Source: Bacteroidaceae bacterium
GTDB lineage: Bacteria > Bacteroidota > Bacteroidia > Bacteroidales > Bacteroidaceae
Direction of reading: 5' to 3'
Assembly: GCA_017520935.1 (NCBI GenBank)
Contig: JAFXEF010000045.1
Span: forward strand, 44,469-108,468
DNA length: 64,000 nucleotides
Positions 1 through 64,000 of the stretch are shown here, piece after piece. Within the stretch, counting starts at the first letter, position 1. Each line of letters opens with the position of its first letter. The translations under genes were made by a program, and so were the position numbers. Below the pieces are notes generated by a model. That model was not told where the DNA came from. It did no database searches and saw only the letters and a list, made by a program, of their open reading frames with translations.

Positions 1-1
1 A

Positions 2-535
2 GATATGAGCTGGCTCTACAAGGACGTACGCTCCTGGTGCCAGCAACAGCGAGACCTCGTGCTCAAGACCGGAAGCCGGGCCCTCAACTGCTTCTACAAG
101 CGTTCCAGCGTAAGCGCCTTCCGCATGACCACCCTCTGCTACCACCTGTGGTGCATGAATGAAGGTGTAGAGTGTAGGGAGGAGGGTGTAGGGAACCATC
201 CGGACGGCAAGTCCCTAAACCCTAAACCCTACACCCTAAACCAAAAAAGTTGCATCCGCTTCTACCGCTTCATGGCCCAGTACATCCTGGACGGCCTCAT
301 GGCCCGCTGGGGCAAACGCTTCGAAGACACGCAGCGAAAAACAGATACCGACGAAAGTCCCAAGGCCTGCCTCTACGACCAGCTACCCAAGCAGTTCACC
401 CGCGACCAGCTCAGGGAACTCATCGTAAAGCTCGACCTCAGCACCCCGGCCCGCATCTTCCTCAGCAAATGGAAACGTGCCCGCCTCATCCACCAGGAAA
501 CCAAAGACTCCGACACCTACATCAAGAACTATTAA
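2..535 (+). CDS. Hypothetical protein, C-terminal part (ORF open to window edge), primase-adjacent
   Basis: The frame is open from nt 2. The stop TAA at 533-535 lies 1 nt before the primase ATG. I can name no catalytic motif. nt 164-242 encode an in-frame low-complexity segment, GVECREEGVGNHPDGKSLNPKPYTLN. Confidence 0.4.
   Translation, partial: DMSWLYKDVRSWCQQQRDLVLKTGSRALNCFYKRSSVSAFRMTTLCYHLWCMNEGVECREEGVGNHPDGKSLNPKPYTLNQKSCIRFYRFMAQYILDGLMARWGKRFEDTQRKTDTDESPKACLYDQLPKQFTRDQLRELIVKLDLSTPARIFLSKWKRARLIHQETKDSDTYIKNY
164..242. repeat. Imperfect 31-nt inverted pair of stutter repeats (GGTGTAGAGTGTAGGG... / ...CCCTAAACCCTAAACC) inside a CDS
   Basis: The left arm is 164-194 and the right arm 212-242. 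The reverse complement of the right arm matches the left arm at 25 of 31 positions. The loop is 17 nt. Confidence 0.8.
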
Positions 536-536
536 A

Positions 537-1454
537 ATGGAAAGATTCGAACTACAGAAACTCAGAGACCTCCCCATCGAGGGAGTAGCCCACCAGCTGG
601 GCATGAAGGTACAGAAGCACAAGACCCTCTGCCCCTTCCACGAAGACCGCCACCCCAGCCTCAGCTTCCACACCGGCCGCAACACCTTCAAGTGCTTCGT
701 CTGCGATGCTCACGGAGGCGTCATCGACCTCACTATGCAGGTCCTGAGAAAGGATTTCAAGGAAGCCTGCCGGTGGCTGGCAGATGAGCACAACATCATT
801 GTGAGCGAATGGAAACCTGCTGAAAGCCCTCAACTCATCACTCATAACTCAAAACTCATAACTACGAAATACGCCAAGTATTTCGCCCATCCCTACCTGA
901 ACGCAGAAGCCCGCACGTTCCTCTTCGAGGAGCGCAAGCTCCACCCGGCCGTCATCCGCTGGTGCCGCTTGAACTCCTACACCGACCGCCACGACACCCC
1001 CTGGCTCCAGATACCCTACTACGACATCGACGGCCACCTCATAGGAGTCCAGAACCGCCGACTGAGTCATCCCCCTTTAAGGGGGAACGAGGAGGTCCAC
1101 CCCCGTTTCCGCTTTCCTCGTGGTAGTAAATGCCGAATCTACAACCTGCCGGTGCTAAAGATGCTCAAGGAAGGCGAAGACCTCTGGATAGCCGAAGGCT
1201 GCTCCGACTGCTGGGCTCTGCTCAGCTCAGGAAAGAAAGCCATAGCCATCCCATCGGCCACCCTGTTAAGGGAAACAGACTTAGAGTCCCTGAACCCTAA
1301 ACTCTCAACCCTCAACCTTCATATGTACCCCGATGCCGACCTCCCCGGCGAGAAGCTCTACCTCCAGCTCAAGACCCTCTATCCGGAGATTATCAGACAT
1401 ACATTACCAACAAACCATAAAGATTATTCAGAGTATTATGCAAGTAGTCATTAA
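537..1454 (+). CDS. DNA primase, CHC2 zinc finger plus Toprim-like domain
   Basis: CPFHEDRHPSLSF...FKCFVCDAHGGVIDL is a CHC2 zinc-finger motif. Toprim-like acidic motifs WIAEGCSD and YPDADLPGE lie in the C-terminal half. I chose ATG 537 rather than the track start 477 because it follows the upstream stop by 1 nt. Confidence 0.8.
   Translation: MERFELQKLRDLPIEGVAHQLGMKVQKHKTLCPFHEDRHPSLSFHTGRNTFKCFVCDAHGGVIDLTMQVLRKDFKEACRWLADEHNIIVSEWKPAESPQLITHNSKLITTKYAKYFAHPYLNAEARTFLFEERKLHPAVIRWCRLNSYTDRHDTPWLQIPYYDIDGHLIGVQNRRLSHPPLRGNEEVHPRFRFPRGSKCRIYNLPVLKMLKEGEDLWIAEGCSDCWALLSSGKKAIAIPSATLLRETDLESLNPKLSTLNLHMYPDADLPGEKLYLQLKTLYPEIIRHTLPTNHKDYSEYYASSH
1071..1085. repeat. GC-rich palindrome CCCCCTTTAAGGGGG inside the primase CDS
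   Basis: A 15-nt palindrome read directly from the sequence. It encodes part of SHPPLRGNEE and belongs to the CCCTC..GAGGG-type hairpin family seen elsewhere in the window. Confidence 0.7.
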
Positions 1455-1923
1455 CAGAAAAACCCGAAACCCTCTCTACACCGAAGGCACCCTCAACATC
1501 AACGGCCAGCAAATCACCTTTACGGTAGAGGCCACCGAAGTGATGCTCCCAACCGGACACTACACCCTGAAGATTGTGAAGCTCTCGGAGCGCAAGCAAA
1601 AGCTCTACCTCTTCAGCGGTAAGCAGCGTACCCATTGGACCATCGGCATCAGCCACTCTTGGGTAGGCAGCAAGAAGAAGCACCTCATTGCCATCGGCCA
1701 TCCCCTCATTCCGGGAGTTGTGTACCAAGCCACCTCCGTGTACAATCGCCTCGTCGATCGTCTCAGCAAGTGCATGGATAGGAAAGAGCCCATCCACCTC
1801 ACCATCAGTGACTCCCACTGCCGCCCAAACCACCCCATCAGCCACTGGCTCATCCCCGGTCATCCTGAAACCTGCGTTAAGCGAGAGCAGAGCCAAGCTT
1901 GCTTGAGCTATGCCGAGCGTTAG
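1438..1923 (+). CDS. Hypothetical protein (161 aa)
   Basis: ATG 1438 lies inside track ORF 1333..1923 and overlaps the primase end by 17 nt. No motif recognised. The antisense ORF 1393..1941 is judged a shadow. Confidence 0.45.
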   Translation: MQVVINRKTRNPLYTEGTLNINGQQITFTVEATEVMLPTGHYTLKIVKLSERKQKLYLFSGKQRTHWTIGISHSWVGSKKKHLIAIGHPLIPGVVYQATSVYNRLVDRLSKCMDRKEPIHLTISDSHCRPNHPISHWLIPGHPETCVKREQSQACLSYAER

Positions 1924-1990
1924 CAGGTCCGACAAAGTCAACTTGTTTCAGGATCTGAAGAAAGTACTAACCACTAAATATTAAACAATC

Positions 1991-2113
1991 ATGAATGAAA
2001 AGACCAAAAACATCCTGAGAATCATCCTCACCGTTATCGACACCATCATCCACCTCTTCATCAAGAAGAACGACAGTCACACCAACGAAAAGACCAAGAA
2101 GGAGCAGCCATGA
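1991..2113 (+). CDS. Small membrane protein (40 aa), holin-like position
   Basis: Below the ORF-track cutoff. Translation: MNEKTKNILRIILTVIDTIIHLFIKKNDSHTNEKTKKEQP, one hydrophobic helix followed by a charged tail. Its stop overlaps the peptidase start (ATGA at 2110-2113). Confidence 0.4.
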   Translation: MNEKTKNILRIILTVIDTIIHLFIKKNDSHTNEKTKKEQP

Positions 2114-2538
2114 TCCAGCTAACCCGTCACTTCCGTCTGAGCGAATTCACCCGCTCCCGGACCGCCGATGCCCATGGCATAGACAACACCCCCACGTTGG
2201 CCATAGTGAGCAGCCTCCAGCACCTCTGCCAGCAAGTGCTGGAGCCCCTGCGGCTCTGGGCAGGACAGCCCATCATTATCAACTCAGGCTACCGCTGTCC
2301 GGAGCTCAACCGTCTCGTAGGAGGTGTCTCCAACAGCCAGCACCAGAGTGGTGAAGCCGCCGACATCCGCCTGCCCGACAAGGCCACCGGCCAACGCTAT
2401 GCCGAGTTCATCCTCGAAAACTGCCGTTTCGACCAGCTTCTTTTCGAGCGAAACTCTTCCGGCACCTATTATTGGCTTCACGTCTCCTGCAAGCACAAAG
2501 ACAACCGCCAGATGTTCCGTCCCAACGTCAAGGTCTGA
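2110..2538 (+). CDS. Peptidase M15 family (D-Ala-D-Ala carboxypeptidase / endolysin-like)
   Basis: SGYRCPELNRLVGG...SQHQSGEAADI matches the H-x6-D zinc site of VanY/M15 peptidases. The 142-aa size is typical of phage-type cell-wall hydrolases. Confidence 0.8.
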   Translation: MIQLTRHFRLSEFTRSRTADAHGIDNTPTLAIVSSLQHLCQQVLEPLRLWAGQPIIINSGYRCPELNRLVGGVSNSQHQSGEAADIRLPDKATGQRYAEFILENCRFDQLLFERNSSGTYYWLHVSCKHKDNRQMFRPNVKV

Positions 2539-2618
2539 AAACAAACAAGCGCCAAGTAGTCAATCACTACCTGACGCTTGATTTTTCTTCCCACACGCAC
2601 TCATAGATATCGTGCTCC

Positions 2619-3179
2619 TTAATGTTGGCCAACCTGTAATCGCGCTCCCGCTGCCAGTACTGCATCTTCACGCTCTGGGTCACGTACCACCTCCAGGTCG
2701 CTTCTATCGGGATTATGTACCACCCTAAGTTCGGTTTTCTCTTTTCCCTCAGTTCCCATGTTAGAAGACAAATTCAGTTCTTCCAGTACAGGCCAAAGAC
2801 TCTCCTTCTTTCCACCCGATGAAATTACAAAGCTACACGATGCATTATTAATATCCCTATAGAACCGTACAAATCTCATAAAGTCCACACTGTAAATATC
2901 TACATCGCTGATATCAAAGCCTATTTTGATATTACGCATTTCATCCTCCCGATGAAACACAATGTCCGAGTACGAACCGAACTTCTTGAACCACCCATTC
3001 AGTACAATGGAGCGCGACTCAATCTGGTCCTGCAGGGTCTGAGTCACCAGCAGTATGCTCTGCAAGATGGTACTCTTGCCCGAACTGTTCGCCCCCGTAA
3101 AGATAGTCAGCGGCCGGAAGTTCAGCACCTTCTGCTGATTGATGGCCTTGAAATTATTCAGTATCCATTTGTTGATCAT
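2619..3179 (-). pseudogene. Truncated ABC/AAA_15-21-type ATPase (N-terminal fragment only)
   Basis: It has Walker A GANSSGKST and an N-terminus similar to the ATPase at 6100..7206, but no Walker B or H-loop follows. The last ~100 nt become GC-rich, and a different frame there carries an unrelated C-terminal fragment (WYIIPIEATWRWYVTQSVKMQYW...). Confidence 0.55.
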
Positions 3180-3223
3180 AGGCGTTAACTGTTAATGCGT
3201 AACTTGTATTTTTTTTGATTCTA

Positions 3224-3384
3224 CTAACTCATTATCGCTTCCTTGATGCAATCCACGATGTACTTCACATCCTCATCCGTCACATACGGTCCCATAGAAC
3301 CACCCAGTTTGTATCGAATGCCTCCTTCACATATTTCTGTTCCGCACCCTCCTCTGACAGATGCGCCAGACAGAGATAAATCAT
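3224..3384 (-). pseudogene. DegT/DnrJ/EryC1-type aminotransferase remnant with large internal deletion
   Basis: The N-terminal piece MIYLCLAHLSEEGAEQKYVKEAFDTNWV is joined out of frame to the C-terminal tail GPYVTDEDVKYIVDCIKEAIMS. Roughly 300 internal codons are missing. Confidence 0.55.
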
Positions 3385-3541
3385 CTTTCTCTCTTCCATG
3401 ATAAATATTGCATAAAAAAAATGAATACGAAATTGCGTTCCATGCACGAGAGGCATGGAACATAAAAGATACAGGCACAAGCAACTTGCACCCATTTTTT
3501 AATTTGTCGAGTAAAACTATTGTACTATTGCCAAGCCTTAC

Positions 3542-4021
3542 TTAATCTTCACCATAAGACACGGCCGGTTCATTCAGCAATGAGGGAGTATGATTGCTTA
3601 CGTCATAACCTTGCAACAAATCACAGAATTCCGTAGGAGTTTTCACAAGAATTGCAGAATTCACATAATCCTTCACATTACGTGTGATGACAACATCTGC
3701 ATTACTCTCCTTTGCTGTATAATATTGCACTGCATCCTCAAAATCCAAGAAAGCAGAGTCAAGTGCTTGCTCAATAATATTCCCATCTACGGCAAGCACG
3801 GTAAATGCTTTATTAATATCTGCCAATAGGCTTAGCAGTTCCTTATGCTCATATTGTTTACGAAGCACGTAATATATCGTTGTAAAAGAAAGGGAAGATA
3901 TACAAAGTTCCCAATTCTGGCCATCGCTTACTGTCATTATTCGGCAAGCATCCGCTGCAAAAGGCTGACGTTTTGCCAAATAATCAATAATGACGTTTGT
4001 GTCAAGAAAGAGTCTCATCAC
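3542..4021 (-). CDS. PIN-domain toxin (VapC-like)
   Basis: MMRLFLDTNVIIDYL is a PIN-type N-terminus. The protein is 159 aa and its gene has a 4-nt overlap with the small upstream ORF. Confidence 0.8.
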   Translation of the reverse strand: MMRLFLDTNVIIDYLAKRQPFAADACRIMTVSDGQNWELCISSLSFTTIYYVLRKQYEHKELLSLLADINKAFTVLAVDGNIIEQALDSAFLDFEDAVQYYTAKESNADVVITRNVKDYVNSAILVKTPTEFCDLLQGYDVSNHTPSLLNEPAVSYGED

Positions 4022-4248
4022 ACACGATATTTTTCAGACAATGCTTCCTCTAATTCACGTTTATAGTCAAAATCGTCAGAAAGCTGCACACAGCCATATA
4101 GACGTTGTATCAGCTGTGCTCTGTCCACCGTCACCATAGGTTGAGTTTCAGACTGTGTCATCCCCCATCCCATTTTCTTGACAAGTTCACTCAAGAAGCG
4201 AACGTCCGACTGAGGCACGTTAAGGCTTACATTTACAACATTATCCAT
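4018..4248 (-). CDS. Putative antitoxin of the PIN toxin
   Basis: A 76-aa ORF immediately upstream of and overlapping the PIN gene, the classic type II TA layout. No motif recognised. Confidence 0.55.
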   Translation of the reverse strand: MDNVVNVSLNVPQSDVRFLSELVKKMGWGMTQSETQPMVTVDRAQLIQRLYGCVQLSDDFDYKRELEEALSEKYRV

Positions 4249-4452
4249 AACACCAATATTAGTTGTTGCAAAGAAACAAATAAAATCCGAATATTCCTAA
4301 TGCCAACTCATAAAAATCCCACAGATTTTCGATTCATCAGAAAATAGAAAATCCTATTAAAAGGTTATCGTCTTCGTTATCGTTTTCGTAAATTGTCAAA
4401 TTATTCAATAGTACATAAATTGTACATTGTAAATCGTCAAATCGTAAATTAA

Positions 4453-5135
4453 TTAAATCATCTCCCCAGCATAGTGCATCTTCTTGCCCAGCACCGTGCA
4501 GAAAATCATCTGTATATCTTTGATGAAGCTATAATTGCGGTAGTAGTAGCAGTTGAGGCGCACCTTATCGGGGTATATCACATTATCGTTGTACCAACTG
4601 CCAATTCTTGATCGGGAAGTCCCTCGGGAATTTGGAATCCACTTATCACTTTTAACTTTTCACTCTTCACTTTATTGATGAAGTCCGCTATCATCTCGTC
4701 CTCCACGCGGTATTTCAGTGTGGCAGGTCCTGTGATGCCTGGGCGCAGCTTCAGCACATCGCGGTCGTCACCAGTGAGCTTGTCGGCATATCCGGGCACG
4801 TCGGGTCGTGGTCCGACGAACGACATCTTTCCTATCATCACATCCCACAGGCCAGGCAGTTCGTCTATCTTGTAGTGACGCAGCTTAGCGCCAAACGGTG
4901 TGATGCGCGAGTCGCCCGCCACTGACACCGTAGAGCCATTGTGCGCCACCGTCATGGAGCGGAACTTATGACATTTGAATAGCTTACCCCCCTTGCCCAC
5001 ACGCTTTTGCACGAAAAAGGCAGGTCCGCCCGGCATCTTCACCTTCACAAGTATGGCCGTCACCAGTATCACAGGCCACAAGAAACAGAGACCGAGGAAT
5101 GCAACCACTCGGTCGAAAATAAATTTTAAAAACAT
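4453..5135 (-). pseudogene. Bacterial sugar transferase (polyprenyl-phosphate glycosyl-1-phosphate transferase family), reading frame broken near the 3' end
   Basis: ORF 4578..5135 has an N-terminal TM helix plus KRVGKGGKLFKCHKFRSM and PGITGPATLKYR. The expected C-terminus YNDNVIYPDKVRLNCYYYRNYSFIKDIQMIFCTVLG is in another frame, ending at stop 4453-4455. The two frames overlap across a stutter tract at about 4636-4676. Confidence 0.6.
4999..5135. repeat. 137-bp direct repeat, copy A (5' end of the transferase gene)
   Basis: 131 of 137 nt are identical to 7786..7922, with no indels. Five of the six mismatches lie in the last 15 nt next to the ATG. Confidence 0.9.
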
Positions 5136-5213
5136 ATCAATTGAAAAAATGACTTTTTCTAAAGAAAGTCTTATTTTAACATATTAGGAAAACTCAGAAT
5201 TAAGTAAATCATC

Positions 5214-6089
5214 TTATCGCTTTAATTTGATGTCATGCCCACGCTTAAATCCTGTATTTACTTTTCCTAAAAAAGAGATTTCTCTTATATGTTTCCCACG
5301 ATGATCAAGTAACTCAAAAGCCTGCTTTTCAAAATCAATACTCAAAAAAGCTGCTTCACTATATCTGAATTTAACAGGTTTGAATATGCGACGAATTTTC
5401 TCTTTACCCGAATTGATTGAAGATAAACGTTCATCTTCAATCCAACCATTTAATCGCGCCACAAATGTTCCTTCTTGTTTCAATCTTACGATTCTTTCAC
5501 CTCTGGGCAATTTTGAAAAATCGGGTAGAGATTCACAATATCTCTTTGTTTTTTCAATATTCCAAATAGGATTAGAGATAGGATTTACACTACGTTCAGG
5601 CACTCCTGTCAAAAAATCATCCCTATATATCTCAACATTCCCGATATGCAAATTTTTGACAGAAACATCCTTTCCTTTATTCTTTTCACTATTATGCAAA
5701 TATGCGGCAAAAGAATCGCATATAAATGAGTTATCATACACGATACTAACTGCTGGCATATTTTTTGTATAAGCCAATGTTAATAACACAGCAATATCCT
5801 CTTTCGAATTTTCATCTCGGCAGATATATTCATTGCTTTTAGATGAATCTGCATGCTTTTTTACAAACTTATTATAAAAAATCTTTATTTTCAAACGTAA
5901 ATTCTCCGATTTCAGTTCATGTATTTCTTTATGAAGAATGGATGCCTCATTTTGAGGGAACAACACTTTCTGAACATCATACTCATCAGCCAATTTATTC
6001 ATCAATGCCATAAACTCATGCCATGACTTACACGACAGAAATGACCCTGATCTTAAAGCCACATCCCATTCATTCAAAGGAAGTTCCAT
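5214..6089 (-). CDS. Hypothetical protein, third gene of the DUF262/ATPase cassette
   Basis: A 291-aa ORF lying 10 nt downstream of the ATPase gene. It has a coiled-coil-like stretch HKEIHELKSENLRLKIKIF. No catalytic motif recognised. Confidence 0.6.
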   Translation of the reverse strand: MELPLNEWDVALRSGSFLSCKSWHEFMALMNKLADEYDVQKVLFPQNEASILHKEIHELKSENLRLKIKIFYNKFVKKHADSSKSNEYICRDENSKEDIAVLLTLAYTKNMPAVSIVYDNSFICDSFAAYLHNSEKNKGKDVSVKNLHIGNVEIYRDDFLTGVPERSVNPISNPIWNIEKTKRYCESLPDFSKLPRGERIVRLKQEGTFVARLNGWIEDERLSSINSGKEKIRRIFKPVKFRYSEAAFLSIDFEKQAFELLDHRGKHIREISFLGKVNTGFKRGHDIKLKR

Positions 6090-6099
6090 AGAGAAAGAG

Positions 6100-7206
6100 T
6101 TAACCTATTAACGTATCCAAAGCCTTTTCCCATTCATCAAAGAATCCCTTAGGCCATCTGTCCAAATCCCCATCTCCATTCAACACGATATGCTGTGCTT
6201 CGTGGAAGCCATTACGAACTGCAAAATATAAAATCGCAACATTTTCAGAAGAGATCATCTTCTCCTTTGCTGCCACTCGTACTCCATTCAAAAGATGGTC
6301 ACTATGTGTCTCTACAATCAACTGGATACCTTGTTCTGCAGCCATCGCGAGGAACACCCCCAATCTAAACTGTGCCGCCGGGTGCAAATGTGCTTCCGGA
6401 TTCTCCAGTAAAACACCTCCATTTTTCTTTGCTGTCAAAACTGCCGTCACAATAGGTAACAGATAAGAATATCCAAATGCCGAATTCAAAGGCGAAAAGA
6501 CATTCTCCTTGGCAATATCCCCCATGGTATATGTCAATCGTAAATCTTCACTGTTAACCTTTTCCACCTTCGCCGTGATTTTTGTCCCCATGATATAACT
6601 CATCCATGCCGACACATTATCACCTAGTCGAAGAGTAGAAACCGCTTCAGCTTTCAAGGCAGGAATAGCCAAATCCGCCACTTTATCAATAGCATCAAAC
6701 AATATCCCTACAGCTTTGTCACCATGCTTATTACCCATGCGACTATAGTTTTTCTCCGATGGATTCATCAACTTATAATCCATTTGTGGAGCCAATCGCT
6801 CAGCATTTAAATAGACAAAATCATCCTCGAACAAAAATAATCCACGCTTGGAATAATCATTTGGAGAAATCTCCACATGCTGCAAATGATTGGCACTATC
6901 TATTTGCGGAATCTTAAATTGGAAATCCTGTTCAGAATCTTCTATATGAATCTCAACAGACTCATTCACGGCCTGCTTGTATAATAAAGCCTCACCATTA
7001 ATCAGATTTGCCAACTCTCCATTTAGACAAAGATAATCGTCCTGAAAATAGCGTGACACAAAACTCTGCCGTATCAACAACAAAGATTGAATCAACGTAG
7101 ATTTTCCTACACCATTCATTCCTGTTACGAGGGTTAGAGGAGCCAACCGAACCTGCAACTCATCAAAACACTTGAAATTCCTCAGTATGATATATTCAAT
7201 CATCAC
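6100..7206 (-). CDS. ABC-type (AAA_15/21) ATPase with DUF3696-like C-terminus
   Basis: Motifs read: Walker A GMNGVGKST, ENPEAHLHPAAQ, H-loop ETHSDH, and a C-terminal WPKGFFDEW. Confidence 0.8.
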   Translation of the reverse strand: MMIEYIILRNFKCFDELQVRLAPLTLVTGMNGVGKSTLIQSLLLIRQSFVSRYFQDDYLCLNGELANLINGEALLYKQAVNESVEIHIEDSEQDFQFKIPQIDSANHLQHVEISPNDYSKRGLFLFEDDFVYLNAERLAPQMDYKLMNPSEKNYSRMGNKHGDKAVGILFDAIDKVADLAIPALKAEAVSTLRLGDNVSAWMSYIMGTKITAKVEKVNSEDLRLTYTMGDIAKENVFSPLNSAFGYSYLLPIVTAVLTAKKNGGVLLENPEAHLHPAAQFRLGVFLAMAAEQGIQLIVETHSDHLLNGVRVAAKEKMISSENVAILYFAVRNGFHEAQHIVLNGDGDLDRWPKGFFDEWEKALDTLIG

Positions 7207-7215
7207 GAAACTATT

Positions 7216-7665
7216 CTAATCATTTAATCTTTTAAAAATAGAATTCAAAACCTCTTTGGGTAGTTCTGTAGTCAACACATACCCCATCAATGATGTATTA
7301 ATGAATCTCCGTTTCACAGAAGGAAGTAAATCCGAGAAATATCCATTATACACCTTGGACAACAATTCCAAGTCATGTAATTGAAATTCATCATTTACAT
7401 ATCGACGTATAGCATGGATTCTCTCCACACCGTCCAACACAGTCCACTGTGGATAAGCACCATTAAAATAGAATGAAGCAATAGGAATACCCGATAATAC
7501 AGATTCGACAAAACGTATTTGCTTTTGTTCATTCCACCTCTTCCTTTGCACTCTTTTACCAATCAATTGCCCATCATCCATTCTCTGCATCAACTCACGG
7601 ATGGTAAAATGCTGCATTCTGAAATCAGTACTTCCAATTATATCATTCATTATGTGAGTATTCAT
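7216..7665 (-). CDS. DUF262 / ParB-like N-terminal domain protein (149 aa)
   Basis: VQRKRWNEQKQIRFVESVLSGIPIASFYF and VLDGVERIHAIRRY fit the QR..W ... DG.QR pattern of DUF262. Confidence 0.7.
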   Translation of the reverse strand: MNTHIMNDIIGSTDFRMQHFTIRELMQRMDDGQLIGKRVQRKRWNEQKQIRFVESVLSGIPIASFYFNGAYPQWTVLDGVERIHAIRRYVNDEFQLHDLELLSKVYNGYFSDLLPSVKRRFINTSLMGYVLTTELPKEVLNSIFKRLND

Positions 7666-7690
7666 TACAAGTAATATTAAAACTCATCCA

Positions 7691-7724
7691 CAAAAATAGA
7701 TATTTTTGTTTGAACTATCGCAAA
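7691..7724 (-). promoter_or_regulatory. Candidate Bacteroides-type promoter of the cassette (-33 TTTG, -7 TAttTTTG)
   Basis: On the minus strand TTTG is at 7724-7721 and TATTTTTG at 7698-7691, 22 nt apart. The box lies about 26 nt upstream of ATG 7665 and is part of the palindrome CAAAAATAGATATTTTTG. Confidence 0.4.
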
Positions 7725-7763
7725 ATATTACAGAAATAACAACAATAATCGTTTCAGACGGAG

Positions 7764-7922
7764 TTATGACAAATAGACAGTTCCTACACGCTTTTGCACG
7801 AAAGAGGCAGGTCCGCCCGGCATCTTCACCTTCACAAGTATGGCCGTCACCAGTATCACAGGCCACAAGAAACAGAGACCGAGGAATGCAACCACTCGGT
7901 CGAAAATGAATTTCAGTATCAT
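7764..7922 (-). pseudogene. 52-codon remnant duplicating the N-terminus of the sugar transferase
   Basis: It translates MILKFIFDRVVAFLGLCFLWPVILVTAILVKVKMPGGPASFVQKRV, then diverges and stops at 7764. It is near-identical to the first 46 aa of the gene starting at 5135. Confidence 0.75.
7786..7922. repeat. 137-bp direct repeat, copy B
   Basis: Pairs with 4999..5135 (131/137 identical). Confidence 0.9.
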
Positions 7923-7930
7923 AATGTATG

Positions 7931-8005
7931 TGTTAGTGTTGAAAGTTGAAAGTTGAGGGTTTAGGGTGGAGTGGAAAGCTCATAATTCATAATTTAGAAT
8001 TAAGC
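7931..8005. repeat. Stutter tract (GAAAGTT / GGGTTTAGGGT / CATAATT flavours)
   Basis: Degenerate tandem short words: gttgaaagttgaaagttgagggtttagggtggagtggaaagctcataattcataatttagaatt. Boundaries approximate. Confidence 0.7.
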
Positions 8006-8039
8006 ACACAGTGCTTCTCGTCCTCGTCAGTATCGGCGT

Positions 8040-8243
8040 TTACGAATGTTGCAGTTCCATTACTATTTCCTCTGCCACGTATGCATCGCTCAACAGTTGA
8101 AGTCCACTTTTCGGATTGTGTATTAGCGTACACACGCGAGAGCTATAGAAGATGTTCAAAGCCTGCTTAGCATCAACGCCTAACCGTTGTGAGAGCAGTG
8201 TTACGATTCGAGCTATTTTTCGCCACAGAAGTATTTCATTCAT
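8040..8243 (-). CDS. DUF3791-like small protein
   Basis: A 67-aa ORF starting at MNEILLW, with an ATGA overlap on the upstream gene's stop. The family call is from memory of the DUF3791/DUF3990 gene pairs common in gut anaerobes. Confidence 0.5.
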   Translation of the reverse strand: MNEILLWRKIARIVTLLSQRLGVDAKQALNIFYSSRVCTLIHNPKSGLQLLSDAYVAEEIVMELQHS

Positions 8244-8755
8244 ACGCCTACCTCCTCTTCGTTCACGAGACAACTATCCACATATACCAAACAGGAGTCT
8301 ATCAACTGTTGATTCAACAGACACAGTTGGTTATTTGGTTGTGCGTAAGCCAACTTTGCTAACGTATGCTCCACATCAGCCAATCCTGCAAGATATGCTT
8401 CCACTGCATCCACCACCTTGTCATTGGCTACCCCACCTATTATCAAGTCATATCCTTCCCACGGGGTTTCCCCATGCCTACTCGCAGCGATGAACTCCAG
8501 CCATTCTTGGTTATACCCATCAAGATGCCGTTGTTTATACCCACCAGCATTCACCTTATCCATATCGAGGTGATATTCATTTAGCCATGCCACATCGGAA
8601 CGTCTGAGGATTTGCTGTCGCAAAGCCCACTGCACGGCCTGTTCACGGTACGTAGTCAAATAAAAACCTTGGCCGAAATCGAGGTTCTTGCGGCCTAAAC
8701 TCACCAAAGGATGCTCCACCCTGTGCGTAGAGCCATGAAATAGTGTCAATATCAT
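8240..8755 (-). CDS. DUF3990-like protein
   Basis: MILTLFHGSTHRVEHPLVSLGRKNLDFGQGFYLT is an N-terminus typical of DUF3990. The protein is 171 aa and is flanked on both sides by overlapping small ORFs. Confidence 0.55.
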   Translation of the reverse strand: MILTLFHGSTHRVEHPLVSLGRKNLDFGQGFYLTTYREQAVQWALRQQILRRSDVAWLNEYHLDMDKVNAGGYKQRHLDGYNQEWLEFIAASRHGETPWEGYDLIIGGVANDKVVDAVEAYLAGLADVEHTLAKLAYAQPNNQLCLLNQQLIDSCLVYVDSCLVNEEEVGV

Positions 8756-9024
8756 AGCTCGTTCCCTTTTCCTTTAGATGTGCTTTCCCACTTAAGCAAG
8801 GCTTCTATGGTATCTTCTGCCACATGCTCGAGGCTCATAGTGTGAAACACGTCATAATATTTAACAATATAAGACTCTATAAGGTTTTGGGCACTGAGGC
8901 GCTGCTGCATCTCGCCAGGACTGACATTCATCTTCTTTGCCGCTGCCTCTATTGCCAAAATGGCAAAATGCAGTTGTTCTTCAGTCCACTGCCCTGCAGC
9001 CACATTTCCTGATACATCTTTCAT
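8752..9024 (-). CDS. DUF3791-like small protein
   Basis: A 90-aa ORF with a 4-nt overlap on the DUF3990-like gene. Confidence 0.5.
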   Translation of the reverse strand: MKDVSGNVAAGQWTEEQLHFAILAIEAAAKKMNVSPGEMQQRLSAQNLIESYIVKYYDVFHTMSLEHVAEDTIEALLKWESTSKGKGNEL

Positions 9025-9097
9025 AAGCTATGCATTACACCATTCACTCTGCGAAAATACAAAGATTCCATGAAACAACAAAGTTATTGGGGCAAAA

Positions 9098-9143
9098 GTT
9101 GAGAGTTTATAATTCGAACTTCGTAATTCGAAACTCGAAACTC
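9098..9143. repeat. Stutter tract (TAATTCGAA flavour)
   Basis: Sequence: gttgagagtttataattcgaacttcgtaattcgaaactcgaaactc. Boundaries approximate. Confidence 0.65.
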
Positions 9144-9177
9144 TGTGGAGACCCTACCAAGGCTCATAGCTCACAGC

Positions 9178-10260
9178 TCACTCCAGCTTCACCTTACGCT
9201 TCAAATATGAGCTAAAAGAGAAAGTATTCCATACCATCAGCCAATAACTCTCACTTGCGAGACTACGGTATCGCCACATACGACCAAACCGTCGGAGAAT
9301 GCGGAAACACTTCTGCAGAAAACTCTCTTTGCTAATATCTGGATGACCATCCATAATATCCTGCATCACTTGATGCACCAAGGCGCATCCGGTTCCATCT
9401 TCTGATGGTATTCTTAGCGACTTCACACTAATATCCATCCCCAAAAACTCCACACACATTTCAGTCATCACTTGTGCAAAACGAATGATTCTGCACTTCT
9501 CCATCTCAGGCACCAGATTCTCCCAATCCACACTTTCCTGCTCTTTCTGTAGAAAAAAGGCCCAGTCCAGAAGATGGCGAAGATTGATTCCCTCACTAAT
9601 AAAATGCATCAATGCGTGTTTAATTAAGAAGAAAGCATTAAAATCAGCACTGGGGCTAAGCAAATGAGTATTTGCCAACTGACGATGCCCCCCATCTATT
9701 AGTTGTTGCAGATAGCGTTCTGTATATACACCTCTCCTTGTGTTGTTAAAATTTGTGAGATAGTAATGATTCTCTATCGTCAGTCCTTTATAGTGTAAAT
9801 GAGCATGTTTGTATCCTCCATCTTCGACCTTTCCGCCTATCACTGCAGTGATACAATCTCCCTCTTTGCCTTTACCCATCATATAGCAATCCAAGTCGCC
9901 ACATTCACGTGTCATTGGATTTGGGTAATATACACCAAAGGCAAGTCCCTTCAACACGACTACAGGGATGCCGTTCTCATACATTTTATCTGCATACTCA
10001 GCAGACAATGAAAACATCTTCTTCAATTGCTGCTCTACGTATAACGCCTGCGAATACCATCCTAACAGGACATTCCTAGGGGGTGCTACTTCCTTGGGAA
10101 GCGACTGTATTTTATCAAACACGACGGCAGATACTCCCTGTTTTTTTGACAGTTCAAATAGGGTCTGCCAATCACCGGGAGTAAGTCCTCCCATAAAAGA
10201 AGGACTAAGAGGTTCCGCGCTTACAACACATTTCAGTAGATAGAAAAGAGTTTCATCCAT
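9178..10260 (-). CDS. Uncharacterised nucleotidyltransferase family protein (NTP_transf_5-like)
   Basis: VVLKGLAFGVYYPNPMTRECGDLDCYM fits the G..(x)n..DLD motif of this family, which is frequent in Bacteroidales CPS loci. Confidence 0.6.
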   Translation of the reverse strand: MDETLFYLLKCVVSAEPLSPSFMGGLTPGDWQTLFELSKKQGVSAVVFDKIQSLPKEVAPPRNVLLGWYSQALYVEQQLKKMFSLSAEYADKMYENGIPVVVLKGLAFGVYYPNPMTRECGDLDCYMMGKGKEGDCITAVIGGKVEDGGYKHAHLHYKGLTIENHYYLTNFNNTRRGVYTERYLQQLIDGGHRQLANTHLLSPSADFNAFFLIKHALMHFISEGINLRHLLDWAFFLQKEQESVDWENLVPEMEKCRIIRFAQVMTEMCVEFLGMDISVKSLRIPSEDGTGCALVHQVMQDIMDGHPDISKESFLQKCFRILRRFGRMWRYRSLASESYWLMVWNTFSFSSYLKRKVKLE

Positions 10261-10302
10261 TATTCATCCAAGCTACTCACTATAATAATTTTAAGAATGT
10301 CC

Positions 10303-10737
10303 CTATCCATTATACGCCCCATCCTTCGCTTCAAAGATGGCGCTTGGTTCCAGCACCTCAACCGTATGCCATACCCCTTGGGGAATTTGTACGCCATACT
10401 TACCTTCACGTGGACAGAGCTCCACACGCTTCACTTCACGGAACGAGCACTTCCTTACCACCTCTTCGGTACGGGAAGTCGTTTCGCGAATATACTCCAC
10501 CACTTCCTCGTAGAAGATCTCCACGAGTCGGCCTTCTATGCAAATGACCGTCTCCGTAGTGTCCTCATGCCGATGTATAGGCACCTGAGTACCTACCTCC
10601 AGCACATTGAGCATACGTTGCGAGGTATCAGCAGCAGAAGTACGGAGATCATAGTTCTGGCGCAAGCGAGGAGAAGCCTTAGCCTGTTCCGTCAAGCCAG
10701 TCAACAATGTCCTTTTAATCTCCAATATTTCTATCAT
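10303..10737 (-). CDS. wbuC: WbuC-family cupin fold protein
   Basis: SPRLRQNYDLRTSAADTSQRMLNVLEVGTQVPIHRHEDTTETVICIEGRL matches the WbuC cupin signature. Confidence 0.65.
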   Translation of the reverse strand: MIEILEIKRTLLTGLTEQAKASPRLRQNYDLRTSAADTSQRMLNVLEVGTQVPIHRHEDTTETVICIEGRLVEIFYEEVVEYIRETTSRTEEVVRKCSFREVKRVELCPREGKYGVQIPQGVWHTVEVLEPSAIFEAKDGAYNG

Positions 10738-10825
10738 TCTCTTTTTTGAGGGGCAAGTTACTCTACAGGTCTCTCATACAAATATAGAAAAGACTTTTAT
10801 TAAAAATCCAAATTCTCAGATATTC

Positions 10826-11425
10826 TCAGAATCCAGTTTTACCTATATTCTCATTGTTAGCATTAGTCACGACCTTAAAAATTGTCATGAAGAAAATCTT
10901 CAGGTCAAGTTTCAGACTCATATGTTGGGCATACCATACATTTAGTTCTATACGCTCTGGCCAAGGTACCTCTTTACGACCATTTACCTGAGCCCATCCG
11001 GTCACGCCTGGGAGCACATCAAACATCTGTTTTTGATGCTCAGTATACTGTTCATAAGGCCAAGGGTGATATGTCAAAGCAGGACGAGGGCCAATTAGCG
11101 CCATGTCACCCTTTAGGATATTGACAAGTTGTGGAAGTTCATCAATAGAGGTAGCACGAATTATTCTACCCACACGAGTTATACGACTATCCCCTTTATA
11201 GGAATACACGCCAGTACCCTGTCTTTCTGCACCAACACACATGGAACGAAATTTCCAGATCTTAAATGGAACACCATCTTTACCCAAACGTTCTTGCTTA
11301 AAGAGCACAGGTCCTTTAGAATCCACTTTAATAAGAATTGCGACAATTACTAAAGGCACAAATAAGATGAGCAATGCTACTAAAGCAACAATGAAATCAA
11401 AGAATCTTTTAAAATACTTATACAT
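10826..11425 (-). CDS. Bacterial sugar transferase (initiating glycosyl-1-phosphate transferase), intact
   Basis: It has an N-terminal TM helix, KQERLGKDGVPFKIWKFRSM, DELPQLVNILKGDMALIGPRP and PGVTGWAQVNGR. Confidence 0.85.
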   Translation of the reverse strand: MYKYFKRFFDFIVALVALLILFVPLVIVAILIKVDSKGPVLFKQERLGKDGVPFKIWKFRSMCVGAERQGTGVYSYKGDSRITRVGRIIRATSIDELPQLVNILKGDMALIGPRPALTYHPWPYEQYTEHQKQMFDVLPGVTGWAQVNGRKEVPWPERIELNVWYAQHMSLKLDLKIFFMTIFKVVTNANNENIGKTGF

Positions 11426-11459
11426 AACATCTTACATTTTATATTTATCCAACTTCTCT

Positions 11460-12596
11460 TCAACGACTCAGCTCATAGATACATTCCAGTTCTTTCTTTA
11501 CATTTACAAACGTATATTGTTGTGCAAACTTTAATGCCTCTGTTTCGATGGACGATTTCACCTCCTCATTCTGCAACAGCAGCAATATCTTTTCAGCCAT
11601 TGTTTCACTATCGTCTACTGCCACTAAGAAACCCGTACTGCCATCTTTTATCAGTTCTCGGTGTCCACGGTTCATACTGGCCACAACTGGATTACCACTT
11701 AACATTGACTCCACGACATTCAATGGCAATCCCTCACGTTTGGAACAACACACTTGTACATCTACAATATGCTGATAGTCCTCAAGATTGGTAACATAAC
11801 CTATCATTTGTACATTGCTTTCCAACCCTTCTTGATGTACAAAATCTTTAAGGGATGCTTCTCGTGGTCCATTTCCAGCAAGAATCAGTAATGCATCAGG
11901 ATATTTCTTTACGACCTTATGCATTGCTTCAATCGCCATTGTTTGATTCTTATTCTGATTCAACTCGCCTATGCACAAGATAAGTTTCTGCTTGTTAGCA
12001 TACCCCATTTTCTCGCGTAACGCTATTTTTTCTTCTTCTGTACATTTATAATAACGTTCTCCATTGACCCCGACTCCATGCATATGCTCAATAGGACAAT
12101 AAAACTTATCTGTCGCCAACTTGTAATCTTCGGTAGTGATCGTAATCAATTTATCGGTCATCTTGCTAAAATAGCGTTCAATCGGATAATATGTCATCCA
12201 ACTCAATTTAGAGGCCCCTTCATAAAAATGGAAGCCATGAGCCGTATAGAACACCTTGGTACCTCTTTTATTACGTGCTTCTCGGGCTGCCAAACGAGTC
12301 ACGATTCCTCCCATAGGTGTATTGCAGTGCACCACTTCATAATGCTCGTTGTCCAAAATCTGTTTCAAACGTTTATACGCTGTGATATTATCCAAACTTT
12401 TAGGTGACCGACTAAAAGGTACGTTATACACTTTATCTGCAAAATCAAGTTTTAGACCATTTTTTAAATGTAAATTATCATTTGCAGCCACATGCACTTC
12501 GTATCCATGCTCATGTAGCACTTCTGCCAATGGACGATGGAACTGAGCGATATGACTCTGTACAGTCGCCACCAAAAGGACCTTCTTCATGTTCAT
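11460..12596 (-). CDS. Glycosyltransferase, GT4-like
   Basis: GT-B layout. The C-terminal half has CSKREGLPLNVVESMLSGNPVVAS (E-x7-E-type motif). Confidence 0.8.
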   Translation of the reverse strand: MNMKKVLLVATVQSHIAQFHRPLAEVLHEHGYEVHVAANDNLHLKNGLKLDFADKVYNVPFSRSPKSLDNITAYKRLKQILDNEHYEVVHCNTPMGGIVTRLAAREARNKRGTKVFYTAHGFHFYEGASKLSWMTYYPIERYFSKMTDKLITITTEDYKLATDKFYCPIEHMHGVGVNGERYYKCTEEEKIALREKMGYANKQKLILCIGELNQNKNQTMAIEAMHKVVKKYPDALLILAGNGPREASLKDFVHQEGLESNVQMIGYVTNLEDYQHIVDVQVCCSKREGLPLNVVESMLSGNPVVASMNRGHRELIKDGSTGFLVAVDDSETMAEKILLLLQNEEVKSSIETEALKFAQQYTFVNVKKELECIYELSR

Positions 12597-13510
12597 TACT
12601 TACTTTTGTTTATAAACCTCTTTAAATTCAAGTACATCAGATCAAACATTCGCTTATTATTCCCATTACCCACAAATGAATTGTGTGGACTTACAGCCAC
12701 ATTATTCATAGTCCACAGTGGGTTTGTTTCATCCAATGGTTCTGTTTCAAACACATCCAAAGCCGCAAACAAATCTTGGCGAATGTTCAGCACTTCACAC
12801 ATCGCCTTCTCATCAATCAATCCACCACGCGCAATATTCACAATCATAGCATTCTGTTTCATATTCATCAGCACATCACGATTAATCAATCCGCGAGTCG
12901 ACGGTAACAGAGGAGCAGTAAGCACTATAACATCAAATTCAGACACACGTGCTCTGAAATTCTCGGTCAAATCCATTTCTTCAAAACCAACTGTTTCATT
13001 CTTATGGATATCAAAACCTGTTATTTTTACTCCAAAGGGCACAAAACGTTTTGCTACTTCCTGTCCGACATTACCTGCACCTACCACTGCAATCTTGGAG
13101 CCAGCCAATTCTCTCAATCCACGATGCTTGGTCCAACAACAGTTTTTCTGTTCCTTTCGGAAAAATCCTCCTTGCTTACAATGCTCTAAGATTCGAAAAA
13201 CCGCCCATTCAGCCATCGGCACACTATAGACTCCCCTAGCATTATGCAGTTCTATACCCCGTTCTTTTATTTTATCAACAGGAACACGGTCCAAGCCTAC
13301 ACTTGTCAACTGTATAAAACTCAGTCGCTGAAACTTACCAATATCATGGGTTAAAAAGAGTCCGTTGCACACTACAGCATCCACTTCATCTGCTGCTAAT
13401 GGCAGGTCCTCTTTTTCTTGTTGCATAAAATAGACAGAAAATCCTAAGGAATTCAATTTTTGCATCTGTTCCTCTGAATACTTAAAACAACCGGTTAACA
13501 ATAGGTTCAT
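12596..13510 (-). CDS. D-isomer-specific 2-hydroxyacid dehydrogenase family protein
   Basis: It has the NAD-binding motif VVGAGNVGQEVAKRF, then IVNIARGGLID and PHNSF. I chose start MNLLLTG (13510) over the track start 13546. Confidence 0.8.
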   Translation of the reverse strand: MNLLLTGCFKYSEEQMQKLNSLGFSVYFMQQEKEDLPLAADEVDAVVCNGLFLTHDIGKFQRLSFIQLTSVGLDRVPVDKIKERGIELHNARGVYSVPMAEWAVFRILEHCKQGGFFRKEQKNCCWTKHRGLRELAGSKIAVVGAGNVGQEVAKRFVPFGVKITGFDIHKNETVGFEEMDLTENFRARVSEFDVIVLTAPLLPSTRGLINRDVLMNMKQNAMIVNIARGGLIDEKAMCEVLNIRQDLFAALDVFETEPLDETNPLWTMNNVAVSPHNSFVGNGNNKRMFDLMYLNLKRFINKSK

Positions 13511-13853
13511 ATATTTTTTCTTTTGATTATTTGTTGGAACACACATCTTTGACTATAGCTGCAAATAGGAATATCGAATTTAGAATAAAACAATTAATAG
13601 GGAATACCCCAATACAACTGTTTGCTATAACTCGTAATGATTATTGTAGCAAAAGCTCTTTTCAAAACGATAAACAAAAAATCTTTTAGGCCATTATCTC
13701 TTTAACGTCAGTCCGATATAAGAAATTCCTTTTTGAAATCATCTAACCAACTATCCCTCTGATTATAGAGAGACGATCCCAAAGGGCGGTGCGAATTTCA
13801 AGCGAAGCGAGGAGTTAAAAAATCAGTTTATTTCTCTACGCGATGCGCTTATA

Positions 13854-13870
13854 CCCCTCCCTGGGAGGGG
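13854..13870. repeat. GC-rich hairpin CCCCTCCC-T-GGGAGGGG followed by a G-run
   Basis: Palindromic arms at 13854-13861 and 13863-13870. The 29-nt core resembles the reverse complement of the element inside ugd at 36908-36936 (23 of 29 positions). Confidence 0.7.
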
Positions 13871-13925
13871 GCGGGGGGGTGGAGCAAAGTTCTTGCAATA
13901 AGTATGTTATGAATTTTTCTTATAT

Positions 13926-14807
13926 CTAGTTCATATTCTTTACTATATCATCCACAGATTTACATACACCATCGTGATTATTATCAAAGTCACTCACAGA
14001 CAGCAATGATATCTCTCTCTCTAAATTACGAATCTCAGTTATTCCACTTGTAAAAATACGACGAATCTCATCAAGATTAGTAATTACATCCGTATTACAA
14101 AAAGCCCGACTCACAATCACCATCTGACTACCCAAGCGATAATGTTCCTTTAAAATCATACGCCCAGGAACTGCACCACCATCTAATGAAGCCAAACCTC
14201 CAAAGCCGAACTGTATTCCCTTCTTACGAATAATCTTCGTCCATTTATCAACGGACCCATCAGCTAGCAACTGAAACATAAATTTCAAACCAAGAGCGAG
14301 ATGCATATCATTCAGTCCAATATGAATCATATCAATACCTGAAATGTCAACAATTTGTTCCAACAAATTAGCAGCCTCAGGGGTTTCGAGTAACAAACAT
14401 GTCTTAACATCTCTATTATATCTATCCCTTCCTTTTGAAACTATTCGGATAAAAGTATCAATCTCATCTATCGTCTTAAAAAAAGGAAGCATTATAATAT
14501 CTGCACCTGCTTTAATTACAGAATTAATTTCTTCCTCACTAGACGGATAGTTCATTCGATAAATAGAGCTATCTTCGCATAATTCCTCATGTATTGGATT
14601 TACTCGCACAAGAAGCTTCGATTGAGTTAACACTTTTTTGATGTTATAAACATCTTCAAATGTATGATGATTCTGTACCGTATCAAGCCCCCCCTGCCTA
14701 TAATCTTTACCAATAAATTCCATATCTACAAAAATCCAGTCAACTCCTACATTTTCTGCTATTTTTGCAATTTCAGGACGATTGGTTATGTACATTAATC
14801 TAAGCAT
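13926..14807 (-). CDS. HpcH/HpaI aldolase / citrate-lyase-beta-like family protein
   Basis: The N-terminus MLRLMYITNRPEIAKIAENVGVDWIFVDMEFIGK and the size fit the aldolase-type TIM-barrel proteins seen in CPS loci. Assignment is from memory. Confidence 0.55.
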   Translation of the reverse strand: MLRLMYITNRPEIAKIAENVGVDWIFVDMEFIGKDYRQGGLDTVQNHHTFEDVYNIKKVLTQSKLLVRVNPIHEELCEDSSIYRMNYPSSEEEINSVIKAGADIIMLPFFKTIDEIDTFIRIVSKGRDRYNRDVKTCLLLETPEAANLLEQIVDISGIDMIHIGLNDMHLALGLKFMFQLLADGSVDKWTKIIRKKGIQFGFGGLASLDGGAVPGRMILKEHYRLGSQMVIVSRAFCNTDVITNLDEIRRIFTSGITEIRNLEREISLLSVSDFDNNHDGVCKSVDDIVKNMN

Positions 14808-14823
14808 ATTATTTGTTTGAATT

Positions 14824-16113
14824 CTATAATGAATTAGTATTAATTAGGTTTTCTAGAGACTGTCGTAATATTGATTTTGAATGATGTTTTAGTGCATATT
14901 CATACTTATTTTTTATAGACACATCAATAAGTTCAGGATTAGACAATACTTTACTTACACATTCTGCAAATTCACTTGTATTGTGGATAAAAAAACCAAT
15001 TCCAGAAGTTCTAACATAATCAATAGATCCTATATTTGACGGACCTATACATAACAATGCGGAATCAGCCTCCATATAGTCAATAATTTTTGTTGAAAAA
15101 GAAAGTCTTGTCCTTTTTATGTCTTTTGGCTCAAAGGATTCCGCTAAAATTGAGAAATCACATTCATCTAGCACTTTAACAATTTCAGTAAAGGGCTTTT
15201 GACCTTCGTATATGCAATTAACTCCATCGTTGAGCAGCTCCTTATATTCATCGCTTAAAGGATTACCAGTATAGATATGCATTTGGAATTTCACTTCTTC
15301 TGAATTAATGAGCCTTATCTGTTTGGCAATTTCCGATAGAACTTGCTCCCTTCCATATAGTAAATTACCACAATATACAGCATGTAATGGATAATTCCTC
15401 TTGCGCAAATTAGGTTTTTTAAGATTTGTACAAACTTTATATAATGGATGTATCTCTCTATTGAAAATGGCACTATACTCTTTACATAATTGGGGAGAAC
15501 CACCAAAGACAATATCGGATTCTGTAAAACTTCTCTTTAATTTTCGCCTTAAAATCCAATGATAAAATAGTTGTAAAGGAGCAGCACGATGATAAGCGTA
15601 CACATCATCACCTGAGAATAGGGCCAATTTAGCACCTGTATATTTTTTACAAAACCACAGAATATTATGTGTATACCAATTGCCATGTCCATGCATATAG
15701 ATAATGTCAGGCTTAAAATCATCTAAAAACTTTTTAAGTTTCTTATTTCGCCAAGTATTAATACTCCAAATTAATTCCCTTGCTAAAAGTAATAGAGCTG
15801 GCCTTTTTTTTCTTAATGCATTTCCTTGAGAATTATTAGTTGCCAATATAGACAAATCCGAAACACTAATCTCGGGAATTTCATCTCTACTGAAAGACAC
15901 TCCTACTGGTTTAAAATGAAGTAATGACTTAAGAATTTCACGTTCAGTTATACGAAAATATCTTGAACATATATTGTTATCGATTTTTTCGTTCCTACAG
16001 TAGATATTTGCAATCTCATCTTTCTCAGAAATATTACTAAAGAAATTTGAGAATGTATTACCTGTTGCTATCGTATTACTCCAAGCATTCACTGAAATTG
16101 TTAATATCCTCAT
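14824..16113 (-). CDS. Putative glycosyltransferase
   Basis: A 429-aa ORF in glycosyltransferase context with a GT-B-like length. No sharp motif read. Confidence 0.45.
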   Translation of the reverse strand: MRILTISVNAWSNTIATGNTFSNFFSNISEKDEIANIYCRNEKIDNNICSRYFRITEREILKSLLHFKPVGVSFSRDEIPEISVSDLSILATNNSQGNALRKKRPALLLLARELIWSINTWRNKKLKKFLDDFKPDIIYMHGHGNWYTHNILWFCKKYTGAKLALFSGDDVYAYHRAAPLQLFYHWILRRKLKRSFTESDIVFGGSPQLCKEYSAIFNREIHPLYKVCTNLKKPNLRKRNYPLHAVYCGNLLYGREQVLSEIAKQIRLINSEEVKFQMHIYTGNPLSDEYKELLNDGVNCIYEGQKPFTEIVKVLDECDFSILAESFEPKDIKRTRLSFSTKIIDYMEADSALLCIGPSNIGSIDYVRTSGIGFFIHNTSEFAECVSKVLSNPELIDVSIKNKYEYALKHHSKSILRQSLENLINTNSL

Positions 16114-17393
16114 TGAATAAAAGTTTTCAGTTCGTTAATAATCTTTATCCTTTCTTCTGCCGCTATCATTCTAGCATTAGAAAGTTTATGGCAAATTTCA
16201 GTTCTATTACTAACAATTTTCCTAAACAACTCTATCATTTTATCTTTCGTTACCTCATCAATACCTATTACATATTCATTTAGCCCCAAATCATTCATAA
16301 TACCTCGTGTTTTGTTTCCTCCATATGCAATAGCCAAGGGAGGTACCCTTTCCATCATAGAAAAAATAACCGAATGAAATCTTGTTCCAACAATATAGTC
16401 AAACTGAGAATACAAATATTTCATCTCCCTACAATTAAATGACTCGTCCGCAAAAATTTCACACCTCCCTTGTGGCAATAAAGCAGAAATCTCTTTTGCT
16501 GCATGCAAATCATCCTCATGTGCATTTTTTGCAAGAGTGTGCTGGACTAGAACTATATAAAAATTCTCATTAATTAAGTATTTGCAAAATTCAGCTATTT
16601 GATTAATATAATTTTTATACAATTCATCACCATTAGTATGTTCTGGAAACCTATAAGGTCTAACTGTAATCGCAATCTTCTGCTTATTTTGAGGTAAATT
16701 TAGTTTCAACTCTCGCTTTTGAGTTTGCAAATGTAGACCAAAATCAAAAGACTTTTTAAACTCTATACCTGGGAAATTACGAATCATATACTGACATGAA
16801 ACATCTTCTCTGCAATATATTATTTTACAACGTTTTAACGCTTGACGAACTTGCCATTTACACAAAAAACCATCTATGGGACCAAATGAATTGGGCATAA
16901 TATAAATCGGCACACCAAGTCTATTAGCAAGATACAAGGGATAAAGATGATAATAAATGAAATAAAATGCGGTTGGGCCGCCAAAAGAATGTATAAACCC
17001 CCCTCCTTTTACAAATGCGCCACTAGCTGATTTATATAAGTCTATTGTTTTTCGAATTTCCTCTCCTAATAAGAAATGTAAAAAAGAATACCTTGATATA
17101 AATAAGACAAACAATGATGAAAGTAAATCAACCATTGCCTTCACTCCCCACTTTATATAAACTGACTTATAATTAACGTTATTATCGCTTTTGTTTCGCG
17201 ATGGATGTTTCAGAATTGGAGCAAATGTCTGTATTCCTTCTTTTTTACTTTGCGCACAATCAAAATATCCATCATTTTGCATAAAATACTCCCCTTCAAA
17301 TCCTGCATCCTTTGCAATTCTAATTGTTTCCCAAATTAAGGCTTGATCACCCCGATTATGGTCTGAACAGTCTGGTAAAATTAAATATTTCAT
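16110..17393 (-). CDS. Polysaccharide pyruvyl transferase family protein
   Basis: HNRGDQALIWE lies near the N-terminus, and GTRFHSVIFSMMERVPPLAIAYGGNKTRG is the typical C-terminal motif. Confidence 0.75.
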   Translation of the reverse strand: MKYLILPDCSDHNRGDQALIWETIRIAKDAGFEGEYFMQNDGYFDCAQSKKEGIQTFAPILKHPSRNKSDNNVNYKSVYIKWGVKAMVDLLSSLFVLFISRYSFLHFLLGEEIRKTIDLYKSASGAFVKGGGFIHSFGGPTAFYFIYYHLYPLYLANRLGVPIYIMPNSFGPIDGFLCKWQVRQALKRCKIIYCREDVSCQYMIRNFPGIEFKKSFDFGLHLQTQKRELKLNLPQNKQKIAITVRPYRFPEHTNGDELYKNYINQIAEFCKYLINENFYIVLVQHTLAKNAHEDDLHAAKEISALLPQGRCEIFADESFNCREMKYLYSQFDYIVGTRFHSVIFSMMERVPPLAIAYGGNKTRGIMNDLGLNEYVIGIDEVTKDKMIELFRKIVSNRTEICHKLSNARMIAAEERIKIINELKTFIQ

Positions 17394-17476
17394 GAATTTT
17401 AATAATTTGATGTTTTTTACAAATATTATAAAATGGCAAATTACCCCTTAAAAATATATTGTCTCATAAACTAATT

Positions 17477-18577
17477 CTATAAGTAATTATTTCCAAGCAT
17501 CATTTCATCCCAAAAAAATGCATATTCACTACTCCTTCGAATTATTACAAATATCAACGACGAAATTAAGCCAATATATAATGCATATTTCAGTGTGGAA
17601 TTCTTACTTATATTATTTATTGCTACTGGAAGAGCTATAATTAGAAACAAAGAAAAATATTGAACAATACGCATTAAAGAAGGATCTACCCAAGTTAGAG
17701 GTATAAACAAAATAGCCAATGACATAGCATTCACGACAAAATTTGGCACTTCATTTTGAGTATTCTTCTTTGATATTAAAACAAGTGCTGCAGTTAAAAC
17801 CATAAAAACAGCAAAGTTTTGAGCTCCAGATGTAGAAGAATCAGAATCAAGATAACTCATATAATTATCGGAGCCAGAAATTGTTATCAAGAATCCAGCA
17901 ATTATTCTTGCATAAGGGAACAATAAGGGCATTACTATCAACGAACTCAATAGAATTTTCTTCGAGAACTTAATATTTGCAATAAAGTAAAAAGGTAAAA
18001 AGACAAGAACTGATTTATGAATAAAACTAGCTATGAGAATCACGACAAGAAATGGGAATAATTTTCTTTGTCTAATACAAGAAATTCCTATAATCGTTGC
18101 TGTTGTTGCTATTGTCTGTCTAAGTCCTGTTATTGAGAAGAAACTATAGAATAACGCTTCATATATAACAAATGAAAAGAATAAATCTCGCAATGAGGAT
18201 AATTCCTTTTCAATAAGACGATACAATGGCCAAAAGAAACCTATGGATATTGCTATTAAGAACCATCTAAATGACGGTATAATCGACGAAAAAACTTTCA
18301 CTAAAAAATCATAACCTGCATCCTTTCCCTCATGCAAAACATATACATCATAAAATTTATTGAAAACGTAAGACCAAGGAGATTTTTGTACATCCTCAAA
18401 AGAAAGGAAATAAGCATAAGTATCAGCACCAACAGCTAAGTGTCGCAATCCAGACTGTATAACTAATAGGATGATAAGAAAATTTACATATCTGTGTCTT
18501 GTAATTTTATTATCATTTTTCGCATTTAATATATACAATATAAAAGCTATCAGTATTAGTAAAAGTTGTAACCACAT
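17477..18577 (-). CDS. wzy: EpsG/Wzy-type polysaccharide polymerase (multi-pass membrane protein)
   Basis: 366 aa, highly hydrophobic with many predicted helices. The position next to the flippase fits. Confidence 0.6.
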   Translation of the reverse strand: MWLQLLLILIAFILYILNAKNDNKITRHRYVNFLIILLVIQSGLRHLAVGADTYAYFLSFEDVQKSPWSYVFNKFYDVYVLHEGKDAGYDFLVKVFSSIIPSFRWFLIAISIGFFWPLYRLIEKELSSLRDLFFSFVIYEALFYSFFSITGLRQTIATTATIIGISCIRQRKLFPFLVVILIASFIHKSVLVFLPFYFIANIKFSKKILLSSLIVMPLLFPYARIIAGFLITISGSDNYMSYLDSDSSTSGAQNFAVFMVLTAALVLISKKNTQNEVPNFVVNAMSLAILFIPLTWVDPSLMRIVQYFSLFLIIALPVAINNISKNSTLKYALYIGLISSLIFVIIRRSSEYAFFWDEMMLGNNYL

Positions 18578-18607
18578 AATATAAAAATTGCGTTCTATCT
18601 ATATAAC

Positions 18608-19954
18608 TTACTCTATAATCTTTTTTCCTATGTATTTATTTAATACACATTGCTGAGAAAAAACATATGGAAGAAGAATAATACAATTAGTCCACACAAC
18701 AAATTCCCATGTCGTATATTTATAAGCGACTAATAACAAGCCTATCTTAAGCGAAACACCTAACCCAAACATTATAGTTTGTGTTCTCATCATAGCCAAT
18801 CCATTAGCAAGGGTTGACAACATTCCAGAATACAAAAAGATTGAACTAAAACAAGCGAACGATATAGCTGTTACATAATTCGGCTCTACAATTCCTTCTC
18901 CCAACCATAGATTCATAAGCATTGGCATACAGGGAACAAATGCGAACTGTAACAAGAACAAGCCAATTCCCGCTAATTTAATTTTTCCATAAAGTTTTTT
19001 AAGCCAAATATAATTCCCTTCAGCTTGAGCCTTAGTAACAACAGACCAAACAGGAGTCAGTGATAGTGACACAACCATAGACACAATAGTGGTCAATTTA
19101 TAATAGAAAGTATATTCTGCGGTGTATTCAGCGCCATATAGATTTGTAATAAAAAACTCATTCGTATTAACTATAACCATATACAAGATTTGGCAGACAA
19201 AGAATAATGTCCCAATCCTTGTGATTGCTCTAAGATGCCAACAATCTATGTATCTGCAAGATGGTTTGCATTCACACATTTCCTTGTGAAACACCCAGAC
19301 ACCCGCCACGATAGTTGGAATATTAGAAAGGAATATATAAGCAAATGATATTGAAACTAGAGCTTCCTCTACATTATCAAAATTAGCAACTAACACATAA
19401 AGCAATTGCAAAACACTAACACATAAAGCCAAAAAGTTATTAATTGCAGATTTCTGTAAAGCATAAAATATTGAGGTTATCGTCGTCAAAAAGAATCTCA
19501 ACATTACGGCAATAAGAACATATACAGTAGAAAGGAATAGTCCCCGATATGATACTAACTCATCACTTATGTTATATAACCAATATAAATCGACATTTTT
19601 AACCAACACATAACCAACAAATAGTAGGACGATAGCTACTAATCCTACAGCAAACATACCTGAAGATATTGTCCTTCGCGCTGATTCAAAATCTTTTGTT
19701 GTTAGATCTTTTACTAAATTATTCCTAATACCATTACCTAACCCCAAATCAAAGTTTAAGAACCAAAATAAAATGGATAATAAAGTATACCATATGCCCA
19801 AGACTTCATTATTATTGAAATAAGCAATAAATAATGGAGTCGTAATTAGGGAAACTATCATACCCCCGCCCTTCACGACAAAAGCACCAATGATATTCTT
19901 TATGACTATCTTTGTATTATCGCTTGAGTGCCGTATTTTTTTTATCAAGCCCAT
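18608..19954 (-). CDS. wzx: Wzx-type oligosaccharide flippase
   Basis: 448 aa with about 12 hydrophobic segments, in CPS context. Confidence 0.7.
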   Translation of the reverse strand: MGLIKKIRHSSDNTKIVIKNIIGAFVVKGGGMIVSLITTPLFIAYFNNNEVLGIWYTLLSILFWFLNFDLGLGNGIRNNLVKDLTTKDFESARRTISSGMFAVGLVAIVLLFVGYVLVKNVDLYWLYNISDELVSYRGLFLSTVYVLIAVMLRFFLTTITSIFYALQKSAINNFLALCVSVLQLLYVLVANFDNVEEALVSISFAYIFLSNIPTIVAGVWVFHKEMCECKPSCRYIDCWHLRAITRIGTLFFVCQILYMVIVNTNEFFITNLYGAEYTAEYTFYYKLTTIVSMVVSLSLTPVWSVVTKAQAEGNYIWLKKLYGKIKLAGIGLFLLQFAFVPCMPMLMNLWLGEGIVEPNYVTAISFACFSSIFLYSGMLSTLANGLAMMRTQTIMFGLGVSLKIGLLLVAYKYTTWEFVVWTNCIILLPYVFSQQCVLNKYIGKKIIE

Positions 19955-19972
19955 AATAAGAAAATATAATTA

Positions 19973-21109
19973 TTATTTGCCGAGAAGTTTGCTTAATCCA
20001 TTTGCGAAATCACAATCAAGTTTTTTTAATCTTTCTTGGTTCTTTGTTCCATCTATTACGGAAATGAGAATCGCCGCTGCTATTTCTTGTGGATTTTGAT
20101 TATCATAATATTGTATTAAATCTCCCACATAAGACTCCTCTATGGCAGCATTACGACCAGAGATAACGTTCAATCCATTTGCCATATAATTTAGGATCTT
20201 ACTAGGAAAAGATGTTAAGTTCAACAACGTACTTGGATCTTGCGTACATAATCCTATATGGCATTGCTGCATAAGTTTCTTAATGTCCGTTAATGGTAAA
20301 AAACCATGATATGTAATTATACAACTAGACACAGATTCCGCATCGCAAATATTTTTTTTCGTTTCTTCTATTTGCTCTGTAGTTCCAAAACCCGTTATAT
20401 GAAGGTGATATCCTATCGGTAAAAATTTTGCAACTTCTATAGCAGCATTGACTCCACCTTTGACCGGATCAAAAGTTCCAGCATATAATAAATGAATATT
20501 ACCATCATCAAAATGACTAACTATTTTATCCTCATTCTTATATATGCCATGCACGACTAAATAGGGTCGATTATTTCTATTTAATCTAGAATTTAACAAT
20601 GTATTAGGAAACATAAATTTATCACAAATGTCTATAAATTTATATTCATTTCGAGATTTGCTCTTCGATTGCCTATGAACATCTTGATATATTTCTTCAA
20701 TATCCCCAATTAGTGTGAAGTTTTTAAGTCTTTTAAGCATTATAAATGCAGAATCATAGCCTAAACTATGGTATACCAATATAGTTTCCCCCTTTTTAAT
20801 ATTTAGTAAGCACCATAGAAAGAATTGTAAATCAACCATCCATCGGTTAACTACTCTCAAAACTGAAGAAGTCTTTCTCAAACTTGCAAAATACCGGTAC
20901 GTATTGCAACCTTTTTTCTCCACATATCCTGGCAAACACTTATTAATGGAACTTTCTGCTCTAGATATATGGTCCACACCATATCCACAACGATTCAAGA
21001 CTTCGATGATGTAGTCTATCTTTGTATCAGCTGCAGGAGAATTGTTACGACGTTTAATTGAATCTGTACAGCCTCTATATGAAAAATATTTGATTCTTTT
21101 TGATTGCAT
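19973..21109 (-). CDS. Glycosyltransferase (GT4-like C-terminal domain)
   Basis: LLYAGTFDPVKGG and SFPSKILNYMANGLNVISG are motifs typical of the GT-B C-terminal domain. Confidence 0.65.
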   Translation of the reverse strand: MQSKRIKYFSYRGCTDSIKRRNNSPAADTKIDYIIEVLNRCGYGVDHISRAESSINKCLPGYVEKKGCNTYRYFASLRKTSSVLRVVNRWMVDLQFFLWCLLNIKKGETILVYHSLGYDSAFIMLKRLKNFTLIGDIEEIYQDVHRQSKSKSRNEYKFIDICDKFMFPNTLLNSRLNRNNRPYLVVHGIYKNEDKIVSHFDDGNIHLLYAGTFDPVKGGVNAAIEVAKFLPIGYHLHITGFGTTEQIEETKKNICDAESVSSCIITYHGFLPLTDIKKLMQQCHIGLCTQDPSTLLNLTSFPSKILNYMANGLNVISGRNAAIEESYVGDLIQYYDNQNPQEIAAAILISVIDGTKNQERLKKLDCDFANGLSKLLGK

Positions 21110-21136
21110 TTGTTCTACTTTTTTTTAATTAATACA

Positions 21137-21745
21137 CTAAATTCTTTCACGCAACCAAGATATCCCTTCTTTCAAAATCGTGCCAGGAATTCCACCTATA
21201 ACGACATTATTAGGAAATGACTTCGTTACCAATGTATTTGACGCGATAACTGAGTTATGTCCTATTTCAACCCCTTTATTGATTGTAACTCTAGTACCTA
21301 TCCAACAATGATCACCTATAACAACGCTTTTGGCATGATTAATTCTTTCCCCGTCATGAACATTGATGATAGAATGTGAATCAGTTGTTACTATTCGAAT
21401 GTCTGATGACAACATACAATCATTACCTATTACAATCTCAGTACAGGTTTCACAAGCGGCCAAATGAGCTTCTTCAATAGTAGTTTTCGATTTAATTATA
21501 ATTCTATTATCTTGGTCTTCAAACCAAAAATGAGCGTTCTTAATTATACAGTCTTCTTCTATGAGGAGTTTATGATCATTTCCAAAAACTGTAATCTTTA
21601 CCCCCCCCAGCTTCGACTTGCAAATAATAGAATTATTGTTACCCCTTATCATTATATTACGTCGGGATACACCTTTAACATAGTTGTTATAACCTTGAAT
21701 AGGAAACAACTTATTCTTTACTTTACTGAAGAGATTTCTTATCAT
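21137..21745 (-). CDS. Hexapeptide-repeat acyl/acetyltransferase
   Basis: Left-handed beta-helix repeats: IGDHCWIGTRVTINKGVEIGHNSVIASNTLV. Confidence 0.75.
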   Translation of the reverse strand: MIRNLFSKVKNKLFPIQGYNNYVKGVSRRNIMIRGNNNSIICKSKLGGVKITVFGNDHKLLIEEDCIIKNAHFWFEDQDNRIIIKSKTTIEEAHLAACETCTEIVIGNDCMLSSDIRIVTTDSHSIINVHDGERINHAKSVVIGDHCWIGTRVTINKGVEIGHNSVIASNTLVTKSFPNNVVIGGIPGTILKEGISWLRERI

Positions 21746-21792
21746 AACTGAATTACTAAATTTGTATTTATGCTCTATATCAGTCCCAGATT

Positions 21793-22473
21793 TTAGTAGT
21801 CAATCTTTCTTATATATTTAGCAGGATTCCCTCCCCATAGTTCACCGCTTGGAACATTGCATATCACTACACTTCCTGCTGCTATAATAGATTTTTCACC
21901 AATTGAGACCCCTTTACAAATAATGCAACGTGCTCCAATAAACACATAGTCACCTATAGATATCGGTGCTTTTTTTGCATTATCAGCATCTAATTCTCTA
22001 TTCGCACGATCTTCCCAATTCGTACTATGAAAATTGGTGTCAAAGATCATTGTCCCTGCACCAATATTAACATAGTTGCCAATCTTTATATTATCATAAC
22101 AGTGAATAAGAACATTGCTGATTCCACTATTATCTCCAATTTTCAACTCTGCATTACGGGCCACAATAATCTTGCTTTGACCATGATCAATAACGCCATC
22201 TAAGTGACTATTACAAACAAAACTTTTTCCTATAGATATTTTACCTTGAACATTTAAGTAGATTTTTCCAGACAATTTAATATCATTATTATAGATCGCA
22301 TTTGCCCTCTTAAGCGTAAAAATTGCCATTTTTTGATACAAGAAATTCTGGACTTTATTTTTTGCTTTGTTATATAGTATATATATATGTATCATATATC
22401 CTAACGTTTTATATATTTTTTTGCATAACTGAATTCTTAATTTATATTGAGAATCACTATAGGCCAATAACAA
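21793..22473 (-). CDS. Hexapeptide-repeat acetyltransferase (start uncertain)
   Basis: Repeats read: IGNYVNIGAGTMIFD and IGDYVFIGARCIICKGVSIGEKSIIAAGSVV. An internal Met may be the true start. Confidence 0.7.
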   Translation of the reverse strand: MLLAYSDSQYKLRIQLCKKIYKTLGYMIHIYILYNKAKNKVQNFLYQKMAIFTLKRANAIYNNDIKLSGKIYLNVQGKISIGKSFVCNSHLDGVIDHGQSKIIVARNAELKIGDNSGISNVLIHCYDNIKIGNYVNIGAGTMIFDTNFHSTNWEDRANRELDADNAKKAPISIGDYVFIGARCIICKGVSIGEKSIIAAGSVVICNVPSGELWGGNPAKYIRKIDY

Positions 22474-22616
22474 GTTAATTAATCGCTCTTTGAGATAGTT
22501 AATATCAAGAATACTTTCAACGCGGTCATCAATGCGATCAAAGGAAACGATTATCCTTATTTTGAGGACTGTTTGACAAATTATTTACTCGCCTATTTTT
22601 ATTGGACACTAATAAT

Positions 22617-23816
22617 TTATAATTTCACATATAAATCATAGAATAATGCACTCATCAAATCTTTAGAATATTTCATCCTACTATGTGTAGATACCTCTTT
22701 TTTATCAACATTCCATTCAAAGGAAATCTCTTTAATTATTCTATCAACATTCCCATAATCTACAAATTTAGTAAAATCCTCTATAGCGATACTTTCTGGG
22801 CCACCAGCTTTGAACCCAACAACAGGAGTTCCACAGCAAAGCGATTCAGCAGTTACCATCGAAAAAGTTTCACGCTTAGAAAGCAATAAAGTTATATCCG
22901 ATTCTGAATAAAGTTGGGCTAATTCCTCTTGAGTTTTAGCTGGACCCCAAAGTTGAATATTACGAGGTAATTCGCTTAGAGTGCTTGAAGTTCGACTAGA
23001 TACAACTACAAATTTATATTTGAGAAGATTACTTGCAATTGTAGGTAAATAAAATCCTCCTTTATTATCGTTTTCCTCTAAACCAAAATAGGGAGTAACA
23101 AAAAGAATTATTTTTTCATATTGTTCCCTATCTATAAGGTTCATAGATGTTCTATAGAAAAACGTAGAATAATCAACCCCATTAGGAACATACTCTATAT
23201 TATATCGTTTAGTTATTGAGGATTGCTTAGCTCTTGCCGCTAACCACGGAGATACTGCTGTAATGACAAGTCTATCCGTTGGAAATGAATTTATTGCGTC
23301 ATACATCTTTTTGTAAGCCTCCTTTGAACGGTCAAAAAACCACGAGTTTACTCTCTGTCTGTATACATTACAATCACGGCAACCTTCTACCCATTTGGAA
23401 CAGTCAAAAGCATGTCCACAACCAGCAGTATGATAAACTTCCGCATGTAGAGTTAACACTGTTTTTTGACCAATTTTTGACAAATACTTCAACAAGGAAT
23501 ATAGGTTTATAACAGAGCCATTCAATAAATGTACGTGTACTACATCTGGATTAAAATGTCTTATAATCTTCTCAACTCGCCTATTTGACAAATAAAATCC
23601 ACCAAATGGAATACCAATAATACGAGAAAGTAAAGCATTGATATTGTGTTCAAAATTAGTACATATTTTCTTGGAGTATACATCAATGTTTGAATTTCCA
23701 ATACCATAACATGTTAAAACTTCATGCCCATGACTACGAAGAGTGTCTGACAATGACGCTACTATTTTTCCCGTACTACCCTTACGGTAAACACAATTTA
23801 ACAATAATATTTTCAT
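22617..23816 (-). CDS. Glycosyltransferase family 4-like
   Basis: 399 aa with GT-B layout. ETFSMVTAESLCCGTPVVGFKAGG is in the C-terminal domain. It is adjacent to the 6-deoxy-hexosamine genes. Confidence 0.7.
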   Translation of the reverse strand: MKILLLNCVYRKGSTGKIVASLSDTLRSHGHEVLTCYGIGNSNIDVYSKKICTNFEHNINALLSRIIGIPFGGFYLSNRRVEKIIRHFNPDVVHVHLLNGSVINLYSLLKYLSKIGQKTVLTLHAEVYHTAGCGHAFDCSKWVEGCRDCNVYRQRVNSWFFDRSKEAYKKMYDAINSFPTDRLVITAVSPWLAARAKQSSITKRYNIEYVPNGVDYSTFFYRTSMNLIDREQYEKIILFVTPYFGLEENDNKGGFYLPTIASNLLKYKFVVVSSRTSSTLSELPRNIQLWGPAKTQEELAQLYSESDITLLLSKRETFSMVTAESLCCGTPVVGFKAGGPESIAIEDFTKFVDYGNVDRIIKEISFEWNVDKKEVSTHSRMKYSKDLMSALFYDLYVKL

Positions 23817-23853
23817 CTTTCACTTCTGAAATATTACCTCTACTTAATGCTAT

Positions 23854-24978
23854 CTATTTTCTCCACACCATACGATTAATTATTCCCGTATAGCTCTGAA
23901 TAAGTTTTACAACCTTAGTAGATACATTATCATCCACATAGGCAGGAACATCACAAGCATCATCACCGTTCTTATGCATCTCTACAGCCATATTAACAGC
24001 CTGCAGCACTTGTTCAGAAGAAATAGAACCAATAGTAAATACACCCTTATCCATCGCCTCAGGACGCTCAGTAGAGGTACGTACTGACACAGCGGGGAAA
24101 TGGAAGTATGCACTCTCTTCAGGTACAGTACCACTATCAGAGACTACGCAGAACGCATACTGCTGTAAGTGGTTGTAGTCAAAGAAGCCAAGAGGTTGTG
24201 ATTGTATGACACGAGGGTCAAACTTGAAGCCACGCTGTTCTATGAATTTTCTTGAACGAGGGTGACAACTGTAAAGAATAGGCATATCATAATACTCGGC
24301 CATAGCATTTACCGCATTCATCAATGAGAAGAAGTTTGCCTCAATGTCAATATTCTCTTCACGGTGAGCAGAAAGAAGGATATAACGGTTTTTCTCCAAG
24401 CCCAAACGCTCAAGCACATCGCTCTTATCTATTTCCACTTGACTTTCCTTTAATACTTCTGCCATAGGTGATCCTACAACGTAGGTATACTCGGGCTTCA
24501 CACCTGAGTCAAGGATATAACGGCGAGCATGCTCTGAGTAACAAAGGTTTACATCACTCGTAACATCCACGATACGACGAATAACCTCTTCGGGGAGGTT
24601 CTCATCCTTACAGCGGTTACCAGCTTCCATATGGAAGATGGGAACTTTAAGACGCTTTGCTGCTATGATTGAGAGGCAAGAGTTAGTATCACCAAGTACA
24701 ATGACAGCATCGGGCTTTACCTCTACCATCAAATCGTAGGCTTTAGAGATGACATTACCCATTGTCTGACCGATATTATCACCGACTACACCCAAATAAT
24801 AATCTGGTTCACGCAAGCCGAGATCTTTAAAAAAGACCTCATTAAGGGTATAATCGTAGTTCTGCCCTGTATGTACTAATACATGATCAAAATACTTATC
24901 ACTCTTCTTGATGATGGCAGACATCTTGATAATTTCAGGACGTGTGCCTACTATGGTCATTAGTTTAAGCTTCTTCAT
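23854..24978 (-). CDS. UDP-N-acetylglucosamine 2-epimerase (non-hydrolysing), FnlC/WbvD/CapG-like
   Basis: MTIVGTRPEIIKMSAII and VLGDTNS are motifs of the family. Confidence 0.85.
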   Translation of the reverse strand: MKKLKLMTIVGTRPEIIKMSAIIKKSDKYFDHVLVHTGQNYDYTLNEVFFKDLGLREPDYYLGVVGDNIGQTMGNVISKAYDLMVEVKPDAVIVLGDTNSCLSIIAAKRLKVPIFHMEAGNRCKDENLPEEVIRRIVDVTSDVNLCYSEHARRYILDSGVKPEYTYVVGSPMAEVLKESQVEIDKSDVLERLGLEKNRYILLSAHREENIDIEANFFSLMNAVNAMAEYYDMPILYSCHPRSRKFIEQRGFKFDPRVIQSQPLGFFDYNHLQQYAFCVVSDSGTVPEESAYFHFPAVSVRTSTERPEAMDKGVFTIGSISSEQVLQAVNMAVEMHKNGDDACDVPAYVDDNVSTKVVKLIQSYTGIINRMVWRK

Positions 24979-24993
24979 ACGCTTCTATTTTAT

Positions 24994-25854
24994 TTATTTT
25001 GAAATATAATGGGGGTATAATTTGGGATGGGCATCTACCCACTCCTTCATTTCCTTTACTTGCTGCTCATAAGAGGGAACGATAAAAGAGAAATCCGTTC
25101 GCGTGCAACGAAGTGACTTGTCTAGCTGCAGTTTATCATTGGGTTGGATGTCAACCTCTCCACCACGGAAATATTTATTGAACAATTGCAGCAAGTCATA
25201 CTTGTTAATGCTCTCATTATTTACAAGATTATAGAGACCACACAAGTTCTCTTTAATGGCCTGGTCCATAGCCTTGGCCAATGTATAGGTAGTGACACCT
25301 GTCCATATGGCACCCGTATATCCTCCAATGGGGCCACTTTGTTTCATAAACCAGTTGAAAAGTCCTATACCCCTTTCATTTGGGTCCGGACCTACAATTG
25401 AGTTTCGGAATGTAAGATTCTTATTGTCATTCACCTCACCCAAAGCCTTAGAACGGTCATAGAAGATGCGCCCATCTTGCAGGCTATCTTCATAATAAGG
25501 CCCTGTATTGCCAGCAAAGACACAATCTGTACTCATGTGAATAAGTCTTGTTTTCTTATCACGCAATGTGTCTGCTATGAAATGTGGTAAGTAACCATTC
25601 AAGAAAGCAGCGTCACCTTTATTTTCTTCAGCATATTGATTTAGAATACCTATGCAATTGATGACAACATCATAATCATCATCTAAAATCGCATTGCGAA
25701 CATCATCTACTGATAATGCATCACCGAGAACATTCTTACAATACGATATAGGACGACGAGTAAAACCAACAACATCATAGCCCCTCTCTTTAAAATAGAG
25801 AGTTATAATGTGTCCAGCCATACCACTAGCACCAAGTACTAAGATTTTCATCAT
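24994..25854 (-). CDS. SDR-family sugar-nucleotide reductase (RmlD-like, short WbvR-type)
   Basis: It has the Rossmann motif ILVLGASGMAGHI. At 286 aa it is shorter than FnlB/CapF-type reductases. Confidence 0.65.
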   Translation of the reverse strand: MMKILVLGASGMAGHIITLYFKERGYDVVGFTRRPISYCKNVLGDALSVDDVRNAILDDDYDVVINCIGILNQYAEENKGDAAFLNGYLPHFIADTLRDKKTRLIHMSTDCVFAGNTGPYYEDSLQDGRIFYDRSKALGEVNDNKNLTFRNSIVGPDPNERGIGLFNWFMKQSGPIGGYTGAIWTGVTTYTLAKAMDQAIKENLCGLYNLVNNESINKYDLLQLFNKYFRGGEVDIQPNDKLQLDKSLRCTRTDFSFIVPSYEQQVKEMKEWVDAHPKLYPHYISK

Positions 25855-25872
25855 TATTAAGAGTTAATGTTT

Positions 25873-26964
25873 TTATTCTGAGCGAATCTCCTTACCTTTG
25901 CTACGAGGTATCAAACCGAGGTCTTCACGAATGAAGCGAAGCTTGAGCAACAAATTCTTCATGCCCTCTACATCGAGACGACCAGTGTTGTGGCTGTGGT
26001 AGTCCTCAATCTTAGAGATTTCCTCATCACCCTCCGTGAAGTATTTGTCATAGTTGAGGTCACGATTGTCGCAGGGGATGCGGTAGTAGTCGCCCATGTC
26101 GATGGCCTTGGCCATCTCCTCACGAGTCACGAGCGTTTCATATAGTTTCTCGCCATGACGGGTACCGATAATCTTCACCTCAGTCTCACCGTACTTAGGA
26201 TTCACCAGCGCATAAGTCTGTTTCAGAGCCTTAGCCAACACGTCGAGTGTAGCTGCAGGAGCCTTCTGCACGAAGAGGTCACCGTTTTCACCATGTGTGA
26301 AGGCATAGATGACGAGGTCAACGGCATCGTCGAGCGTCATCATGAAGCGAGTCATGTTGGGGTCGGTGATGGTGATGGGCTTGCCCTGCTCAATCTGCTC
26401 TACCCAAAGAGGAATCACCGAGCCACGGCTTGCCATCACGTTGCCGTAGCGAGTGCAGCAAATGGTAGTCTTGGCACCTTGCCCTAGCTCACGACCCTTG
26501 GCAATAGCTACCTTCTCCATAAGCGCCTTTGATATACCCATAGCATTGATGGGATAAGCCGCCTTGTCGGTAGAGAGCACCACCACGTTCTTCACCTCAT
26601 GCTCGATGGCCGAGAGCAATACGTTATGCGTACCCACCACATTGGTCATGGTAGCCTCCATTGGGAAGAACTCACAAGAAGGTACCTGCTTGAGGGCAGC
26701 AGCGGCAAACACATAGTCCACACCACGCATAGCCACATCCACCGACTCACGGTTGCGTACATTACCGATATAGAACTTCACCTTACCTGCCACCTCTGGG
26801 TACTGAGCCTGTAGATGATGACGCATATCATCCTGTTTCTTTTCGTCACGTGAGAAGATACGAATCTCCTTGATATCACTCTCAAGGAAGCGACGAAGCA
26901 CAGCGTTTCCAAACGAGCCCGTTCCGCCTGTGATTAACAGGACTTTGTCTTTGAATACTGACAT
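25873..26964 (-). CDS. UDP-GlcNAc 4,6-dehydratase/5-epimerase, FnlA/CapE-like
   Basis: KVLLITGGTGSFGNAVLRRFLESDIKEIRIFSRDEKKQDDMR is nearly the canonical FnlA/CapE N-terminus. Confidence 0.85.
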   Translation of the reverse strand: MSVFKDKVLLITGGTGSFGNAVLRRFLESDIKEIRIFSRDEKKQDDMRHHLQAQYPEVAGKVKFYIGNVRNRESVDVAMRGVDYVFAAAALKQVPSCEFFPMEATMTNVVGTHNVLLSAIEHEVKNVVVLSTDKAAYPINAMGISKALMEKVAIAKGRELGQGAKTTICCTRYGNVMASRGSVIPLWVEQIEQGKPITITDPNMTRFMMTLDDAVDLVIYAFTHGENGDLFVQKAPAATLDVLAKALKQTYALVNPKYGETEVKIIGTRHGEKLYETLVTREEMAKAIDMGDYYRIPCDNRDLNYDKYFTEGDEEISKIEDYHSHNTGRLDVEGMKNLLLKLRFIREDLGLIPRSKGKEIRSE

Positions 26965-26970
26965 AATAGT

Positions 26971-27006
26971 TTATATTTTTAGTTTATTATTTGCTGATTG
27001 ATCCAT
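26971..27006 (-). other. 11-codon mini-ORF MDQSANNKLKI directly upstream of the FnlA-like gene; contains a 19-nt exact repeat (26985-27003)
   Basis: The ATG is at 27006-27004 and the TAA at 26973-26971, 6 nt before the FnlA-like ATG. A twin mini-ORF sits at 31545..31580. Confidence 0.4.
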
Positions 27007-27010
27007 TTTT

Positions 27011-27097
27011 ACGAATTACGAGGGTCGAAGTTCGAATTACGAAGTGCGAGGTGCGAGGTTCGAAGTTCGAAGGTCGGGGTTCGAGGGTCGAATTACG
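27011..27097. repeat. Stutter tract (CGAATTACGAGG / GTCGAAGTTCGAA flavour)
   Basis: Sequence: acgaattacgagggtcgaagttcgaattacgaagtgcgaggtgcgaggttcgaagttcgaaggtcggggttcgagggtcgaattacgaggttcgacg. It overlaps the last codons of the four-helix-bundle gene. Confidence 0.8.
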
Positions 27098-27461
27098 AGG
27101 TTCGACGTTTTGAATTTCTAAGTCCAGCGAGCATTTGAGCAACAGCCTTCACCTGCTCTTCTGCCTCAAATAATTGATTCTCGTTTATATAACGTAGTTC
27201 ATTGGCAAGTTCTAATTGGCACATCACTTCGTTTAACGAGCCTAAAGCTATCTCCATAAAATGTGCCTGTTCTTTAACAGAAACTCTTCCCTCACCTTCA
27301 GCTATATTAGAGGGAATTGACACCACTGCTCTTCTCAACTGGTCACACAATGCATACTGCTCCTCCTTAGGGAATAATCGCAACAAATCGTATACATAAA
27401 GTACCAACTTCTTTGCCTGCTGATAGACTCGCAAATTACGATATGAGAAATTTTCATCCAT
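27093..27461 (-). CDS. Four-helix-bundle protein (23S rRNA intervening-sequence protein family)
   Basis: NLRVYQQAKKLVLYVYDLLRLFPKEEQYALCDQLRRAVVSIPSNIAEGEGR is the family signature. Confidence 0.8.
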   Translation of the reverse strand: MDENFSYRNLRVYQQAKKLVLYVYDLLRLFPKEEQYALCDQLRRAVVSIPSNIAEGEGRVSVKEQAHFMEIALGSLNEVMCQLELANELRYINENQLFEAEEQVKAVAQMLAGLRNSKRRTS

Positions 27462-27466
27462 TTTTT

Positions 27467-27587
27467 ACGAATTACGGGGTTCGGGGTTCGAAGTTCGAGG
27501 GGAGAATTTCGAAGTTCGAAGGTCGAAGGGCGAATTACGAGGGGTCGAAGTGCGAATTACGAGGGGTCGAAGTTCGAATTACGAATC
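27467..27587. repeat. Stutter tract (same TTCGAA/ATTACGAGG flavour) 5' of the four-helix-bundle gene
   Basis: A 120-nt run of degenerate cgaattacgaggggtcgaagttcgaa units. It begins with the same TCCATTTTTACGAATTACG junction seen at 27002. Confidence 0.8.
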
Positions 27588-27620
27588 TATACCTTATTCC
27601 CCATAACATTATACAAATTC

Positions 27621-28271
27621 TTAGTTGAAATTAAAAAAGAAATGACTGATAGAATCTGAAATGACAGAATGATGGGACTTATAGCATACCCAGGGCTCTA
27701 CCCCAGAATCAAATTGTAATGTTTCTCCAGTCTTACCATCTTTTATCAACATAGTATTGATACCATTGACAACTTCATTAATTTTTCCGTTCAAGACATA
27801 TCCCAATAAACATCCTTTAGGATAATATGCAGATAAAAAATGATCCATGCCTGTCTCTATATACCTTTTCTGAACCTTTGAAGCCTTTGTAGGTCTGCTG
27901 CGTCCAGTCTTTGTATAATCACACACTACCACATTCTTAGCCTCTACATAATAATAGCTTCGCTTTCTTGACCAATTATTCTGAAAAACCAAATCAATGC
28001 GAGGAGCAGATTTTGAAATTTTCTTATTATCCAATATGTCCTGCGAATAAAACGAGTGCTCACTTTCCACAAATATATCAGCATTTATAGCAACTTCAGA
28101 ATCTTTTATATATGTATAGATATTCGCACTAATATTTTCTTCACCCCAGTCACCATCGACATTCTTTTCAGCCTTCAATCTTTCGCAGGCCCACTTCAAT
28201 AATGAAATGCACTGCTGCTCAAAACTCTGTTTTATCTCAGTTACCAAGCCTACATTCAAACTGCCTATCAT
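27621..28271 (-). CDS. PD-(D/E)xK-type nuclease candidate (216 aa), partner of the methyltransferase
   Basis: APRIDLVFQNNWSRKRSYYYVEAKNV gives a D...(17 aa)...E-A-K arrangement. The start is 6 nt after the methyltransferase stop. Confidence 0.55.
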   Translation of the reverse strand: MIGSLNVGLVTEIKQSFEQQCISLLKWACERLKAEKNVDGDWGEENISANIYTYIKDSEVAINADIFVESEHSFYSQDILDNKKISKSAPRIDLVFQNNWSRKRSYYYVEAKNVVVCDYTKTGRSRPTKASKVQKRYIETGMDHFLSAYYPKGCLLGYVLNGKINEVVNGINTMLIKDGKTGETLQFDSGVEPWVCYKSHHSVISDSISHFFFNFN

Positions 28272-28277
28272 AACCTT

Positions 28278-31247
28278 CTACATACTTAAAATGTCGTTCA
28301 TAATAGCAGCAGCATCATCATACGCCTGCATCCTTGTCCAAAAACGCTTCTGATTCGGCTTAATGATATAAACCAGATTATCATCATAGTACCTAAGCGT
28401 TTTTTTCAGATATATTCCTTCTGATTGTTTAGAAGTCAAGAAACAGTCAATCTTCTTCAAAATCTTATCATAATCAGTCAAAAGACCAACTTTCACATCC
28501 CCCTCCTTCGCATTAATATGTATTACAACCAATTGCAACGGATTGTAGAGATTCCCCTCAAATATAGTCAACCCTATATTGAAACTGGTAGCCTCCACTA
28601 AGGCTGTGAATGCCTTTCCTAATGCCGATGCATAACGCAGCGATTCATCCAACAGGATTCTATTGTAACCCACTGATCTCATTTTATGTTGGAATATATC
28701 CAAATTAAAATCAAGTGTATCGTTAACATATACCTGATCTTTTTCTGTTAGGCCGAATGCTCTCTCCAATTCATTTTCAATAACATTTTCCAACTTCTCG
28801 ATGCGAATCTCATCACAAAGAGGTTCTACCTTCATCTGACAAATCTCATCAAACGCATTCACAATAACGTTTTTTGCATCTGACGACAATCTTTCAAAAG
28901 GTGAAGGCAGGTTCAAAACCTCATTTAGGAAGATCTGTTCCCGTTCCACTCCCCAAGACGATGTGGTAAGGAACAAGAAATATTTTGCTAAACGAGAATT
29001 CAGATAGGACGTCAATATCTTCTTATCATCTAAACTGCCACCATTCAGGACAAAGGCCGTAGTGGTAAAAAACACCTTCTCCATAAAGAGAGAACAGGCT
29101 ATCTCCCCATTATGCTGACCTTGTTTGAATGCCACAAAAGGTGCATCAAACAGTCCTTCTTTCACATTCCGATATTTTTTGGTCTGATTGATGCTGGCTG
29201 TAGTCAAATCACTCCAATACCTTGCAATACGATCTGTACTGATTATAGGATTGGGAACAAAGTCTCTCCTCTGAGAATCAGCATTCAACCCTCTGCCATA
29301 AATCCATCCATTACAATCAAAGTAATCCTTCAGAGAGACTTTCGTAAACCTATCTATCAATTGTGCACCGTAATAATTTCCCCAAGCGGCAACCTTCCAG
29401 ATTCTCGAATCCCTGCGTATGCATTCGCTAACTGGCAACATTTTCATATCACTCTCGTCTATCAACAGACCATCTATCAAACCAGACTTTACAAAAGTCT
29501 TAGGAGAACAGTATTTCACCAATGCATCTGTTTCAGGCACACCAGAAGAATAATACGCCACACACACTGGACAGGTGGCAGCAGAAAATAAACTTCCGCC
29601 AAAAGATTTTGGAGCCTTACGGAAAATGGATAAATTATCCACCCTTTTTACCCGATTTTTTGTAAACAGCCATTTCCTAAACTTGACATAACCGCCATTC
29701 GTGTTAAACAAGACCTTAGACGAAAACACTAATGCAATCATACCTTCCGGGCACAATTGTGTGGCTTTATGCATAAATGGCAACACATATTCAGTTGCAA
29801 AACCTTCGTGTTGACAATAATCCTTTATTTCTGGATCTAAATCCTTAGTACCATATGGAGGATTTCCCACAAGTAGTCTCAACGAAGGAAAACAATCAGG
29901 AGTCACATCCTTTATCGTGTCCCTTCTCAGCAAGTTACACCCCTGTCGATTCTTTAATCCCTCATCTTCAGGATCATAAATCAAATAAGGGAGCCTATGA
30001 TTTCCACTATTCCATAGCGTCTTTGGATCAAGCTGGTCTATCAACGTAAGATAAAGGCTGAATGCTGTAACCCGAATAGCGATAGGGTCGACATCAACAC
30101 CAAACACATTACCCTTTAACAAGGACACCAATGTTTCAAAGGAAGCAGTCTGCCCAGGATGTGCATACTTCCACCTCATGATAAGACGCCTATATCCTTC
30201 TACGAGAAAGATTCCAGATCCGCACGCAGGATCCAATAAAGGATAGTTAAATTCTTCGGACGAGCAAGGGAGTACTTCTGTCAACATCATATCAGCCAAT
30301 ACGAAAGGCGTATAGAACTGCCCCTTCTTATGCCGCAATTCTCCTAGGAAATTTTCATATATTTCACTGATTAGTCCTATATGGATAATCTCAAAATTGA
30401 ACAGACGTTCATGAAAAAGCAACTCTCCACTAAAGTCTCCGTCAAAGAAGCATGTGCGTATTATCTCAAGATGTCTTTCATTAACTATAGCTACCTCATC
30501 GGGATTCATAGCAGTTATATTCCCGTTGAACTGTTCCTGAAGTCTTATGAAAAGCCTATAAGTAGCTTCCTTATCCTTCAAGATATCAAAATATGACGAA
30601 GAATCGCTCTTTATAGATTCATATAGCCCGGCTTCGCTTGCAGCACCCTTATCTTCTAAAAAAAGGATAAAAAGTGACCTCATCAATAGAGAGTGGATTA
30701 TTTCCTTATCCAAGCCTTCTTTTGCAAGCATTCTCGCAGCCTCCCCCATGCACTTGATGAGGTATGTGTCAACACGCTGATCTTGCCGTATCTTTCGCTT
30801 TATTTCCTCGTTTTCTGTATGCCACAATGTACCGCAATCAATGTTCTTCTTACTGAACAACAGAGAAAGTATCTCTAAATCATCCCCTACTTTACTATCA
30901 GCAATCTGTAGTATATCCAACTGTTCCTCAAGTTTGTTCTCCACACTTACATTTGCTGGCATTCCATAACAATTATATATGCGGATCTCCACATCAGAAG
31001 TCACGAACAGAAGCATAACCCGCTGGTAATTCCATGCATTATGTTGCACTTGGGCAATCTTCTTCAGAGCTTTCTCATCAAAGGAAAATACGTCAAGAAA
31101 AAGAACAGCAGGTTTCCCCGCCGAAAAATATACACTTTCGGCTCCAATTTTACATATATCTGCATAATCTGGATATACAGAAGGTACATCGCTGATATTT
31201 ACCAACGAGCCCTCAAAACCAAGCCTATATATAAACTCCTTTTTCAT
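28278..31247 (-). CDS. N6-adenine DNA methyltransferase, large type IIG/Eco57I-like architecture (989 aa)
   Basis: Motif X-like GQFYTPFVLADMM, motif I LLDPACGSGIFLVEG and motif IV LLVGNPPYGTKD occur in gamma-class order. About 300 aa precede and about 500 aa follow the methyltransferase core. Confidence 0.8.
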   Translation of the reverse strand: MKKEFIYRLGFEGSLVNISDVPSVYPDYADICKIGAESVYFSAGKPAVLFLDVFSFDEKALKKIAQVQHNAWNYQRVMLLFVTSDVEIRIYNCYGMPANVSVENKLEEQLDILQIADSKVGDDLEILSLLFSKKNIDCGTLWHTENEEIKRKIRQDQRVDTYLIKCMGEAARMLAKEGLDKEIIHSLLMRSLFILFLEDKGAASEAGLYESIKSDSSSYFDILKDKEATYRLFIRLQEQFNGNITAMNPDEVAIVNERHLEIIRTCFFDGDFSGELLFHERLFNFEIIHIGLISEIYENFLGELRHKKGQFYTPFVLADMMLTEVLPCSSEEFNYPLLDPACGSGIFLVEGYRRLIMRWKYAHPGQTASFETLVSLLKGNVFGVDVDPIAIRVTAFSLYLTLIDQLDPKTLWNSGNHRLPYLIYDPEDEGLKNRQGCNLLRRDTIKDVTPDCFPSLRLLVGNPPYGTKDLDPEIKDYCQHEGFATEYVLPFMHKATQLCPEGMIALVFSSKVLFNTNGGYVKFRKWLFTKNRVKRVDNLSIFRKAPKSFGGSLFSAATCPVCVAYYSSGVPETDALVKYCSPKTFVKSGLIDGLLIDESDMKMLPVSECIRRDSRIWKVAAWGNYYGAQLIDRFTKVSLKDYFDCNGWIYGRGLNADSQRRDFVPNPIISTDRIARYWSDLTTASINQTKKYRNVKEGLFDAPFVAFKQGQHNGEIACSLFMEKVFFTTTAFVLNGGSLDDKKILTSYLNSRLAKYFLFLTTSSWGVEREQIFLNEVLNLPSPFERLSSDAKNVIVNAFDEICQMKVEPLCDEIRIEKLENVIENELERAFGLTEKDQVYVNDTLDFNLDIFQHKMRSVGYNRILLDESLRYASALGKAFTALVEATSFNIGLTIFEGNLYNPLQLVVIHINAKEGDVKVGLLTDYDKILKKIDCFLTSKQSEGIYLKKTLRYYDDNLVYIIKPNQKRFWTRMQAYDDAAAIMNDILSM

Positions 31248-31274
31248 TGATAGACAATTACTCTAATCTCGTTG

Positions 31275-31282
31275 CAAAGATA
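31275..31282 (-). promoter_or_regulatory. Candidate -7 box TAtcTTTG for the methyltransferase operon
   Basis: The plus strand reads CAAAGATA, 28 nt upstream of ATG 31247. A second copy lies at 31355-31362. Confidence 0.4.
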
Positions 31283-31544
31283 CAAATAAGCGAGCGAGAA
31301 ATATCAAGTTTACTTGAATATTTTCACAGCGAACGAAAGAATCTTCAATTTTATCAAAGATACTGAATTTATGTCAAGGCAAATACTTTTACAACGAATA
31401 TTTCTCATTTGAATCAATATTATTCTAATAATAGATATTAGTATATCTACATTTTCAATTTCTTTGTAGCAATTTGACCAAGATAACGTTACCCAACCAG
31501 ATACCCCTATAGAGTACCCTCGGCAGAACGATTCTTTTATATTA

Positions 31545-31580
31545 TTATAGAGTTATATTATTTGCTGATTGATCAGACAT
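31545..31580 (-). other. 11-codon mini-ORF MSDQSANNITL, twin of 26971..27006; contains the 19-nt exact repeat (31556-31574)
   Basis: The ATG is at 31580-31578 and the TAA at 31547-31545. TATTATTTGCTGATTGATC is identical to 26985-27003. Confidence 0.4.
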
Positions 31581-31584
31581 TTCT

Positions 31585-31702
31585 TGTTTAGTGTTTAGAG
31601 TTTAGTGTTTAGAGTAGACACGAATTTCGAAGTGCGAGGTGCGAAGGGCGAAGGGCGAAGGGCGAGAAAACAGCTTTGCTGTACGATAACGATAACGATG
31701 AC
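31585..31702. repeat. Composite stutter tract (GTTTAGAG, then GCGAAGG, then CGATAAC flavours)
   Basis: Sequence: tgtttagtgtttagagtttagtgtttagag...gtgcgaggtgcgaagggcgaagggcgaagggcgag...cgataacgataacgatgac. Confidence 0.8.
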
Positions 31703-31710
31703 AAAAAATC

Positions 31711-32580
31711 CTACTCACCAAACTCACCTATTTCATTAAGTGGCAATGAGTCAGAAGGGTTCAAATGATCTATCGCACGCTCTGGAGAAACGACACTCCG
31801 ACCAAGACGCCTCTCAAAATCATCCCGAGCTGTCTTTGCGACCTCTGCACCCTCTTTCGCTACTGTAGCATTCGCGACAAAACCTTCCGGATTGCGTTCT
31901 TTACTCAATTGAGAGGCTGACTCCTCGGCCAAAGCATTGAGCAACAACTCCATATTGGTCATATTATCACGTAAATTTTCCTTAGTAAGTCCCTTATACT
32001 GCTTATATTCACGAGTTGTAAACCCACTCCAAGTCTTTGACATCAAATCCGTCAATGTTGCGAAATCAATAGCTTCTGTTATTCCTCCTCGTTTCCACTC
32101 GTCGGTCAGTCCCTTACGAATCTCTATCGTCTTGAGGCGTTGGTTTATCCAAGATTCAGAATACCCAAGACGCCTATAATCATTCATAGCCTGATCTATA
32201 GACAATTCAGGGTCAATCATTTGATTGACTCTATTAGCAGCTACCTGCGACATCCATAACTTAAACGGCTCGGCCTTGGGTGAAGGTATACTCTGAATGA
32301 TGCGAAAAATACCCTCCATATTAGCAGCCTGGGTATTATAATATTTACCATCAGAAGCCATCATTCGAGTAGGGGTACAAATTGTACCCCACCTGGAACC
32401 TAGTTCTGGATCACGCGCACGCATCTTCTTAATATATTGCTTCACATCAGCCGAATCTGTCAAAACAGCAATGACATCTGCGACCGAAAAGTAGAACTCC
32501 TGAGCAGCATCATCCCATACGGTCCTGACTTTACGACCCTCGAAAGATTGCAAATGCTGTCTATTACCATGCTGAGTCAT
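31711..32580 (-). CDS. Bro-N domain protein (phage antirepressor-like)
   Basis: FEGRKVRTVWDDAAQEFYFSVADVIAVLTDS fits the Bro-N pattern. The protein is 289 aa. Confidence 0.65.
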   Translation of the reverse strand: MTQHGNRQHLQSFEGRKVRTVWDDAAQEFYFSVADVIAVLTDSADVKQYIKKMRARDPELGSRWGTICTPTRMMASDGKYYNTQAANMEGIFRIIQSIPSPKAEPFKLWMSQVAANRVNQMIDPELSIDQAMNDYRRLGYSESWINQRLKTIEIRKGLTDEWKRGGITEAIDFATLTDLMSKTWSGFTTREYKQYKGLTKENLRDNMTNMELLLNALAEESASQLSKERNPEGFVANATVAKEGAEVAKTARDDFERRLGRSVVSPERAIDHLNPSDSLPLNEIGEFGE

Positions 32581-32777
32581 ATAATCTATAACATTATTTC
32601 ATTTGCTACAAAGAAACAAATATTTCAGCATATAGCCAAGGCTAATCCTATTTTTTAACTTCATAAAGAATACAAGACAACCAGAGGCTGTGGTGCTTAA
32701 TTATGAATTATGAGGACAGCCAAAGGCTGTACGATAACGTTAACCTTTCAGTACTAAACTCTAAACTAATATAGTTG

Positions 32778-32940
32778 TTAATCTTGGCCATAGGGGATGG
32801 ATGGCTCATTGAGCAGGGGAGTATCTGGAGAAGAGAAGCCATAGCTACTCAACTGTTGTACTTCACGTAAGAAGCTATCCTGATGCTCTTCGGTGTATGC
32901 TTTGTATGAGACTATTGGTATCTAATACAATTCTGCTCAT
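32778..32940 (-). pseudogene. PIN toxin remnant (N-terminal and C-terminal pieces fused by deletion)
   Basis: MSRIVLDTNSLIQSIP is followed by a stop after 29 codons. Another frame ends ...SSYGFSSPDTPLLNEPSIPYGQD, which resembles the tail ...QGYDVSNHTPSLLNEPAVSYGED of the intact PIN at 3542..4021. It has an ATGA overlap with the upstream small ORF. Confidence 0.6.
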
Positions 32941-33152
32941 AACTCGATGCGAAGGTGCTTACCTCTAAGTTCGTCTAATCTCTGCTGATCAAGGATGCCT
33001 TCGTCCCACAACTGATTCATACGCTGATCTACCTTCTCAGCATAGTATTTGGTGAGCAATGCCTTTATTTCTGCTAAGCGCTCCAAATTGTCATCATACG
33101 CGAACATCTTGAGCAGATGTTGCTGGATGGGGTTGAATACGGTTGATGCCAT
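32937..33152 (-). CDS. Small protein in antitoxin position (71 aa from MASTVF)
   Basis: It is upstream of and overlaps the PIN remnant. I prefer ATG 33152 to the TTG start used in the track. No motif recognised. Confidence 0.45.
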   Translation of the reverse strand: MASTVFNPIQQHLLKMFAYDDNLERLAEIKALLTKYYAEKVDQRMNQLWDEGILDQQRLDELRGKHLRIEL

Positions 33153-33307
33153 AAGCTTGTCCTCATTGTTTGGTTGTAAAGATACGAACAAACGAGCGAA
33201 ATATCAAACTTGTTTGAGTATTTCTCAGCGAGTGAAGTCTATCTTAATGGTTGCCGTAAAGATACGGATACTTTACATATCTGCAAATGATTTTGTTCGT
33301 TTTGTTA

Positions 33308-33352
33308 TTCGAGGTGCGAAGGTCGAATTGCGGGGTTCGAAGTGTACTAAAC
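33308..33352. repeat. Stutter tract (GGTGCGAAGGTCGAA flavour)
   Basis: Sequence: ttcgaggtgcgaaggtcgaattgcggggttcgaagtgtactaaac, directly 3' of gmd. Confidence 0.7.
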
Positions 33353-33354
33353 TA

Positions 33355-34509
33355 TTATTTCACAATTCCCTTTTCGAGATACTCAGCAAGGTTAGTTCGT
33401 ACCTTAGAAGCAACGTTATCGGCTGCCACCTTGGCCATGTCGTGCTCGACCATAATCTGCACGAGCTGTTCGAAAGAGGTGGTCTGCGGGTTCCAGCCGA
33501 GCTTGGCCTTAGCCTTGGTGGGGTCGCCCCAGAGATTGACCACATCAGTCGGGCGGTAGAAATCGGGGCTTACTCTAACGAGAATCTGGCCTTCTAAATT
33601 GTTCTGGGTTGTTTGGTTAGGGGGTAGAGTGGCTTGCTTAGTGGCTCGATTGTCCTTGGCACAGATGCCCACTTCGTTGATACCCTCTCCTTCCCAACGG
33701 AGCTCGATGCCGGCATGGTGGAAGGCGAGCTGGGTGAACTCACGCACGGAGTGCTGCACACCGGTGGCGATGACGAAGTCTTCGGGCTTGTCCTGCTGGA
33801 GGATGAGCCACATGCACTCTACATAGTCCTTGGCATAGCCCCAGTCGCGAAGGGAGTCCATATTGCCGAGGTAGAGGCAGTCCTGCTTGTCCTGGGCAAT
33901 ACGGGCTGCAGCCAGGGTGATCTTGCGGGTGACGAAGGTCTCGCCACGACGTTCGCTCTCGTGGTTGAAGAGGATGCCGGAGCAGCAGTACATATTATAG
34001 GCCTCGCGGTACTCCTTGATAATCCAGAAACCGTAGAGCTTGGCTACAGCATAGGGTGAATAGGGATGGAAGGGGGTGTTCTCGTTCTGTGGTACCTCCT
34101 CGACCTTACCGTAAAGCTCGGAGGTGGAGGCCTGATAGATGCGGCAGGTATCCTCCAAATGGTTGGTGCGGACGGCTTCGAGGATTCGGAGCACGCCTAC
34201 GGCATCGACATCGGCCGTGAACTCGGGAGCATCGAACGATACCTGAACATGGCTCTGTGCGGCCAGGTTGTATATCTCGGTGGGCTGCACCTTGCCAACG
34301 AGCTTGACAAGCGACATGGAATCGGACATGTCGGCATAGTGGAGGTGGAAATGAGGAGTGCCTTCAAGGTGGGCAATGCGCTCACGGTAGTCGACTGAAC
34401 TACGGCGGATGATGCCGTGTACTTCGTATCCTTTCGCGAGAAGGAACTCGCTGAGGTAGGAACCGTCTTGGCCGGTAACACCGGTGATGAGGGCAATATT
34501 TTTTTTCAT
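33355..34509 (-). CDS. gmd: GDP-mannose 4,6-dehydratase
   Basis: [33 protein letters not shown] is the canonical Gmd N-terminus. The protein is 384 aa and carries an extra low-complexity segment [21 protein letters not shown]. Confidence 0.9.
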
Positions 34510-34522
34510 TCTTGTTTAGAGT

Positions 34523-34897
34523 TTATTGTTTAGAGGTTAGGGTGTATTTTCTTAGGCCTGATATTAATCGGGCTACAGTATTTATTGATTGTTCTAATTC
34601 TTCGTACTTGCTATTATTTATATAACCTAAATCGGTAGCTATATCAATTTGGCAATATACTTCCATTAAAGAAGCATAGGCTATTTCAAGAAAATGTGAC
34701 TTCTCCTTATCCGAGATACGGTTCATCCCTTCCACAATATTAGACGGAACCGATATAACTGCTCTACGTAATTAATCGGCAAGTGCATAACGTTCTTCCT
34801 GTGGTAGTATATTTACTACACCATATATATACTTTACTAATTCTTTAGCTTTTTGGTAAGCATTTAGTTCCTTAAAAGAATGAACTTTATTCTCCAT
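34523..34897 (-). pseudogene. Four-helix-bundle (23S rRNA IVS protein family) gene inactivated by one in-frame stop
   Basis: From ATG 34897 it reads MENKVHSFKELNAYQKAKELVKYIYGVVNILPQEERYALAD, then TAA (34774-34772) where the paralog has Q (ADQLRR). It continues in the same frame as LRRAVISVPSNIVEGMNR... to stop 34523. Confidence 0.8.
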
Positions 34898-34929
34898 ACA
34901 CTAAACACTAAACACTAAACCAAGGATCC

Positions 34930-35871
34930 TTATCGTTCTGCACGCATGGGATTGTTGAGGAAGTCCTCATAGGCAAGGCGGATGCCCTCTTCGAGGCTTA
35001 CCTTTGCTTCCCAGCCCAAGGCTTTGGCCTTGCTGACATCAAGGAGCTTGCGGGGGGTGCCGTTGGGACGGGTAGTGTCCCAAAGGATGGTGCCTTCGTA
35101 GCCTATGACTTTAGCTACCAGTTCGGTGAGAGCCTTGATGGTGATCTCCTTGCCTGTGCCGGCATTGACAGTTTCGTTGCCGCTGTAATGGTTCATCAGG
35201 AACACGCAGAGGTTGGCAAGGTCGTCCACATAGAGAAATTCACGGAGCGGACTGCCATCGCCCCAGCAGGTGACCTCGGTGAGGCCTGCCTCCTTGGCTT
35301 CGTGGAAACGACGGATGAGAGCCGGAAGCACATGGGAGTGCTCGGGATGGTAGTTGTCGTTAGGGCCATAGAGGTTGGTGGGCATGAGACTGATGAAGTC
35401 GGTGCCGTACTGGCGGTTGAGGTACTCGCAGTACTTAAGGCCACTGATCTTGGCGAGTGCGTATGCCTCGTTGGTGGGTTCCAGAGCCGAGGTGAGCAAG
35501 CAGCTCTCGGGCATAGGTTGTGGTGCCATGCGGGGGTAGATGCACGAGGAGCCGAGAAACTCGAGTTTCTTGCATCCGTTCTGCCAGGCGGCATGGATGA
35601 CATTCATCTCGAGGATCATGTTGTCATACATGAAGTCGGCCAGAGCACTCTGGTTGGCTATGATGCCACCTACCTTGGCTGCAGCCAGGAAGACGTACTC
35701 GGGCTTCTCTTGCTGGAAGAAGGCCTCAACCTCGGTCTGACGGGTGAGGTCGAGTTCCTTATGTGTACGGGTGATGATGTTGGTGTAGCCTTGACGCTGG
35801 AGCTCGCGAACGATGGCACTGCCTACCATTCCCCTGTGTCCGGCTACATATATCTTGCTGTTTTTTTCCAT
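34930..35871 (-). CDS. fcl: GDP-L-fucose synthase
   Basis: It has [20 protein letters not shown] and the SDR Y-x3-K region (YALAK). Confidence 0.9.
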
Positions 35872-35878
35872 TGTTTCT

Positions 35879-35960
35879 TGGTTGGAGTTTAGAGGTTAGG
35901 GTTTAGGGTTTAGAGGTTAGAGTTTATTGTTTAGAGTTTAGAGGTTAGAGGTTAGGGGTT
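35879..35960. repeat. Stutter tract forming a G-free (coding-strand) leader 5' of fcl
   Basis: The plus strand at 35881-35960 contains no C at all (gttggagtttagaggttagggtttagggtttagaggttagagtttattgtttagagtttagaggttagaggttaggggtt). The distal end overlaps the rmlC stop. Confidence 0.85.
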
Positions 35961-36599
35961 CAGTTCTATTGCAAAAGGACTATCGAAGTCCTTGAACAAA
36001 GGGTGCTTCAGGTCTTTTTCTGATAGCAAGGCTTTGTCGGTAGGTATCTGCCAGTCGATACCGAAGCTCTGGTCGAGAATGCTGATGCCGCCCTCGGCCT
36101 GTGGGGCATAGAAATTGTCGCACTTGTACTGGAAGACGGCTGTGTTGCTGAGGACGGCAAAGCCATGGGCAAAGCCTCGGGGAATGAAGAACTGGAGGCC
36201 GAGCCCCTCGCCTGTTTCCCCTAAAGGAAGATAATTGAAGAGATGATGATACTTCTCTGCCATGGCTTTGCCCTCATCATCGTAACCGGTGAGAAGGCAA
36301 CTGACATGCCGGCCGTAGGTGGGACTACCCTTGCGAATGTCGACCGCCACATCGAGGACGGCTCCACGGACGCACCTGACGAGCTTGCTCTGGGCGAATG
36401 GAGGAGCCTGGAAGTGGAGACCTCGCATCACACCATACGAGGACATAGATTCGTTGTCCTGCACAAAATGGACAGGACGCACCTTCTCTCCGAACTCGCG
36501 CTGTGAGAAGCTCTCGTAGAAGTAGCCCCTGGCATCCCTAAACACTCTGGGCTTAATGATGGCCAGACCCTCTATGGCAGTCGTTATTACTTCCATCAA
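35952..36599 (-). CDS. rmlC: dTDP-4-dehydrorhamnose 3,5-epimerase
   Basis: It has FRDARGYFYESF, MRGLHFQ and IPRGFAHGF. At 215 aa it carries about 24 extra residues (YDDEGKAMAEKYHHLFNYLPLGETGEGLG) relative to the family as I remember it. Confidence 0.85.
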   Translation of the reverse strand: MMEVITTAIEGLAIIKPRVFRDARGYFYESFSQREFGEKVRPVHFVQDNESMSSYGVMRGLHFQAPPFAQSKLVRCVRGAVLDVAVDIRKGSPTYGRHVSCLLTGYDDEGKAMAEKYHHLFNYLPLGETGEGLGLQFFIPRGFAHGFAVLSNTAVFQYKCDNFYAPQAEGGISILDQSFGIDWQIPTDKALLSEKDLKHPLFKDFDSPFAIELNP

Positions 36600-36618
36600 T
36601 CAAATGGGAAACAGATTC

Positions 36619-38100
36619 TTAATCTCTTCTGAATATATCTCTTGTATAGACCTTATCCTGAACATCATCAAGCACAGCATCGTAGCGATTGGCTATGATG
36701 GCCTGTGACTGACGTTTGAATTCAGCTAAATCATTCACTACACGACTGCCAAAGAAGGTGGTACCGTCGGGCAAGGTGGGTTCGTAGATGATGACCTCGG
36801 CTCCCTTGGCCTTAACGCGCTTCATGACACCCTGGATGGAGCTTTGACGGAAGTTGTCGGAGTTGGACTTCATGGTGAGGCGGTAAACGCCGACGACAGG
36901 AATGGAGGCCTCCCCCCTACCCCTCCCAAAGAGGGGTGATTCAGACATTGCCGAAGCTTTCCCGTTACTCACAACTGAATCATATTGATTACTCTCGGTA
37001 TAACCATACCAACCAGCCATGCGGAGCACCTGGTCGGCAATGAAGTCCTTACGGGTGCGGTTGCTCTCTACGATAGCAGTCATCATATTCTGAGGCACAT
37101 CCTGATAGTTGGCAAGGAGTTGCTTGGTGTCCTTGGGAAGGCAATAACCGCCATAACCGAAGGAGGGATTGTTGTAATGGTCGCCAATGCGTGGGTCAAG
37201 ACCGACACCACGGATGATAGCGGCTGAGTCAAGTCCCTTGACCTCAGCATAGGTATCGAGCTCATTGAAATAGCTGACACGAAGAGCCAAGTAGGTGTTG
37301 GCAAAGAGCTTCACGGCCTCGGCCTCCTTCAACTCCATGAACAGCAAAGGGATGCCCTTGCTGAATTCTGAATTATCCTCTTCGCACTTCGTTTGAAACT
37401 CCCTCCGCTCCACTATCGTTCCGCTCGTCCCTCTATAAACAGAGGGACAGTCTTCTCCATTACCGATGGCTCCTTGGACTAAGAGGTGGGCAAAGGTGCG
37501 AGCAGCTTCTTCGAGGTGGTTGCCTGCAATCTGCTTGATGGCTTCTTGCTCCTCATCGGAACATTTCGCAAGCTTGGGATAGCCTACGATGATACGTGAA
37601 GGATAGAGGTTATCGTAGAGTGCCTTGCTCTCTCGCAAGAACTCGGGAGAGAAGAGAAGACGGAGCTTGCGAGTGGTGTCGTAGCCACGTTCACGGAATA
37701 GGCGAGCATACTTGACATACAAACTGCGGCAGTAGCCTACGGGGATGGTGCTCTTGATGACCATCGTGGCCTCGGAGCCACAGCCGATCACCGTATTGAT
37801 GACGTTCTCTACGGCAGAGGTGTCGAAGAAGTTCTTATGACTGTCGTAGTTGGTGGGAGCCGCGATGATGATGAAGTCGGCATCACGGTAGGCAGCCTCG
37901 GCATCGAGGGTAGCCACTAAGTTCAAATCTTTTTCAGCAAAATACTTCTCTATGTATTCGTCCTGGATGGGCGATACCCGGCGGTTGATCATATCGACCT
38001 TCTCAGGGATAATGTCTACCGCCACCACCTCATTGTGTTGAGCCAATAGAGTGGCCATACTGAGACCGACATATCCTGTTCCTGCTATGGCAATTTTCAT
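36619..38100 (-). CDS. ugd: UDP-glucose 6-dehydrogenase
   Basis: It has [22 protein letters not shown] and [18 protein letters not shown]. It is 493 aa, against roughly 440 expected, with two low-complexity inserts. Confidence 0.9.
36919..36937. repeat. GC-rich hairpin ACCCCTC-CCAAA-GAGGGGT inside ugd
   Basis: A 7-bp stem read directly from the sequence. It lies within the insert encoding [12 protein letters not shown]. Confidence 0.75.
37427..37448. repeat. Hairpin GTCCCTCT-ATAAAC-AGAGGGAC inside ugd
   Basis: A perfect 8-bp stem within the insert encoding [21 protein letters not shown]. Confidence 0.75.
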
Positions 38101-38153
38101 AGTTTTTTTGTTTAGAGTGTAGAGTGTAAGGTTTAGAGTTTAAGGTGTAGGAG
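38101..38153. repeat. Stutter tract forming a G-free leader 5' of ugd
   Basis: The plus strand at 38101-38153 lacks C (agtttttttgtttagagtgtagagtgtaaggtttagagtttaaggtgtaggag). Confidence 0.8.
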
Positions 38154-38191
38154 CACTTCTAACTATTAAAATCTCACCTAAATGTCACAAT

Positions 38192-39439
38192 CTATTCTCT
38201 TCTGATATGCAGTGTGAAGGCTTCGGGGTGATGTTCCACGAATGCATTGGCATCGGTGACTACCAGTGCGAGGTAACCGCCACCACCGGCACCGGGCATC
38301 TTCAAAGCCAGGACATCGTCTAAAGCACTATAGTGGTCAATGGCCTCGGCAATATAACTGCCATCCTGCTCGGGATGGCCAATGTAGGTGGGTGTCACCA
38401 TACCGGGGAACATGGCAACCTGAGCCTCGAAAGAGGCACGGTAGGCAGCTGCAAAGGCTGTGAGGTCACGGGCAAGGATGGCATGCCAGCAGGCATCGGC
38501 TGCATCGGCAAGGGTCTTTACCTTAGCAGGGGTAATATCCTTATCCTCCACCACGGAACAGCCGGGCTTACGGGGTTCGAGGGGTAGCATCACGAGATGC
38601 TCTTCGAGAAAGCGAAGGGTCATCTCATCGGTGGTGTTCTCTATCTTCTTGGGCCAGAAATTGTTGTCGTAGTAGTGACGGCAGAGGCCAGGGACACAGA
38701 TACCGATGGAGTCCTGTGCGCCAGAAATATGTCCGTCCTCACGTTCGGGGTTGTTCTCGAAGCAGAAGACGAGGCGGGCCAACATCTCAGGTTCCATCTT
38801 CGGCAGTTTCATGGGCCAAATCTTCTGAATCATCTTGCGGGTACTGGTGCTGAGACCACAACGGTCGCGCACCTCAAAGGTGGGCTCCAACGAGATGGTT
38901 AGTGCCCAGCCGGGATGGTAGATGCTGACGTAGGGTTGGTCGATCCAGGTGCCGGCAAGGTCGAGACGGGTAGGTAGGCCTGTGAACTGTGAGCCATGGG
39001 CTGTGGGCTGTGGGCTTTCCTGTTGAGTGCTCAGTGCGGCTTTGAGGGAGCTGGAGCTGCGAGCCTGCAGTCCCTCGTGGGGAGTACGTTGGAGCTCAAT
39101 ATATTGGATACCCCGTTCCTCGCAGAGCTGACGCTTGGCCGGGCTGCCACCTTCGGCATTGACGACGAAGATATCGGGCTGTACGATATCGAGGGTGGGA
39201 ATAAAGTCGATGACTCCACTGCCCTCGTTGATATAGGCTTCCTTGACGGCCTTAATGTTGCGCACCATGAACAGACGTTCCTCCTGAGGGAACATGGGCT
39301 TACGGTGCTTGTATTCCAAGTAGGTGGCATCGGAACCGATACCTACATACAGCTCGCCAAACTGGGAGGCCTGCTGGAAGAACTCCACGTGACCGCTATG
39401 GAGGAGGTCGTAACAACCCGAGACGAAAACCTTTTTCAT
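38192..39439 (-). CDS. Bifunctional cytidylyltransferase-like / GHMP-kinase-like protein
   Basis: The N-terminus VFVSGCYDLLHSGHVEFF carries the HxGH nucleotidyltransferase motif. The C-terminal KMPGAGGGGYLALV resembles GHMP kinase motif 3. The domains are joined by a low-complexity linker SSSSLKAALSTQQESPQPTAHGSQ encoded by a stutter (38983-39015). Confidence 0.6.
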   Translation of the reverse strand: MKKVFVSGCYDLLHSGHVEFFQQASQFGELYVGIGSDATYLEYKHRKPMFPQEERLFMVRNIKAVKEAYINEGSGVIDFIPTLDIVQPDIFVVNAEGGSPAKRQLCEERGIQYIELQRTPHEGLQARSSSSLKAALSTQQESPQPTAHGSQFTGLPTRLDLAGTWIDQPYVSIYHPGWALTISLEPTFEVRDRCGLSTSTRKMIQKIWPMKLPKMEPEMLARLVFCFENNPEREDGHISGAQDSIGICVPGLCRHYYDNNFWPKKIENTTDEMTLRFLEEHLVMLPLEPRKPGCSVVEDKDITPAKVKTLADAADACWHAILARDLTAFAAAYRASFEAQVAMFPGMVTPTYIGHPEQDGSYIAEAIDHYSALDDVLALKMPGAGGGGYLALVVTDANAFVEHHPEAFTLHIRRE

Positions 39440-39485
39440 TCTTGTTTAGTGTTTAGGGTGTAGTTCTTCCCACGATTTATGCACA

Positions 39486-40376
39486 TCAATAATATACCTC
39501 CTTATCGGCACCCCAGGTGGTCTCGATAGTGAAGGTACCAGAGCCTTGAGACTTGAAGAAGGTACCGGTAGCAATGGTTCTCTGATTGGGGGCAAGAGGT
39601 ACGTTGTTGATGGTATGGCTAATGATTTCTGTGTCATCGGTAGCAATAGCAGTGGCTTCGACATTGACCGCTGTCACAGGATACATACCGATATAATATA
39701 TAGGTACATCTTTTGAGAGGTCAGCAACCGGAATTGTGCAAATCTGCTTCCACAGGTTTGACACAAGTCCTGAGGTGGGGTTGAGATCCAAAGAACCAGG
39801 CTCCAAGCCACTCGTATTCACAATCACCTGAATTTCCTTGACATTGGCAGGAGGGGTATCGGTGAGTCGAAGCACAAAGGCCGAGGTGACACGCGGAAGG
39901 GTCATACCGAGACTACAATCCTCACCCGAATTGACGGTCAGGTCCTGAACCTTGGCAAAGGTGTCGGTAAACGTGGAACCAGGAAGGATGACCGAGGTGG
40001 TGGACTGGACATCGGCATCGGAATCTCCACTGTGAGCTACAGCCACCATCTTGTAACTACCAGGATAGAGTTCCATCTCAACGGTGCCGAACGAGCCGTC
40101 AGCCGACTCCAGAGACATCACGGACTCAACTAAATTACCCTCCTTATCGAACACTGCGAACGACAGACGTGTGGCAGGTGCGTCAGCAGTTCGGGTAGCG
40201 GCACCGAAATCCTCGGCCGCAAGATGGAAAGGACGGACATCGACCAGCACACGTGACTTCTGCTCCACAGGCTCCTCTATGACGGATAGGGTGCAAGAAA
40301 CCAATGTAGACAAGCCCAAAAGCAAGGCAACCAACTTGGGGAAGGCAATGAATGCAAAGTGGTGGAATTTTGACAT
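39486..40376 (-). CDS. Lipoprotein of unknown function
   Basis: The signal peptide ends in a lipobox-like LVSC. The protein is 296 aa. Confidence 0.55.
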   Translation of the reverse strand: MSKFHHFAFIAFPKLVALLLGLSTLVSCTLSVIEEPVEQKSRVLVDVRPFHLAAEDFGAATRTADAPATRLSFAVFDKEGNLVESVMSLESADGSFGTVEMELYPGSYKMVAVAHSGDSDADVQSTTSVILPGSTFTDTFAKVQDLTVNSGEDCSLGMTLPRVTSAFVLRLTDTPPANVKEIQVIVNTSGLEPGSLDLNPTSGLVSNLWKQICTIPVADLSKDVPIYYIGMYPVTAVNVEATAIATDDTEIISHTINNVPLAPNQRTIATGTFFKSQGSGTFTIETTWGADKEVYY

Positions 40377-40432
40377 GATGGTAAAGATTATAATTTAGAA
40401 TCTGTTTGTTAAAGTATTCAAAAAAATAGTTT

Positions 40433-42340
40433 CTAATCCAATACCTCGTACTTAGAGCACTTGCTCTTGTACTCGGGAACAATCTCTTTCATGATCTTGA
40501 CAATGGCCATGTCATCGAAGGTGTGGGAGGCCTCGAAAAGACGGGATTCATTATGGCAGGCCACCTCGTAGTCGTACTCACGAACAGAGGCAATCATAAT
40601 CTTCGGATGGTGGGTGGGCTTGGTCTGCTCAGCATCGTTGAGCACCTCTTCGTAAAGTTTCTCGCCATCGCGAAGCCCCGTGAACTGAATTTCTATATTT
40701 TGTACTCCAGAGAGCTTGATCATACGCTTGGCGAGGTCGACGATTCGGACGGGAGCACCCATATCGAACACAAAGATCTCACCACCCTTACCCATGGTAC
40801 CGGCCTCAAGGACAAGCTTGCAGGCCTCGGGGATGAGCATAAAGAAACGGATAATATCAGGATGAGTAACGGTGATGGGACCACCCTTGCGTATCTGCTC
40901 CTTGAAGATGGGAATGACGGAGCCGTTGCTGCCAAGGACGTTACCGAAACGGGTAGTGACAAACTGGGTGACACCTTCGACACGGCCTTCAACAATGGCC
41001 TTGTTGAGCGACTGGCAATAAATCTCACAAATACGCTTGCTACACCCCATGACATTGGTGGGGTTGACAGCCTTGTCGGTGGAAATCATGACGAATTTTC
41101 GGGTGCCGTACTTGACTGCGAGGTCGGCTATCACGCGCGTACCATAAATGTTGTTTTGCACAGCGATACCAGGATTATCTTCCATCATGGGCACATGCTT
41201 GTAGGCAGCGGCATGGAACACGTAGTGCGGGCGATGGGCAGCGAAGATACGCTCCATGTGCTCGGCATTGGAGATGCTGCTGACAATGGTTTCGCACTGG
41301 ATATCGGGAAACTGGCGAGCCATCAGGAGACGCACATCATGCATGGGTGTCTCGGCCTGATCGATGAGAATCATGGCTGAAGGCTTGTAGACAGCTACCT
41401 GACGCGCCATCTCGGAACCGATAGAGCCTGCCGCACCGGTGATGAGGATAACCTGATCGTGAAGCTGGGTACCGATAGCATCCATATCGACCTCAATCTT
41501 CTCGCGAGGGAGCAGGTCTTCGATATCCACCTCACGGAGATTGCGGTGGGTCAGTTCAGAGCTGCCATCCCACTCCTCGGCAGACGGCATCATCATAATC
41601 TTGATACCAGCAGCCAAAAACTCATCAATCATGGCGGCATTCTGACGGAAGAGCTCACTCTTGAGAGGCGACACCAAAAGCGCCCTGACACCCAGACGCT
41701 TCATCGCATGAGCAATACCCTCACCATTGGTATAGATTCTCTTGCCCAGCAAAGTAACATTCTTCATCTCGGTGGTATCCGAGATAAAGGCCATGAGGCG
41801 ATATTCTTTGGTCTGGATAGCAGTGATACTGTTCGCCAGACTAACGCCACCAGCTTTCGTACCATAGATAGCAACAGGAACAGCTTCGTCGGCGCGGAAA
41901 TTATCAAATAGGAGTTTCACTATCAGTCGCTCAAGCCACAAAAGCAGTGTAGATACCAAAAACAGCACACACACTCCCAATAAGTCTGGCATGAGAACAG
42001 CATCAACAGAAGTCAGGAACAACGAAGCGACAAAGGTTAGTACCGATCCCAAGACAGTGGACAGCACCACTTGCTGCAAATCTACGAAAGAGGAGTAACG
42101 TATAATGCCCGAGTAGGTGCGAAACAGACGAAACGACACCAAGAACAGAACAATGCTAAGCAAGGCACCTACACTCATGGAGCCAAACGAATGAAGAAAT
42201 TCAGAACCACCTCTCTCAACGTAGCACCCTACATAATAACCAAAGAGAACGATAAGGCAATCCAATGCCAGCACACACCAATAAGGAAGTGCTCGCTTGG
42301 AAAAATACCAACTGGTAAGTCTCGACAATAATCTACCCAT
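40433..42340 (-). CDS. Membrane-bound polysaccharide biosynthesis protein, CapD/WbpM/PglF-like NDP-sugar 4,6-dehydratase
   Basis: It has four N-terminal TM helices, ILITGAAGSIGSE and YVFHAAAYKHVP. The protein is 635 aa. Confidence 0.85.
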   Translation of the reverse strand: MGRLLSRLTSWYFSKRALPYWCVLALDCLIVLFGYYVGCYVERGGSEFLHSFGSMSVGALLSIVLFLVSFRLFRTYSGIIRYSSFVDLQQVVLSTVLGSVLTFVASLFLTSVDAVLMPDLLGVCVLFLVSTLLLWLERLIVKLLFDNFRADEAVPVAIYGTKAGGVSLANSITAIQTKEYRLMAFISDTTEMKNVTLLGKRIYTNGEGIAHAMKRLGVRALLVSPLKSELFRQNAAMIDEFLAAGIKIMMMPSAEEWDGSSELTHRNLREVDIEDLLPREKIEVDMDAIGTQLHDQVILITGAAGSIGSEMARQVAVYKPSAMILIDQAETPMHDVRLLMARQFPDIQCETIVSSISNAEHMERIFAAHRPHYVFHAAAYKHVPMMEDNPGIAVQNNIYGTRVIADLAVKYGTRKFVMISTDKAVNPTNVMGCSKRICEIYCQSLNKAIVEGRVEGVTQFVTTRFGNVLGSNGSVIPIFKEQIRKGGPITVTHPDIIRFFMLIPEACKLVLEAGTMGKGGEIFVFDMGAPVRIVDLAKRMIKLSGVQNIEIQFTGLRDGEKLYEEVLNDAEQTKPTHHPKIMIASVREYDYEVACHNESRLFEASHTFDDMAIVKIMKEIVPEYKSKCSKYEVLD

Positions 42341-42474
42341 ACGCTATAGAATATTCTTTTGGTTCCTCGAAACAATCATAACAATCTTATTCCGAGCAAT
42401 TTACAGAAAATAGTCTCTAAATATGCACGTTTCATAAACGCCCTCCTTGCAGGAGGCAAACAACTAATTCAAAG

Positions 42475-42506
42475 CAAAGGTATGTGAAAAATATATAAAA
42501 GGCAAA
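42475..42506 (-). promoter_or_regulatory. Candidate promoter of the polysaccharide operon (-33 TTTG, -7 TAccTTTG)
   Basis: On the minus strand TTTG is at 42506-42503 and TACCTTTG at 42482-42475, 20 nt apart. It lies about 135 nt upstream of ATG 42340. A CCTCCT-TGC-AGGAGG hairpin (42442-42456) sits in the leader. Confidence 0.45.
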
Positions 42507-42630
42507 TTTTCATAGAATCTTTTTCTTCGGACATGCAAAAAGACCAAAATGGACAAACAAAAAACAGACACACTGCAGAGATAAATCAAAGGAAAGTATT
42601 AACTTCGCGCCATATTATCATATCAGAAGT

Positions 42631-43998
42631 ATGGCAAAGGAAAAAATCGCATACGTATGCACGGAATGTGGCTACGATTCGGCCAAATGGATGGGGCGAT
42701 GCCCATCGTGCGGTACATGGAACTCGATGAAGGAGCAGGTGGTACGTCCTGCGACTACCGACCGGCGGGCAGCACCGGGGTTTACCTTCGAGAAGACCCG
42801 TCCGCTGACACTGGCCGAGATAGCCACAGGCGAGGAGCCACGTATCGACATGCACGACGAGGAGCTGAACCGCGTGTTGGGTGGCGGACTGGTACCGGGG
42901 TCGTTGGTGCTGTTAGGAGGCGAGCCGGGCATCGGCAAAAGTACGCTGGTGTTGCAGACTATCCTACGCATGCCCGAGCAACGCATATTATATGTATCGG
43001 GTGAGGAGAGCGCACGCCAGCTGAAGTTGCGTGCCGACCGCATCCCCCACGATGACACCAACTGCCTCATCGTGTGCGAGACCTCGTTGGAGAAGATTTA
43101 CGCCCACATCAAGGAGACACAACCGAGCATCATCATCATTGACTCCATACAGACTATCAGCACGGAGACGGCAGAGTCGTCGCCCGGCAGCATCGTGCAG
43201 ATACGCGAATGTGCGGCCTCACTGCTCAAGTTTGTCAAGGAGAGCAACATCCCTGCCATACTCATCGGACATATCAACAAGGAGGGCAGCATAGCGGGAC
43301 CGAAGATATTGGAGCATATCGTCGATTGCGTGCTGCAGTTCGAGGGCGACCAGCACTATATGTACCGTATCTTACGAGGTATCAAGAACCGCTTCGGCAG
43401 CACGGCCGAGCTGGGCATCTACGAGATGCGTGGAGATGGCCTGCGGCAGGTGAGCAACCCATCGGAGCTGCTGCTCACCGATCGCCATGAGGGCATGAGC
43501 GGCATAGCCATAGCCTCGGCCATCGAGGGCATACGCCCCTTCCTCATCGAGACGCAGGCACTCGTGAGCACGGCTGCCTATGGTACACCGCAACGCTCGG
43601 CCACAGGATTCGACCTGCGAAGGATGAACATGCTGTTGGCGGTATTGGAGAAACGCGTGGGATTCAAGCTGGCACAGAAGGATGTGTTCCTCAACATTGC
43701 CGGTGGCCTTCGTGTGAACGACCCAGCCATAGACCTCAGCGTCATCAGCGCCATCCTATCGAGCAACATGGACACCGAGATAGAACCTACCGTATGTATG
43801 GCCGGTGAGGTGGGACTGTCGGGCGAGATACGTCCCGTGAGCCGTATAGAGCAACGCATTGCCGAGGCCGAGAAGTTAGGATTCAAGCAAATCATCATCC
43901 CCAAGCACAACATGCAGGGACTCGACACCAAGCGCTTCGGCATAGAGATATGTCCTGTGCGCAAGGTGGAGGAGGCGTTTAGGGTTCTGTTTGGATGA
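42631..43998 (+). CDS. radA: DNA repair protein RadA/Sms
   Basis: It has the N-terminal zinc ribbon YVCTECGYDSAKWMGRCPSCGTWNS, Walker A GGEPGIGKST and a Lon-like C-terminal domain. Confidence 0.95.
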   Translation: MAKEKIAYVCTECGYDSAKWMGRCPSCGTWNSMKEQVVRPATTDRRAAPGFTFEKTRPLTLAEIATGEEPRIDMHDEELNRVLGGGLVPGSLVLLGGEPGIGKSTLVLQTILRMPEQRILYVSGEESARQLKLRADRIPHDDTNCLIVCETSLEKIYAHIKETQPSIIIIDSIQTISTETAESSPGSIVQIRECAASLLKFVKESNIPAILIGHINKEGSIAGPKILEHIVDCVLQFEGDQHYMYRILRGIKNRFGSTAELGIYEMRGDGLRQVSNPSELLLTDRHEGMSGIAIASAIEGIRPFLIETQALVSTAAYGTPQRSATGFDLRRMNMLLAVLEKRVGFKLAQKDVFLNIAGGLRVNDPAIDLSVISAILSSNMDTEIEPTVCMAGEVGLSGEIRPVSRIEQRIAEAEKLGFKQIIIPKHNMQGLDTKRFGIEICPVRKVEEAFRVLFG

Positions 43999-44131
43999 AA
44001 GATGACAGTTGAAAGATAAAAGATGAAAGATGTAAAAGATGTAAAAGATGAAAGTTGGAAGGTGAACATATCTAAACACTAAACATCAAACACTAAACTC
44101 TAAACACTAAACACAATTAAACAAAACAAAA
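43996..44131. repeat. Two-part stutter tract: purine-rich GAAAGATG units then G-free CTAAACA units
   Basis: 43996-44064 reads gaaagatgacagttgaaagataaaagatgaaagatgtaaaagatgtaaaagatgaaagttggaagg. 44065-44131 has no G (aacatatctaaacactaaacatcaaacactaaactctaaacactaaacacaattaaacaaaacaaaa) and ends 4 nt before ATG 44136. Confidence 0.85.
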
Positions 44132-44135
44132 GGGA

Positions 44136-45767
44136 ATGATTCAAGAACTACAGCTACGGATTCTGCCAGAGCAGGCAGCCAATGAACAAAGCATAAAGCA
44201 ATATGTGGCTCGTGAGAAGGGACTGGATGTGCGCACTATACAGGCAGTGCGCACCCTGAAACGCAGTATTGATGCCCGCCAACGCACTGTCTTCGTGAAC
44301 CTCACAGTACGTATCTATATCAACGAACTACCCACCGACGACGAGTACACACAGACCTACTATCCGATGGTGGACGATGGACCTGCGGTGGTCGTGGTAG
44401 GAGCAGGGCCAGGCGGTCTGTTTGCCGCCCTGCGACTTATAGAGTTGGGATGCCGCCCCATCGTTGTGGAACGAGGAAAAGATGTACACACGCGCAAGCG
44501 CGACATTGCCCGCATATCGCGCGAGCATACAGTAGACCCGGAGAGCAACTACAGCTTCGGTGAGGGAGGTGCGGGAGCCTACTCGGACGGCAAGCTATAT
44601 ACACGTAGCAAGAAACGCGGCAACGTGGAGAAGATACTGAACGTATTTTGCCAACATGGGGCATCGACGACCATACTGAGTGATGCACACCCCCATATCG
44701 GTACGGACAAGCTGCCCCGTGTGATCGAGAACATGCGCGAGACGATACGTCGGTGTGGCGGTGAGGTGCACTTCGAGACACGCATGGACCGCCTCATCGT
44801 TGAGAAGGGACAAATCGTAGGCATAGAAACCCACAACGGCCGTACCTTCCGCGGTCCCGTCATCCTCGCCACGGGTCACTCGGCACGCGATGTGTACCGC
44901 CACCTTTGTGCTTCGGGAATAGATATCGAAGCCAAAGGCATTGCCGTGGGGGTACGCCTGGAGCACCCTGCCGAACTCATCGACCAGATACAGTACCATA
45001 ACAAGAACGGTCGTGGACGCTACCTTCCTGCTGCCGAGTACAGTTTCGTCACTCAAGTGGAGGGACGTGGCGTATACAGCTTCTGCATGTGTCCCGGCGG
45101 TGCCGTGGTGCCTGCCGCCAGCGGTCCCGAACAGATTGTGGTGAATGGCATGTCAGCCTCACATCGTGGCTCGCGTTGGAGCAACTCGGGTATGGTGGTG
45201 GAGATAAGACCTGAGGATATTGACAGCCTCACCCCGACCCTCTCCCAGGGAGAGGGAGACTCAGACCTCGCGGCTGCTCAGGATTCAGAATTCAAGGTTC
45301 AGAATTCCTTAAAGATGCTTCATTTTCAGGAAGAGCTGGAGCGACAATGCTGGATGCAGGGCAATCGCCGACAGACGGCACCTGCACAGCGTATGGTAGA
45401 CTTCACGCGCAAGAAGCTGTCGTATGACCTACCCTCCTCATCGTACTCGCCGGGGCTCATCTCCTCGCCCCTCCACTTCTGGATGCCAGAGTTCATCAGC
45501 AGCCGGTTGCAACGGGGTTTCGAGCACTTTGGACGCACCTCACGCGGATTCCTCACCAATGAAGCCACGGTGATAGGTGTGGAAACACGCACCTCGGCTC
45601 CTGTGCGCATCATCCGCGACCGCGACACCCTGCAGCATATCACCGTGAGCGGACTCTTCCCCTGTGGCGAAGGGGCGGGCTATGCAGGTGGTATCGTGTC
45701 GGCCGCCATCGATGGTGAGCGATGTGCGGAAGCAGCAGCGGAATATGTGAAAAGAATTGAGTATTGA
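44136..45767 (+). CDS. FAD-dependent oxidoreductase (COG2509-like)
   Basis: It has the dinucleotide-binding motif VVVVGAGPGGLFAALRL and a C-terminal GEGAGYAGGI. A low-complexity insert TLSQGEGDSDLAAAQDSEFKVQNS is present. Confidence 0.8.
   Translation: MIQELQLRILPEQAANEQSIKQYVAREKGLDVRTIQAVRTLKRSIDARQRTVFVNLTVRIYINELPTDDEYTQTYYPMVDDGPAVVVVGAGPGGLFAALRLIELGCRPIVVERGKDVHTRKRDIARISREHTVDPESNYSFGEGGAGAYSDGKLYTRSKKRGNVEKILNVFCQHGASTTILSDAHPHIGTDKLPRVIENMRETIRRCGGEVHFETRMDRLIVEKGQIVGIETHNGRTFRGPVILATGHSARDVYRHLCASGIDIEAKGIAVGVRLEHPAELIDQIQYHNKNGRGRYLPAAEYSFVTQVEGRGVYSFCMCPGGAVVPAASGPEQIVVNGMSASHRGSRWSNSGMVVEIRPEDIDSLTPTLSQGEGDSDLAAAQDSEFKVQNSLKMLHFQEELERQCWMQGNRRQTAPAQRMVDFTRKKLSYDLPSSSYSPGLISSPLHFWMPEFISSRLQRGFEHFGRTSRGFLTNEATVIGVETRTSAPVRIIRDRDTLQHITVSGLFPCGEGAGYAGGIVSAAIDGERCAEAAAEYVKRIEY
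45238..45256. repeat. Hairpin CCCTCTCC-CAG-GGAGAGGG inside the oxidoreductase CDS
   Basis: A perfect 8-bp stem, followed by the stutter gattcagaattcaaggttcagaattcc. Confidence 0.75.
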
Positions 45768-45852
45768 AAACTTAAATCTACTCAAAAACGACCCTCAACC
45801 AAACTTGAAATAAAAACCAAACAGCTTCTTATCAATTTACAATAAATATTCG

Positions 45853-45860
45853 TACCTTTG
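45853..45860 (+). promoter_or_regulatory. Candidate -7 box TAccTTTG
   Basis: It lies 44 nt upstream of ATG 45905. Confidence 0.4.
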
Positions 45861-45904
45861 CCCAAACTTTTACAAACGGCACTAAACAGATACATCATAA
45901 CAAC

Positions 45905-48136
45905 ATGGCAAAAACAAAGAAATACGTATGGAGCTTTGAGAACATCGGAGGCTCTACACGCGTGAAAATCACGTCAGGAGCTGACATAGCCCACCTCGAC
46001 GAGTTGGATCCCAAGATGTGGACCGCCCTATCCTGCCCTGCAAGCGGATTGGAAATCGATGAGAAGAGTTTGAAATACTTTGACACCGACAGCGATGGCA
46101 AGATACGTGTCAACGACGTTGTGGCTACCGCAAAGTGGGTGACATCAGTCATCAAGAATGCCGACTTGCTGTTGGGCGAGCACGATCACCTCGACATAGA
46201 GCAACTGAACAAGGAAGATGCCAATGGCATGAAGCTGTACAACTCGGCCAAGCAGATACTTGCCAATCTGAACAAGGAGGGCACGGTAATCTCACTGGCC
46301 GATACTGCCGACAATGCGGCTATCTTTGCCAAGACACGCTTCAACGGTGACGGCATCATCACCGAACTCACCACCAACGACCTCGACGAGAAAGCAGCCA
46401 TCACAGCAGCCATCGCATCGGTAGGCAGTGTGGCTGACCGCAGTGGTGAGAAGGGGGTGAATGCCGAACTGATAGAAAAATTCTACCAGGCACTGACCGA
46501 CTATGCCGCATGGCAAGCCGCAGCTGTAGAGGTGCCTTATGGTGCCGACACCGACAAAGCTTTGGAAGCATACCATGCACTTGATGCCAAAGTGAAAGAC
46601 TACTTCGTACGCGCTAAATTGGCCACATTCTCTCCTGAGAGCACTGGCAAGTTAGACGTGCAAACTGCACTCATCGAAGCCATCAGTGCCGACAACCTCA
46701 CAGGAAAAACCGAAGAAATCGCAGCCTACCCCATCGCACGCATCACTGACAAGAAGGAGCTGGATCTGGATGCCCCCATCAACCCTGCTTGGGCTGCACA
46801 GTTCAACACACTTATGGGCATTGTGAAACCCGCTGAGAAGACACTCACCGAAGAGGCCTGGACAGCTATCGGGGCGACCTTCGCTGCCTACAACGCCTGG
46901 AAAGATGCCAAGAAGGGTGCCGAAGTGGAGGCATTGGGTATGGACACCATAAACAAGCTCATCGCCGATGATAAGAAACAAGCACTGCTCGATCTCGTGG
47001 CACAGGATGCCGCACTCAAAGAGGAGGCCGAGAGCATAGAGATGGTGGATAAGCTACTCCACGTATATCGCGACCTGTATCGTCTGTTGCGTAACTTTGT
47101 CACCTTCCACGACTTCTACAACAAGAGCCAAAAGGTGAACGCCGTGTTCCAAAACGGACGGCTCATCATTGACCAGCGCGAATGCCGCATGTGTATGAAG
47201 GTGACCGACATGGCCAAGCACAACAGCTCGGCAGGGACGAGCGGCATGTATCTCGTATATTGCGACTGTACCACGACCACCAAGCCCGGGAAGATCACCA
47301 TCGTGGCTGCTGTCACCGTGGGCGACATAGGTGACCTCATCGTAGGTAAAAATGCAATCTACTACGACAGTGAGGGTATAGTATGGGATGCCGTCATCAC
47401 GAAGATTATTGATAACCCCATCAGTGTGGGACAAGCCTTCTGGTCACCCTACCGCCGTATGGCAACTACCATAGAAAACCTCATCAGCAAGAATGCAGCA
47501 GAAAAGGATGCGGGTATCATGAAGGATATTGATACCAAAATCAATGCCGCACCTGCCGTAGCAGCCAACAAGGATGCTGCCAAAGCACCGGCACAACCGT
47601 TCGACATAGGTAAGTTTGCCGGCATCTTTGCTGCCTTAGGCATGGCAGTCGGCATGATTGGCACTGCCTTAACCGCCATATTCAAGGGAATCTTTGCCCT
47701 CAAGTGGTGGCAGTTGATTGCCGCATTCGTCGGTATCATGCTCGTCATATCAGGCCCTGCCATGATTATGGCTTGGCTGAAGCTACGTCGTCGCAACATA
47801 GCCCCGTTGCTCAATGCCAACGGATGGGCCGTGAATGCCGCTTCGAAGATAAGCATCCCCTTCGGCGAGACACTGACCGACATTGCCAAATTCCCGAAGC
47901 TGAAACTGAAGGATCCCTATGCCAAGAAGGGGCTCGCCACATGGAAAAAGTGGTGCATCGCAGTAGCGACACTGGCTGTAGTGATTGTAGCCCTATGGCT
48001 CACCAACCTCATGGCTTGGGCTAAGCTGCCCTCTCCCCTGCCCTTCTTCAACAAAGAAAAGGTGGAGGTTGTAGAAGCTGCCGATACCGTGGAGGCAACT
48101 GAGACTGCCGTTGCTGACAGCACTGTAGTTCAATAA
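45905..48136 (+). CDS. Large membrane-anchored protein of unknown function with EF-hand-like loop
   Basis: DTDSDGKIRVND fits a D-x-D-x-D-G-x-I-x-x-x-D calcium-binding loop. The C-terminal third contains several hydrophobic helices. Confidence 0.6.
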   Translation: MAKTKKYVWSFENIGGSTRVKITSGADIAHLDELDPKMWTALSCPASGLEIDEKSLKYFDTDSDGKIRVNDVVATAKWVTSVIKNADLLLGEHDHLDIEQLNKEDANGMKLYNSAKQILANLNKEGTVISLADTADNAAIFAKTRFNGDGIITELTTNDLDEKAAITAAIASVGSVADRSGEKGVNAELIEKFYQALTDYAAWQAAAVEVPYGADTDKALEAYHALDAKVKDYFVRAKLATFSPESTGKLDVQTALIEAISADNLTGKTEEIAAYPIARITDKKELDLDAPINPAWAAQFNTLMGIVKPAEKTLTEEAWTAIGATFAAYNAWKDAKKGAEVEALGMDTINKLIADDKKQALLDLVAQDAALKEEAESIEMVDKLLHVYRDLYRLLRNFVTFHDFYNKSQKVNAVFQNGRLIIDQRECRMCMKVTDMAKHNSSAGTSGMYLVYCDCTTTTKPGKITIVAAVTVGDIGDLIVGKNAIYYDSEGIVWDAVITKIIDNPISVGQAFWSPYRRMATTIENLISKNAAEKDAGIMKDIDTKINAAPAVAANKDAAKAPAQPFDIGKFAGIFAALGMAVGMIGTALTAIFKGIFALKWWQLIAAFVGIMLVISGPAMIMAWLKLRRRNIAPLLNANGWAVNAASKISIPFGETLTDIAKFPKLKLKDPYAKKGLATWKKWCIAVATLAVVIVALWLTNLMAWAKLPSPLPFFNKEKVEVVEAADTVEATETAVADSTVVQ

Positions 48137-48156
48137 CAAATCACTCGCATAAATAC

Positions 48157-48189
48157 GGGAAAGCCTTCGCTGTTTTGCGAGGGCTTCCC
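48157..48189 (+). terminator. Candidate intrinsic terminator hairpin
   Basis: GGGAAAGCCTTCGC-TGTTTT-GCGAGGGCTTCCC forms a 13-bp stem with one bulge and one G-U pair, 20 nt after the stop. No clear U-tract follows. Confidence 0.4.
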
Positions 48190-48221
48190 TTGCTTAGATA
48201 TATATAATGGCGAATTAGTAT

Positions 48222-49412
48222 ATGCGTTCTCTCTTCACCCCAAGCTACTGCTTGATGCTGGCTGCCAACTTCCTGATGTTTTTCGGCTTCTGGATGCTGG
48301 TTCCCGTATTGCCCTTCTACCTGGCCGAGACCTTTGCTGCCGAGGGCACGTTCATCGGCATCATTCTCTCGTGCTACACCGTATCGGCACTGTGCATACG
48401 TCCCTTCTCGGGATACCTAATCGACATGTTTGCCCGGAAACCGCTCTATGTGATTGCCTACGCCATCTTCACGGTGATCTTCTTGGGCTATCACCTGTCG
48501 ACCTCGATAGTGCTGTTTACCATGTTTCGTATCGTCCATGGACTCGCCTTTGGTACCACCTCGGTAGGGGGCAACACCATAGTCATAGATATACTCCCTA
48601 CCGAGCGACGTGGTGAGGGACTGGGCTACTTCGGCTTGACCAACAACTTCGCGATGTCTATAGGTCCCATGATTGGACTCTTCCTACATAACGCCGTGTC
48701 GTTCGATGTCATCTTCATGCTCGCTTTTGCCGCCAGCGCCATCGGATTAGTGTGTGCCCTGCTGGTAAAGACACCCCCCAAGCCAAAGAACAAGCGTGAC
48801 CCCCTCTCGCTCGACCGATTTATTCTGAAGAAGGGACTACCCGCAGGGCTCACTCTGCTGCTGCTATCCATCCCCTACGGCATGACCACAAACTACGTAG
48901 CCATCTATGCCGAGAGCATAGGTGTCACATACAACACCGGGCTTTTCTTCTCCTGCATGGCCATAGGACTCGCCATATCGCGTATCTTCTCGGGACGCAT
49001 GGTAGATCGCGGCATGCTCACCCGCCTCATCGCCTGGGGTATGCACGGTGTGCTCGTATGCTTTGCCCTGCTGGCCGCCTGCCGCTACATAGCGATGTGG
49101 AACACTACACTATGCAGCGTCATCTTCTTTACTATTGCCGGAGGACTGGGAGTGGGGTTCGGCACGATGTTTCCCGCCTACAATACGCTGTTTGTCAATC
49201 TCGCACCAAACTCCAAGCGTGGCACTGCCACCTCCACCTACCTCACCTCGTGGGATGTAGGCATTGGCATAGGCATGCTCTTGGGAGGATATATTAGCGA
49301 GGTGTCATCGCTCAGCTACGGATATATGCTCGGTGCCATGCTCACACTTGCCTCACTTATATACTACAACAAGGTAGCGACCCCCCACTTCATGAGAAAC
49401 AAATTACGATGA
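48222..49412 (+). CDS. MFS transporter
   Basis: 396 aa with about 12 hydrophobic segments and the loop motif RPFSGYLIDMFARKP between TM2 and TM3. Confidence 0.8.
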   Translation: MRSLFTPSYCLMLAANFLMFFGFWMLVPVLPFYLAETFAAEGTFIGIILSCYTVSALCIRPFSGYLIDMFARKPLYVIAYAIFTVIFLGYHLSTSIVLFTMFRIVHGLAFGTTSVGGNTIVIDILPTERRGEGLGYFGLTNNFAMSIGPMIGLFLHNAVSFDVIFMLAFAASAIGLVCALLVKTPPKPKNKRDPLSLDRFILKKGLPAGLTLLLLSIPYGMTTNYVAIYAESIGVTYNTGLFFSCMAIGLAISRIFSGRMVDRGMLTRLIAWGMHGVLVCFALLAACRYIAMWNTTLCSVIFFTIAGGLGVGFGTMFPAYNTLFVNLAPNSKRGTATSTYLTSWDVGIGIGMLLGGYISEVSSLSYGYMLGAMLTLASLIYYNKVATPHFMRNKLR

Positions 49413-49445
49413 GCGCCACACACTGATGATGCTGATGTTCGTCCG

Positions 49446-49498
49446 AATCTCTTGGGGAGAGATTAATCATAACTTACGCTTCGGTTTATCGTAAGTTA
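49446..49498 (+). terminator. Two consecutive hairpins after the MFS gene
   Basis: AATCTCT-TGGGG-AGAGATT lies at 49446-49464. TAACTTACG-(11 nt)-CGTAAGTTA lies at 49470-49498. Confidence 0.4.
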
Positions 49499-49620
49499 AG
49501 GCTACACCTGAGGCAACCTTCCCGAGCACCTGCTCCGATGCCGTACCGTACCTGCGGCATAATGTATGTATCGCCGGACAAACAGCCTTTGATGCAAAAA
49601 AACACCCTCACGAAGAAAAT

Positions 49621-49666
49621 TTTGTTTCTACGCGATGAAAATTTTGTTTTATCGCGTAGAAACAAA
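49621..49666. repeat. Perfect 16-bp inverted repeat TTTGTTTCTACGCGAT / ATCGCGTAGAAACAAA with 14-nt loop
   Basis: The arms are 49621-49636 and 49651-49666. The loop GAAAATTTTGTTTT repeats the 13 nt that precede the left arm's CTACGCGAT. Confidence 0.85.
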
Positions 49667-49826
49667 AATCGCCCCCACGGCAAGGGGAGAATCTGCTGCC
49701 GTGAACTGTCCGCGGACAAACGGTATTGGCCGGACAGCCATTGGTGAATATAAAGAAAAGCTATATCTTTGCCTATTGAGCCTTTTTTCAAGTTCATCAC
49801 TCCAAATGTCGGATGAACCAAAAATA

Positions 49827-49910
49827 AATCATAAGTTCAGATTAAGTAATCACAAGTTTTGATTACTTAATTATAAGTTGTGATTAAGTAATCATAAGTT
49901 ATGATTTGAC
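49827..49910. repeat. Stutter tract (GATTAAGTAATCAYAAGTT units) containing an 11-bp perfect inverted repeat
   Basis: ATTAAGTAATC (49841-49851) pairs with GATTACTTAAT (49861-49871). Direct copies of gattaagtaatca lie at about 49840 and 49882. Confidence 0.8.
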
Positions 49911-50060
49911 TTTACATCATAGTCGTTGTATATTTCCCCTAAAAGAACATCCCTCTTTTATATAACAGACGGCAGGTATATTATCACACGATGAAGGTTC
50001 TTCGGAAGATTGGAAACAATTTTCGCAATATAAGGCAAGATAAAAAAATAATCTTAAGTT

Positions 50061-50093
50061 TTTGTACATTATAAATAAAATTCACTACCTTTG
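50061..50093 (+). promoter_or_regulatory. Candidate promoter of the radical SAM operon (-33 TTTG, -7 TAccTTTG)
   Basis: TTTG is at 50061-50064 and TACCTTTG at 50086-50093, followed by CAACGG as at the methyltransferase promoter. Confidence 0.5.
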
Positions 50094-50503
50094 CAACGGA
50101 GAACCCACGCTGAGCCTTTTCGTATGGAAAGGGGGTTGGGGTGGGTATTCTTTGACATATTAAAGAAAGACGTTTACTTGACGTTTTGTCTTTGACTCTA
50201 CGGAATCTCGCAAATTCTATAAATCAGTCAAAAGCAAAGCAATGGTAGATGTCTGCGGGATATGTAATATACGTATGGCATATCGTGCGTGAGGATTCTG
50301 CGGGGCATCATTCGGTATACCCGTACCTTGGCCGTCATACTCTACATATCAGCGTGGGCTTCTGCGTTGCTCGTTTCGACTGATTGGGCAATGCGAGAGC
50401 CTCGTAGAGTGGGACGAGTAACAGGTACAGATTCCCACGTCTTTTTATTTTAAACATGAACCACTCGGTTCGGGGAGTCTACGAGTACATAGAGTACCGT
50501 ATT
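50094..50503 (+). ncRNA. Candidate structured 5' leader (cis-regulatory RNA) of unknown class
   Basis: Long-range complementarities: 50104-50113 with 50349-50358 (10 bp perfect); 50195-50202 with 50403-50410 (8 bp) plus 50207-50212 with 50392-50397 (6 bp); 50222-50229 with 50378-50385 (8 bp). No ORF of 60 or more codons. No known riboswitch signature recognised. Confidence 0.45.
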
Positions 50504-51097
50504 ATGACTTTTACGAGACATCTGATAGTAGGAGTTTCTATCTTATCGCTCATTATGAGTAGCTGCAACAAAGAAGATTTTGCTCCCAAACACCCACAAA
50601 CTCAATCGGCTACAATATCAGACTTACAGAAGGTATGGGTAGGTGAATATGAAGGCTGGGATTCGTTGATGAATGCCAAAATGAAAATCATGAGGCAGTT
50701 AGCTCTAAACCCGGATAGCACCTATACCAATGTGCTTGGTGCAGTAATAGATTTACCCAATGCAAGCAAAGAACCTGCTCCGATAGAAAAGGAGGCCGGA
50801 ACTTACGAAATCATTCTTGATGACAGTGCACAGACAGCCACCGTGTGCTTCACTGTGGCATATGATTCCATTATTGATTTTGGCACACAAGTATTCATGG
50901 GGTATGACCACAAACATTATAGGACCTCCGACGGTATAGAACATGAAGATACGATTTATCAACAATATTTTAGAATCTTGCGAGGCAAGGAGGGCTCATT
51001 TCAATTGGAGGCTACAGATTCCCTCATGTATTCGATTGACGGCAATGGTTTGCCAATAGTGTATCTTATGAATGTGGCAAGGATGAAACCTGAATAA
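50504..51097 (+). CDS. Lipoprotein, paralog 1
   Basis: It has the signal/lipobox LSLIMSSC from ATG 50504 (track start 50456 is less likely). It shares LQKVWVGEYEG...YTN...KE.GTY...YDS.ID motifs with the next gene. Confidence 0.65.
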   Translation: MTFTRHLIVGVSILSLIMSSCNKEDFAPKHPQTQSATISDLQKVWVGEYEGWDSLMNAKMKIMRQLALNPDSTYTNVLGAVIDLPNASKEPAPIEKEAGTYEIILDDSAQTATVCFTVAYDSIIDFGTQVFMGYDHKHYRTSDGIEHEDTIYQQYFRILRGKEGSFQLEATDSLMYSIDGNGLPIVYLMNVARMKPE

Positions 51098-51131
51098 CAA
51101 ATTCATTATTAACAAATAAAAAAGAATCATT

Positions 51132-51740
51132 ATGAAAAAGTATTTGTATTTCGCATCGATGTTTGCTCTGTGTTTAACTTTTAACGCCTGTTGCGAAGAA
51201 GATGATCCAGTTATTGATCCAGTTAATTCTGACGACCAAGTCGTGAAGACATTTGAGATTGACGAGGATTATATCCCTACCAAATCTGATATCCAAAAAA
51301 CTTGGGCCGGTAAATATGAAGGCAACGATGCAAAACAGGAAGCAAAAACAATGATCAAGCGCAAACTGACTTTAAATGCGAATGGAACGTACACCAATAT
51401 AATCGAAGGTATTTTAGTAAAGTCCAACGAAGAGATATACACACCGTTTGAGAAGGAGAAAGGTACATATCAATACAACAATGGTGTTATTACATATACC
51501 GTACAGTATGACTCCCTGATTGACTATCAGACACTTCACTATATCGGTTATACAAAAAAACACTACTATTCTGCTGATGGCAAGAACAGTAACGACAAGG
51601 CTAACTATACAGAAAATGCCATGTTCTCAGTACTAAAAAAAGGTCAAAGAAAGTGGATATCCAAAGATACCTATCTACAGCAACTTACAGATGAAGAACT
51701 TGATCTGTATTTTGAAATGGATGTTTATACAGAGGAATAG
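51132..51740 (+). CDS. Lipoprotein, paralog 2
   Basis: It has the signal/lipobox LTFNAC and is clearly alignable to 50504..51097. Confidence 0.65.
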   Translation: MKKYLYFASMFALCLTFNACCEEDDPVIDPVNSDDQVVKTFEIDEDYIPTKSDIQKTWAGKYEGNDAKQEAKTMIKRKLTLNANGTYTNIIEGILVKSNEEIYTPFEKEKGTYQYNNGVITYTVQYDSLIDYQTLHYIGYTKKHYYSADGKNSNDKANYTENAMFSVLKKGQRKWISKDTYLQQLTDEELDLYFEMDVYTEE

Positions 51741-51746
51741 TATTGT

Positions 51747-52766
51747 ATGAAGGATAGTGGTGAAATAAATTTCCTCCCGGCTTTGCGTCGGGGGGAGTTT
51801 GTACGCGAAGTGCTTTTATCTGCGCTGCAAGCAACAGGGGAAGCTCAGACACAATTGTTTGAGCTGGCACAGCAATGTCGTATTGAAAAATTCCCTGAGA
51901 ATCAAGTTCAAGTACGAAGCGTTATTGAAATTTCGAATGTTTGCCGTCAAAAATGCAAGTACTGTACAATTGGAGCTAATGACCAGAAATTCAATTATAC
52001 CCTTGACTGCAAAAGTATGGTGATGTTGATGGAATATCTCTATACCAAAGGACGGAGAAATATATTGCTTCAATCGGGAGAGAACCTTTCCAAGAAATTT
52101 ATTGACGATGTTGTTTCTGCTGTTGGGGAAATCAAATCTCAACATGCCGATTTACGCATCATCTTGTGTTTGGGTGATTTGTCAAAAACGGATTATCAGC
52201 GTTTGTACGATGCCGGCGCAACCGATTATGTGCTGAAATTTGAGACCTCAAATAAAGAGCTCTTTTCCTATTGCAAACCCAATGATTCACTGGAGCATCG
52301 TTTGCAGTGTGTCCGCACATTGGCAGAGATTGGCTATAGAGTGGGCTCTGGTAATATTATAGGTCTTCCTTCTCAGACTTTAGAGGATATAGTCGACGAT
52401 TTGATTTTGGTGCATGAGTTGCCACTTGCGATGAACAGTACCACTATATTTATACCCGCTGAAGGTTCAGCCTTTGAAAAGGAACCGGCAGGGAATCCTG
52501 TATATACTCTCAACATGATGGCATTGATGCGGATAATGAACCCCCATCGCCTGATGCCAACAACCAGTTCGTTAGAGAAGATGATTCATGATGGTCAATA
52601 TATAGGTTTGTTGGCAGGTGCCAATACGGTAACAATACATGATGGAACTCCAGAGGAGTTACAAGAGTATTTTCCCATTTATTCCTCAAAACGTGTACGT
52701 CCACAGATAGAGCATTTTAAAGACATACTCGAACGGGCAGGGTTAAGAACGGATAATTTATCATAG
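51747..52766 (+). CDS. Radical SAM enzyme, HydE/PylB/BioB-like
   Basis: VIEISNVCRQKCKYCTIGAND contains the CxxxCxxC motif in the context typical of HydE. IIGLPSQTLEDIVDDLILVHEL is also HydE-like. Confidence 0.75.
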   Translation: MKDSGEINFLPALRRGEFVREVLLSALQATGEAQTQLFELAQQCRIEKFPENQVQVRSVIEISNVCRQKCKYCTIGANDQKFNYTLDCKSMVMLMEYLYTKGRRNILLQSGENLSKKFIDDVVSAVGEIKSQHADLRIILCLGDLSKTDYQRLYDAGATDYVLKFETSNKELFSYCKPNDSLEHRLQCVRTLAEIGYRVGSGNIIGLPSQTLEDIVDDLILVHELPLAMNSTTIFIPAEGSAFEKEPAGNPVYTLNMMALMRIMNPHRLMPTTSSLEKMIHDGQYIGLLAGANTVTIHDGTPEELQEYFPIYSSKRVRPQIEHFKDILERAGLRTDNLS

Positions 52767-52779
52767 AATAATAGAATAT

Positions 52780-54201
52780 ATGAAAAGAGATTATAAAGAA
52801 TATATAGCATTATCAGACAATCGCTGGGCCGAATTCCAGGAGTTCCAGCGCTTAGGTCTCATTCCTACACATGGGGATTTCTCTCCAGCCGGCGTACATT
52901 ATCCTCCTATCACCAATTATCCTCCTATCGCACAAGAACTAGCATATCAAGGCTTTGAGGAATTAGAGCGGGGAGTTTTTGATGTATATGTTCATATCCC
53001 ATTCTGTCATAGACGTTGCCTTTTTTGCCACTACCCCTCTCATTATCATTGCAAAGATAGTGAGAAAGATGTTTATCTCGACCATCTGGAGAAAGAGATG
53101 AAGAATTGGTTGGCATTCAGGGGGTTGGAGAAGATAAAAAGCCGTAGTATTTTAATGGGAGGTGGTACTCCCACTGATTTGACTCCGGAACAGTTGAAAC
53201 GGTTCCTCACATTCTTTACAAAGTATGTAGACGTCAGTTCCTGTCCTCAGTTCAATTGGGATGTAGACCCCACGACTTTAGTCGGAGAAGATGGTTTGGA
53301 ACGTCTTCGCATTATCAAGGACTTTCAAGGCGACCGCTTGACTATCGGTGTTCAATCACTTAACGATGAAGTTCTAAAAAAGATGAACCGTTCGCATAAT
53401 GCAGCTACCGCCAAAGAGTCCATCGAGAACTGCTTGAAGATGGGGTTCAAGGTAAATATAGAATTCATATATGGTCATCCGGGCGAGACCTTAGAGAATT
53501 GGATAGACGTTATTGACGAGGCTTGTAATCTCGGAACAGATGAGATTCAACTTTATCGACTGAAAATCGAACCTTACGGAGATCAAGAAGGGACCATCAA
53601 GAGATTTGCGTCGTACAGAGAAAATGAATTGATTTCTGTTGAAGACACTATCCGCATGAAACAGATTAGTGACCAGATCCTTGAGGACTATGGTTACAAT
53701 GAGAATCTGCGTCGTGTATTTACACGAAACAAAAACAATATCTCCATATATGCTTATAACCAATGTTGTCGTTTGAAAGACCAAGTGGGGTTTGGACTTT
53801 CGGCATTCAGTAGCCTTAACGATCGTTTTATGATTAATACACCGGATTTCGATGAGTATTATCGTCGTACAGACGATGGGCTGATTGCTGCAAATAGATG
53901 CCTCATTCGAAACCGCGACCAGCAGATGCGTTGGTCAATTATCCTTCCTTTGAAAAACTATTATATTGACAAGAAACTTTTTAGGAAGATGAATGGGTTT
54001 GATGTCAATTCGGTATTTCAGGACAAGTTTGCACTGCTTAAAGAATATGGACTTGCGACAGAAAACGAGAGGGAAATCCGTCTTACTGACAAAGGAGCCT
54101 TTTACTCTGATGAACTCGTACATCTGTTTTATGAAGACCTGCATCAATCGTTCCCACCCGAGGAATTTAATCCGGGTATTCTTAACCCTTATAACAAATA
54201 G
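52780..54201 (+). CDS. Radical SAM enzyme, HemN-like / class C methyltransferase-like
   Basis: It has VYVHIPFCHRRCLFCHY (CxxxCxxC without the fourth HemN cysteine), GGGTPT and a HemN_C-like tail. Confidence 0.75.
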   Translation: MKRDYKEYIALSDNRWAEFQEFQRLGLIPTHGDFSPAGVHYPPITNYPPIAQELAYQGFEELERGVFDVYVHIPFCHRRCLFCHYPSHYHCKDSEKDVYLDHLEKEMKNWLAFRGLEKIKSRSILMGGGTPTDLTPEQLKRFLTFFTKYVDVSSCPQFNWDVDPTTLVGEDGLERLRIIKDFQGDRLTIGVQSLNDEVLKKMNRSHNAATAKESIENCLKMGFKVNIEFIYGHPGETLENWIDVIDEACNLGTDEIQLYRLKIEPYGDQEGTIKRFASYRENELISVEDTIRMKQISDQILEDYGYNENLRRVFTRNKNNISIYAYNQCCRLKDQVGFGLSAFSSLNDRFMINTPDFDEYYRRTDDGLIAANRCLIRNRDQQMRWSIILPLKNYYIDKKLFRKMNGFDVNSVFQDKFALLKEYGLATENEREIRLTDKGAFYSDELVHLFYEDLHQSFPPEEFNPGILNPYNK

Positions 54202-54212
54202 GAGAAGACTGT

Positions 54213-56294
54213 ATGAAACGATTCTGTTATTTGCTTTTTATCGTAACCTTGTCGGTTGTTATGCCAATTCGACTACAGGCACAATACCAGATAGCCATTA
54301 ACAATGCGTCTTCATTGGTACGGGTGGGTATGAATCCGCATCCGACAGATAGCTCTGACATCAGTATTGCATATACATTAATGAGCGCTATTGATCATGA
54401 GAATCTGGATTCTATGATAATAGTAAGAGACTACTACCAGCAGAAAGCAAAAGATGATGTACTCAAAGAAAAGGCGTGGGGAGCATTGGCCTACATTGTA
54501 AATCGGATGATTGCAGAACGAGGAAATGGTGAAGTAGAAAAAGGCGATCTTTTGACAGAGGATCTTTACGAATATTTTACAGCTAATGCGTGTGAGAATC
54601 TTAGAGACTATCTGGTATTGAAATATGAATTGAATAATTATCATCCACGTTCAGTAAAAGAGTATATTGACAAGCGTAACTTCTACGATGACATGTTGAT
54701 GTTCAATTCTCCGGATCGTGAAGATTGGGATATGACTTCGAAGATTATGAAACTGATGCCCATGAAAGAAGGTGATAAATTGGTTGATGTCGGATGCGGA
54801 TTCGGTTATAATAGTTATCGCTTTTTAGAACTTGTGGGAACCACTGGTAAAGTTTATGCAACAGATACAGAAAAGGCATATACTGACTATTTCGGTAACC
54901 TGATGAAGCAAAATGGTATAACGAACATTGAGGTAATCAACTCCACGAGTTCACACCTCGGAGTTAATGATCAGGTTGATTGTATATTTATGAGTTCGCT
55001 CTATCATGTTTTTTATACGTGGTCAAGGGAGGATGAACGTAACCCTTACCTGTCTTCAATAAAAGACCACTTGAAACCTGATGGAAAGATTGTGATAGTT
55101 GACAACATTAATCTTCATGGCAACGAACTGAACAATTGCCATGTAAGTCCAGAACTTATACAAGCACAATTGGGGTATTGGGGGTTCGAGCCAATAATGT
55201 ATAAGGAATTGAATGATAAAAGATTCATGCTTGTATTGAAACGTAACGATTCTTATAAACCTCATAAGAAAGAACGAACAAGGAAGGGAGTTCCTATACT
55301 GACAATTGACAATCAGAAATCCGTTGTTCATATAGGTAGCCTTGACTCTTACGACATTACAGACCGTGGTATTGATGCTGCCAGTTACGTTTATGATTTC
55401 ATACATAATGGTGACAAGAACTTTGCAGACATTGCTATAAAGAAGTATACAGAACTTATACCTTCCGAGAACTTTGGTGGTGAGTATTCTGCCCTTCAAT
55501 GGCTATGCGAGGCTATGACAGCAGATGAAGTACAGCGTGAAAGAATGTTACAAGACCCTTTGACGAGGAGTTTTTATCATAAGATGACTGATGATAGCTG
55601 CAAGGTTCTGAGTTACTATCTGCTCCATAAATATAAGTTAGGCAATGATTCTCTCCGTATGCTTTCTGACTCAATCCTGGAAAAAACGGGAGAAGTAGGT
55701 CGTACGCACCGTTCGTATCTTGAAGATTATATTTTGGCCTTGAATCCAAGGCGTCCTCTATGGGAGCACACTTCAGACATTATTGATAACCTTGGACTTA
55801 AATATGGCGAGACTATAGCAGATATTGGTTGCGGATCAGGTTTCTTTACGTATAGATTCTCCAATATGGTCGGCTCTGAAGGAAAGGTCTATGCAATAGA
55901 ATTGAAAGATGAGCATCTACAAACACTTCAGCACTTCTTGGATAAGGAACATATCAATAATGTGGAAACGATGAAGGGGCGTGAAGACATCATAGAACTT
56001 CCCGAGAAGGTGAACAAGATGTTTATGTGTTCACTTTATCATGTACTGTATGGTGTGATTCCAGACAATGACCGCGATACATACTTGAAATCTTTATGTA
56101 AATACCTGAAACCAGGGGGTGAACTTATCATTATTGACAATGGTCCCGTTGATGACGATACGCTTCCCTATCATGGTCCATACATAGCTCGCGAATTGAT
56201 CGAGTATCAGTTATCTTATTACGGCTTTGAACTCGTAGATTACAAGCAGATCATACCTCAACGTTATATGTTGAAATTCAGGTTGGAAAAATAA
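54213..56294 (+). CDS. Exported protein with two tandem class I SAM-methyltransferase-like domains
   Basis: The signal peptide is MKRFCYLLFIVTLSVVMPIRLQA. Two motif I copies are present (LVDVGCGFGYNSYRF and IADIGCGSGFFTYRF), each preceded by a helical region and followed by KP(D/G)G..(I/V)I(V/I)DN. Confidence 0.7.
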   Translation: MKRFCYLLFIVTLSVVMPIRLQAQYQIAINNASSLVRVGMNPHPTDSSDISIAYTLMSAIDHENLDSMIIVRDYYQQKAKDDVLKEKAWGALAYIVNRMIAERGNGEVEKGDLLTEDLYEYFTANACENLRDYLVLKYELNNYHPRSVKEYIDKRNFYDDMLMFNSPDREDWDMTSKIMKLMPMKEGDKLVDVGCGFGYNSYRFLELVGTTGKVYATDTEKAYTDYFGNLMKQNGITNIEVINSTSSHLGVNDQVDCIFMSSLYHVFYTWSREDERNPYLSSIKDHLKPDGKIVIVDNINLHGNELNNCHVSPELIQAQLGYWGFEPIMYKELNDKRFMLVLKRNDSYKPHKKERTRKGVPILTIDNQKSVVHIGSLDSYDITDRGIDAASYVYDFIHNGDKNFADIAIKKYTELIPSENFGGEYSALQWLCEAMTADEVQRERMLQDPLTRSFYHKMTDDSCKVLSYYLLHKYKLGNDSLRMLSDSILEKTGEVGRTHRSYLEDYILALNPRRPLWEHTSDIIDNLGLKYGETIADIGCGSGFFTYRFSNMVGSEGKVYAIELKDEHLQTLQHFLDKEHINNVETMKGREDIIELPEKVNKMFMCSLYHVLYGVIPDNDRDTYLKSLCKYLKPGGELIIIDNGPVDDDTLPYHGPYIARELIEYQLSYYGFELVDYKQIIPQRYMLKFRLEK

Positions 56295-56299
56295 TATTG

Positions 56300-57178
56300 A
56301 TGATTATGGAACTGTTTGGGATTATTGCAGCTATTACCTCTGCCGCTTCTTGGGCATTCGGCACACTGATGTTTGACCGTCTGGGAAAGCATGTTCCTCC
56401 TGTTGGGATAACTTTTATAAAAGGAAGCCTCAGCATTGTATTTATGGCTTTGCTGACATTCTTTTGTAATGGTTTTGCTTCTATTGGGTCTATTGAATGT
56501 CTTTATCTCGCTCTTAGCGGTATCATTGGAATCGCTATTGGCGACACATTGTTCTTTAAGTCATTAAAAGATTTGGGACCAAAAGTACAAGTCCTCTTCT
56601 TTATGTTGGGGCAGGTCGTGACTATGATTCTCTCATTCGTTTTCCTCGGAGAGATTCTTTCAGTAAAAGAGTATGTAGGAGCACTTATTCTGCTGGTGGG
56701 TGTGATGGTGGTAATATGGGAAAAACAAGAGGGACATCCGAATAAGACAAGAGGCATTATATATGGCCTCCTCTCTATATTGTGTTTTTCGATATCCTCA
56801 ATCATTATCAAATATGCTATCGCAGATATTGATGTGGTCTCGGCTACATTCTATCGTATGTTTTTTGGTACTATCGGGGTTCTCTTTGTAGGGGTAAGCT
56901 CGAAAAAGATAAGGAACTGGGTTGCACCACTTAAAGACCTAAAGATTTTAGGATTGTTTGTACTAAATGTTCTTGTAATTACCTTTGGAGGATTTCTGCT
57001 TTCAACGGTGGCTATAAAATATATCAGTGTTTCATTGGCCTCTGTATTGAGTACAACGGAACCGATATTTGTCCTCCTTTTTGCTTTCCTGATAAATCAA
57101 GACAAAGCAACCAGACGGGAATTATTAGGAGCTGCTATAACAATTTTTGGATTACTAATAGTTATACTCAATGGATAA
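56300..57178 (+). CDS. DMT (EamA-type) transporter
   Basis: It has ten hydrophobic segments. I prefer the ATG at 56300 to the TTG at 56297. Confidence 0.75.
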   Translation: MIMELFGIIAAITSAASWAFGTLMFDRLGKHVPPVGITFIKGSLSIVFMALLTFFCNGFASIGSIECLYLALSGIIGIAIGDTLFFKSLKDLGPKVQVLFFMLGQVVTMILSFVFLGEILSVKEYVGALILLVGVMVVIWEKQEGHPNKTRGIIYGLLSILCFSISSIIIKYAIADIDVVSATFYRMFFGTIGVLFVGVSSKKIRNWVAPLKDLKILGLFVLNVLVITFGGFLLSTVAIKYISVSLASVLSTTEPIFVLLFAFLINQDKATRRELLGAAITIFGLLIVILNG

Positions 57179-59930
57179 GTTTGTCAAGACACTAATATGC
57201 ATGACTACCATTCTTCTTTATGGCATGGTAGGATATGCACAGGAATGTTGCATCAATGGAATGGTCACAGATGAAGTCAGTGGCGTTCCACTTGTTGGTG
57301 TCAATATAACGTATACTTCAGAGGGGAAAAAGCATTTGAATATAACGGATAATAAAGGTCGTTATGAGTTCTCGATACCTAAAGGACAAAATATTATGCT
57401 CAGGTTCTCCCATATCGGCTATACACCACAATCGAAACTGATAAACGCCAATGCAAATAATAGGACATTGAATGTAGGTCTGAAAGATAGTGCAGTTGCA
57501 TTGTTGGATGTGGTAGTCGATGCCAGAGTCCCGGTTTTGGTACAACGTAAGGATACGATTGTATATAAAGCCAGTACAATAAAATCAAATCCAGATGCGA
57601 CAGCATTGGATTTGATAAAGAAACTTCCCGGAGTATCGTATAAGGACAATAAACTTGAAGCGCAAGGACGCATTGTCAGTGAGATACGTGTTGATGGTAA
57701 AGAGTACTATAAAAATGATATCGGAATGGCCTTGAAGAATCTTCCTCAGGAGGTTATAGACGAGGTGAAGGTTTTTGAGGAACTTTCAGATTATGCGAAG
57801 CTCGCAGGATTTGATGATGGTGGAGGTACTGTAATATTCGACTTTTCGACAAAAAAAGGAACTGATGGCTCTACTTTTGGTAAAACAACAGATGGGATTG
57901 GTACGGATGGACGTTACACACTATATGGCGTATTAAACAAATTCGGGAAGAAAGATCGTTTATCTCTCTTTGCACAGTGTAACAATGTCAATGAACAGAA
58001 TTTCTCTACTATCGATTTACTCAGTGTGTCGGGAACTATTGCCAACAATGACCCAACCCAATCGCCATTCAGTAAAAATGCTATCAGCAATTCTTTCAGT
58101 CATGCAGAAAACAATGATATCAGTTCGATGATGACAGAGCTTAGTCCGTATGGTATAACACAAACGACAGCAGCCGGTGTCAATTATTCAGGAGAAAATA
58201 CAGAACATGGGATGAAATATTCGGGACACTACCTGTTTAATGTTTCTGACAACAACACTGTATATGACATCTTTGATGAGTATTTCGGTGAAACGACCAG
58301 CGACAACAAGCAGCATCTGACACTTGACAATAGGGATTTGAATCATAGGTTCAATCTTAAGTTTGAATATCAGATGACTCCCAAGGACTACTTGATGGTG
58401 CGCCCTTCATTTGTGATACAGAAACGCAATCAGAGTCTTGCTCTTACTGACTGGACGGTTATGGAAACTGTAGACTCCTTGTTGCTGAACCAAAGCACTG
58501 CGACTGTGCAGAGTGTGATAAATACCTCAAATGAGGCGATGTATATGCATAAATTCAACAATAGGGGACACGCACTTTCATTCAATGCCAAATTCTCGTA
58601 TACATATACAGAAGAAGATATGGATCTTGGACTTAATAATGTGCAGTCACAGAAAGATGTGCTTCAGAACACGTTCTCTAAAAATGACCAAAAGTCGTAT
58701 GCAGTAACCGGCTCTTACGTAGTGCCAATTGCCAAATATGCCAAAGTTAAAGCCGATATGGGTTGGAATTATGTATATGGGCACATCAAACAGGGCACAG
58801 AGACCAAAGTGAATGATGAAGAAACGTTCTCTGTGGACTCAATGCTATGCGGACGAGCCAATTCTCATTATGGAGGTTTTTTAGGGAATCTCGCTTATAT
58901 GTATGACAAGAAACGGTGGAACATTGTCAGTGGCAGTGAGTTTCACTCCTACAAATTGTATACAGAAAATGACCGCGAGATAGTAAAACACAGCTATAAT
59001 ACCCTGCTCCCTTATATGTTTGTGAGATATCTGTATGGGAATACGCGATGGAATTTCCAGTACAAGACAACACAAAAGTTCCCGACAGTTTATCAATTAC
59101 TTGAAGCCATTAATAATTCCAATGCCATTATGTCGGTCAAAGGAAACAATCGGTTGGGAGCATCGTATCATCACAATCTGTCATCCCGCTTGCTCTTGAC
59201 AAGCAGGGATGCAGGTTCTCACTTTGTGTTTTTTACGAATTTCGAGTATGCTGACAACTATATAGCATCACGCAGGTCGCTTTCCAGTACGAGCTTTGTC
59301 GAGGACGGTAACCACAGAAACAGTGAAATGTATTCATATGTCAATACGGATGGCTATTGGTCTGCTAAAGGACTGTTGGCATATGGTTTCCCATTCCGCT
59401 CTATAAAGTCCAATATCAACATATCAACCATGTTGGAATATAATAACATTCCGGGCTATTGGGATATGGACAAGTTGATAAACAAGCAATGGAACTGGAA
59501 TGCGTTCTTTACTGTTGGAAGCAATATTAGTGAATCCGTTGATTTTGTCATAGACAGTAATGTGAAGTATAGTCAGAGTACAAATATGGCCTTCCAGAAG
59601 ATGAATGTCAGTTATTGGTCGTTATCGTATGGGGCACAACTAAAATGGTTGATTACTGAATATCTTCCTTTCACCGTGGAATGTGGAAGTACCAACTATT
59701 ATGGTTCAGGTACATCACAATTCAATGCAGTCATTGCCAATGCTTCTATCGGATATAAATTCCTTAAGAAAAGAAATGCAGAGTTGCAATTCCTGTGCCA
59801 TGATATTTTCAATCAGAACAATAGCTTTCTTGTGACAACAACGGAACTCTATCGTCGGCAAATGACGACGAGTCTTCTCAAGAGACATTTCATGCTAAAG
59901 TTTACCTATAATTTCAATACTATCAAATGA
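57171..59930 (+). CDS. Outer-membrane beta-barrel receptor (CarboxypepD_reg domain plus plug-like region; TonB-dependent-receptor-like)
   Basis: It has a signal peptide, INGMVTDEVSGVPLVGVNI...DNKGRYEF, the plug-like LDLIKKLPGVSY...IRVDG, and a C-terminal aromatic-rich barrel ending in F/Y-x-F-type strands. Confidence 0.75.
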   Translation: MDKFVKTLICMTTILLYGMVGYAQECCINGMVTDEVSGVPLVGVNITYTSEGKKHLNITDNKGRYEFSIPKGQNIMLRFSHIGYTPQSKLINANANNRTLNVGLKDSAVALLDVVVDARVPVLVQRKDTIVYKASTIKSNPDATALDLIKKLPGVSYKDNKLEAQGRIVSEIRVDGKEYYKNDIGMALKNLPQEVIDEVKVFEELSDYAKLAGFDDGGGTVIFDFSTKKGTDGSTFGKTTDGIGTDGRYTLYGVLNKFGKKDRLSLFAQCNNVNEQNFSTIDLLSVSGTIANNDPTQSPFSKNAISNSFSHAENNDISSMMTELSPYGITQTTAAGVNYSGENTEHGMKYSGHYLFNVSDNNTVYDIFDEYFGETTSDNKQHLTLDNRDLNHRFNLKFEYQMTPKDYLMVRPSFVIQKRNQSLALTDWTVMETVDSLLLNQSTATVQSVINTSNEAMYMHKFNNRGHALSFNAKFSYTYTEEDMDLGLNNVQSQKDVLQNTFSKNDQKSYAVTGSYVVPIAKYAKVKADMGWNYVYGHIKQGTETKVNDEETFSVDSMLCGRANSHYGGFLGNLAYMYDKKRWNIVSGSEFHSYKLYTENDREIVKHSYNTLLPYMFVRYLYGNTRWNFQYKTTQKFPTVYQLLEAINNSNAIMSVKGNNRLGASYHHNLSSRLLLTSRDAGSHFVFFTNFEYADNYIASRRSLSSTSFVEDGNHRNSEMYSYVNTDGYWSAKGLLAYGFPFRSIKSNINISTMLEYNNIPGYWDMDKLINKQWNWNAFFTVGSNISESVDFVIDSNVKYSQSTNMAFQKMNVSYWSLSYGAQLKWLITEYLPFTVECGSTNYYGSGTSQFNAVIANASIGYKFLKKRNAELQFLCHDIFNQNNSFLVTTTELYRRQMTTSLLKRHFMLKFTYNFNTIK

Positions 59931-60661
59931 TGAAAAGAGGACGTATATTTATATTAATGATGTTTGTTGGAATGTTTGGCATCAAACAGGCCACAGCACA
60001 AACAGATACTATTATCAGCACTTTCATGCAGGAAAATCCTCGTATGATGAAAATCAGTATGCTCCAAGAAGAAACGTTGCAGATGGCATCTGACGGGACT
60101 CAGATGCTATTGGTTCTGGATATCAGCAATCCACAATTGTTGTTACGCTTTGTCATGGAAGGTTTTTCTATCTACATAGACCCGACAAGTAAAAAGAAAG
60201 AAAAATATGAGATTAAGATTCCCTCAGCCGCTGACCTTGATCTGGAGGCTCTTGGACTTAAAACTGAAAGACCCCACAATACAGAGGAAGTGGATGAAAA
60301 GCCCAATATACTGCCTTTGATTGCTCCCATTTGCGAAACAGGAATACTCTATACACGCAACAACAAGGTTATTTGCTCCGAAGGCACTCTGTTCTCAATG
60401 TATCTTGATGTAGATTCTGATCATTTGTATTATTATATCCTATTTCCTATAGCAGACTTGATGAAGGAGAAGAAACTGGCTCCCGAGTGGAGTATAGGTG
60501 TATATGCATCGCCGGTAGATATGCCCAATAACAATGAAGGTCAGATGATGCCTCCACCTCCGATGACGGGTGAAGGACAAGGCCCAGAGTCGTTTGCTGC
60601 AGAAATATCACAGTGGGTAAAATTCTCTTTTGAAGAGTTAAACAGTCTAAATCTAAAGTAA
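59927..60661 (+). CDS. Exported protein of unknown function
   Basis: The signal peptide is MMKRGRIFILMMFVGMFGIKQATA. It has an ATGA overlap with the receptor gene. Confidence 0.55.
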   Translation: MMKRGRIFILMMFVGMFGIKQATAQTDTIISTFMQENPRMMKISMLQEETLQMASDGTQMLLVLDISNPQLLLRFVMEGFSIYIDPTSKKKEKYEIKIPSAADLDLEALGLKTERPHNTEEVDEKPNILPLIAPICETGILYTRNNKVICSEGTLFSMYLDVDSDHLYYYILFPIADLMKEKKLAPEWSIGVYASPVDMPNNNEGQMMPPPPMTGEGQGPESFAAEISQWVKFSFEELNSLNLK

Positions 60662-61335
60662 TGATAACGCTAATAATACTTATATTCTTATTCTTGCCAA
60701 ATAGTGTAGCTTTGGCTGAAGAGAGTGATGCGCAAAATTGGGATTTCTGTGCGCATACAACAAATGACAGCCTTTGTGTGTCGGCCACTACTAGCAATAC
60801 CAAGATACAACTAACTGCCCTCATGCAAGGATTGACACTGAAAGTGCAGGATAAAGGCATATCTTTTTCATTCCCATCTGCCCCCATGGTGCGTTCCAAG
60901 CTAAAGCGCCACCCGAATGAGGTAAAAGCAATGATGAGACGTGACAGTGCGGGCGAAGAGGTGAAGCCTGATCTTCAACCTCTGATTCAGGCTCTTTCCG
61001 ATACAGTCGGTGTAATGGTAGATAGCTTAAATAAACAATACAGTATCCGTTCTTTTAAGTTCCTATTGGATAAAGAGAATGCCAAATTGACTTTTTGGGT
61101 CAGACTACCATTAACGGTTGACAAAGACTCAATAGAACTGATGATATCGTCAGCACCTGGAAATTTGTATGACAGAAAGGAATTTACAGGCAGACGATTA
61201 AGTAGTGAATCTTCTCCTTCTCCCAATGGATTGGGCGAAGCACCAATGAAGAAAGATGATAGAAATAGAACTTTTACTGTTAAGAAAATTGTAACGTTAT
61301 CAGACTGTGAAAAATGTGAAGTATGTTATCTTTGA
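60661..61335 (+). CDS. Exported/membrane-anchored protein of unknown function
   Basis: It has a hydrophobic N-terminus, and its start overlaps the previous stop (TAATG). Confidence 0.5.
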   Translation: MITLIILIFLFLPNSVALAEESDAQNWDFCAHTTNDSLCVSATTSNTKIQLTALMQGLTLKVQDKGISFSFPSAPMVRSKLKRHPNEVKAMMRRDSAGEEVKPDLQPLIQALSDTVGVMVDSLNKQYSIRSFKFLLDKENAKLTFWVRLPLTVDKDSIELMISSAPGNLYDRKEFTGRRLSSESSPSPNGLGEAPMKKDDRNRTFTVKKIVTLSDCEKCEVCYL

Positions 61336-61864
61336 TCTCGACGGCACGTTGATAGATTCATTTGATACGATTGCATATAACTGTAGAGCTGCATTGAAAC
61401 GGTTTTTCAATGTGACTACTTCATTCGATTTCACTCTTTATAGGAAAAAAGGGTTAGAAATCCTTTTCGATGATCTTGTACAATTTGAAAGTCTGGAATA
61501 TAGCACATTCAAACAAGCCTTCGATTCCATATATGCAGAGAATTTTCTTGATGGCACTTCTGTGATTGCCTCTACGTTAGAGTTGCTTGAGGCATATAGA
61601 GAAAATGGATTGTCAATAATCGTCCTTACCAATAAACGACAAAATCTTGCAGAGGACATCTGTAATTCCTTGTTGAATGGAAAAATCGATTATATCATTG
61701 GCCGTACCGATGAGCTACCGATAAAATGTAAAGAAAAAGTAATTATGCGATTGTCTACATACGATATAACCCCATCACAATGCATATTGTATGTGGGCGA
61801 TTCTGAAGAAGATGCAGGGTGTGCGGAATATTTATGTATTCCTTTCAAGAAAGCGATGTTATGA
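61307..61864 (+). CDS. HAD-superfamily hydrolase
   Basis: VIFDLDGTLIDS is HAD motif I, with a GDSEED-type motif near the C-terminus. It has a GTG start. Confidence 0.75.
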   Translation: MKNVKYVIFDLDGTLIDSFDTIAYNCRAALKRFFNVTTSFDFTLYRKKGLEILFDDLVQFESLEYSTFKQAFDSIYAENFLDGTSVIASTLELLEAYRENGLSIIVLTNKRQNLAEDICNSLLNGKIDYIIGRTDELPIKCKEKVIMRLSTYDITPSQCILYVGDSEEDAGCAEYLCIPFKKAML

Positions 61865-61888
61865 AATAATAATCTTAAATAATATATT

Positions 61889-63784
61889 ATGAAGAAGAAA
61901 CTATGTAATTATTTGTTGACGTTCTGTGGAACGTTACTTCTGGTAGCTTGTCATACTCATGATGAACGACTCTCGCTATCAGTGTCTGAGGTGACTTTTG
62001 ATTATTTAGGTGGAGAGAAAGAAATAACATTGTATTCCGAATGTTCGGAATGTGGAGATCCTATACCATGGGAAGTCACACAAGAGGATCCCTCTTTCTT
62101 AAATATAACGCCATCATTCGGAAGTGGTGGAAAAGTTACTGTGACATTGACAGCCGAAATGTCTCAGTCCGGTATGCAGGAATCTGAAAGAATCAAATTT
62201 AATAATGGAATCGATACTATTTACCTTCGCGTAAGTCAAGATCCTCACCCGACAGTTGAATGCTATGCGGAACCTACAGAAGTTTTGGATATGGCCAAGG
62301 GAATAGCTTGTGGGGTCAAAATCGGAAATAGTTGTGCAAGTTACTATATAGCACTCTACGAAGAGTCAAGAGCTAATATGTTGAGCGACGATGAACTTCG
62401 GGAAGATATTAAGAAAAAATCTGACAAGATGTACTATCCCAGTTATCCTGAAAATAGTCCGGACGGAAGATATGGAACAGACTATCAAGATGTATTGGCT
62501 TGGTATCACGATATTCATCCAAACACGAAATATGTTATAGTAACATGCCCCTATACATCTGATGGAGAGGAGGGGGCAGTTTACAGGAAGCCGGTAACAA
62601 CCAAGAATGACAAACTCCAACCCCAAGTCGTTTTGTCTGAAATAACACCGGAAACCACTAATAATGGGGATTTTTGGAAATGGTCCACCTCAATGGAATA
62701 CAATTGTCAATGCTATTTGGTTTATGCATGCGTCAGTGAGGATTTGTTTCCTTCATTTCAAAGAGACGACAATGGCGTGGTGCTTGCGTGGGAAATACAC
62801 AAATACCGTAAGATTCTAAAAGAAGACGATGTGACTGCTGTGAATTTTAATAGTGCATCGAAGAACGCTGCAAGATGTAGAGAATACATCTATCCTAAGT
62901 TGACAAACAATACAAAGATGGTTGATTTGGAAAGAAAAAGTTATGATAAGTATCTTGAGGTAGTCATTCTTGCTTATCATAAGAGTGACAATTTTGAAAC
63001 TGCAGAACTCTCCGGTGTAGTTACGGATGTGAAATTTGATATAAGTGCAGAGCCTACTCCTTCTGACCCGGCTTCAAGTCTGGATATTGAACTCAATGGA
63101 TACCAAGACGATGTTTGTATGGATGAGGAAGTACCAGTATCAACCCTTGATATTAATACGTATTCATTATCTTTTGCAGCTGCATCTGAGACTAAAAACT
63201 TGACGTTGACAGGTAACGACAGCTGGAGTGTAACATCCAAACCGACGTGGTGTACGGTATCTCCCAATTCTGGAGTTGGAAGTTCTACAATCAATGTAAC
63301 TCCTACAAAAAATACTACGACCGAGAAACGTACCGGTTCCATTGTGATTGAAGGAGAGAAAAGTCAGAAACGATTTACTGTATCTGTGACACAAGAACCC
63401 GGTGGAGAAAACACGATAGGCAAGGATGGATATGATGATGATACATCATTGGACGAAGAAGTATCTTATCATCTATTCATGCCGGCGGTTCCGCTGGATT
63501 TCACAAGTGCTGCGGGGTATAAGGATGTGAGTGTTTCATCGAATGATGATTGGAATGCCACTTCAAGTGAATCATGGTGTACGGTATCTCCGGCGTCAGG
63601 TAGTGGCGATGGCACGTTAAGGATTACGGTAATCAAAAACACCCAGAACCAGAAGCGGCAGGCACAGATTACTGTCAAAGGTCGGAAAAGTGGGCAAACA
63701 GCCACATTGAAAGTACAGCAAGATGCCGGTGGAGAAACTACGATAGGCAAGGATGGTTTCTCTGGTGATATAAATATAGATTAA
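61889..63784 (+). CDS. Lipoprotein with repeated BACON-like domains
   Basis: It has the lipobox LLLVAC. The repeated modules TWCTVSPNSGVGSSTINVTPTKN...IVIEG and SWCTVSPASGSGDGTLRITVIKN...ITVKG are typical of BACON. Confidence 0.7.
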   Translation: MKKKLCNYLLTFCGTLLLVACHTHDERLSLSVSEVTFDYLGGEKEITLYSECSECGDPIPWEVTQEDPSFLNITPSFGSGGKVTVTLTAEMSQSGMQESERIKFNNGIDTIYLRVSQDPHPTVECYAEPTEVLDMAKGIACGVKIGNSCASYYIALYEESRANMLSDDELREDIKKKSDKMYYPSYPENSPDGRYGTDYQDVLAWYHDIHPNTKYVIVTCPYTSDGEEGAVYRKPVTTKNDKLQPQVVLSEITPETTNNGDFWKWSTSMEYNCQCYLVYACVSEDLFPSFQRDDNGVVLAWEIHKYRKILKEDDVTAVNFNSASKNAARCREYIYPKLTNNTKMVDLERKSYDKYLEVVILAYHKSDNFETAELSGVVTDVKFDISAEPTPSDPASSLDIELNGYQDDVCMDEEVPVSTLDINTYSLSFAAASETKNLTLTGNDSWSVTSKPTWCTVSPNSGVGSSTINVTPTKNTTTEKRTGSIVIEGEKSQKRFTVSVTQEPGGENTIGKDGYDDDTSLDEEVSYHLFMPAVPLDFTSAAGYKDVSVSSNDDWNATSSESWCTVSPASGSGDGTLRITVIKNTQNQKRQAQITVKGRKSGQTATLKVQQDAGGETTIGKDGFSGDINID

Positions 63785-63811
63785 TAAAACATTATAAAAA
63801 TTAAACACAAT

Positions 63812-64000
63812 ATGAAAAAATTATCATTTTCACTCGTAGGGTTCATAGCAGCCCTTTCAACAATGTTTGTCGCTTGTTCACAGAACGAGGACGTAATGGG
63901 AAGCGAAAATATGACACCGGATGGCGAGGTCGTATATAACCTTCATCTGGAATGTTCGGCTCCGGGTTATGATGAGGACCTGAAAACTCGTGGTGCTACG
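63812..64000 (+). CDS. Lipoprotein, N-terminal part (runs off window)
   Basis: From ATG 63812 it reads MKKLSFSLVGFIAALSTMFVAC. The frame stays open to nt 64000. It is absent from the track because no stop is reached. Confidence 0.55.
   Translation, partial: MKKLSFSLVGFIAALSTMFVACSQNEDVMGSENMTPDGEVVYNLHLECSAPGYDEDLKTRGAT

Follow-up and report, generated by a model that had tools for sequence, protein, structure and literature searches.

The window, i.e. the whole 64,000-nucleotide stretch of DNA analysed here, encodes at positions 5214-7665 what is predicted from its sequence to be a compact Menshen-type (NsnA-NsnB-NsnC) anti-phage system of a Bacteroidales lineage. In this gut bacterium the cassette interrupts T, as we call a conserved sugar-transferase gene of the capsule locus, near its start, and we consider it probable that it occupies a hot spot for defence cargo in which T serves as the recombination handle and no integrase takes part. 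The insertion is best read as one case of a recurrent hot-spot process and not as a one-off event. The features of the region are as follows.

8040..9024, minus strand: neighbouring cargo, DUF3791, DUF3990 and 67-aa genes, a candidate defence or toxin module of PDC-M13 type (Pfam; PADLOC)
7783..7922, minus strand: stub, formed by the displaced nt 1-140 of the transferase gene in its recipient allele (MILKF) (repeat; Pfam Bac_transf 3.2e-8)
7666..7782, minus strand: cassette leader with Bacteroidetes-type promoter-like boxes (sequence reading)
7216..7665, minus strand: nsnA-short, a ParB/DUF262-only NsnA of 149 aa (PADLOC NsnA, profile positions 44-184 of 385)
6100..7206, minus strand: nsnB, an ABC-type ATPase with a DUF3696 tail (PADLOC NsnB, profile positions 1-343 of 345)
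5214..6089, minus strand: nsnC, presumed effector, 291 aa (PADLOC NsnC; homology to canonical NsnC)
5136..5213, minus strand: spacer from nsnC to the ATG of the transferase gene
4996..5135, minus strand: second (downstream) copy of the repeat, which forms the live 5' end of the transferase gene and of which the first ~16 nt (5120-5135, MFLKF start) are cassette-linked and the remainder is recipient-type
4453..5135, minus strand: T, a small phosphoglycosyl (initiating) transferase, frameshifted (Pfam Bac_transf 5.8e-45)

The first-pass annotation had placed three minus-strand genes between the two repeat copies, and the list of open reading frames contains them at the same positions (7216-7665, 149 aa; 6100-7206, 368 aa from a GTG; 5214-6089, 291 aa). 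Its suggestion that they might be a divergent Menshen gained support from PADLOC, whose NsnA, NsnB and NsnC models matched at 8.9e-35, 5.4e-96 and 1.5e-6, respectively. Menshen is said to have been first reported by Millman et al. in 2022. As in Menshen, the three genes are co-oriented in the order A-B-C, here with gaps of ~10 nt; the canonical loci L021 and L024 show this gene order. NsnB also has the Menshen architecture of an AAA_15-type ABC ATPase: it matched AAA_15 (3.7e-23), AAA_21 and DUF3696 (1.5e-12) in Pfam, and its translation contains a Walker A motif (GMNGVGKST), a Walker B motif in which EN stands for DE (VLLEN) and the motif ETHSDH. An EN-type Walker B and a DUF3696 tail have both been described for Menshen (PMC12065111). 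The likely start of NsnB is the ATG at 7203 (367 aa), which was the choice of the gene callers; in an exact look-up this form was matched, and the 368-aa GTG-start form matched nothing.

The 291-aa protein had been described as an orphan with no recognisable motif. This description did not hold, because a family HMM showed its homology to the NsnC proteins of canonical loci from Bacteroidota (L021, 6e-34, positions 70-286; L022, 4.8e-34), and the cassette is therefore a variant of a known system and not a new one. In BLASTP the homology to canonical NsnC amounted to 30% identity over residues 97-278. [quoted passage not shown] An AF2 model built from a 12-sequence alignment had a pLDDT of 60.5 overall and of less than 50 in its N-terminal half; when this low-confidence model was used as the Foldseek query there was no match in the PDB at E <0.5. 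A profile search of PDB sequences gave no match for NsnC, and neither did scans of its two halves taken separately against Pfam at E up to 10.

In a survey of Menshen (Li et al., NAR 2025; PMC12065111) the ParBDB domain was present in all NsnA proteins and was used to define the system. The cassette NsnA shares the ParB/DUF262 NTPase domain with Menshen but is cut back to it in this lineage, having only 149 aa and lacking ParBDB. In an alignment with a 342-aa canonical NsnA it covers residues 14-156, with 32% identity to the DUF262 part, i.e. the protein ends at the equivalent of residue 156, and there is no space for a further open reading frame since nsnB begins 10 nt past the nsnA stop. Its Pfam GmrSD_N score was 32.8 bits, just below the cut-off of 33.2. 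The motifs differ as well: motif I (QRKRW vs QRxxxW) is degenerate, only its W being invariant in the family, and motif II is DGVER, invariant in the family, where E replaces the Q of DGxQR; FxxxN is present as FKRLN. Without ParBDB and with altered motifs I and II, this NsnA could be either a degenerate or a repurposed module.

All 29 clusters of the short-NsnA family are 144-154 aa long. The lengths of the three reading frames are kept in relatives down to 45-57% identity, and the dN/dS values are 0.14 for NsnA, 0.07 for NsnB and 0.26 for NsnC. Judged from these lengths and ratios, the cassette is likely to be functional, and by the same comparisons the short form of NsnA is conserved and under purifying selection. 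The short NsnA is not unique, as many other DUF262-only relatives of 142-162 aa were found in a 50%-identity representative library. We also rejected the idea that ParBDB had moved into NsnC, whose first 96 aa are too short, a few low-confidence helices being predicted there. By analogy with the published Menshen model, NsnA would sense phage nucleic acid, the ABC ATPase NsnB would relay the NsnA signal and NsnC would act as a nuclease-type effector. A conserved and selected ParB/DUF262-only lineage would show that ParBDB is dispensable for NsnA-NsnB-NsnC or has been replaced, and the short-NsnA cassette would be a minimal Menshen-type system for mechanistic work.

A repeat search of the window returned a direct repeat of 141 nt (4996-5136 vs 7783-7923; 95% identity, no gaps, spacing 2787) around the cassette. 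The 137-nt repeat noticed earlier (4999-5135 and 7786-7922; 131/137 identical, no indels) was confirmed by a recount, which gave six differences, five of them within the first 15 nt (ATGTTTTTAAAATTT vs ATGATACTGAAATTC) and one at nt 119; the chance expectation for the 22-nt repeat core in the window is 0.00. The upstream copy is, as had been observed, an ATG-started reading frame of 52 codons (7764-7922). Assemblies from ENA, Logan and NCBI include at least 23 contigs with the same structure, which is therefore not an assembly artefact. Metagenomes that contain the locus include SRR12529313 and ERZ28654548. The insert had also been called AT-rich. Its GC content of 0.32-0.43 is indeed below the 0.54 of the transferase, but the remaining capsule locus is likewise at 0.35-0.45, so the compositional outlier is the transferase and not the insert. 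In the leader, which is conserved with L019 from ~7748 downwards, we located the two boxes that had been mentioned (TTTG at 7721-7724 and TAttTTTG at 7691-7698, 22 nt apart), which may function as a promoter. In the spacer, a hairpin followed by a T-run at 5140-5175 was considered as a terminator between nsnC and the transferase; it was no stabler than shuffled sequences (z +0.57) and the terminator scan made no call on it, and transcriptional insulation of the transferase was therefore dropped.

T, which belongs to the small monotopic phosphoglycosyl transferases, has more than 8000 close homologues. In the window its reading frame stops at 4578 (185 aa; Pfam PF02397 positions 1-145 of 179): compared with L003, L012 and L019, one nucleotide is missing near 4597, which shifts the frame. 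In sister contigs T has 227 aa and ends at the equivalent of 4453, the intact form being present in L003, L012 and L070; the full-length Bac_transf domain is a property of the gene family and is absent from the copy in the window. The earlier identification of T as the initiating transferase of the capsule was right about the gene, but T is the distal of two initiating transferases and lies near the end of the locus, not at its start: a second complete Bac_transf gene, which had been overlooked, lies at 10826-11425. The partner aminotransferase gene of T (DegT) is internally deleted in the window.

An empty site of the kind that the first-pass annotation had proposed to look for was found in L070, which contains one intact transferase and no cassette; the empty site is present in the metagenome SRR24653641. 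L070 and the window are 99-100% identical over ~1.75 kb upstream and 0.8 kb downstream of the insertion, and the two alignments overlap by 131 nt. The first 60 nt of the stub in the window are 100% identical to the intact L070 transferase. The downstream repeat copy, in contrast, differs from the L070 transferase at 5/20 positions in nt 1-20 and at 0/120 thereafter. In the window as in L012 and L019, the cassette is accompanied by the MFLKF start, which makes up approximately nt 1-16 of the downstream gene; the other ~124 nt of both repeat copies are recipient-type sequence. By these identities the stub is the recipient allele. The earlier proposal that a cassette had entered a capsule operon and brought a replacement 5' end is supported by L070 and by the MFLKF start, but the part that is demonstrably foreign is limited to ~16 nt. 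L070 could equally be a revertant that arose by recombination between the repeats, instead of the ancestral empty site.

Comparison with other carriers suggests that the cassette has moved independently of the transferase. Between the window and L012, which are unrelated capsule loci, there are 17 differences in 2647 nt of cassette and 26 in 543 nt of transferase body (99.4% vs 95.2% identity; Fisher p 1.4e-10), and the homology ends exactly at the stub ATG and at the transferase stop. Between the window and L019 the cassette dS is 0.4-0.7 while that of the transferase is saturated. L019 carries the same cassette with a different stub (~36 nt, from another allele) and a leader joined at a different point. 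BLAST and the repeat search had given the impression that the L019 cassette lacks the duplication; this was discarded once the divergent 36-nt stub (MFLKWIFDRLV...) was located at L019:7417.

The slot also houses other cargo. The order is stub, SocA toxin-antitoxin pair, stub, Lamassu, T in L056; stub, PDC-M29, T in L058; and PDC-M29, stub, PDC-M13, T with an internal deletion in L068. In L068/L069 the PDC-M13 unit is itself flanked on both sides by transferase stubs, and the neighbouring cargo in the window matched PDC-M13B at 2.3e-43 and PDC-M13A at 4.2e-13 in PADLOC. Across relatives the slot contained Menshen-type, Lamassu, PDC-M29 and PDC-M13 cargo as well as SocA and PIN toxin-antitoxin pairs. 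Since the same slot carries other defence or toxin cargo behind T stubs, T anchors a stub-delimited array of defence cassettes within capsule loci. These results come from a sample of only ~10 distinct T contexts; in the T loci of L059 and L077 there is neither cargo nor stub upstream. A metagenome scan with the 22-nt repeat core returned two loci only, including L058. Short flanking repeats reported for the cassette in L020, which has no adjacent transferase, failed to align and were rejected. In a literature search we found no description of such a stub-delimited slot in a capsule locus, which does not prove that there is none.

The arrangement of the end products suggests how the cassette could have arrived. 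T lies at the distal end of the capsule locus, and the 2787-bp segment sits within its first 140 nt; the 5' end of the recipient remains as the 140-nt stub, and T is re-formed behind the cassette from a cassette-borne start region of ~16 nt followed by recipient-type sequence. Host homologous recombination would use the conserved 5' end of T as a portable homology arm, either (i) by a double crossover with a donor that was already occupied or (ii) by Campbell-type integration of a circle released by excision between the two repeats. Each lineage would owe its first insertion to homology-facilitated illegitimate recombination. An integrase would not be required for movement, and the earlier remark that no integrase or transposase is visible can be extended: no recombinase was found within ~8-10 kb in any T-linked cassette locus. 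The positions of the stub ends count against this proposal: of four independent ends, three lie close together at T nt 36-50, beside a stable hairpin, and plain homologous recombination does not predict such clustering.

We regard a wider version of the proposal as speculative and rather unlikely to be correct in full. According to this version the 5' end of T would act as an integrase-free handle in gut and rumen Bacteroidales, and stub-carrying circles would be re-inserted by host recombination into any T-bearing capsule locus. This would generate arrays and would place a ParBDB-less mini-Menshen and other intracellular defence systems under phase-variable capsule transcription, such that capsule type and intracellular immunity would switch together.

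The clustering of stub ends could instead reflect integron-like site-specific capture, in which a recombinase encoded elsewhere would act on a core site, the GACCGAG-N11-CTCGGTC hairpin at T nt 22-46, and circular cassettes would leave attL-like stubs. Such a process would fit the arrays of cargo units separated by copies of the T 5' end, the lack of mobility genes in the cassettes and the independent stub ends at approximately nt 36, 46 and 50 beside the hairpin (-12.8 kcal/mol, z -3.2). However, the junctions vary in position (T nt 36, 46, 50 and 140) with no fixed core site, they adjoin unrelated sequences on the cassette side, and neither the L019 nor the L059 allele of the transferase conserves the hairpin. 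An integrase was seen only in L068/L069, in a different context and at a distance of several kb, and the identical 124-nt duplication in the window is the product expected of homologous recombination. We therefore consider site-specific capture improbable and prefer recombination through the 5' end of T.

It is more doubtful still that the repeat is a remnant of decay and not of insertion, i.e. that cargo once lay between two tandem transferases, of which the upstream one was truncated by a deletion. A deletion that begins inside the upstream gene would always leave a 5' stub, and deletions are common in the region (the internal deletion of DegT, the frameshift in T), T of L068 being one internally deleted copy. 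Against this, L070 has a single T exactly at the stub position with a 100% identical upstream flank, two full copies of T flanking cargo were seen in none of the ~10 contexts, and between loci the cassette is far more alike than the T body.

The short-NsnA cassette was found in seven distinct contexts, six of them within polysaccharide loci and on the same strand. A constant association with polysaccharide genes would be explained if the trio served the capsule locus (e.g. in regulation, DNA maintenance or addiction) and not defence, and the loss of the DNA-binding ParBDB from NsnA together with its altered motifs is compatible with this, but a non-defence role has very little probability given that NsnB and NsnC are clearly homologous to proteins of canonical Menshen loci in many phyla and in non-capsule contexts, that in L050 the surroundings form a classic defence island (methylase, HD-CE and ORC/CDC6-like genes), and that the same slot houses Lamassu, PDC-M29 and toxin-antitoxin pairs.

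A hot spot anchored by T resembles other recombination systems in part. In Vibrio cholerae, arrays of T6SS effector-immunity modules are displacement arrays formed by homology-facilitated illegitimate recombination (PMC5361080), and that paper cites similar displacement arrays for orphan Rhs/CDI toxin tips. There, as here, no integrase takes part: a conserved gene provides the homology, and each arriving module displaces a portion of the resident copy, leaving a series of orphaned fragments. However, in those arrays it is the 3' end that is displaced, whereas here it is the 5' end and the stubs pile up upstream; here the defence cargo is unrelated to the function of the anchor, a capsule glycosyltransferase, and the anchor gene is restored intact. 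Integrative elements that enter a gene end and bring a substitute for it, such as islands that target tRNA or tmRNA genes, likewise rebuild the target from insert-borne sequence and are bracketed by a partial duplicate of it, but the T slot differs from them in having no integrase, in the variable length of its duplicates (27-140 nt), in using the 5' end of a protein gene instead of the 3' end of an RNA gene and in that its demonstrably element-borne part is only ~16 nt. With defence islands and hot spots beside core genes it shares the property that one slot holds different defence systems in different strains; unlike them, it is embedded in a locus for capsule biosynthesis, on the strand of the operon, and its units are bounded by partial copies of the flanking gene.

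The pair of occupied and empty sites and the serial stubs would provide a readable record of defence-island assembly without mobile-element genes, in which the homology anchor is a conserved housekeeping-type gene. Capsules are themselves major determinants of phage resistance. With defence systems lying on the strand of a capsule operon, co-regulation of surface and intracellular immunity becomes a directly testable idea. In relatives, RADAR-like genes were also seen downstream of the slot.

Between two copies of the 5' end of T, the small initiating transferase gene (4453-5135, minus strand) at the distal end of the capsule locus, lie three closely spaced minus-strand ORFs, as the first-pass annotation had described. 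Each of the three proteins was matched by a PADLOC model for Menshen, the NsnABC anti-phage system, and the earlier guess of a divergent Menshen system was therefore a good one.

7216-7665, minus strand: nsnA-short, 149 aa; PADLOC NsnA, 8.9e-35, profile positions 44-184 of 385 only
6100-7206, minus strand: nsnB, 368 aa (367 from ATG); PADLOC NsnB, 5.4e-96, full length
5214-6089, minus strand: nsnC, 291 aa; PADLOC NsnC, 1.5e-6, C-terminal part only

Pfam assigned AAA_15, AAA_21 and DUF3696 to the ATPase NsnB, in which the Walker A motif GMNGVGKST, an EN Walker B variant and an H motif are present; GmrSD_N (DUF262) matched the 149-aa protein slightly under threshold. The 291-aa protein had been regarded as an orphan; however, an HMM of its family matched NsnC of canonical Bacteroidota Menshen loci (L021, 6e-34; L022, 4.8e-34), so the supposed orphan is NsnC. 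Structure prediction, together with structure and profile searches, gave no assignable match for an NsnC effector fold.

In alignment with the 342-aa NsnA of L021, the 149-aa NsnA covers residues 14-156, i.e. the ParB/DUF262 domain alone; in canonical loci NsnA has 342-389 aa. Public data hold many unrelated 142-162-aa DUF262-only NsnA-like proteins (P0165, P0179, P0183, P0189, P0203, P0211, P0216), and these appear complete, with an initial M and an end a few residues past motif III. A 2025 survey of 1997 Menshen loci found NsnA to be universally ParB-DUF262 plus a ParBDB DNA-binding domain, and used this pair to define Menshen (PMC12065111). The window NsnB has the EN Walker B variant described by the same survey (PMC12065111), whereas NsnA of the window lineage lacks the ParBDB that is present in all of the surveyed NsnA. 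The short NsnA is not accidental, because it forms 29 clusters at 90% identity, all of 144-154 aa with identity down to 57%, and because dN/dS against L019, a Mediterranea massiliensis MAG (family Bacteroidaceae), is low (nsnA 0.14, nsnB 0.07, nsnC 0.26). Judged by sequence, the window encodes a predicted anti-phage system that represents a novel form of Menshen, with a ParBDB-less NsnA, and the short NsnA may be an architecture that recurs and was overlooked by the published survey.

The direct repeat reported around the cassette is real: a repeat search returned 141 gapless nt at 95% identity (4996-5136 versus 7783-7923, spacing 2787 nt). Five differences fall within nt 1-15 (live gene, i.e. 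T re-formed behind the cassette, ATGTTTTTAAAATTT; upstream copy ATGATACTGAAATTC) and the remaining two are at nt 119 and nt 138. The upstream copy, or stub, is the 52-codon ORF that had been noted (7764-7922). An assembly artefact was ruled out as the source of this structure, since independently assembled contigs, at least 23 of them, show it too. The insert is indeed lower in GC than T (0.32-0.43 versus 0.54), but the remaining capsule locus is likewise AT-rich, so T and not the insert is the compositional outlier.

The empty site that the first-pass annotation had proposed to look for was identified through its DUF3990 protein, which is identical to that of the window. In this locus, L070, the order is DUF6016, NTP_transf_5, DUF3791, DUF3990, a 67-aa gene, a single 227-aa T and the same 76-aa/PIN pair, and the cassette is absent. 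L070 aligns to window 10689-7783 and 5126-3287, with an overlap of 131 nt in L070, and around the insertion point identity is 99-100% for ∼1.75 kb on the upstream side and 0.8 kb on the downstream side. Nucleotides 1-60 of its T are identical to the window stub, which makes the stub the recipient allele; from nt 21 the L070 T matches the window-type live gene (differences 0/120, 0/160 and 1/150), so no more than the initial ∼16 nt of the live gene are foreign. The suggestion that the cassette brought a replacement 5' end for T therefore holds for this short start, with both repeat copies otherwise reading as recipient-type sequence. The MFLKF/MFFKF start of T is cassette-linked in the window, L012 and L019. 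Farther upstream, inside and beyond the NTP_transf_5 gene (window 9700-10689 versus L070 5115-6100), identity is only 74-93%, against the 99-100% near the insertion, and recombination has thus made a mosaic of the capsule locus. Alternatively, recombination between the repeats could have removed the cassette from L070, which would then be a revertant.

The same block was found elsewhere. L012/L013 represent a different capsule locus (NTP_transf_5 upstream, AAA_14 and DegT downstream) and have in common with the window exactly the block from stub ATG to T stop; between window and L012 there are 17/2647 differences in the cassette and 26/543 in the T body (Fisher p 1.4e-10). The L019 cassette has 82% nucleotide identity to that of the window, and its T is much more diverged, with dS saturated. 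Its stub consists of ∼36 nt of another T allele (MFLKWIFDRLV...) with another junction point to the leader, which means that this cassette family entered T independently in L019. The short-NsnA cassette occurs in seven distinct contexts, six of them within polysaccharide loci on the operon strand and the seventh in a defence island beside DegT and UDP-glucose dehydrogenase genes.

T stubs also delimit other defence cargo in this slot upstream of T, including in L056, whose T has 97% protein identity to the window type:

L056, 2925-8684: stub (nt 1-50), SocA_Panacea pair, stub (nt ∼17-46), Lamassu LmuA/LmuC/LmuB, intact T, same PIN pair
L058, 1-2654: stub (nt 1-50), PDC-M29 A/B, T
L068/L069: PDC-M29, stub, DUF3791/DUF3990 module (PDC-M13-type), internally deleted T
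Window 8040-9024 and L068 6515-7716: DUF3791/DUF3990/67-aa module, match to the candidate system PDC-M13 of PADLOC

The first stub of L056 and the stubs of L057 and L058 have a 150-nt leader in common, and the cargo behind it differs. Since the PDC-M13-type module in L068/L069 is bracketed by a T stub and a truncated T, it behaves as one more cargo unit of the array. The hot spot is a stub-delimited defence-cassette array anchored on a conserved capsule T gene, of a kind for which the literature searched yielded no earlier description. Cargo also lies on the downstream side of T: in other loci, L059 (9041-13924) and L077 (7782-12412), the zone spanning T to DegT or the locus end contains RADAR-like RdrA/RdrB genes, PIN pairs, AAA_15 pairs and an AAA-ATPase_like/PDDEXK_9 gene; upstream of T these two loci have no cargo and no stub.

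Our observations are of end products only, namely sites with and without the cassette, allele mosaics, and junctions that arose independently. Host homologous recombination would move the unit of stub end, cassette and T start among T-bearing loci, either by a double crossover within T or by excision of a circle between the repeats and Campbell-type integration. 138A, common to the window stub and L012 alleles and absent from L070 and the window live gene, fits a donor-derived stub end. The founding events may have been homology-facilitated illegitimate recombination, which fits the unrelated junctions at T nt 36, 46, 50 and 140 and is the mechanism put forward earlier to explain T6SS effector-immunity arrays and Rhs displacement (PMC5361080). 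Alternatively, a site-specific recombinase could act at a stable hairpin in the T 5' coding region, a perfect 7-bp inverted repeat (GACCGAG-N11-CTCGGTC; T nt 22-46, window 5090-5114 and 7877-7901; -12.8 kcal/mol, z -3.2), as the stub ends, which are independent of one another, lie inside or just past it in three cases out of four (T nt 36, 46 and 50); however, junction positions are not fixed, the sequences on the cassette side are unrelated and there is no recombinase nearby. In the cassette leader, which is conserved with L019, a TTTG box and a TAttTTTG box are separated by 22 nt, and a spacer hairpin examined as a terminator was not convincing, so expression from its own predicted promoter and by operon read-through are both plausible. 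The finding is real and the original interpretation was essentially right.

T encodes a small Bac_transf phosphoglycosyl transferase (Pfam) of a very large, highly conserved Bacteroidales family (>8000 matches better than 1e-60; 84-97% identity among the 120 matches listed). It is not at the operon start, glycosyltransferases lying upstream. Another Bac_transf initiating transferase gene of this locus, also upstream (10826-11425; 199 aa, 40% identity to T), is complete, and the locus is therefore not dependent on the interrupted T. In the window, the loss of 1 nt near 4597 shifts the reading frame of T, with three SNPs within 15 nt (4578-4620), and the ORF stops at 4578 (185 aa, versus 227 aa in L003, L012, L070 and L019); either a genuine pseudogenising mutation or a local assembly error could account for this. 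On the downstream side, T is followed by a PIN toxin-antitoxin pair, an AAA_15 fragment and then primase/DUF3987 genes. A DegT-type aminotransferase gene is the usual partner of T; that of the window (3234-3405) is internally deleted, with the first ∼120 nt and last ∼60 nt left, which match L012 11960-12086 and 13181-13239. At the locus edge, a 186-aa ORF (2619-3179) matches AAA_15/AAA_21 ATPases in their N-terminal part only and probably represents a truncated defence ATPase.

Follow-up and report, generated by a model that had tools for sequence, protein, structure and literature searches.

According to the passages that treat them in PMC10969869 and PMC3733652 (Ogata et al. 2000, 2002), the RPE of Rickettsia are ~150-bp palindromes which lie between genes and also in frame within unrelated housekeeping genes. 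The peptide segment that they add is thought there to be compatible with the protein fold, and the mechanism of movement is given as unknown. RPE families are restricted to Rickettsia.

In cyanobacteria, small dispersed hairpin repeats reportedly lie within tandem repeats of 7 bp or within mini-transposons, and nested insertions and compensatory stem changes are said to occur in them. Over-representation of heptamers in cyanobacteria has been described (PMC4692102). REP and REPIN sequences go with RAYT transposases and include intragenic REPs tagged with GTAG or CGTC (PMC3733652, PMC3116915). Bacterial MITEs and REPs have been described as almost exclusively intergenic; BrickBuilt, a MITE of the Bacteroidales species Porphyromonas gingivalis, is always intergenic and has internal tandem repeats of 23 bp (PMC4596501). 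QMITE of Coxiella forms occasional in-frame fusions (PMC5896051). A search of the literature on heptamer repeats or in-frame repeat elements of Prevotella and Bacteroides yielded nothing specific.

The present analysis concerns a stretch of 64,000 nucleotides from a Bacteroidaceae bacterium, referred to as the window. An initial annotation, made from the letters alone, had proposed that REP/MITE-like DNA lands in frame in its genes. This proposal holds in part. Its central idea is supported, but at least two families are involved, the pieces in ugd are fragments without transposon ends, and two of the hairpins listed with them are not supported as members.

Results

Two extra segments in UDP-glucose 6-dehydrogenase

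The features of the window are collected in Table 1. Typical Bacteroidales Ugd is 434–443 aa long (gene matches of 1302–1329 bp), and the window protein is ~55 aa longer, in agreement with the two extra segments and the excess over ~440 aa reported for it. It aligns with PDB 3phl (E 1e-134) and PDB 1dli (E 1e-128) and has three Pfam domains, PF03721 up to aa 175, PF00984 at aa 258–348 and PF03720 from aa 404. The surplus residues, seen as alignment gaps against solved Ugd structures, are aa ~176–246 and 361–400. Both stretches are linkers that join neighbouring Pfam domains. Each contains a reported hairpin, GTCCCTCT-ATAAAC-AGAGGGAC at 37427-37448 (site 1) and ACCCCTC-CCAAA-GAGGGGT at 36919-36937 (site 2), both exactly as described. 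The view of the segments as surface loops agrees with these gaps and with the inter-domain position; the AlphaFold2 model (30-sequence alignment, mean pLDDT 50.6) is too poor for mapping exposure.

An identical copy of the window Ugd is present on 15 contigs. The protein core is 82–96% identical to that of aligned relatives, and the ugd DNA outside the hot spots is 81.5–85% identical to that of two of them. Given the intact frame and the conservation of the core, ugd probably remains functional. The length of both insert pieces is a multiple of three bases and neither has a stop codon.

Both segments are absent from typical Bacteroidales Ugd in protein comparison. Nearly all close homologues carry some extra sequence at both sites, with the common flanks GNGE... 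and ...KGIPL. Among the 120 closest Ugd clusters, ~100 variants of 6–126 aa were seen at site 1 and ~80 variants at site 2. Hairpin elements, some of them nested, and tandem repeats of 7 bp make up these variants, and such repeats also fill the intergenic spacers of this genome. A single element whose two arms are separated by the central domain was rejected as the source of the two inserts, since their presence is uncorrelated across alleles and either site can host each insert type. A diversity-generating retroelement, an intein and an intron were excluded, as the segments vary in length and are small, and no template repeat is present.

Table 1. Coordinates of ugd, the extra segments and the repeat elements in the window.
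Feature	Position	Strand	Remarks
Decayed intergenic MITE with ACGTGAGTTCGATATAAG-type terminal repeat	13703..13934	plus	between two minus-strand genes; aligned with six intact copies
Palindromic core element of that MITE	13749..13862	plus	nhmmer E 2e-18, model positions 1-117
Intergenic G-rich hairpin element (hairpin 13854-13870)	13828..13889	plus	homologous to ugd insert 2; pattern search
RmlC extra loop	36201..36302	minus	aa 100-133, absent in PDB 6c46; origin unrecognisable in window strain
ugd, UDP-glucose 6-dehydrogenase	36619..38100	minus	493 aa, reading frame intact
ugd site-2 variable segment, copy of G-rich hairpin element	36901..36975	minus	aa 376-400, 75 bp
ugd site-1 extra segment	37360..37464	minus	aa 213-247, linker between NAD-binding and central domains
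Two AATTCAG 7-bp units adjoining the arm	37360..37374	minus	encode NSEFS; read off the sequence
Left arm of ~150-bp palindromic element	37375..37449	minus	75 bp = 25 codons; holds hairpin 37427-37448
CCCACAG-type 7-bp array, inter-domain linker of cytidylyltransferase-like protein (gene 38192-39439)	38997..39016	minus	Tandem Repeats Finder
Extra loop of FAD-dependent oxidoreductase (gene 44136-45767)	45216..45308	plus	aa 361-391, absent in PDB 3nlc
G-rich hairpin element in oxidoreductase loop (hairpin 45238-45256)	45220..45281	minus	orientation opposite to gene
TCAGAAT 7-bp array adjoining the G-rich element	45278..45307	plus	4.3 copies; Tandem Repeats Finder

Site 1 holds one arm of a palindromic element

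The arm at site 1 matches the profile of a palindromic element (see next section) over model positions 2-71 (nhmmer, E 3e-16). Alignment of the window with allele L148 gave a clean 75-bp indel beginning at the element terminus. If the hairpin DNA had landed in the gene, insert borders were expected to follow it; by profile and covariance searches and by allele alignment they coincide with the borders of the repeat elements. In the position of the AATTCAG units, other alleles have (AATTGTC)n, (AAATCAG)n or (TCAGAAT)n. GAAGA is found at both junctions of insert 1; the ugd insert has no target duplication, just an imperfect GAAGAC/GAGGAT repeat.

A comparison of strains for presence and absence had been suggested. 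The site-1 insert is absent from allele L149, which belongs to the same species and has 96.4% nucleotide identity outside the hot spots, as well as from typical Bacteroidales Ugd. L149 also differs over ~25 bp on either side of site 1, which indicates that the polymorphism at this site reflects allele exchange, not simple insertion or excision. Insert 1 is common to alleles that are only 85% identical (L005) and is therefore old, so that its mobility is inferred from dispersed copies rather than any recent event. Between the window and L005 the insert-1 peptide is ~76–80% identical, compared with ~90% for the whole protein, and the stem of the insert-1 hairpin is invariant in all ugd alleles seen.

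An exhaustive HMMER search of 1.84 billion cluster representatives with the 37-aa site-1 peptide returned 0 matches. The peptide is thus not a domain of any family; the search gives no census of insertions. The site-1 arm is also found in frame inside an NTP_transf_5 domain protein, where it is read in a different frame.

The palindromic element and its MITE carriers

With a pattern taken from insert 1, 45 metagenome loci were collected. Their alignment defines a palindromic element of 143–161 bp, AACTGT...GGGGGAGTT, in which two inverted stem-loop arms form a long hairpin (13–15 full copies aligned). Folded as single-stranded DNA it reaches -38.3 kcal/mol (z = -7.1). Dozens of intergenic copies of this core exist, either solo with unrelated flanks or inside ~250-bp MITEs. 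The MITE carriers have 18–20-bp terminal inverted repeats, with CAGGGAAAACGCATTATAA and ACGTGAGTTCGATATAAG as inverted pairs 240–260 bp apart. Carriers of the CAGGGAA type (L085, L101, L128, L112) are flanked by direct target duplications of 8–10 bp, mostly ~9 bp, and the ACGTGAG-type carrier has TA on its flanks.

Neither MITE ends nor terminal inverted repeats are present on the ugd or FAD oxidoreductase inserts, and ugd insert 1 comprises only positions 2-71 of the 150 of the inner core. Lacking terminal inverted repeats and target duplications, the ugd pieces are thus fragments or single arms and not whole mobile units. The decayed MITE of the window retains a left terminal repeat at 13705 with 2 mismatches and folds, as single-stranded DNA, no better than shuffled sequence (z = -0.7). 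The left half of its core is homologous to ugd insert 1 (blastn, 13754-13776 against 37425-37447).

Full-length cores were never found within a recognisable gene. In the right half, only one of the three forward frames is open (only this strand was read), which fits the survival of single arms only in genes. On the opposite strand, the stem of the left arm is preceded by CGTC; GACGA was, however, a fixed part of the search pattern, and in the right arm the corresponding bases are GCAC. None of the short loci examined yielded a transposase. For these elements Rfam 15 gave no match in the window; elsewhere the three elements gave sub-threshold chance matches only, such as whalefall-1 at 19.7 bits against a gathering value of 37.

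Site 2 and the G-rich hairpin element

The hairpins had been described as a single family. The two hairpins of ugd come from two different families, whereas the copies in the oxidoreductase and at 13854 do match insert 2. The element they share is ~50–60 bp long, with the layout CGCGATGTCTG - CCCCTC - loop - GAGGGG - NN - GGGGGAGGCC. At site 2 it is detected by nhmmer at 36898-36971 (E 2e-23), the profile spanning 74 of the 75 variable bases, and by the covariance model at 36901-36962 with 53.7 bits, this copy being a training sequence. The intergenic hairpin at 13854-13870, also part of the original claim, is a copy of the same element by pattern search and by the covariance model (40.8 bits, again for a training sequence). 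The match of 23 of 29 positions between the reverse complement of 36908-36936 and 13853-13881 was confirmed: when up to 2 mismatches are allowed, the pattern CCCCTCNNNGGGAGGGGNNGGGGG occurs at just those two places in the window, against 0.00 expected.

For two further hairpins assigned to the family, membership is not supported. The one in the primase (1070-1086) gave a covariance-model E of 2.5, and the one at 42442-42456 was detected by no model. GC-rich hairpins with a perfect stem of at least 7 bp number 8 loci in the window, compared with 2.7 +/- 1.9 in shuffles (maximum 9). This excess is only modest. The significance rests on homology between copies and not on hairpin counts.

In alleles L149, L148 and L150, site 2 is occupied by 7-bp repeats instead, (CTCAACY)n in the case of L149. 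No empty site 2 was seen in close relatives, only the exchange for another filler. A third element of ~70 bp with three hairpins is nested at the loop of the G-rich hairpin in one ugd allele and one oxidoreductase allele. Matches to this third element in viral contigs (110, none with the upstream hairpin) were dismissed as chance. When viral contigs were scanned for the G-rich motif, high-GC contigs with a similar, probably unrelated motif made up about half of the matches.

Loops of other enzymes and the 7-bp arrays

The hairpin reported inside the FAD oxidoreductase is real and lies within a loop that is ~24–31 aa in surplus of PDB 3nlc and exists in 32 distinct variants among 120 close homologues. 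Its G-rich element was detected by nhmmer with E 0.004 before this copy entered any model, and scored 38.7 bits with the covariance model. The 'stutter' said to follow the hairpin is the TCAGAAT array. Oxidoreductase entries of 781–835 aa were considered as giant inserts and rejected; they are internal tandem duplications.

For RmlC, an excess of 24 aa had been noted and ~26 extra aa were found against PDB 6c46; the same loop site in strain L150 has (GCTCACA)n. The 20 aa claimed for gmd were only partly recovered, as 10 extra aa in one loop with no recognisable element. The low-complexity linker of the cytidylyltransferase-like protein proved to be a 7-bp array, replaced at the same place by a different unit, (CAKAAAT)n, in allele L148. 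Such repeats, the principal co-occupants of the variable sites and overlooked by the initial annotation, explain much of the low complexity (this linker, the RmlC site in other strains and the 'stutter').

There are 3.6 arrays of 7-bp repeats per 10 kb in the window, 6.5 in close relatives and 1.4 in other Bacteroidales. In the surface-polysaccharide locus they occur within several genes and immediately ahead of many start codons. Adjacency of elements and arrays is weakly enriched (5/22 against a background of 6.8%); a mechanistic tie between arrays and element insertion was not relied on, the enrichment being weak.

Discussion

The in-frame repeat DNA in the enzymes studied here adds a new case to a phenomenon known above all from Rickettsia. 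It is likely that inter-domain linkers and loops of conserved cytoplasmic enzymes in Prevotella-like Bacteroidaceae have been colonised by the repeat DNA of the lineage's own intergenic space. The pieces would be translated as ~25-aa low-complexity loops and tolerated, and appear to be selfish or neutral passengers, not adaptations. With neither terminal repeats nor a target duplication, canonical MITE transposition is probably not the route of arrival; a more plausible one is the insertion of a single arm in the manner of a REP, or else a switch of template or illegitimate recombination where short homology (GAAGA) is available. Hypervariability may be kept up by slippage of 7-bp arrays, by nested insertions drawn to hairpin loops and by allele exchange through homologous recombination. 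Selection would purge every out-of-frame or stop-containing outcome.

A lineage-specific active process that makes and moves tiny structured DNA modules, preferentially seeding existing arrays and hairpins, is a possibility that we regard as rather doubtful. The modules would be the hairpin arms, the ~50-bp G-rich element, the ~70-bp loop-targeting three-hairpin element and the 7-bp array families, and the process could be templated or transposase-driven, as proposed for the cyanobacterial small dispersed repeats. If real, it would turn the linkers of housekeeping and capsule-synthesis enzymes hypervariable, possibly with switching of frame.

Frame switching is also central to the proposal that the 7-bp arrays are phase-variation switches for ugd, rmlC or the oxidoreductase, with the hairpin elements as bystanders at contingency loci. 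Seven is not divisible by three; gain or loss of one or two units through slippage would put a gene out of frame and turn it off reversibly. Both the unit and the copy number of the arrays vary between close strains, and the arrays lie in several genes and near start codons of the surface-polysaccharide locus. In Haemophilus, seven-base repeats upstream of the hmw genes modulate their expression, which also speaks for such a role. We nevertheless consider it unlikely. With 2–4 units, the arrays within genes of the window are short, a size at which slippage is slow, the oxidoreductase and primase-like genes have no link to the surface, and all recovered alleles are in frame, although protein databases would under-report frameshifted copies. 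That the inserts are adaptive appears quite improbable. Loops could have been recruited for a function such as oligomer contacts, regulation or localisation of capsule-synthesis enzymes, or the mRNA hairpins could act as stabilisers, pause sites or processing sites in the polysaccharide operon; the retention of the 75-bp arm in frame across alleles diverged to 85% nucleotide identity, the unchanged hairpin stem and the position of the inserts in polysaccharide-locus genes, where the spacers are also repeat-built, are consistent with this. However, a single site has ~100 unrelated variants including none at all, the insert peptide is less conserved between the window and L005 than the protein as a whole and matches no protein family, and the element is translated in differing frames and orientations in different proteins.

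We find it hardly credible that the segments are ancestral lineage-specific loops whose likeness to intergenic DNA is coincidental or a matter of low complexity. The extra sequence and shared flanks at both sites of nearly all close homologues would be expected of such loops, but the nhmmer values of 3e-16 and 2e-23 were obtained against profiles from intergenic and other-gene copies, the indel against L148 is clean, other Bacteroidales lack the segments, even a 96%-identical allele lacks that of site 1, and the G-rich element recurs in reverse orientation in an unrelated enzyme. Ribosome bypass or removal, by which the inserts would stay untranslated, is very improbable as well. Phage T4 gene 60 has a 50-nt ribosomal hop, and GC-rich hairpin elements of mobile origin within coding sequence resemble byp, the GC-rich elements in Magnusiomyces mitochondrial genes. 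The byp elements do not keep frame, whereas more than 130 distinct variants in the two enzymes all do so and have no stop codons, a constraint that only translation of the inserts would be expected to impose.

Colonisation of enzyme loops by intergenic repeat DNA would have several consequences. In-frame selfish palindromic DNA in essential genes, hitherto regarded mainly as a Rickettsia curiosity, now appears in an abundant gut Bacteroidales lineage, with the added features of nested element families, coding 7-bp tandem repeats and ~100 allelic variants at one enzyme loop. Length checks on orthologues, gene calling and strain typing will be misled by the loops, which could, on the other hand, be used as strain markers of very fine resolution. 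At these positions, Ugd, RmlC and the oxidoreductase seem to accept arbitrary insertions of 6–126 aa, which is of use for tagging and engineering. The loops are also a natural experiment on the birth of peptide segments from non-coding DNA.

Among the described systems, MITEs are resembled by the ~250-bp carriers, which have terminal inverted repeats, target duplications, no coding capacity and multiple copies. Unlike BrickBuilt and QMITE, the ugd inserts have no MITE ends and are internal fragments of a MITE core. As in REPINs, inverted stem-loop arms form a long hairpin, the bare core has no target duplication and single arms are scattered; in contrast to REPINs, the core is found within MITEs, too, whose terminal repeats are of transposon type and whose target duplications measure 9 bp, and the short loci showed no RAYT gene. 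REPs occasionally lie within known genes, and the left-arm hairpin begins with CGTC on the other strand, but this tag was partly imposed by the search pattern, the right arm is without CGTC, and the arms are ~65 bp long compared with 20–40 bp for REPs. With the cyanobacterial repeats these elements share tiny hairpins, a setting of 7-bp repeats or mini-transposons, nesting, compensatory changes in the stems and the concentration of heptamer arrays in spacers near genes. The phylum is different, there is no sequence similarity, and in-frame insertions into enzymes are not emphasised there.

The resemblance to RPE is one of behaviour and not of family membership, and no sequence similarity is expected. 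In both cases a dispersed palindromic repeat of 100–150 bp is found between genes and in frame within them. The host of RPE is an obligate intracellular alphaproteobacterium, whereas here it is a free-living gut Bacteroidales (a Bacteroidaceae MAG lineage). Only single arms or fragments occur in genes here, the whole elements containing stop codons, and several families together with 7-bp arrays pile up at one or two loops. Finally, RPE insertions are fixed, whereas the loops described here are hypervariable between strains.

Length variation of Ugd at two linkers

At 493 aa, Ugd is longer than expected, as the initial annotation had pointed out; other Bacteroidales ugd matches are mostly 1302-1329 bp, that is 434-443 aa. 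The host is an uncultured Bacteroidaceae of a Prevotella-like lineage, and the closest species-representative genome has an 89% identical Ugd. Since the identical protein is carried by 15 independent contigs, its length is not an assembly artefact. The two hairpins reported in ugd, ACCCCTC-CCAAA-GAGGGGT at 36919-36937 and GTCCCTCT-ATAAAC-AGAGGGAC at 37427-37448, were confirmed in sequence and position. Comparison with solved structures (Klebsiella 3phl, Streptococcus 1dli; E about 1e-130) gave three aligned blocks, and the unaligned stretches (aa ~176-246 and 361-400) both lie between the three Pfam domains (domain limits aa 175, 258, 348, 404).

Ugd ranges from 431 to 571 aa across the nearest 120 protein clusters, which are about 65-99% identical. 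In an alignment of 30 of these, the core is 82-96% identical to the window protein and length varies solely at two points, after GAIGN (site 1) and after GWYGYxExNQY (site 2). The 120 clusters hold about 100 distinct segments of 6-126 aa at site 1 and about 80 of 18-59 aa at site 2. Typical Bacteroidales Ugd runs from ...LLQEGAI into KENIDTLFMG... at site 1, with no intervening residues, and its site 2 is short.

Insert 1 and the palindromic element

A blastn search of insert 1 against the window revealed a relative at 13754-13776. The pattern CCCTCTNNTYATAGAGRGACGA, derived from these two copies, matched 45 metagenome loci, whose alignment defined a palindromic element of 143-161 bp: AACTGTCCCTCTGTTTATAGAGGGACGAGC...GGAGGGAGTTCCAAACGAAGTGCGGAG - (AT-rich loop) - CTACGCGCTTCGCTTATAACGCCCCCGCCCTACGGGCACCCCCTCTATAAACAGAGGGGGAGTT. 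The two arms form a long imperfect inverted repeat, and each ends in a small hairpin of its own; as single-stranded DNA the element folds at -38.3 kcal/mol (z = -7.1 vs shuffles). The element is found either between unrelated flanks without target duplication (e.g. loci L093, L109, L111) or as the core of ~240-260-bp MITEs. These are of two kinds. One has terminal repeats CAGGGAAAACGCATTATAA and a duplicated target of 8-10 bp, in most cases ~9 (L085, L101, L128, L112); the other has terminal repeats ACGTGAGTTCGATATAAG and TA on its flanks. The core interior occurs in two forms with identical outer ends, A...rcB (L084, L111, L089, L103) and B...rcA (L085, L113 and others), as expected if the central segment inverted via recombination between the arms.

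An nhmmer profile of the core matched the window twice, at an intergenic MITE copy whose fold is no longer significant and at a left arm in ugd (Table). The left arm also lies in frame inside another protein (L100, L088), in its NTP_transf_5 domain, and is read there in a different frame (TVPLFIEGR...) from that used in ugd. Inside recognisable genes, no full core was found.

Comparison of strains had been proposed earlier for presence or absence of the inserts. Relative to allele L148 (81.5% nucleotide identity outside the hot spots), the window ugd has a single clean insertion of 75 bp (25 codons), TGTCCC...GAAGAGGAT, which begins at the element terminus, is bordered by GGTAATGGxGAAGAC on one side and AATTCAGAATTCAGCAAGGGC on the other, and has GAAGA at both junctions. 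L148, without this arm, retains AATTCAGAATTCAG at site 1 and has 7-bp repeats at site 2. In L149, an allele of the same species (96.4%), site 1 is empty and site 2 is (CTCAACY)n; its divergence over about 25 bp either side of site 1 is as expected from allele exchange by recombination. L150 (94.4%) has site 1 as in the window and (GCTCACA)n at site 2. The arm is at the window's position in L005 (85%), L091 and L099, followed by other 7-bp arrays (AATTGTC, TCAGAAT, AAATCAG); insert 1 is therefore old, inherited or exchanged, and not a recent hop.

Insert 2 and the G-rich hairpin element

Insert 2 is a member of a second family, distinct from that of insert 1. The motif CCCCTCNNNGGGAGGGGNNGGGGG is present in the window solely at 36913-36936 (minus) and 13854-13877 (plus), with a chance expectation of none. 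A profile was built from four ugd alleles, and further copies were found before entering any model: one in the FAD oxidoreductase (Table), intergenic ones in L109, L095, L119, L106 and L084, several in Phocaeicola locus L014, and five (~1180-4680) in the Bacteroidales-type viral contig L131 (IMGVR_UViG_3300045988_064998), a putative phage. The consensus is CGCGAWGYCTG - CCCCTC - loop - GAGGGG - NN - GGGGGAGGCY; its 7-bp stem is backed by 20 copies with a few compensatory changes. An unfiltered covariance-model search of the window returned the three training copies only. The hairpins in the primase (7 bits, E = 2.5) and at 42442 (no match), earlier grouped with these, are not supported as members of the family. 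In L131, arrays of TTGAACA and AACTTTG accompany the five copies within ~3.5 kb. At L109 1377-1408, a copy precedes a T-run at the end of convergent genes; the Rfam match there to whalefall-1 RNA (19.7 bits, below the gathering score of 37) is probably due to chance.

Other enzymes and a third element

The oxidoreductase loop (aa 361-391) is missing from PDB 3nlc and has 32 variants in 120 close homologues, composed of the G-rich element, NSEFKIQNS-type heptamer translations and other modules. In four homologues of 711-835 aa (P0121, P0122, P0123, P0144), an internal stretch of ~290 aa containing the loop is duplicated in tandem, either as an assembly artefact or as a real repeat-mediated duplication.

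A third dispersed element, about 70 bp long, contains three hairpins, in the order CGACGC-loop-GCGTCG, TTGCGACGA, middle hairpin, AAGGAGT, final hairpin. Across six copies the middle stem differs completely in sequence from one to the next but stays complementary (complete covariation), and an Rfam search with the element gave zero matches.

The additions noted in other enzymes were borne out to different extents. RmlC has a 26-aa extra loop, which in strain L150 is a (GCTCACA)n array with the same unit as site 2 of that strain's ugd. The unit is also seen in a window spacer (9162-9181), which points to dispersal of repeat units as families rather than to a local origin each time. For the cytidylyltransferase-like linker, the window has (CCCACAG)n and L148 has (CAKAAAT)n. 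Gmd does have an extra loop (10 aa vs E. coli GDP-mannose dehydratase), but it holds no recognisable element or array.

Repeat features in the window and in comparison loci
Feature	Position	Details
ugd	36619-38100	minus strand; 493 aa
Palindromic core, decayed intergenic copy	13749-13862	nhmmer E 2e-18; within kind-2 MITE at about 13703-13934
Palindromic left arm only, in ugd	37375-37451	nhmmer E 3e-16; model positions 2-71
G-rich element in FAD oxidoreductase	45224-45278	opposite orientation; profile E 0.004
gmd extra loop	33609-33684	aa 276-300; A/C-rich low-complexity coding
Third element, ugd allele P0008/L151	L151 4198-4281	+72 bp, in frame, nested at G-rich hairpin loop
Third element, oxidoreductase allele P0216/L152	L152 4099-4185	+69 bp, in frame, nested at G-rich hairpin loop
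Third element, other metagenome contigs	L092 2205-2256; L094 100-142; L106 646-688; L084 4491-4534	
Spacer 7-bp arrays	35885-35960; 38110-38150; 39443-39464; 34512-34539; 43994-44114	GAGTTTA; TAGAGTG; TGTTTAG; GATGAAA; CTAAACA
7-bp arrays within genes	213; 832; 1288; 38997; 45278	
In-frame arrays, primase-like region	213-242; 832-863; 1288-1321	CCCTAAA; AACTCAT; CCCTCAA

7-bp tandem repeats and genomic setting

Tandem Repeats Finder reported about 25 rows of period 7 in the window (17 non-overlapping arrays); every other period was far rarer. Arrays number 3.6 per 10 kb in the window; the figure is higher in close relatives (6.5) and lower in other Bacteroidales loci (1.4). The arrays mostly form short spacers between co-directional genes at 33-46 kb; in the GC-rich polysaccharide operon the spacers are almost wholly 7-bp repeats, frequently stopping just upstream of a start codon. 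Heptamer repeats are over-represented in other bacteria (PMC4692102); for Prevotella and Bacteroides, our literature search turned up no such account.

The primase-like ORF (CHC2 zinc finger, 477-1454) and ORF 5-535 together have three in-frame arrays. The GC hairpin at 1070-1086 encodes SHPPLRGNEE, and a similar hairpin, TCATCCCCCCTTGGGGGGAACGAGGGGGGCCACCC, is seen near the start of L148. An intergenic gap of ~650 bp holds (CGAGGTT)x13 at 27009-27109 and (GTTCGAA)x13 at 27475-27584, with higher-order periods of 14, 22 and 28 bp. Positions 14000-24000 have 30-34% GC, against 50-54% in the flanking ugd/rmlC/gmd region; they probably represent a glycosyltransferase cassette that the polysaccharide locus has exchanged horizontally. 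Genes interleaved with sugar-nucleotide genes (28278-31247, 31711-32580, 33049-33597; as called in L001) encode a 989-aa type IIG-like restriction-modification fusion (N6_Mtase/Eco57I), a Bro-N domain protein and two small 23S_rRNA_IVP/bAvd-like products.

Discussion

Linkers of two enzymes, Ugd and one other, hold in-frame copies of two intergenic repeat families; the insert borders coincide with element borders, and close alleles differ at the insert sites. The phenomenon is general in the Prevotella-like lineage. The initial annotation, by which REP/MITE-like elements land in coding sequence and persist as in-frame surface loops, was right in essence, but its details need correction. Repeat pieces would be translated and tolerated, the survivors being only stop-free pieces, a multiple of three in length, in permissive loops. 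They probably arrived via single-arm insertion or template switching rather than MITE transposition, and the hypervariability probably stems from slippage of the arrays, from insertions nested in one another and from exchange of alleles.

Skipping of the inserts by translational bypass is contradicted by the reading frame, which is invariably preserved. The inserts are very unlikely to be ancestral loops; the same-species allele lacks the arm at site 1. Further, unlikely explanations are that the loops are adaptive or that the hairpins act in mRNA, and, for the 7-bp arrays, phase variation via slippage. In-gene repeat colonisation is a real feature, relevant to bacterial genome evolution.

Cyanobacterial small dispersed repeats, in Elhai's 2008 account, reportedly show the same combination as here, in which tiny hairpin elements occur with heptamer arrays, with MITE carriers and with nesting. 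Rickettsia palindromic elements and intragenic REPs behave like the elements described here (PMC10969869, PMC3733652). All three systems are probably unrelated to these elements in sequence, and Rfam holds no match for the latter. Unlike these known systems, fragments rather than whole elements are found here, several families are piled at the same loops, and allelic diversity is extreme.

Follow-up and report, generated by a model that had tools for sequence, protein, structure and literature searches.

What is the role of some 400 nt of DNA that separate a promoter from an operon and contain no sizeable gene? The question arises at positions 50094-50503 (+ strand) of the window, that is, of the whole 64,000-nt stretch analysed here, which comes from a 2.9-Mb genome (G000) that is 87% complete. 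The region is the leader of a lipoprotein/radical-SAM operon, composed of two lipoproteins, HydE-like and HemN-like radical SAM enzymes and a tandem methyltransferase, and it is one copy of a repeated module. A Bacteroidota-type promoter, recognized from the sequence and by a pattern scan, is found at 50061-50093 (+), where the original prediction had placed it, with a -33 TTTG at 50061-64 and a -7 TACCTTTG at 50086-93. It is one of six sites with the TTTG-N21-TACCTTTG pattern in the 64 kb, against 1.6 expected. Transcription is predicted to start at about 50098-50101, a few nucleotides 3' of the -7 motif. The first downstream gene, a lipoprotein of 197 aa (50504-51097, +), has a credible start codon at 50504, followed by a lipoprotein-type signal peptide, MTFTRHLIVGVSILSLIMSSC. 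As originally stated, no ORF of 60 codons or more lies within 50094-50503, the longest one being 54 aa. A leader of about 405 nt is of exceptional length, since 5' UTRs in B. thetaiotaomicron have a median length of 32 nt (PMC7366714).

The 410-nt stretch folds with a minimum free energy (MFE) of -149.2 kcal/mol, compared with -114.2 +/- 5.3 kcal/mol for dinucleotide shuffles (z -6.63; 0 of 100 shuffles folds as well). Its reverse complement reaches -110.9 kcal/mol (z -3.1), a strand asymmetry of 38 kcal/mol. The shuffle score, together with the weaker fold of the reverse complement, therefore indicates that the + strand, which is the sense strand of the operon, has a genuine structure, in keeping with the initial idea of a structured, ORF-free and promoter-proximal leader.

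Does this structure belong to a known family? An Rfam search and a covariation analysis of homologous leaders had both been suggested with the original prediction. Rfam 15 returned no match at gathering score in the whole window. In E-value mode (E up to 10) over 49800-50700, no hit fell inside 50094-50503, and the only ones were spurious (49807-49935). The statement that no known riboswitch class can be recognized is thus upheld. In the papers searched, including by motif sequence, no description of the leader family was found, a coverage that is incomplete and does not prove absence. As for a sensor, we found no conserved leader peptide, no known aptamer (Rfam) and no linked regulator gene. 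A leader peptide or upstream ORF starting at the conserved ATG at 50249 was considered and rejected: its frame relative to the strand called S2 below is not kept (12/8/6), and the corresponding ORFs range from 4 to 75 aa.

A comparison of the region with its own genome by BLAST revealed about 12 further loci. A covariance model, R1, was derived for the 3' domain from 30 copies. It finds 12 strong copies (86-125 bits, the window copy reaching 125 bits) and four weaker ones in this genome. Copies are present in 25 of 30 congeneric species, with up to 12 matching pieces each. In a sample of 150 other genera of the order, R1 detects copies in 17, with 1 to 8 each. Plasmids of Phocaeicola dorei and P. 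vulgatus carry one copy. The P. dorei plasmid copy (R1, 76 bits; strain CL06T03C03, plasmid NZ_CP072250.1, 54077-54185) lies in an unannotated 1-kb gap, 62 nt 5' of a co-oriented hypothetical CDS. The conserved 3' domain is present (GGCGTGGG ... GTTGCT ... GGCAATGCGARRGCC ... CCCACG and the U-tract, with the long hairpin), as is the conserved 5' domain (P2 with its TTTACTTG loop, GAAYYTCGCAA and GCAACGGTAGATG), whose arm pairs with the 3' arm.

The module includes its promoter: TAnnTTTG aligns at the same position 5' of all 30 aligned copies and is also found in most members of the wider, multi-genus set. Moreover, it is oriented. Copies of the own genome with assembled downstream sequence all face a co-oriented ORF, most of them 35-120 nt away (this count leaves out the downstream side of the copy on contig C50, which abuts the contig end), and in 20 of 21 copies from other genera the U-tract is followed, after 11-198 nt, by the start of a co-oriented ORF. 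The genes that follow are functionally unrelated. Signal-peptide and lipoprotein genes are among them, together with those for a subtilase, an LRR protein, an archaeal-type ATPase, a double-zinc-ribbon/FHA protein with a Ser/Thr kinase, and sigma-70 region-4 proteins. In a congener, a copy that is 92% identical has identical variable boxes and unrelated flanks on both sides, and an 83% copy has kept the upstream MFS gene and has a different downstream gene, from which we conclude that the module is portable.

These observations bear on the link to the radical SAM operon that had been implied. Homologous operons in two other Bacteroidales MAGs do carry their own leader copy, and both copies keep the long helix described below by means of fully compensated variable boxes. 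Conserved synteny with this operon was rejected as the general rule: a leader was found within 4 kb at only 2 of the 14 homologous loci fetched, and the nearest leader homologues also have other neighbours. A specific tie to this operon is not supported, because the same leader precedes unrelated genes and the 92% copy has different neighbours, and neither are the ligands guessed from the operon, such as SAM or heme.

The intergenic region that contains the leader is also pieced together from further dispersed repeats (49463-49790 and 49820-49970), which occur in both orientations.

The anatomy of the leader can be followed from 5' to 3' along the + strand. The first element, S1, is a pyrimidine-rich box (CCCACGCTGA, 50104-50113) that pairs with S2. 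Its CCCAC alternatively pairs with a G-rich box (50134-50145), as in the MFE structure of the window copy; the GGGYGGGG of this G-box is nearly invariant across copies. Between the two boxes, the MFE structure contains a variable hairpin, CCTTTTC...GAAAGGG (50115-50133), the stem of which changes in sequence in other copies, yet keeps its pairing (CCTTAATTC...GGATTAAGG). Hairpin P2 (50167-50187, stem AAGACG/CGTTTT) is 95.4% paired, one pair showing a G-C to A-U swap, and its loop, TTTACTTGA, is nearly invariant and kept across genera. In the consensus fold, the A-rich strand of P2 alternatively pairs with the CGUCUUU tail of the terminator. A contact between the P2 loop GUUUACUUG and CGAGUAAC was also considered, and discarded after aligning by eye, the loop remaining constant where its partner becomes GATAAGC.

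The 5' arm (50188-50249) either folds locally, into P3 and P4, or pairs with the 3' arm. P3 (50188-96 with 50227-35) is 86% paired and P4, with its CTCGCAA loop (50207-13), 83%. This local hairpin has 8 compensated pairs and is the MFE structure of the nascent RNA up to 50250. Two variable boxes, TCTACGG (50197-203) and AATCAG (50222-27), lie within the arm. The central domain (50250-50348) differs in length and sequence in every copy and is closed by a helix of GATATGTA (50259-66) with TACATATC (50343-50), 86% paired. Two features had been noted in this part at the outset. The local hairpin GATATG (50259-64) with CATATC (50279-84) is complementary as described, but is less likely than the pairing of its 5' strand with 50343-50. 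The triplicated TCTGCG (50252, 50297 and 50361) is present in the window copy but is not a feature of the family.

S2 (TCAGCGTGGG, 50349-50358) is a strand shared by two partners, S1 and S3. It is followed by the 3' arm (50361-50410), which pairs with the 5' arm, and the first part of which (GTTGCTCGTTT, 50366-76) alternatively pairs with 50411-22. The 3' arm contains TGCGAGA (50392-98) and two variable boxes, CTGATT (50380-85) and TCGTAGAGT (50402-10). A putative intrinsic-terminator module spans 50353-50451. It consists of a hairpin that we call L, whose 3' strand is GGGACGAGTAAC (50411-22) and then CCCACG (S3, 50434-39), and of the U-tract TCTTTTTATTTT (50440-50451), which abuts it; the lipoprotein gene begins 52 nt after the U-tract. 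Neither this module nor the membership in a dispersed repeat family had been noticed in the original prediction. Further on, a purine box (GGTTCGGGGAGTCTACGAG, 50467-50485) is conserved in most copies, and in the aligned copies a conserved GGRGA box is found 20-45 nt 3' of the U-tract. This purine box changes with S3 by subfamily (TTCCC/GGGGA, TTCTC/GAGAA, GGCTTC/GAAGCC), with weak support from individual sequences, and may pair with the pyrimidine strand of S3 in the read-through RNA. Another pairing predicted near the start codon, CTCGTAGA (50401-08) with TCTACGAG (50478-85), is complementary in the window copy, but only 57% paired in the family and uncompensated.

Near-invariant nucleotides occur in predicted loops and junctions, namely the TTTACTTG loop, GACAT, GGTAGATG, GGGCAATGCGA and ACAGGTACAG.

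Two folds exist in this sequence, and both are maintained by compensatory changes. The first is a long rod formed by the 5' and 3' arms, which we examined in an alignment of 30 full-length copies, scoring it against slid partners and 500 shuffles. RNAalifold proposes a rod of 55 pairs, 29 of which show double changes; in a 49-pair version that includes the closing helix 50259-66:50343-50, 93.8% of 1447 cells are paired, as opposed to 35-47% when the partners are slid, 26 pairs show double changes, and none of the 500 shuffles reaches any of these values, although counts of covariation exaggerate how many independent events occurred, the copies being related. The boxes 50197-203:50402-08 and 50222-27:50380-85 differ in every copy and stay complementary. 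In addition, many G-U pairs of the rod are conserved.

The second fold contains hairpin L, composed of CGTGGG (50353-58) with CCCACG (50434-39), that is, S2:S3, and of 50366-76 with 50411-22. Within the genus, its 17 pairs are 99.6% paired, and in a set of 23 sequences that covers about 17 genera and the plasmid they are 94.1% paired, with 8 compensated pairs. In isolation it has an energy of -39.9 kcal/mol, and it is followed by the U-tract in 29 of 30 copies. A natural deletion has removed the U-tract from the copy at C21:2004-2113 of this genome (G000). A simple terminator scanner made no call at hairpin L in the window copy, its loop exceeding the limit of the scanner. The two folds exclude each other, as strand 50366-76 has either 50232-45 (rod) or 50411-22 (terminator) as a partner, and both pairings are compensated.

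The six pairings of the original prediction are all perfect complements, and its main helices find their place in this scheme. ACTCTACG (50195-202) with CGTAGAGT (50403-10), CTCGCA (50207-12) with TGCGAG (50392-97), and AATCAGTC (50222-29) with GACTGATT (50378-85) are parts of the covarying rod. CCCACGCTGA (50104-13) with TCAGCGTGGG (50349-58), or S1:S2, forms 10 of 10 pairs in 22 of 30 copies, with a constant offset, and undergoes a swap between subfamilies (CGCTGA/TCAGCG versus CGCCGA/TCGGCG, a clean C-G to U-A change). This helix crosses the rod, and the alternative folds suspected from that crossing are genuine, as both are compensated. In the rod state, S2 lies in an internal loop near the apex, which makes an S1:S2 pseudoknot on the rod geometrically conceivable.

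Such inverted repeats might simply be those of a mobile DNA repeat (a MITE, or a REP-like palindrome) that has no function as RNA. The module is dispersed and multicopy, its flanks show that it is portable, and it resides in an intergenic region made up of other dispersed repeats. However, it has a single orientation relative to the downstream gene, while the neighbouring repeats are found in both, and every copy includes the promoter and the U-tract. The arms evolve by compensatory change rather than by identity, under three-way pairing constraints, and the conserved G-U pairs and the 38 kcal/mol strand asymmetry also speak against this explanation, which we hold to be extremely improbable.

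Another scenario is that the 5' structure protects the mRNA or directs its cleavage, with no conditional termination. The structure is indeed very stable, and the conserved post-terminator box could take part in a rearrangement at the mRNA level. Yet this scenario leaves unexplained why, in 29 of 30 copies, a conserved, compensated, G/C-rich hairpin is found precisely at a U-tract, and why the folds are mutually exclusive. We consider it very unlikely.

The explanation that we favour, and regard as probable, is that the leader is a bistable transcription attenuator, forming a portable promoter-plus-leader module of gut Bacteroidales. We infer from the sequence that hairpin L terminates transcription and that operon expression is set by how the RNA is balanced between the two folds. 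In the rod state, every part of the 5' arm (50188-50249) would find its partner in the 3' arm (50361-50410), and S1 could dock on S2, located at the rod's apical end. As the terminator would then have its 5' strand sequestered, RNA polymerase should read into the operon. In the split state, the 5' arm would fold on itself and the 3' arm would pair with the next 30 nt, which together with S2:S3 would make a hairpin of -40 kcal/mol, then the U-tract, so that transcription should stop 52 nt before the ATG.

The alignment shows that the strands with two partners are nearly invariant, and that those engaged in the rod only are hypervariable, which is the pattern predicted for a genuine switch. The energies also suggest a choice between the two states. 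The rod is found in the MFE structure of the RNA from promoter to U-tract in 30 of 30 copies, and forcing hairpin L costs 3.7 to 24.9 kcal/mol of a total of about -130 in these copies. In snapshots of the nascent chain of the window copy, the local 5' hairpin (by 50250), S1:S2 (by 50375) and the rod (50400-15) appear in turn, followed at 50430-41 by nearly degenerate split states. The small energy gap and these degenerate states suggest that the RNA is finely balanced, the state reached at the U-tract depending on kinetics or on a factor.

Two reservations apply to the attenuator. A small hairpin nested in the terminator (50409-39; 93% paired, -10.8 kcal/mol) can precede the U-tract when the rod is formed, so that the rod may not fully prevent termination. 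Conversely, if folding order alone decided, the default could be constitutive read-through, because every copy favours the rod thermodynamically and both of its strands are transcribed ahead of S3. As for the input, the balance would be set by a general one, either the kinetics of elongation and pausing or a protein or RNA acting in trans, rather than by a metabolite of the downstream genes, since these share no pathway.

A pocket for a small molecule or an ion reporting on the global state of the cell, for example a nucleotide second messenger or Mg2+, might also tip the balance. Riboswitches that respond to global signals are indeed found in front of heterogeneous genes, with many copies, as established for c-di-GMP-I. 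The near-invariant loop and junction nucleotides form a pattern typical of RNAs with tertiary structure, and the leader has a terminator/antiterminator type of expression platform. However, strands that must fit two partners account for much of the conservation, no Rfam family was matched even with E up to 10, the downstream genes share no pathway, and the context yields no ligand candidate. A riboswitch is therefore distinctly unlikely in our opinion.

How does such an attenuator compare with known systems? With classical attenuators and riboswitch platforms (trp/pyr-type, T-box), it shares the promoter-leader-gene layout and a terminator hairpin followed by a U-tract, as well as a shared strand (50353-76) that pairs either upstream (antiterminator) or downstream (terminator), both pairings being compensated. 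In contrast, it has no leader peptide, tRNA specifier, known aptamer or known protein site. Its antiterminator, a rod of about 50 bp, is unusually long and spans a variable insert of about 100 nt, and the crossing S1:S2 helix and the conserved post-terminator box come in addition. It is also present in 12-16 copies per genome, in front of unrelated accessory genes. The leader would work like a classical attenuator, yet belongs to no family described in Rfam 15 or in the papers searched.

The put RNA of phage HK022 and the EAR element of Bacillus act in cis to make RNA polymerase ignore downstream terminators, and they have no terminator of their own. Like them, the leader is a structured RNA of accessory operons (surface-polymer operons too, for put and EAR) and would affect read-through, but it differs in having a putative terminator of its own, and shows no similarity to them in sequence or in Rfam.

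Closer in terms of host, the leaders of Bacteroides capsular polysaccharide (CPS) operons contain opsX pause sites read by UpxY proteins, which are NusG paralogues, and premature termination is overcome in them (PMC11685472). Both kinds of Bacteroidales leaders are located 5' of accessory loci, surface loci in the case of CPS. A near-invariant motif of the 3' arm, ATGCGAAGG/ATGCGAGAG, matches 7 of 8 nt of the B. fragilis opsE CTGCGAAGCATA (PMC11685472); we take this resemblance of ATGCGAAGG as a lead only. Published ops elements follow a short pause hairpin (PMC11685472), whereas here a 300-nt rod is found, and neither a NusG domain nor upxY or upxZ is encoded 3' of any leader copy examined. 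A link to UpxY was rejected: the 87%-complete genome has a single NusG-domain hit, and the leader of that gene is short and lacks the element.

Finally, the terminated RNA of about 350 nt could itself be the product, a stand-alone multicopy non-coding RNA that acts in trans as an sRNA, a protein sponge or a scaffold, read-through being incidental. It would have its own promoter and terminator, and in the consensus fold the pairing of 50167-72 with the CGUCUUU tail makes a closed rod with a protected 3' end. Its portability, best seen in the 92%-identical copy with unrelated flanks, fits as well, and multicopy sRNA families occur in Bacteroides: FopS/GibS reaches up to 15 copies per genome (PMC11697453). 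The leader is likewise a multicopy Bacteroidaceae RNA, but it is not a member of that family. FopS has a single-stranded seed and a simple terminator hairpin, is mostly intergenic or antisense, and is in Rfam (PMC11697453), whereas our RNA is about 350-400 nt long, has a different architecture and a 5' leader position, and gives no Rfam match. More generally, a product acting in trans does not account for the strict, short-range co-orientation with an ORF (20 of 21 distant copies and all assembled own-genome copies), nor for a conserved box that extends past the terminator, and the conserved alternative fold has no obvious purely trans role. Furthermore, in the window copy neither the sequence nor the pattern scan reveals a promoter motif between the U-tract and the ATG at 50504. 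For these reasons we find a stand-alone RNA unlikely and retain the attenuator.

Going one step further, the family may represent a new class of large (about 350 nt) regulatory leaders, by which a single global input coordinates at least 12 accessory operons per genome; this is a tentative proposal, which we judge possible but on balance doubtful. The input would then be either a small-molecule signal or a protein dedicated to RNA binding or antitermination, and the operons so coordinated would be accessory surface, secretion, sigma-factor and defence operons across gut Bacteroidales. The variable boxes specific to each copy could serve as address codes that keep the 12-16 leaders of a genome orthogonal, or that allow terminated leaders an action in trans on chosen copies. 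If so, they would be an RNA counterpart of the UpxY/UpxZ hierarchy.

To our knowledge, gut Bacteroidales lack Hfq and ProQ, and few RNA-based controls are known in them. The leader module precedes variable, niche-determining genes, such as those for surface lipoproteins, secreted enzymes and sigma factors, and natural-product-like radical SAM operons. For the annotation of Bacteroidales genomes, the family accounts for many long intergenic regions that seem empty. Since both folds and the competing strands are mapped to the nucleotide, the leader is also a well-defined object with which to search for a new antitermination factor or ligand. If the proposed mechanism is true, these leaders would constitute a major, so far unrecognized layer of control over the expression of accessory genes.

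The operon that follows the leader (50504-56294) encodes two paralogous lipoproteins, a HydE/BioB-like radical SAM protein, a HemN/HutW-like radical SAM protein and a 693-aa tandem methyltransferase. Every NCBIfam match within it scores under its equivalog cut-off. Homologues of the radical SAM proteins, at 49 to 73% identity, are found in metagenome-assembled genomes of Bacteroidales, Ignavibacteriales, Verrucomicrobia, Kiritimatiellae and Acidobacteriota, as well as in some labelled Lachnospiraceae.

On the 5' side, the leader promoter lies about 130 nt downstream of a palindromic element (49813-49970) made of three 21-nt units resembling AATCAYAAGTTNTGATTAAGT, with inverted arms of 53 nt. 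This element occurs at no fewer than nine loci of the genome, in both orientations, and could serve as an array of protein-binding sites or represent a small mobile repeat. Further upstream, positions 49463-49790 correspond to a dispersed repeat, present in the same genome in at least 20 copies of 74 to 86% identity, again in both orientations; within it, a 22-nt tandem duplication forms an inverted repeat of 21 nt whose arms show 95% complementarity (49611-49667; TTTTGTTTCTACGCGATGAAA / TTTTATCGCGTAGAAACAAAA). A 111-aa ORF on the minus strand of this stretch (49486-49821) has no Pfam or NCBIfam match, and is probably spurious. Some copies of the dispersed repeat sit 200 to 350 nt 5' of other leader copies; the majority do not.

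Among congeners, the leader copies nearest to the subtype of the window (L010, L012, L015 and L016) are followed by genes for Sigma-70 region 4 proteins, the match exceeding the Pfam cut-off for L012 and being marginal for L015. The small ORFs that come next look like anti-sigma factors, judging only by their N-terminal sequence. In a phage collection, two unannotated 'Bacteriophage sp.' contigs from human faeces, MT839469.1 (1477-1586) and MT836080.1 (1-49), partially match the 3' half of the leader, at 75 to 88%.

A single NusG-domain match was found in the genome, an UpxY-like paralogue of about 183 aa (G000:C17:44192-44747), whose gene is preceded by a TACCTTTG promoter and a short leader. 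No housekeeping nusG turned up, which probably reflects gaps in the assembly (87% complete).

Finally, in one leader copy of the same genome, L033 (G000:C21:2004-2113), which precedes an ATPase_2/DUF234 gene, the U-tract is gone (CGCTTGAACC) and the remainder is retained. This copy is a natural variant of the leader without terminator, and as such is usable as a control.
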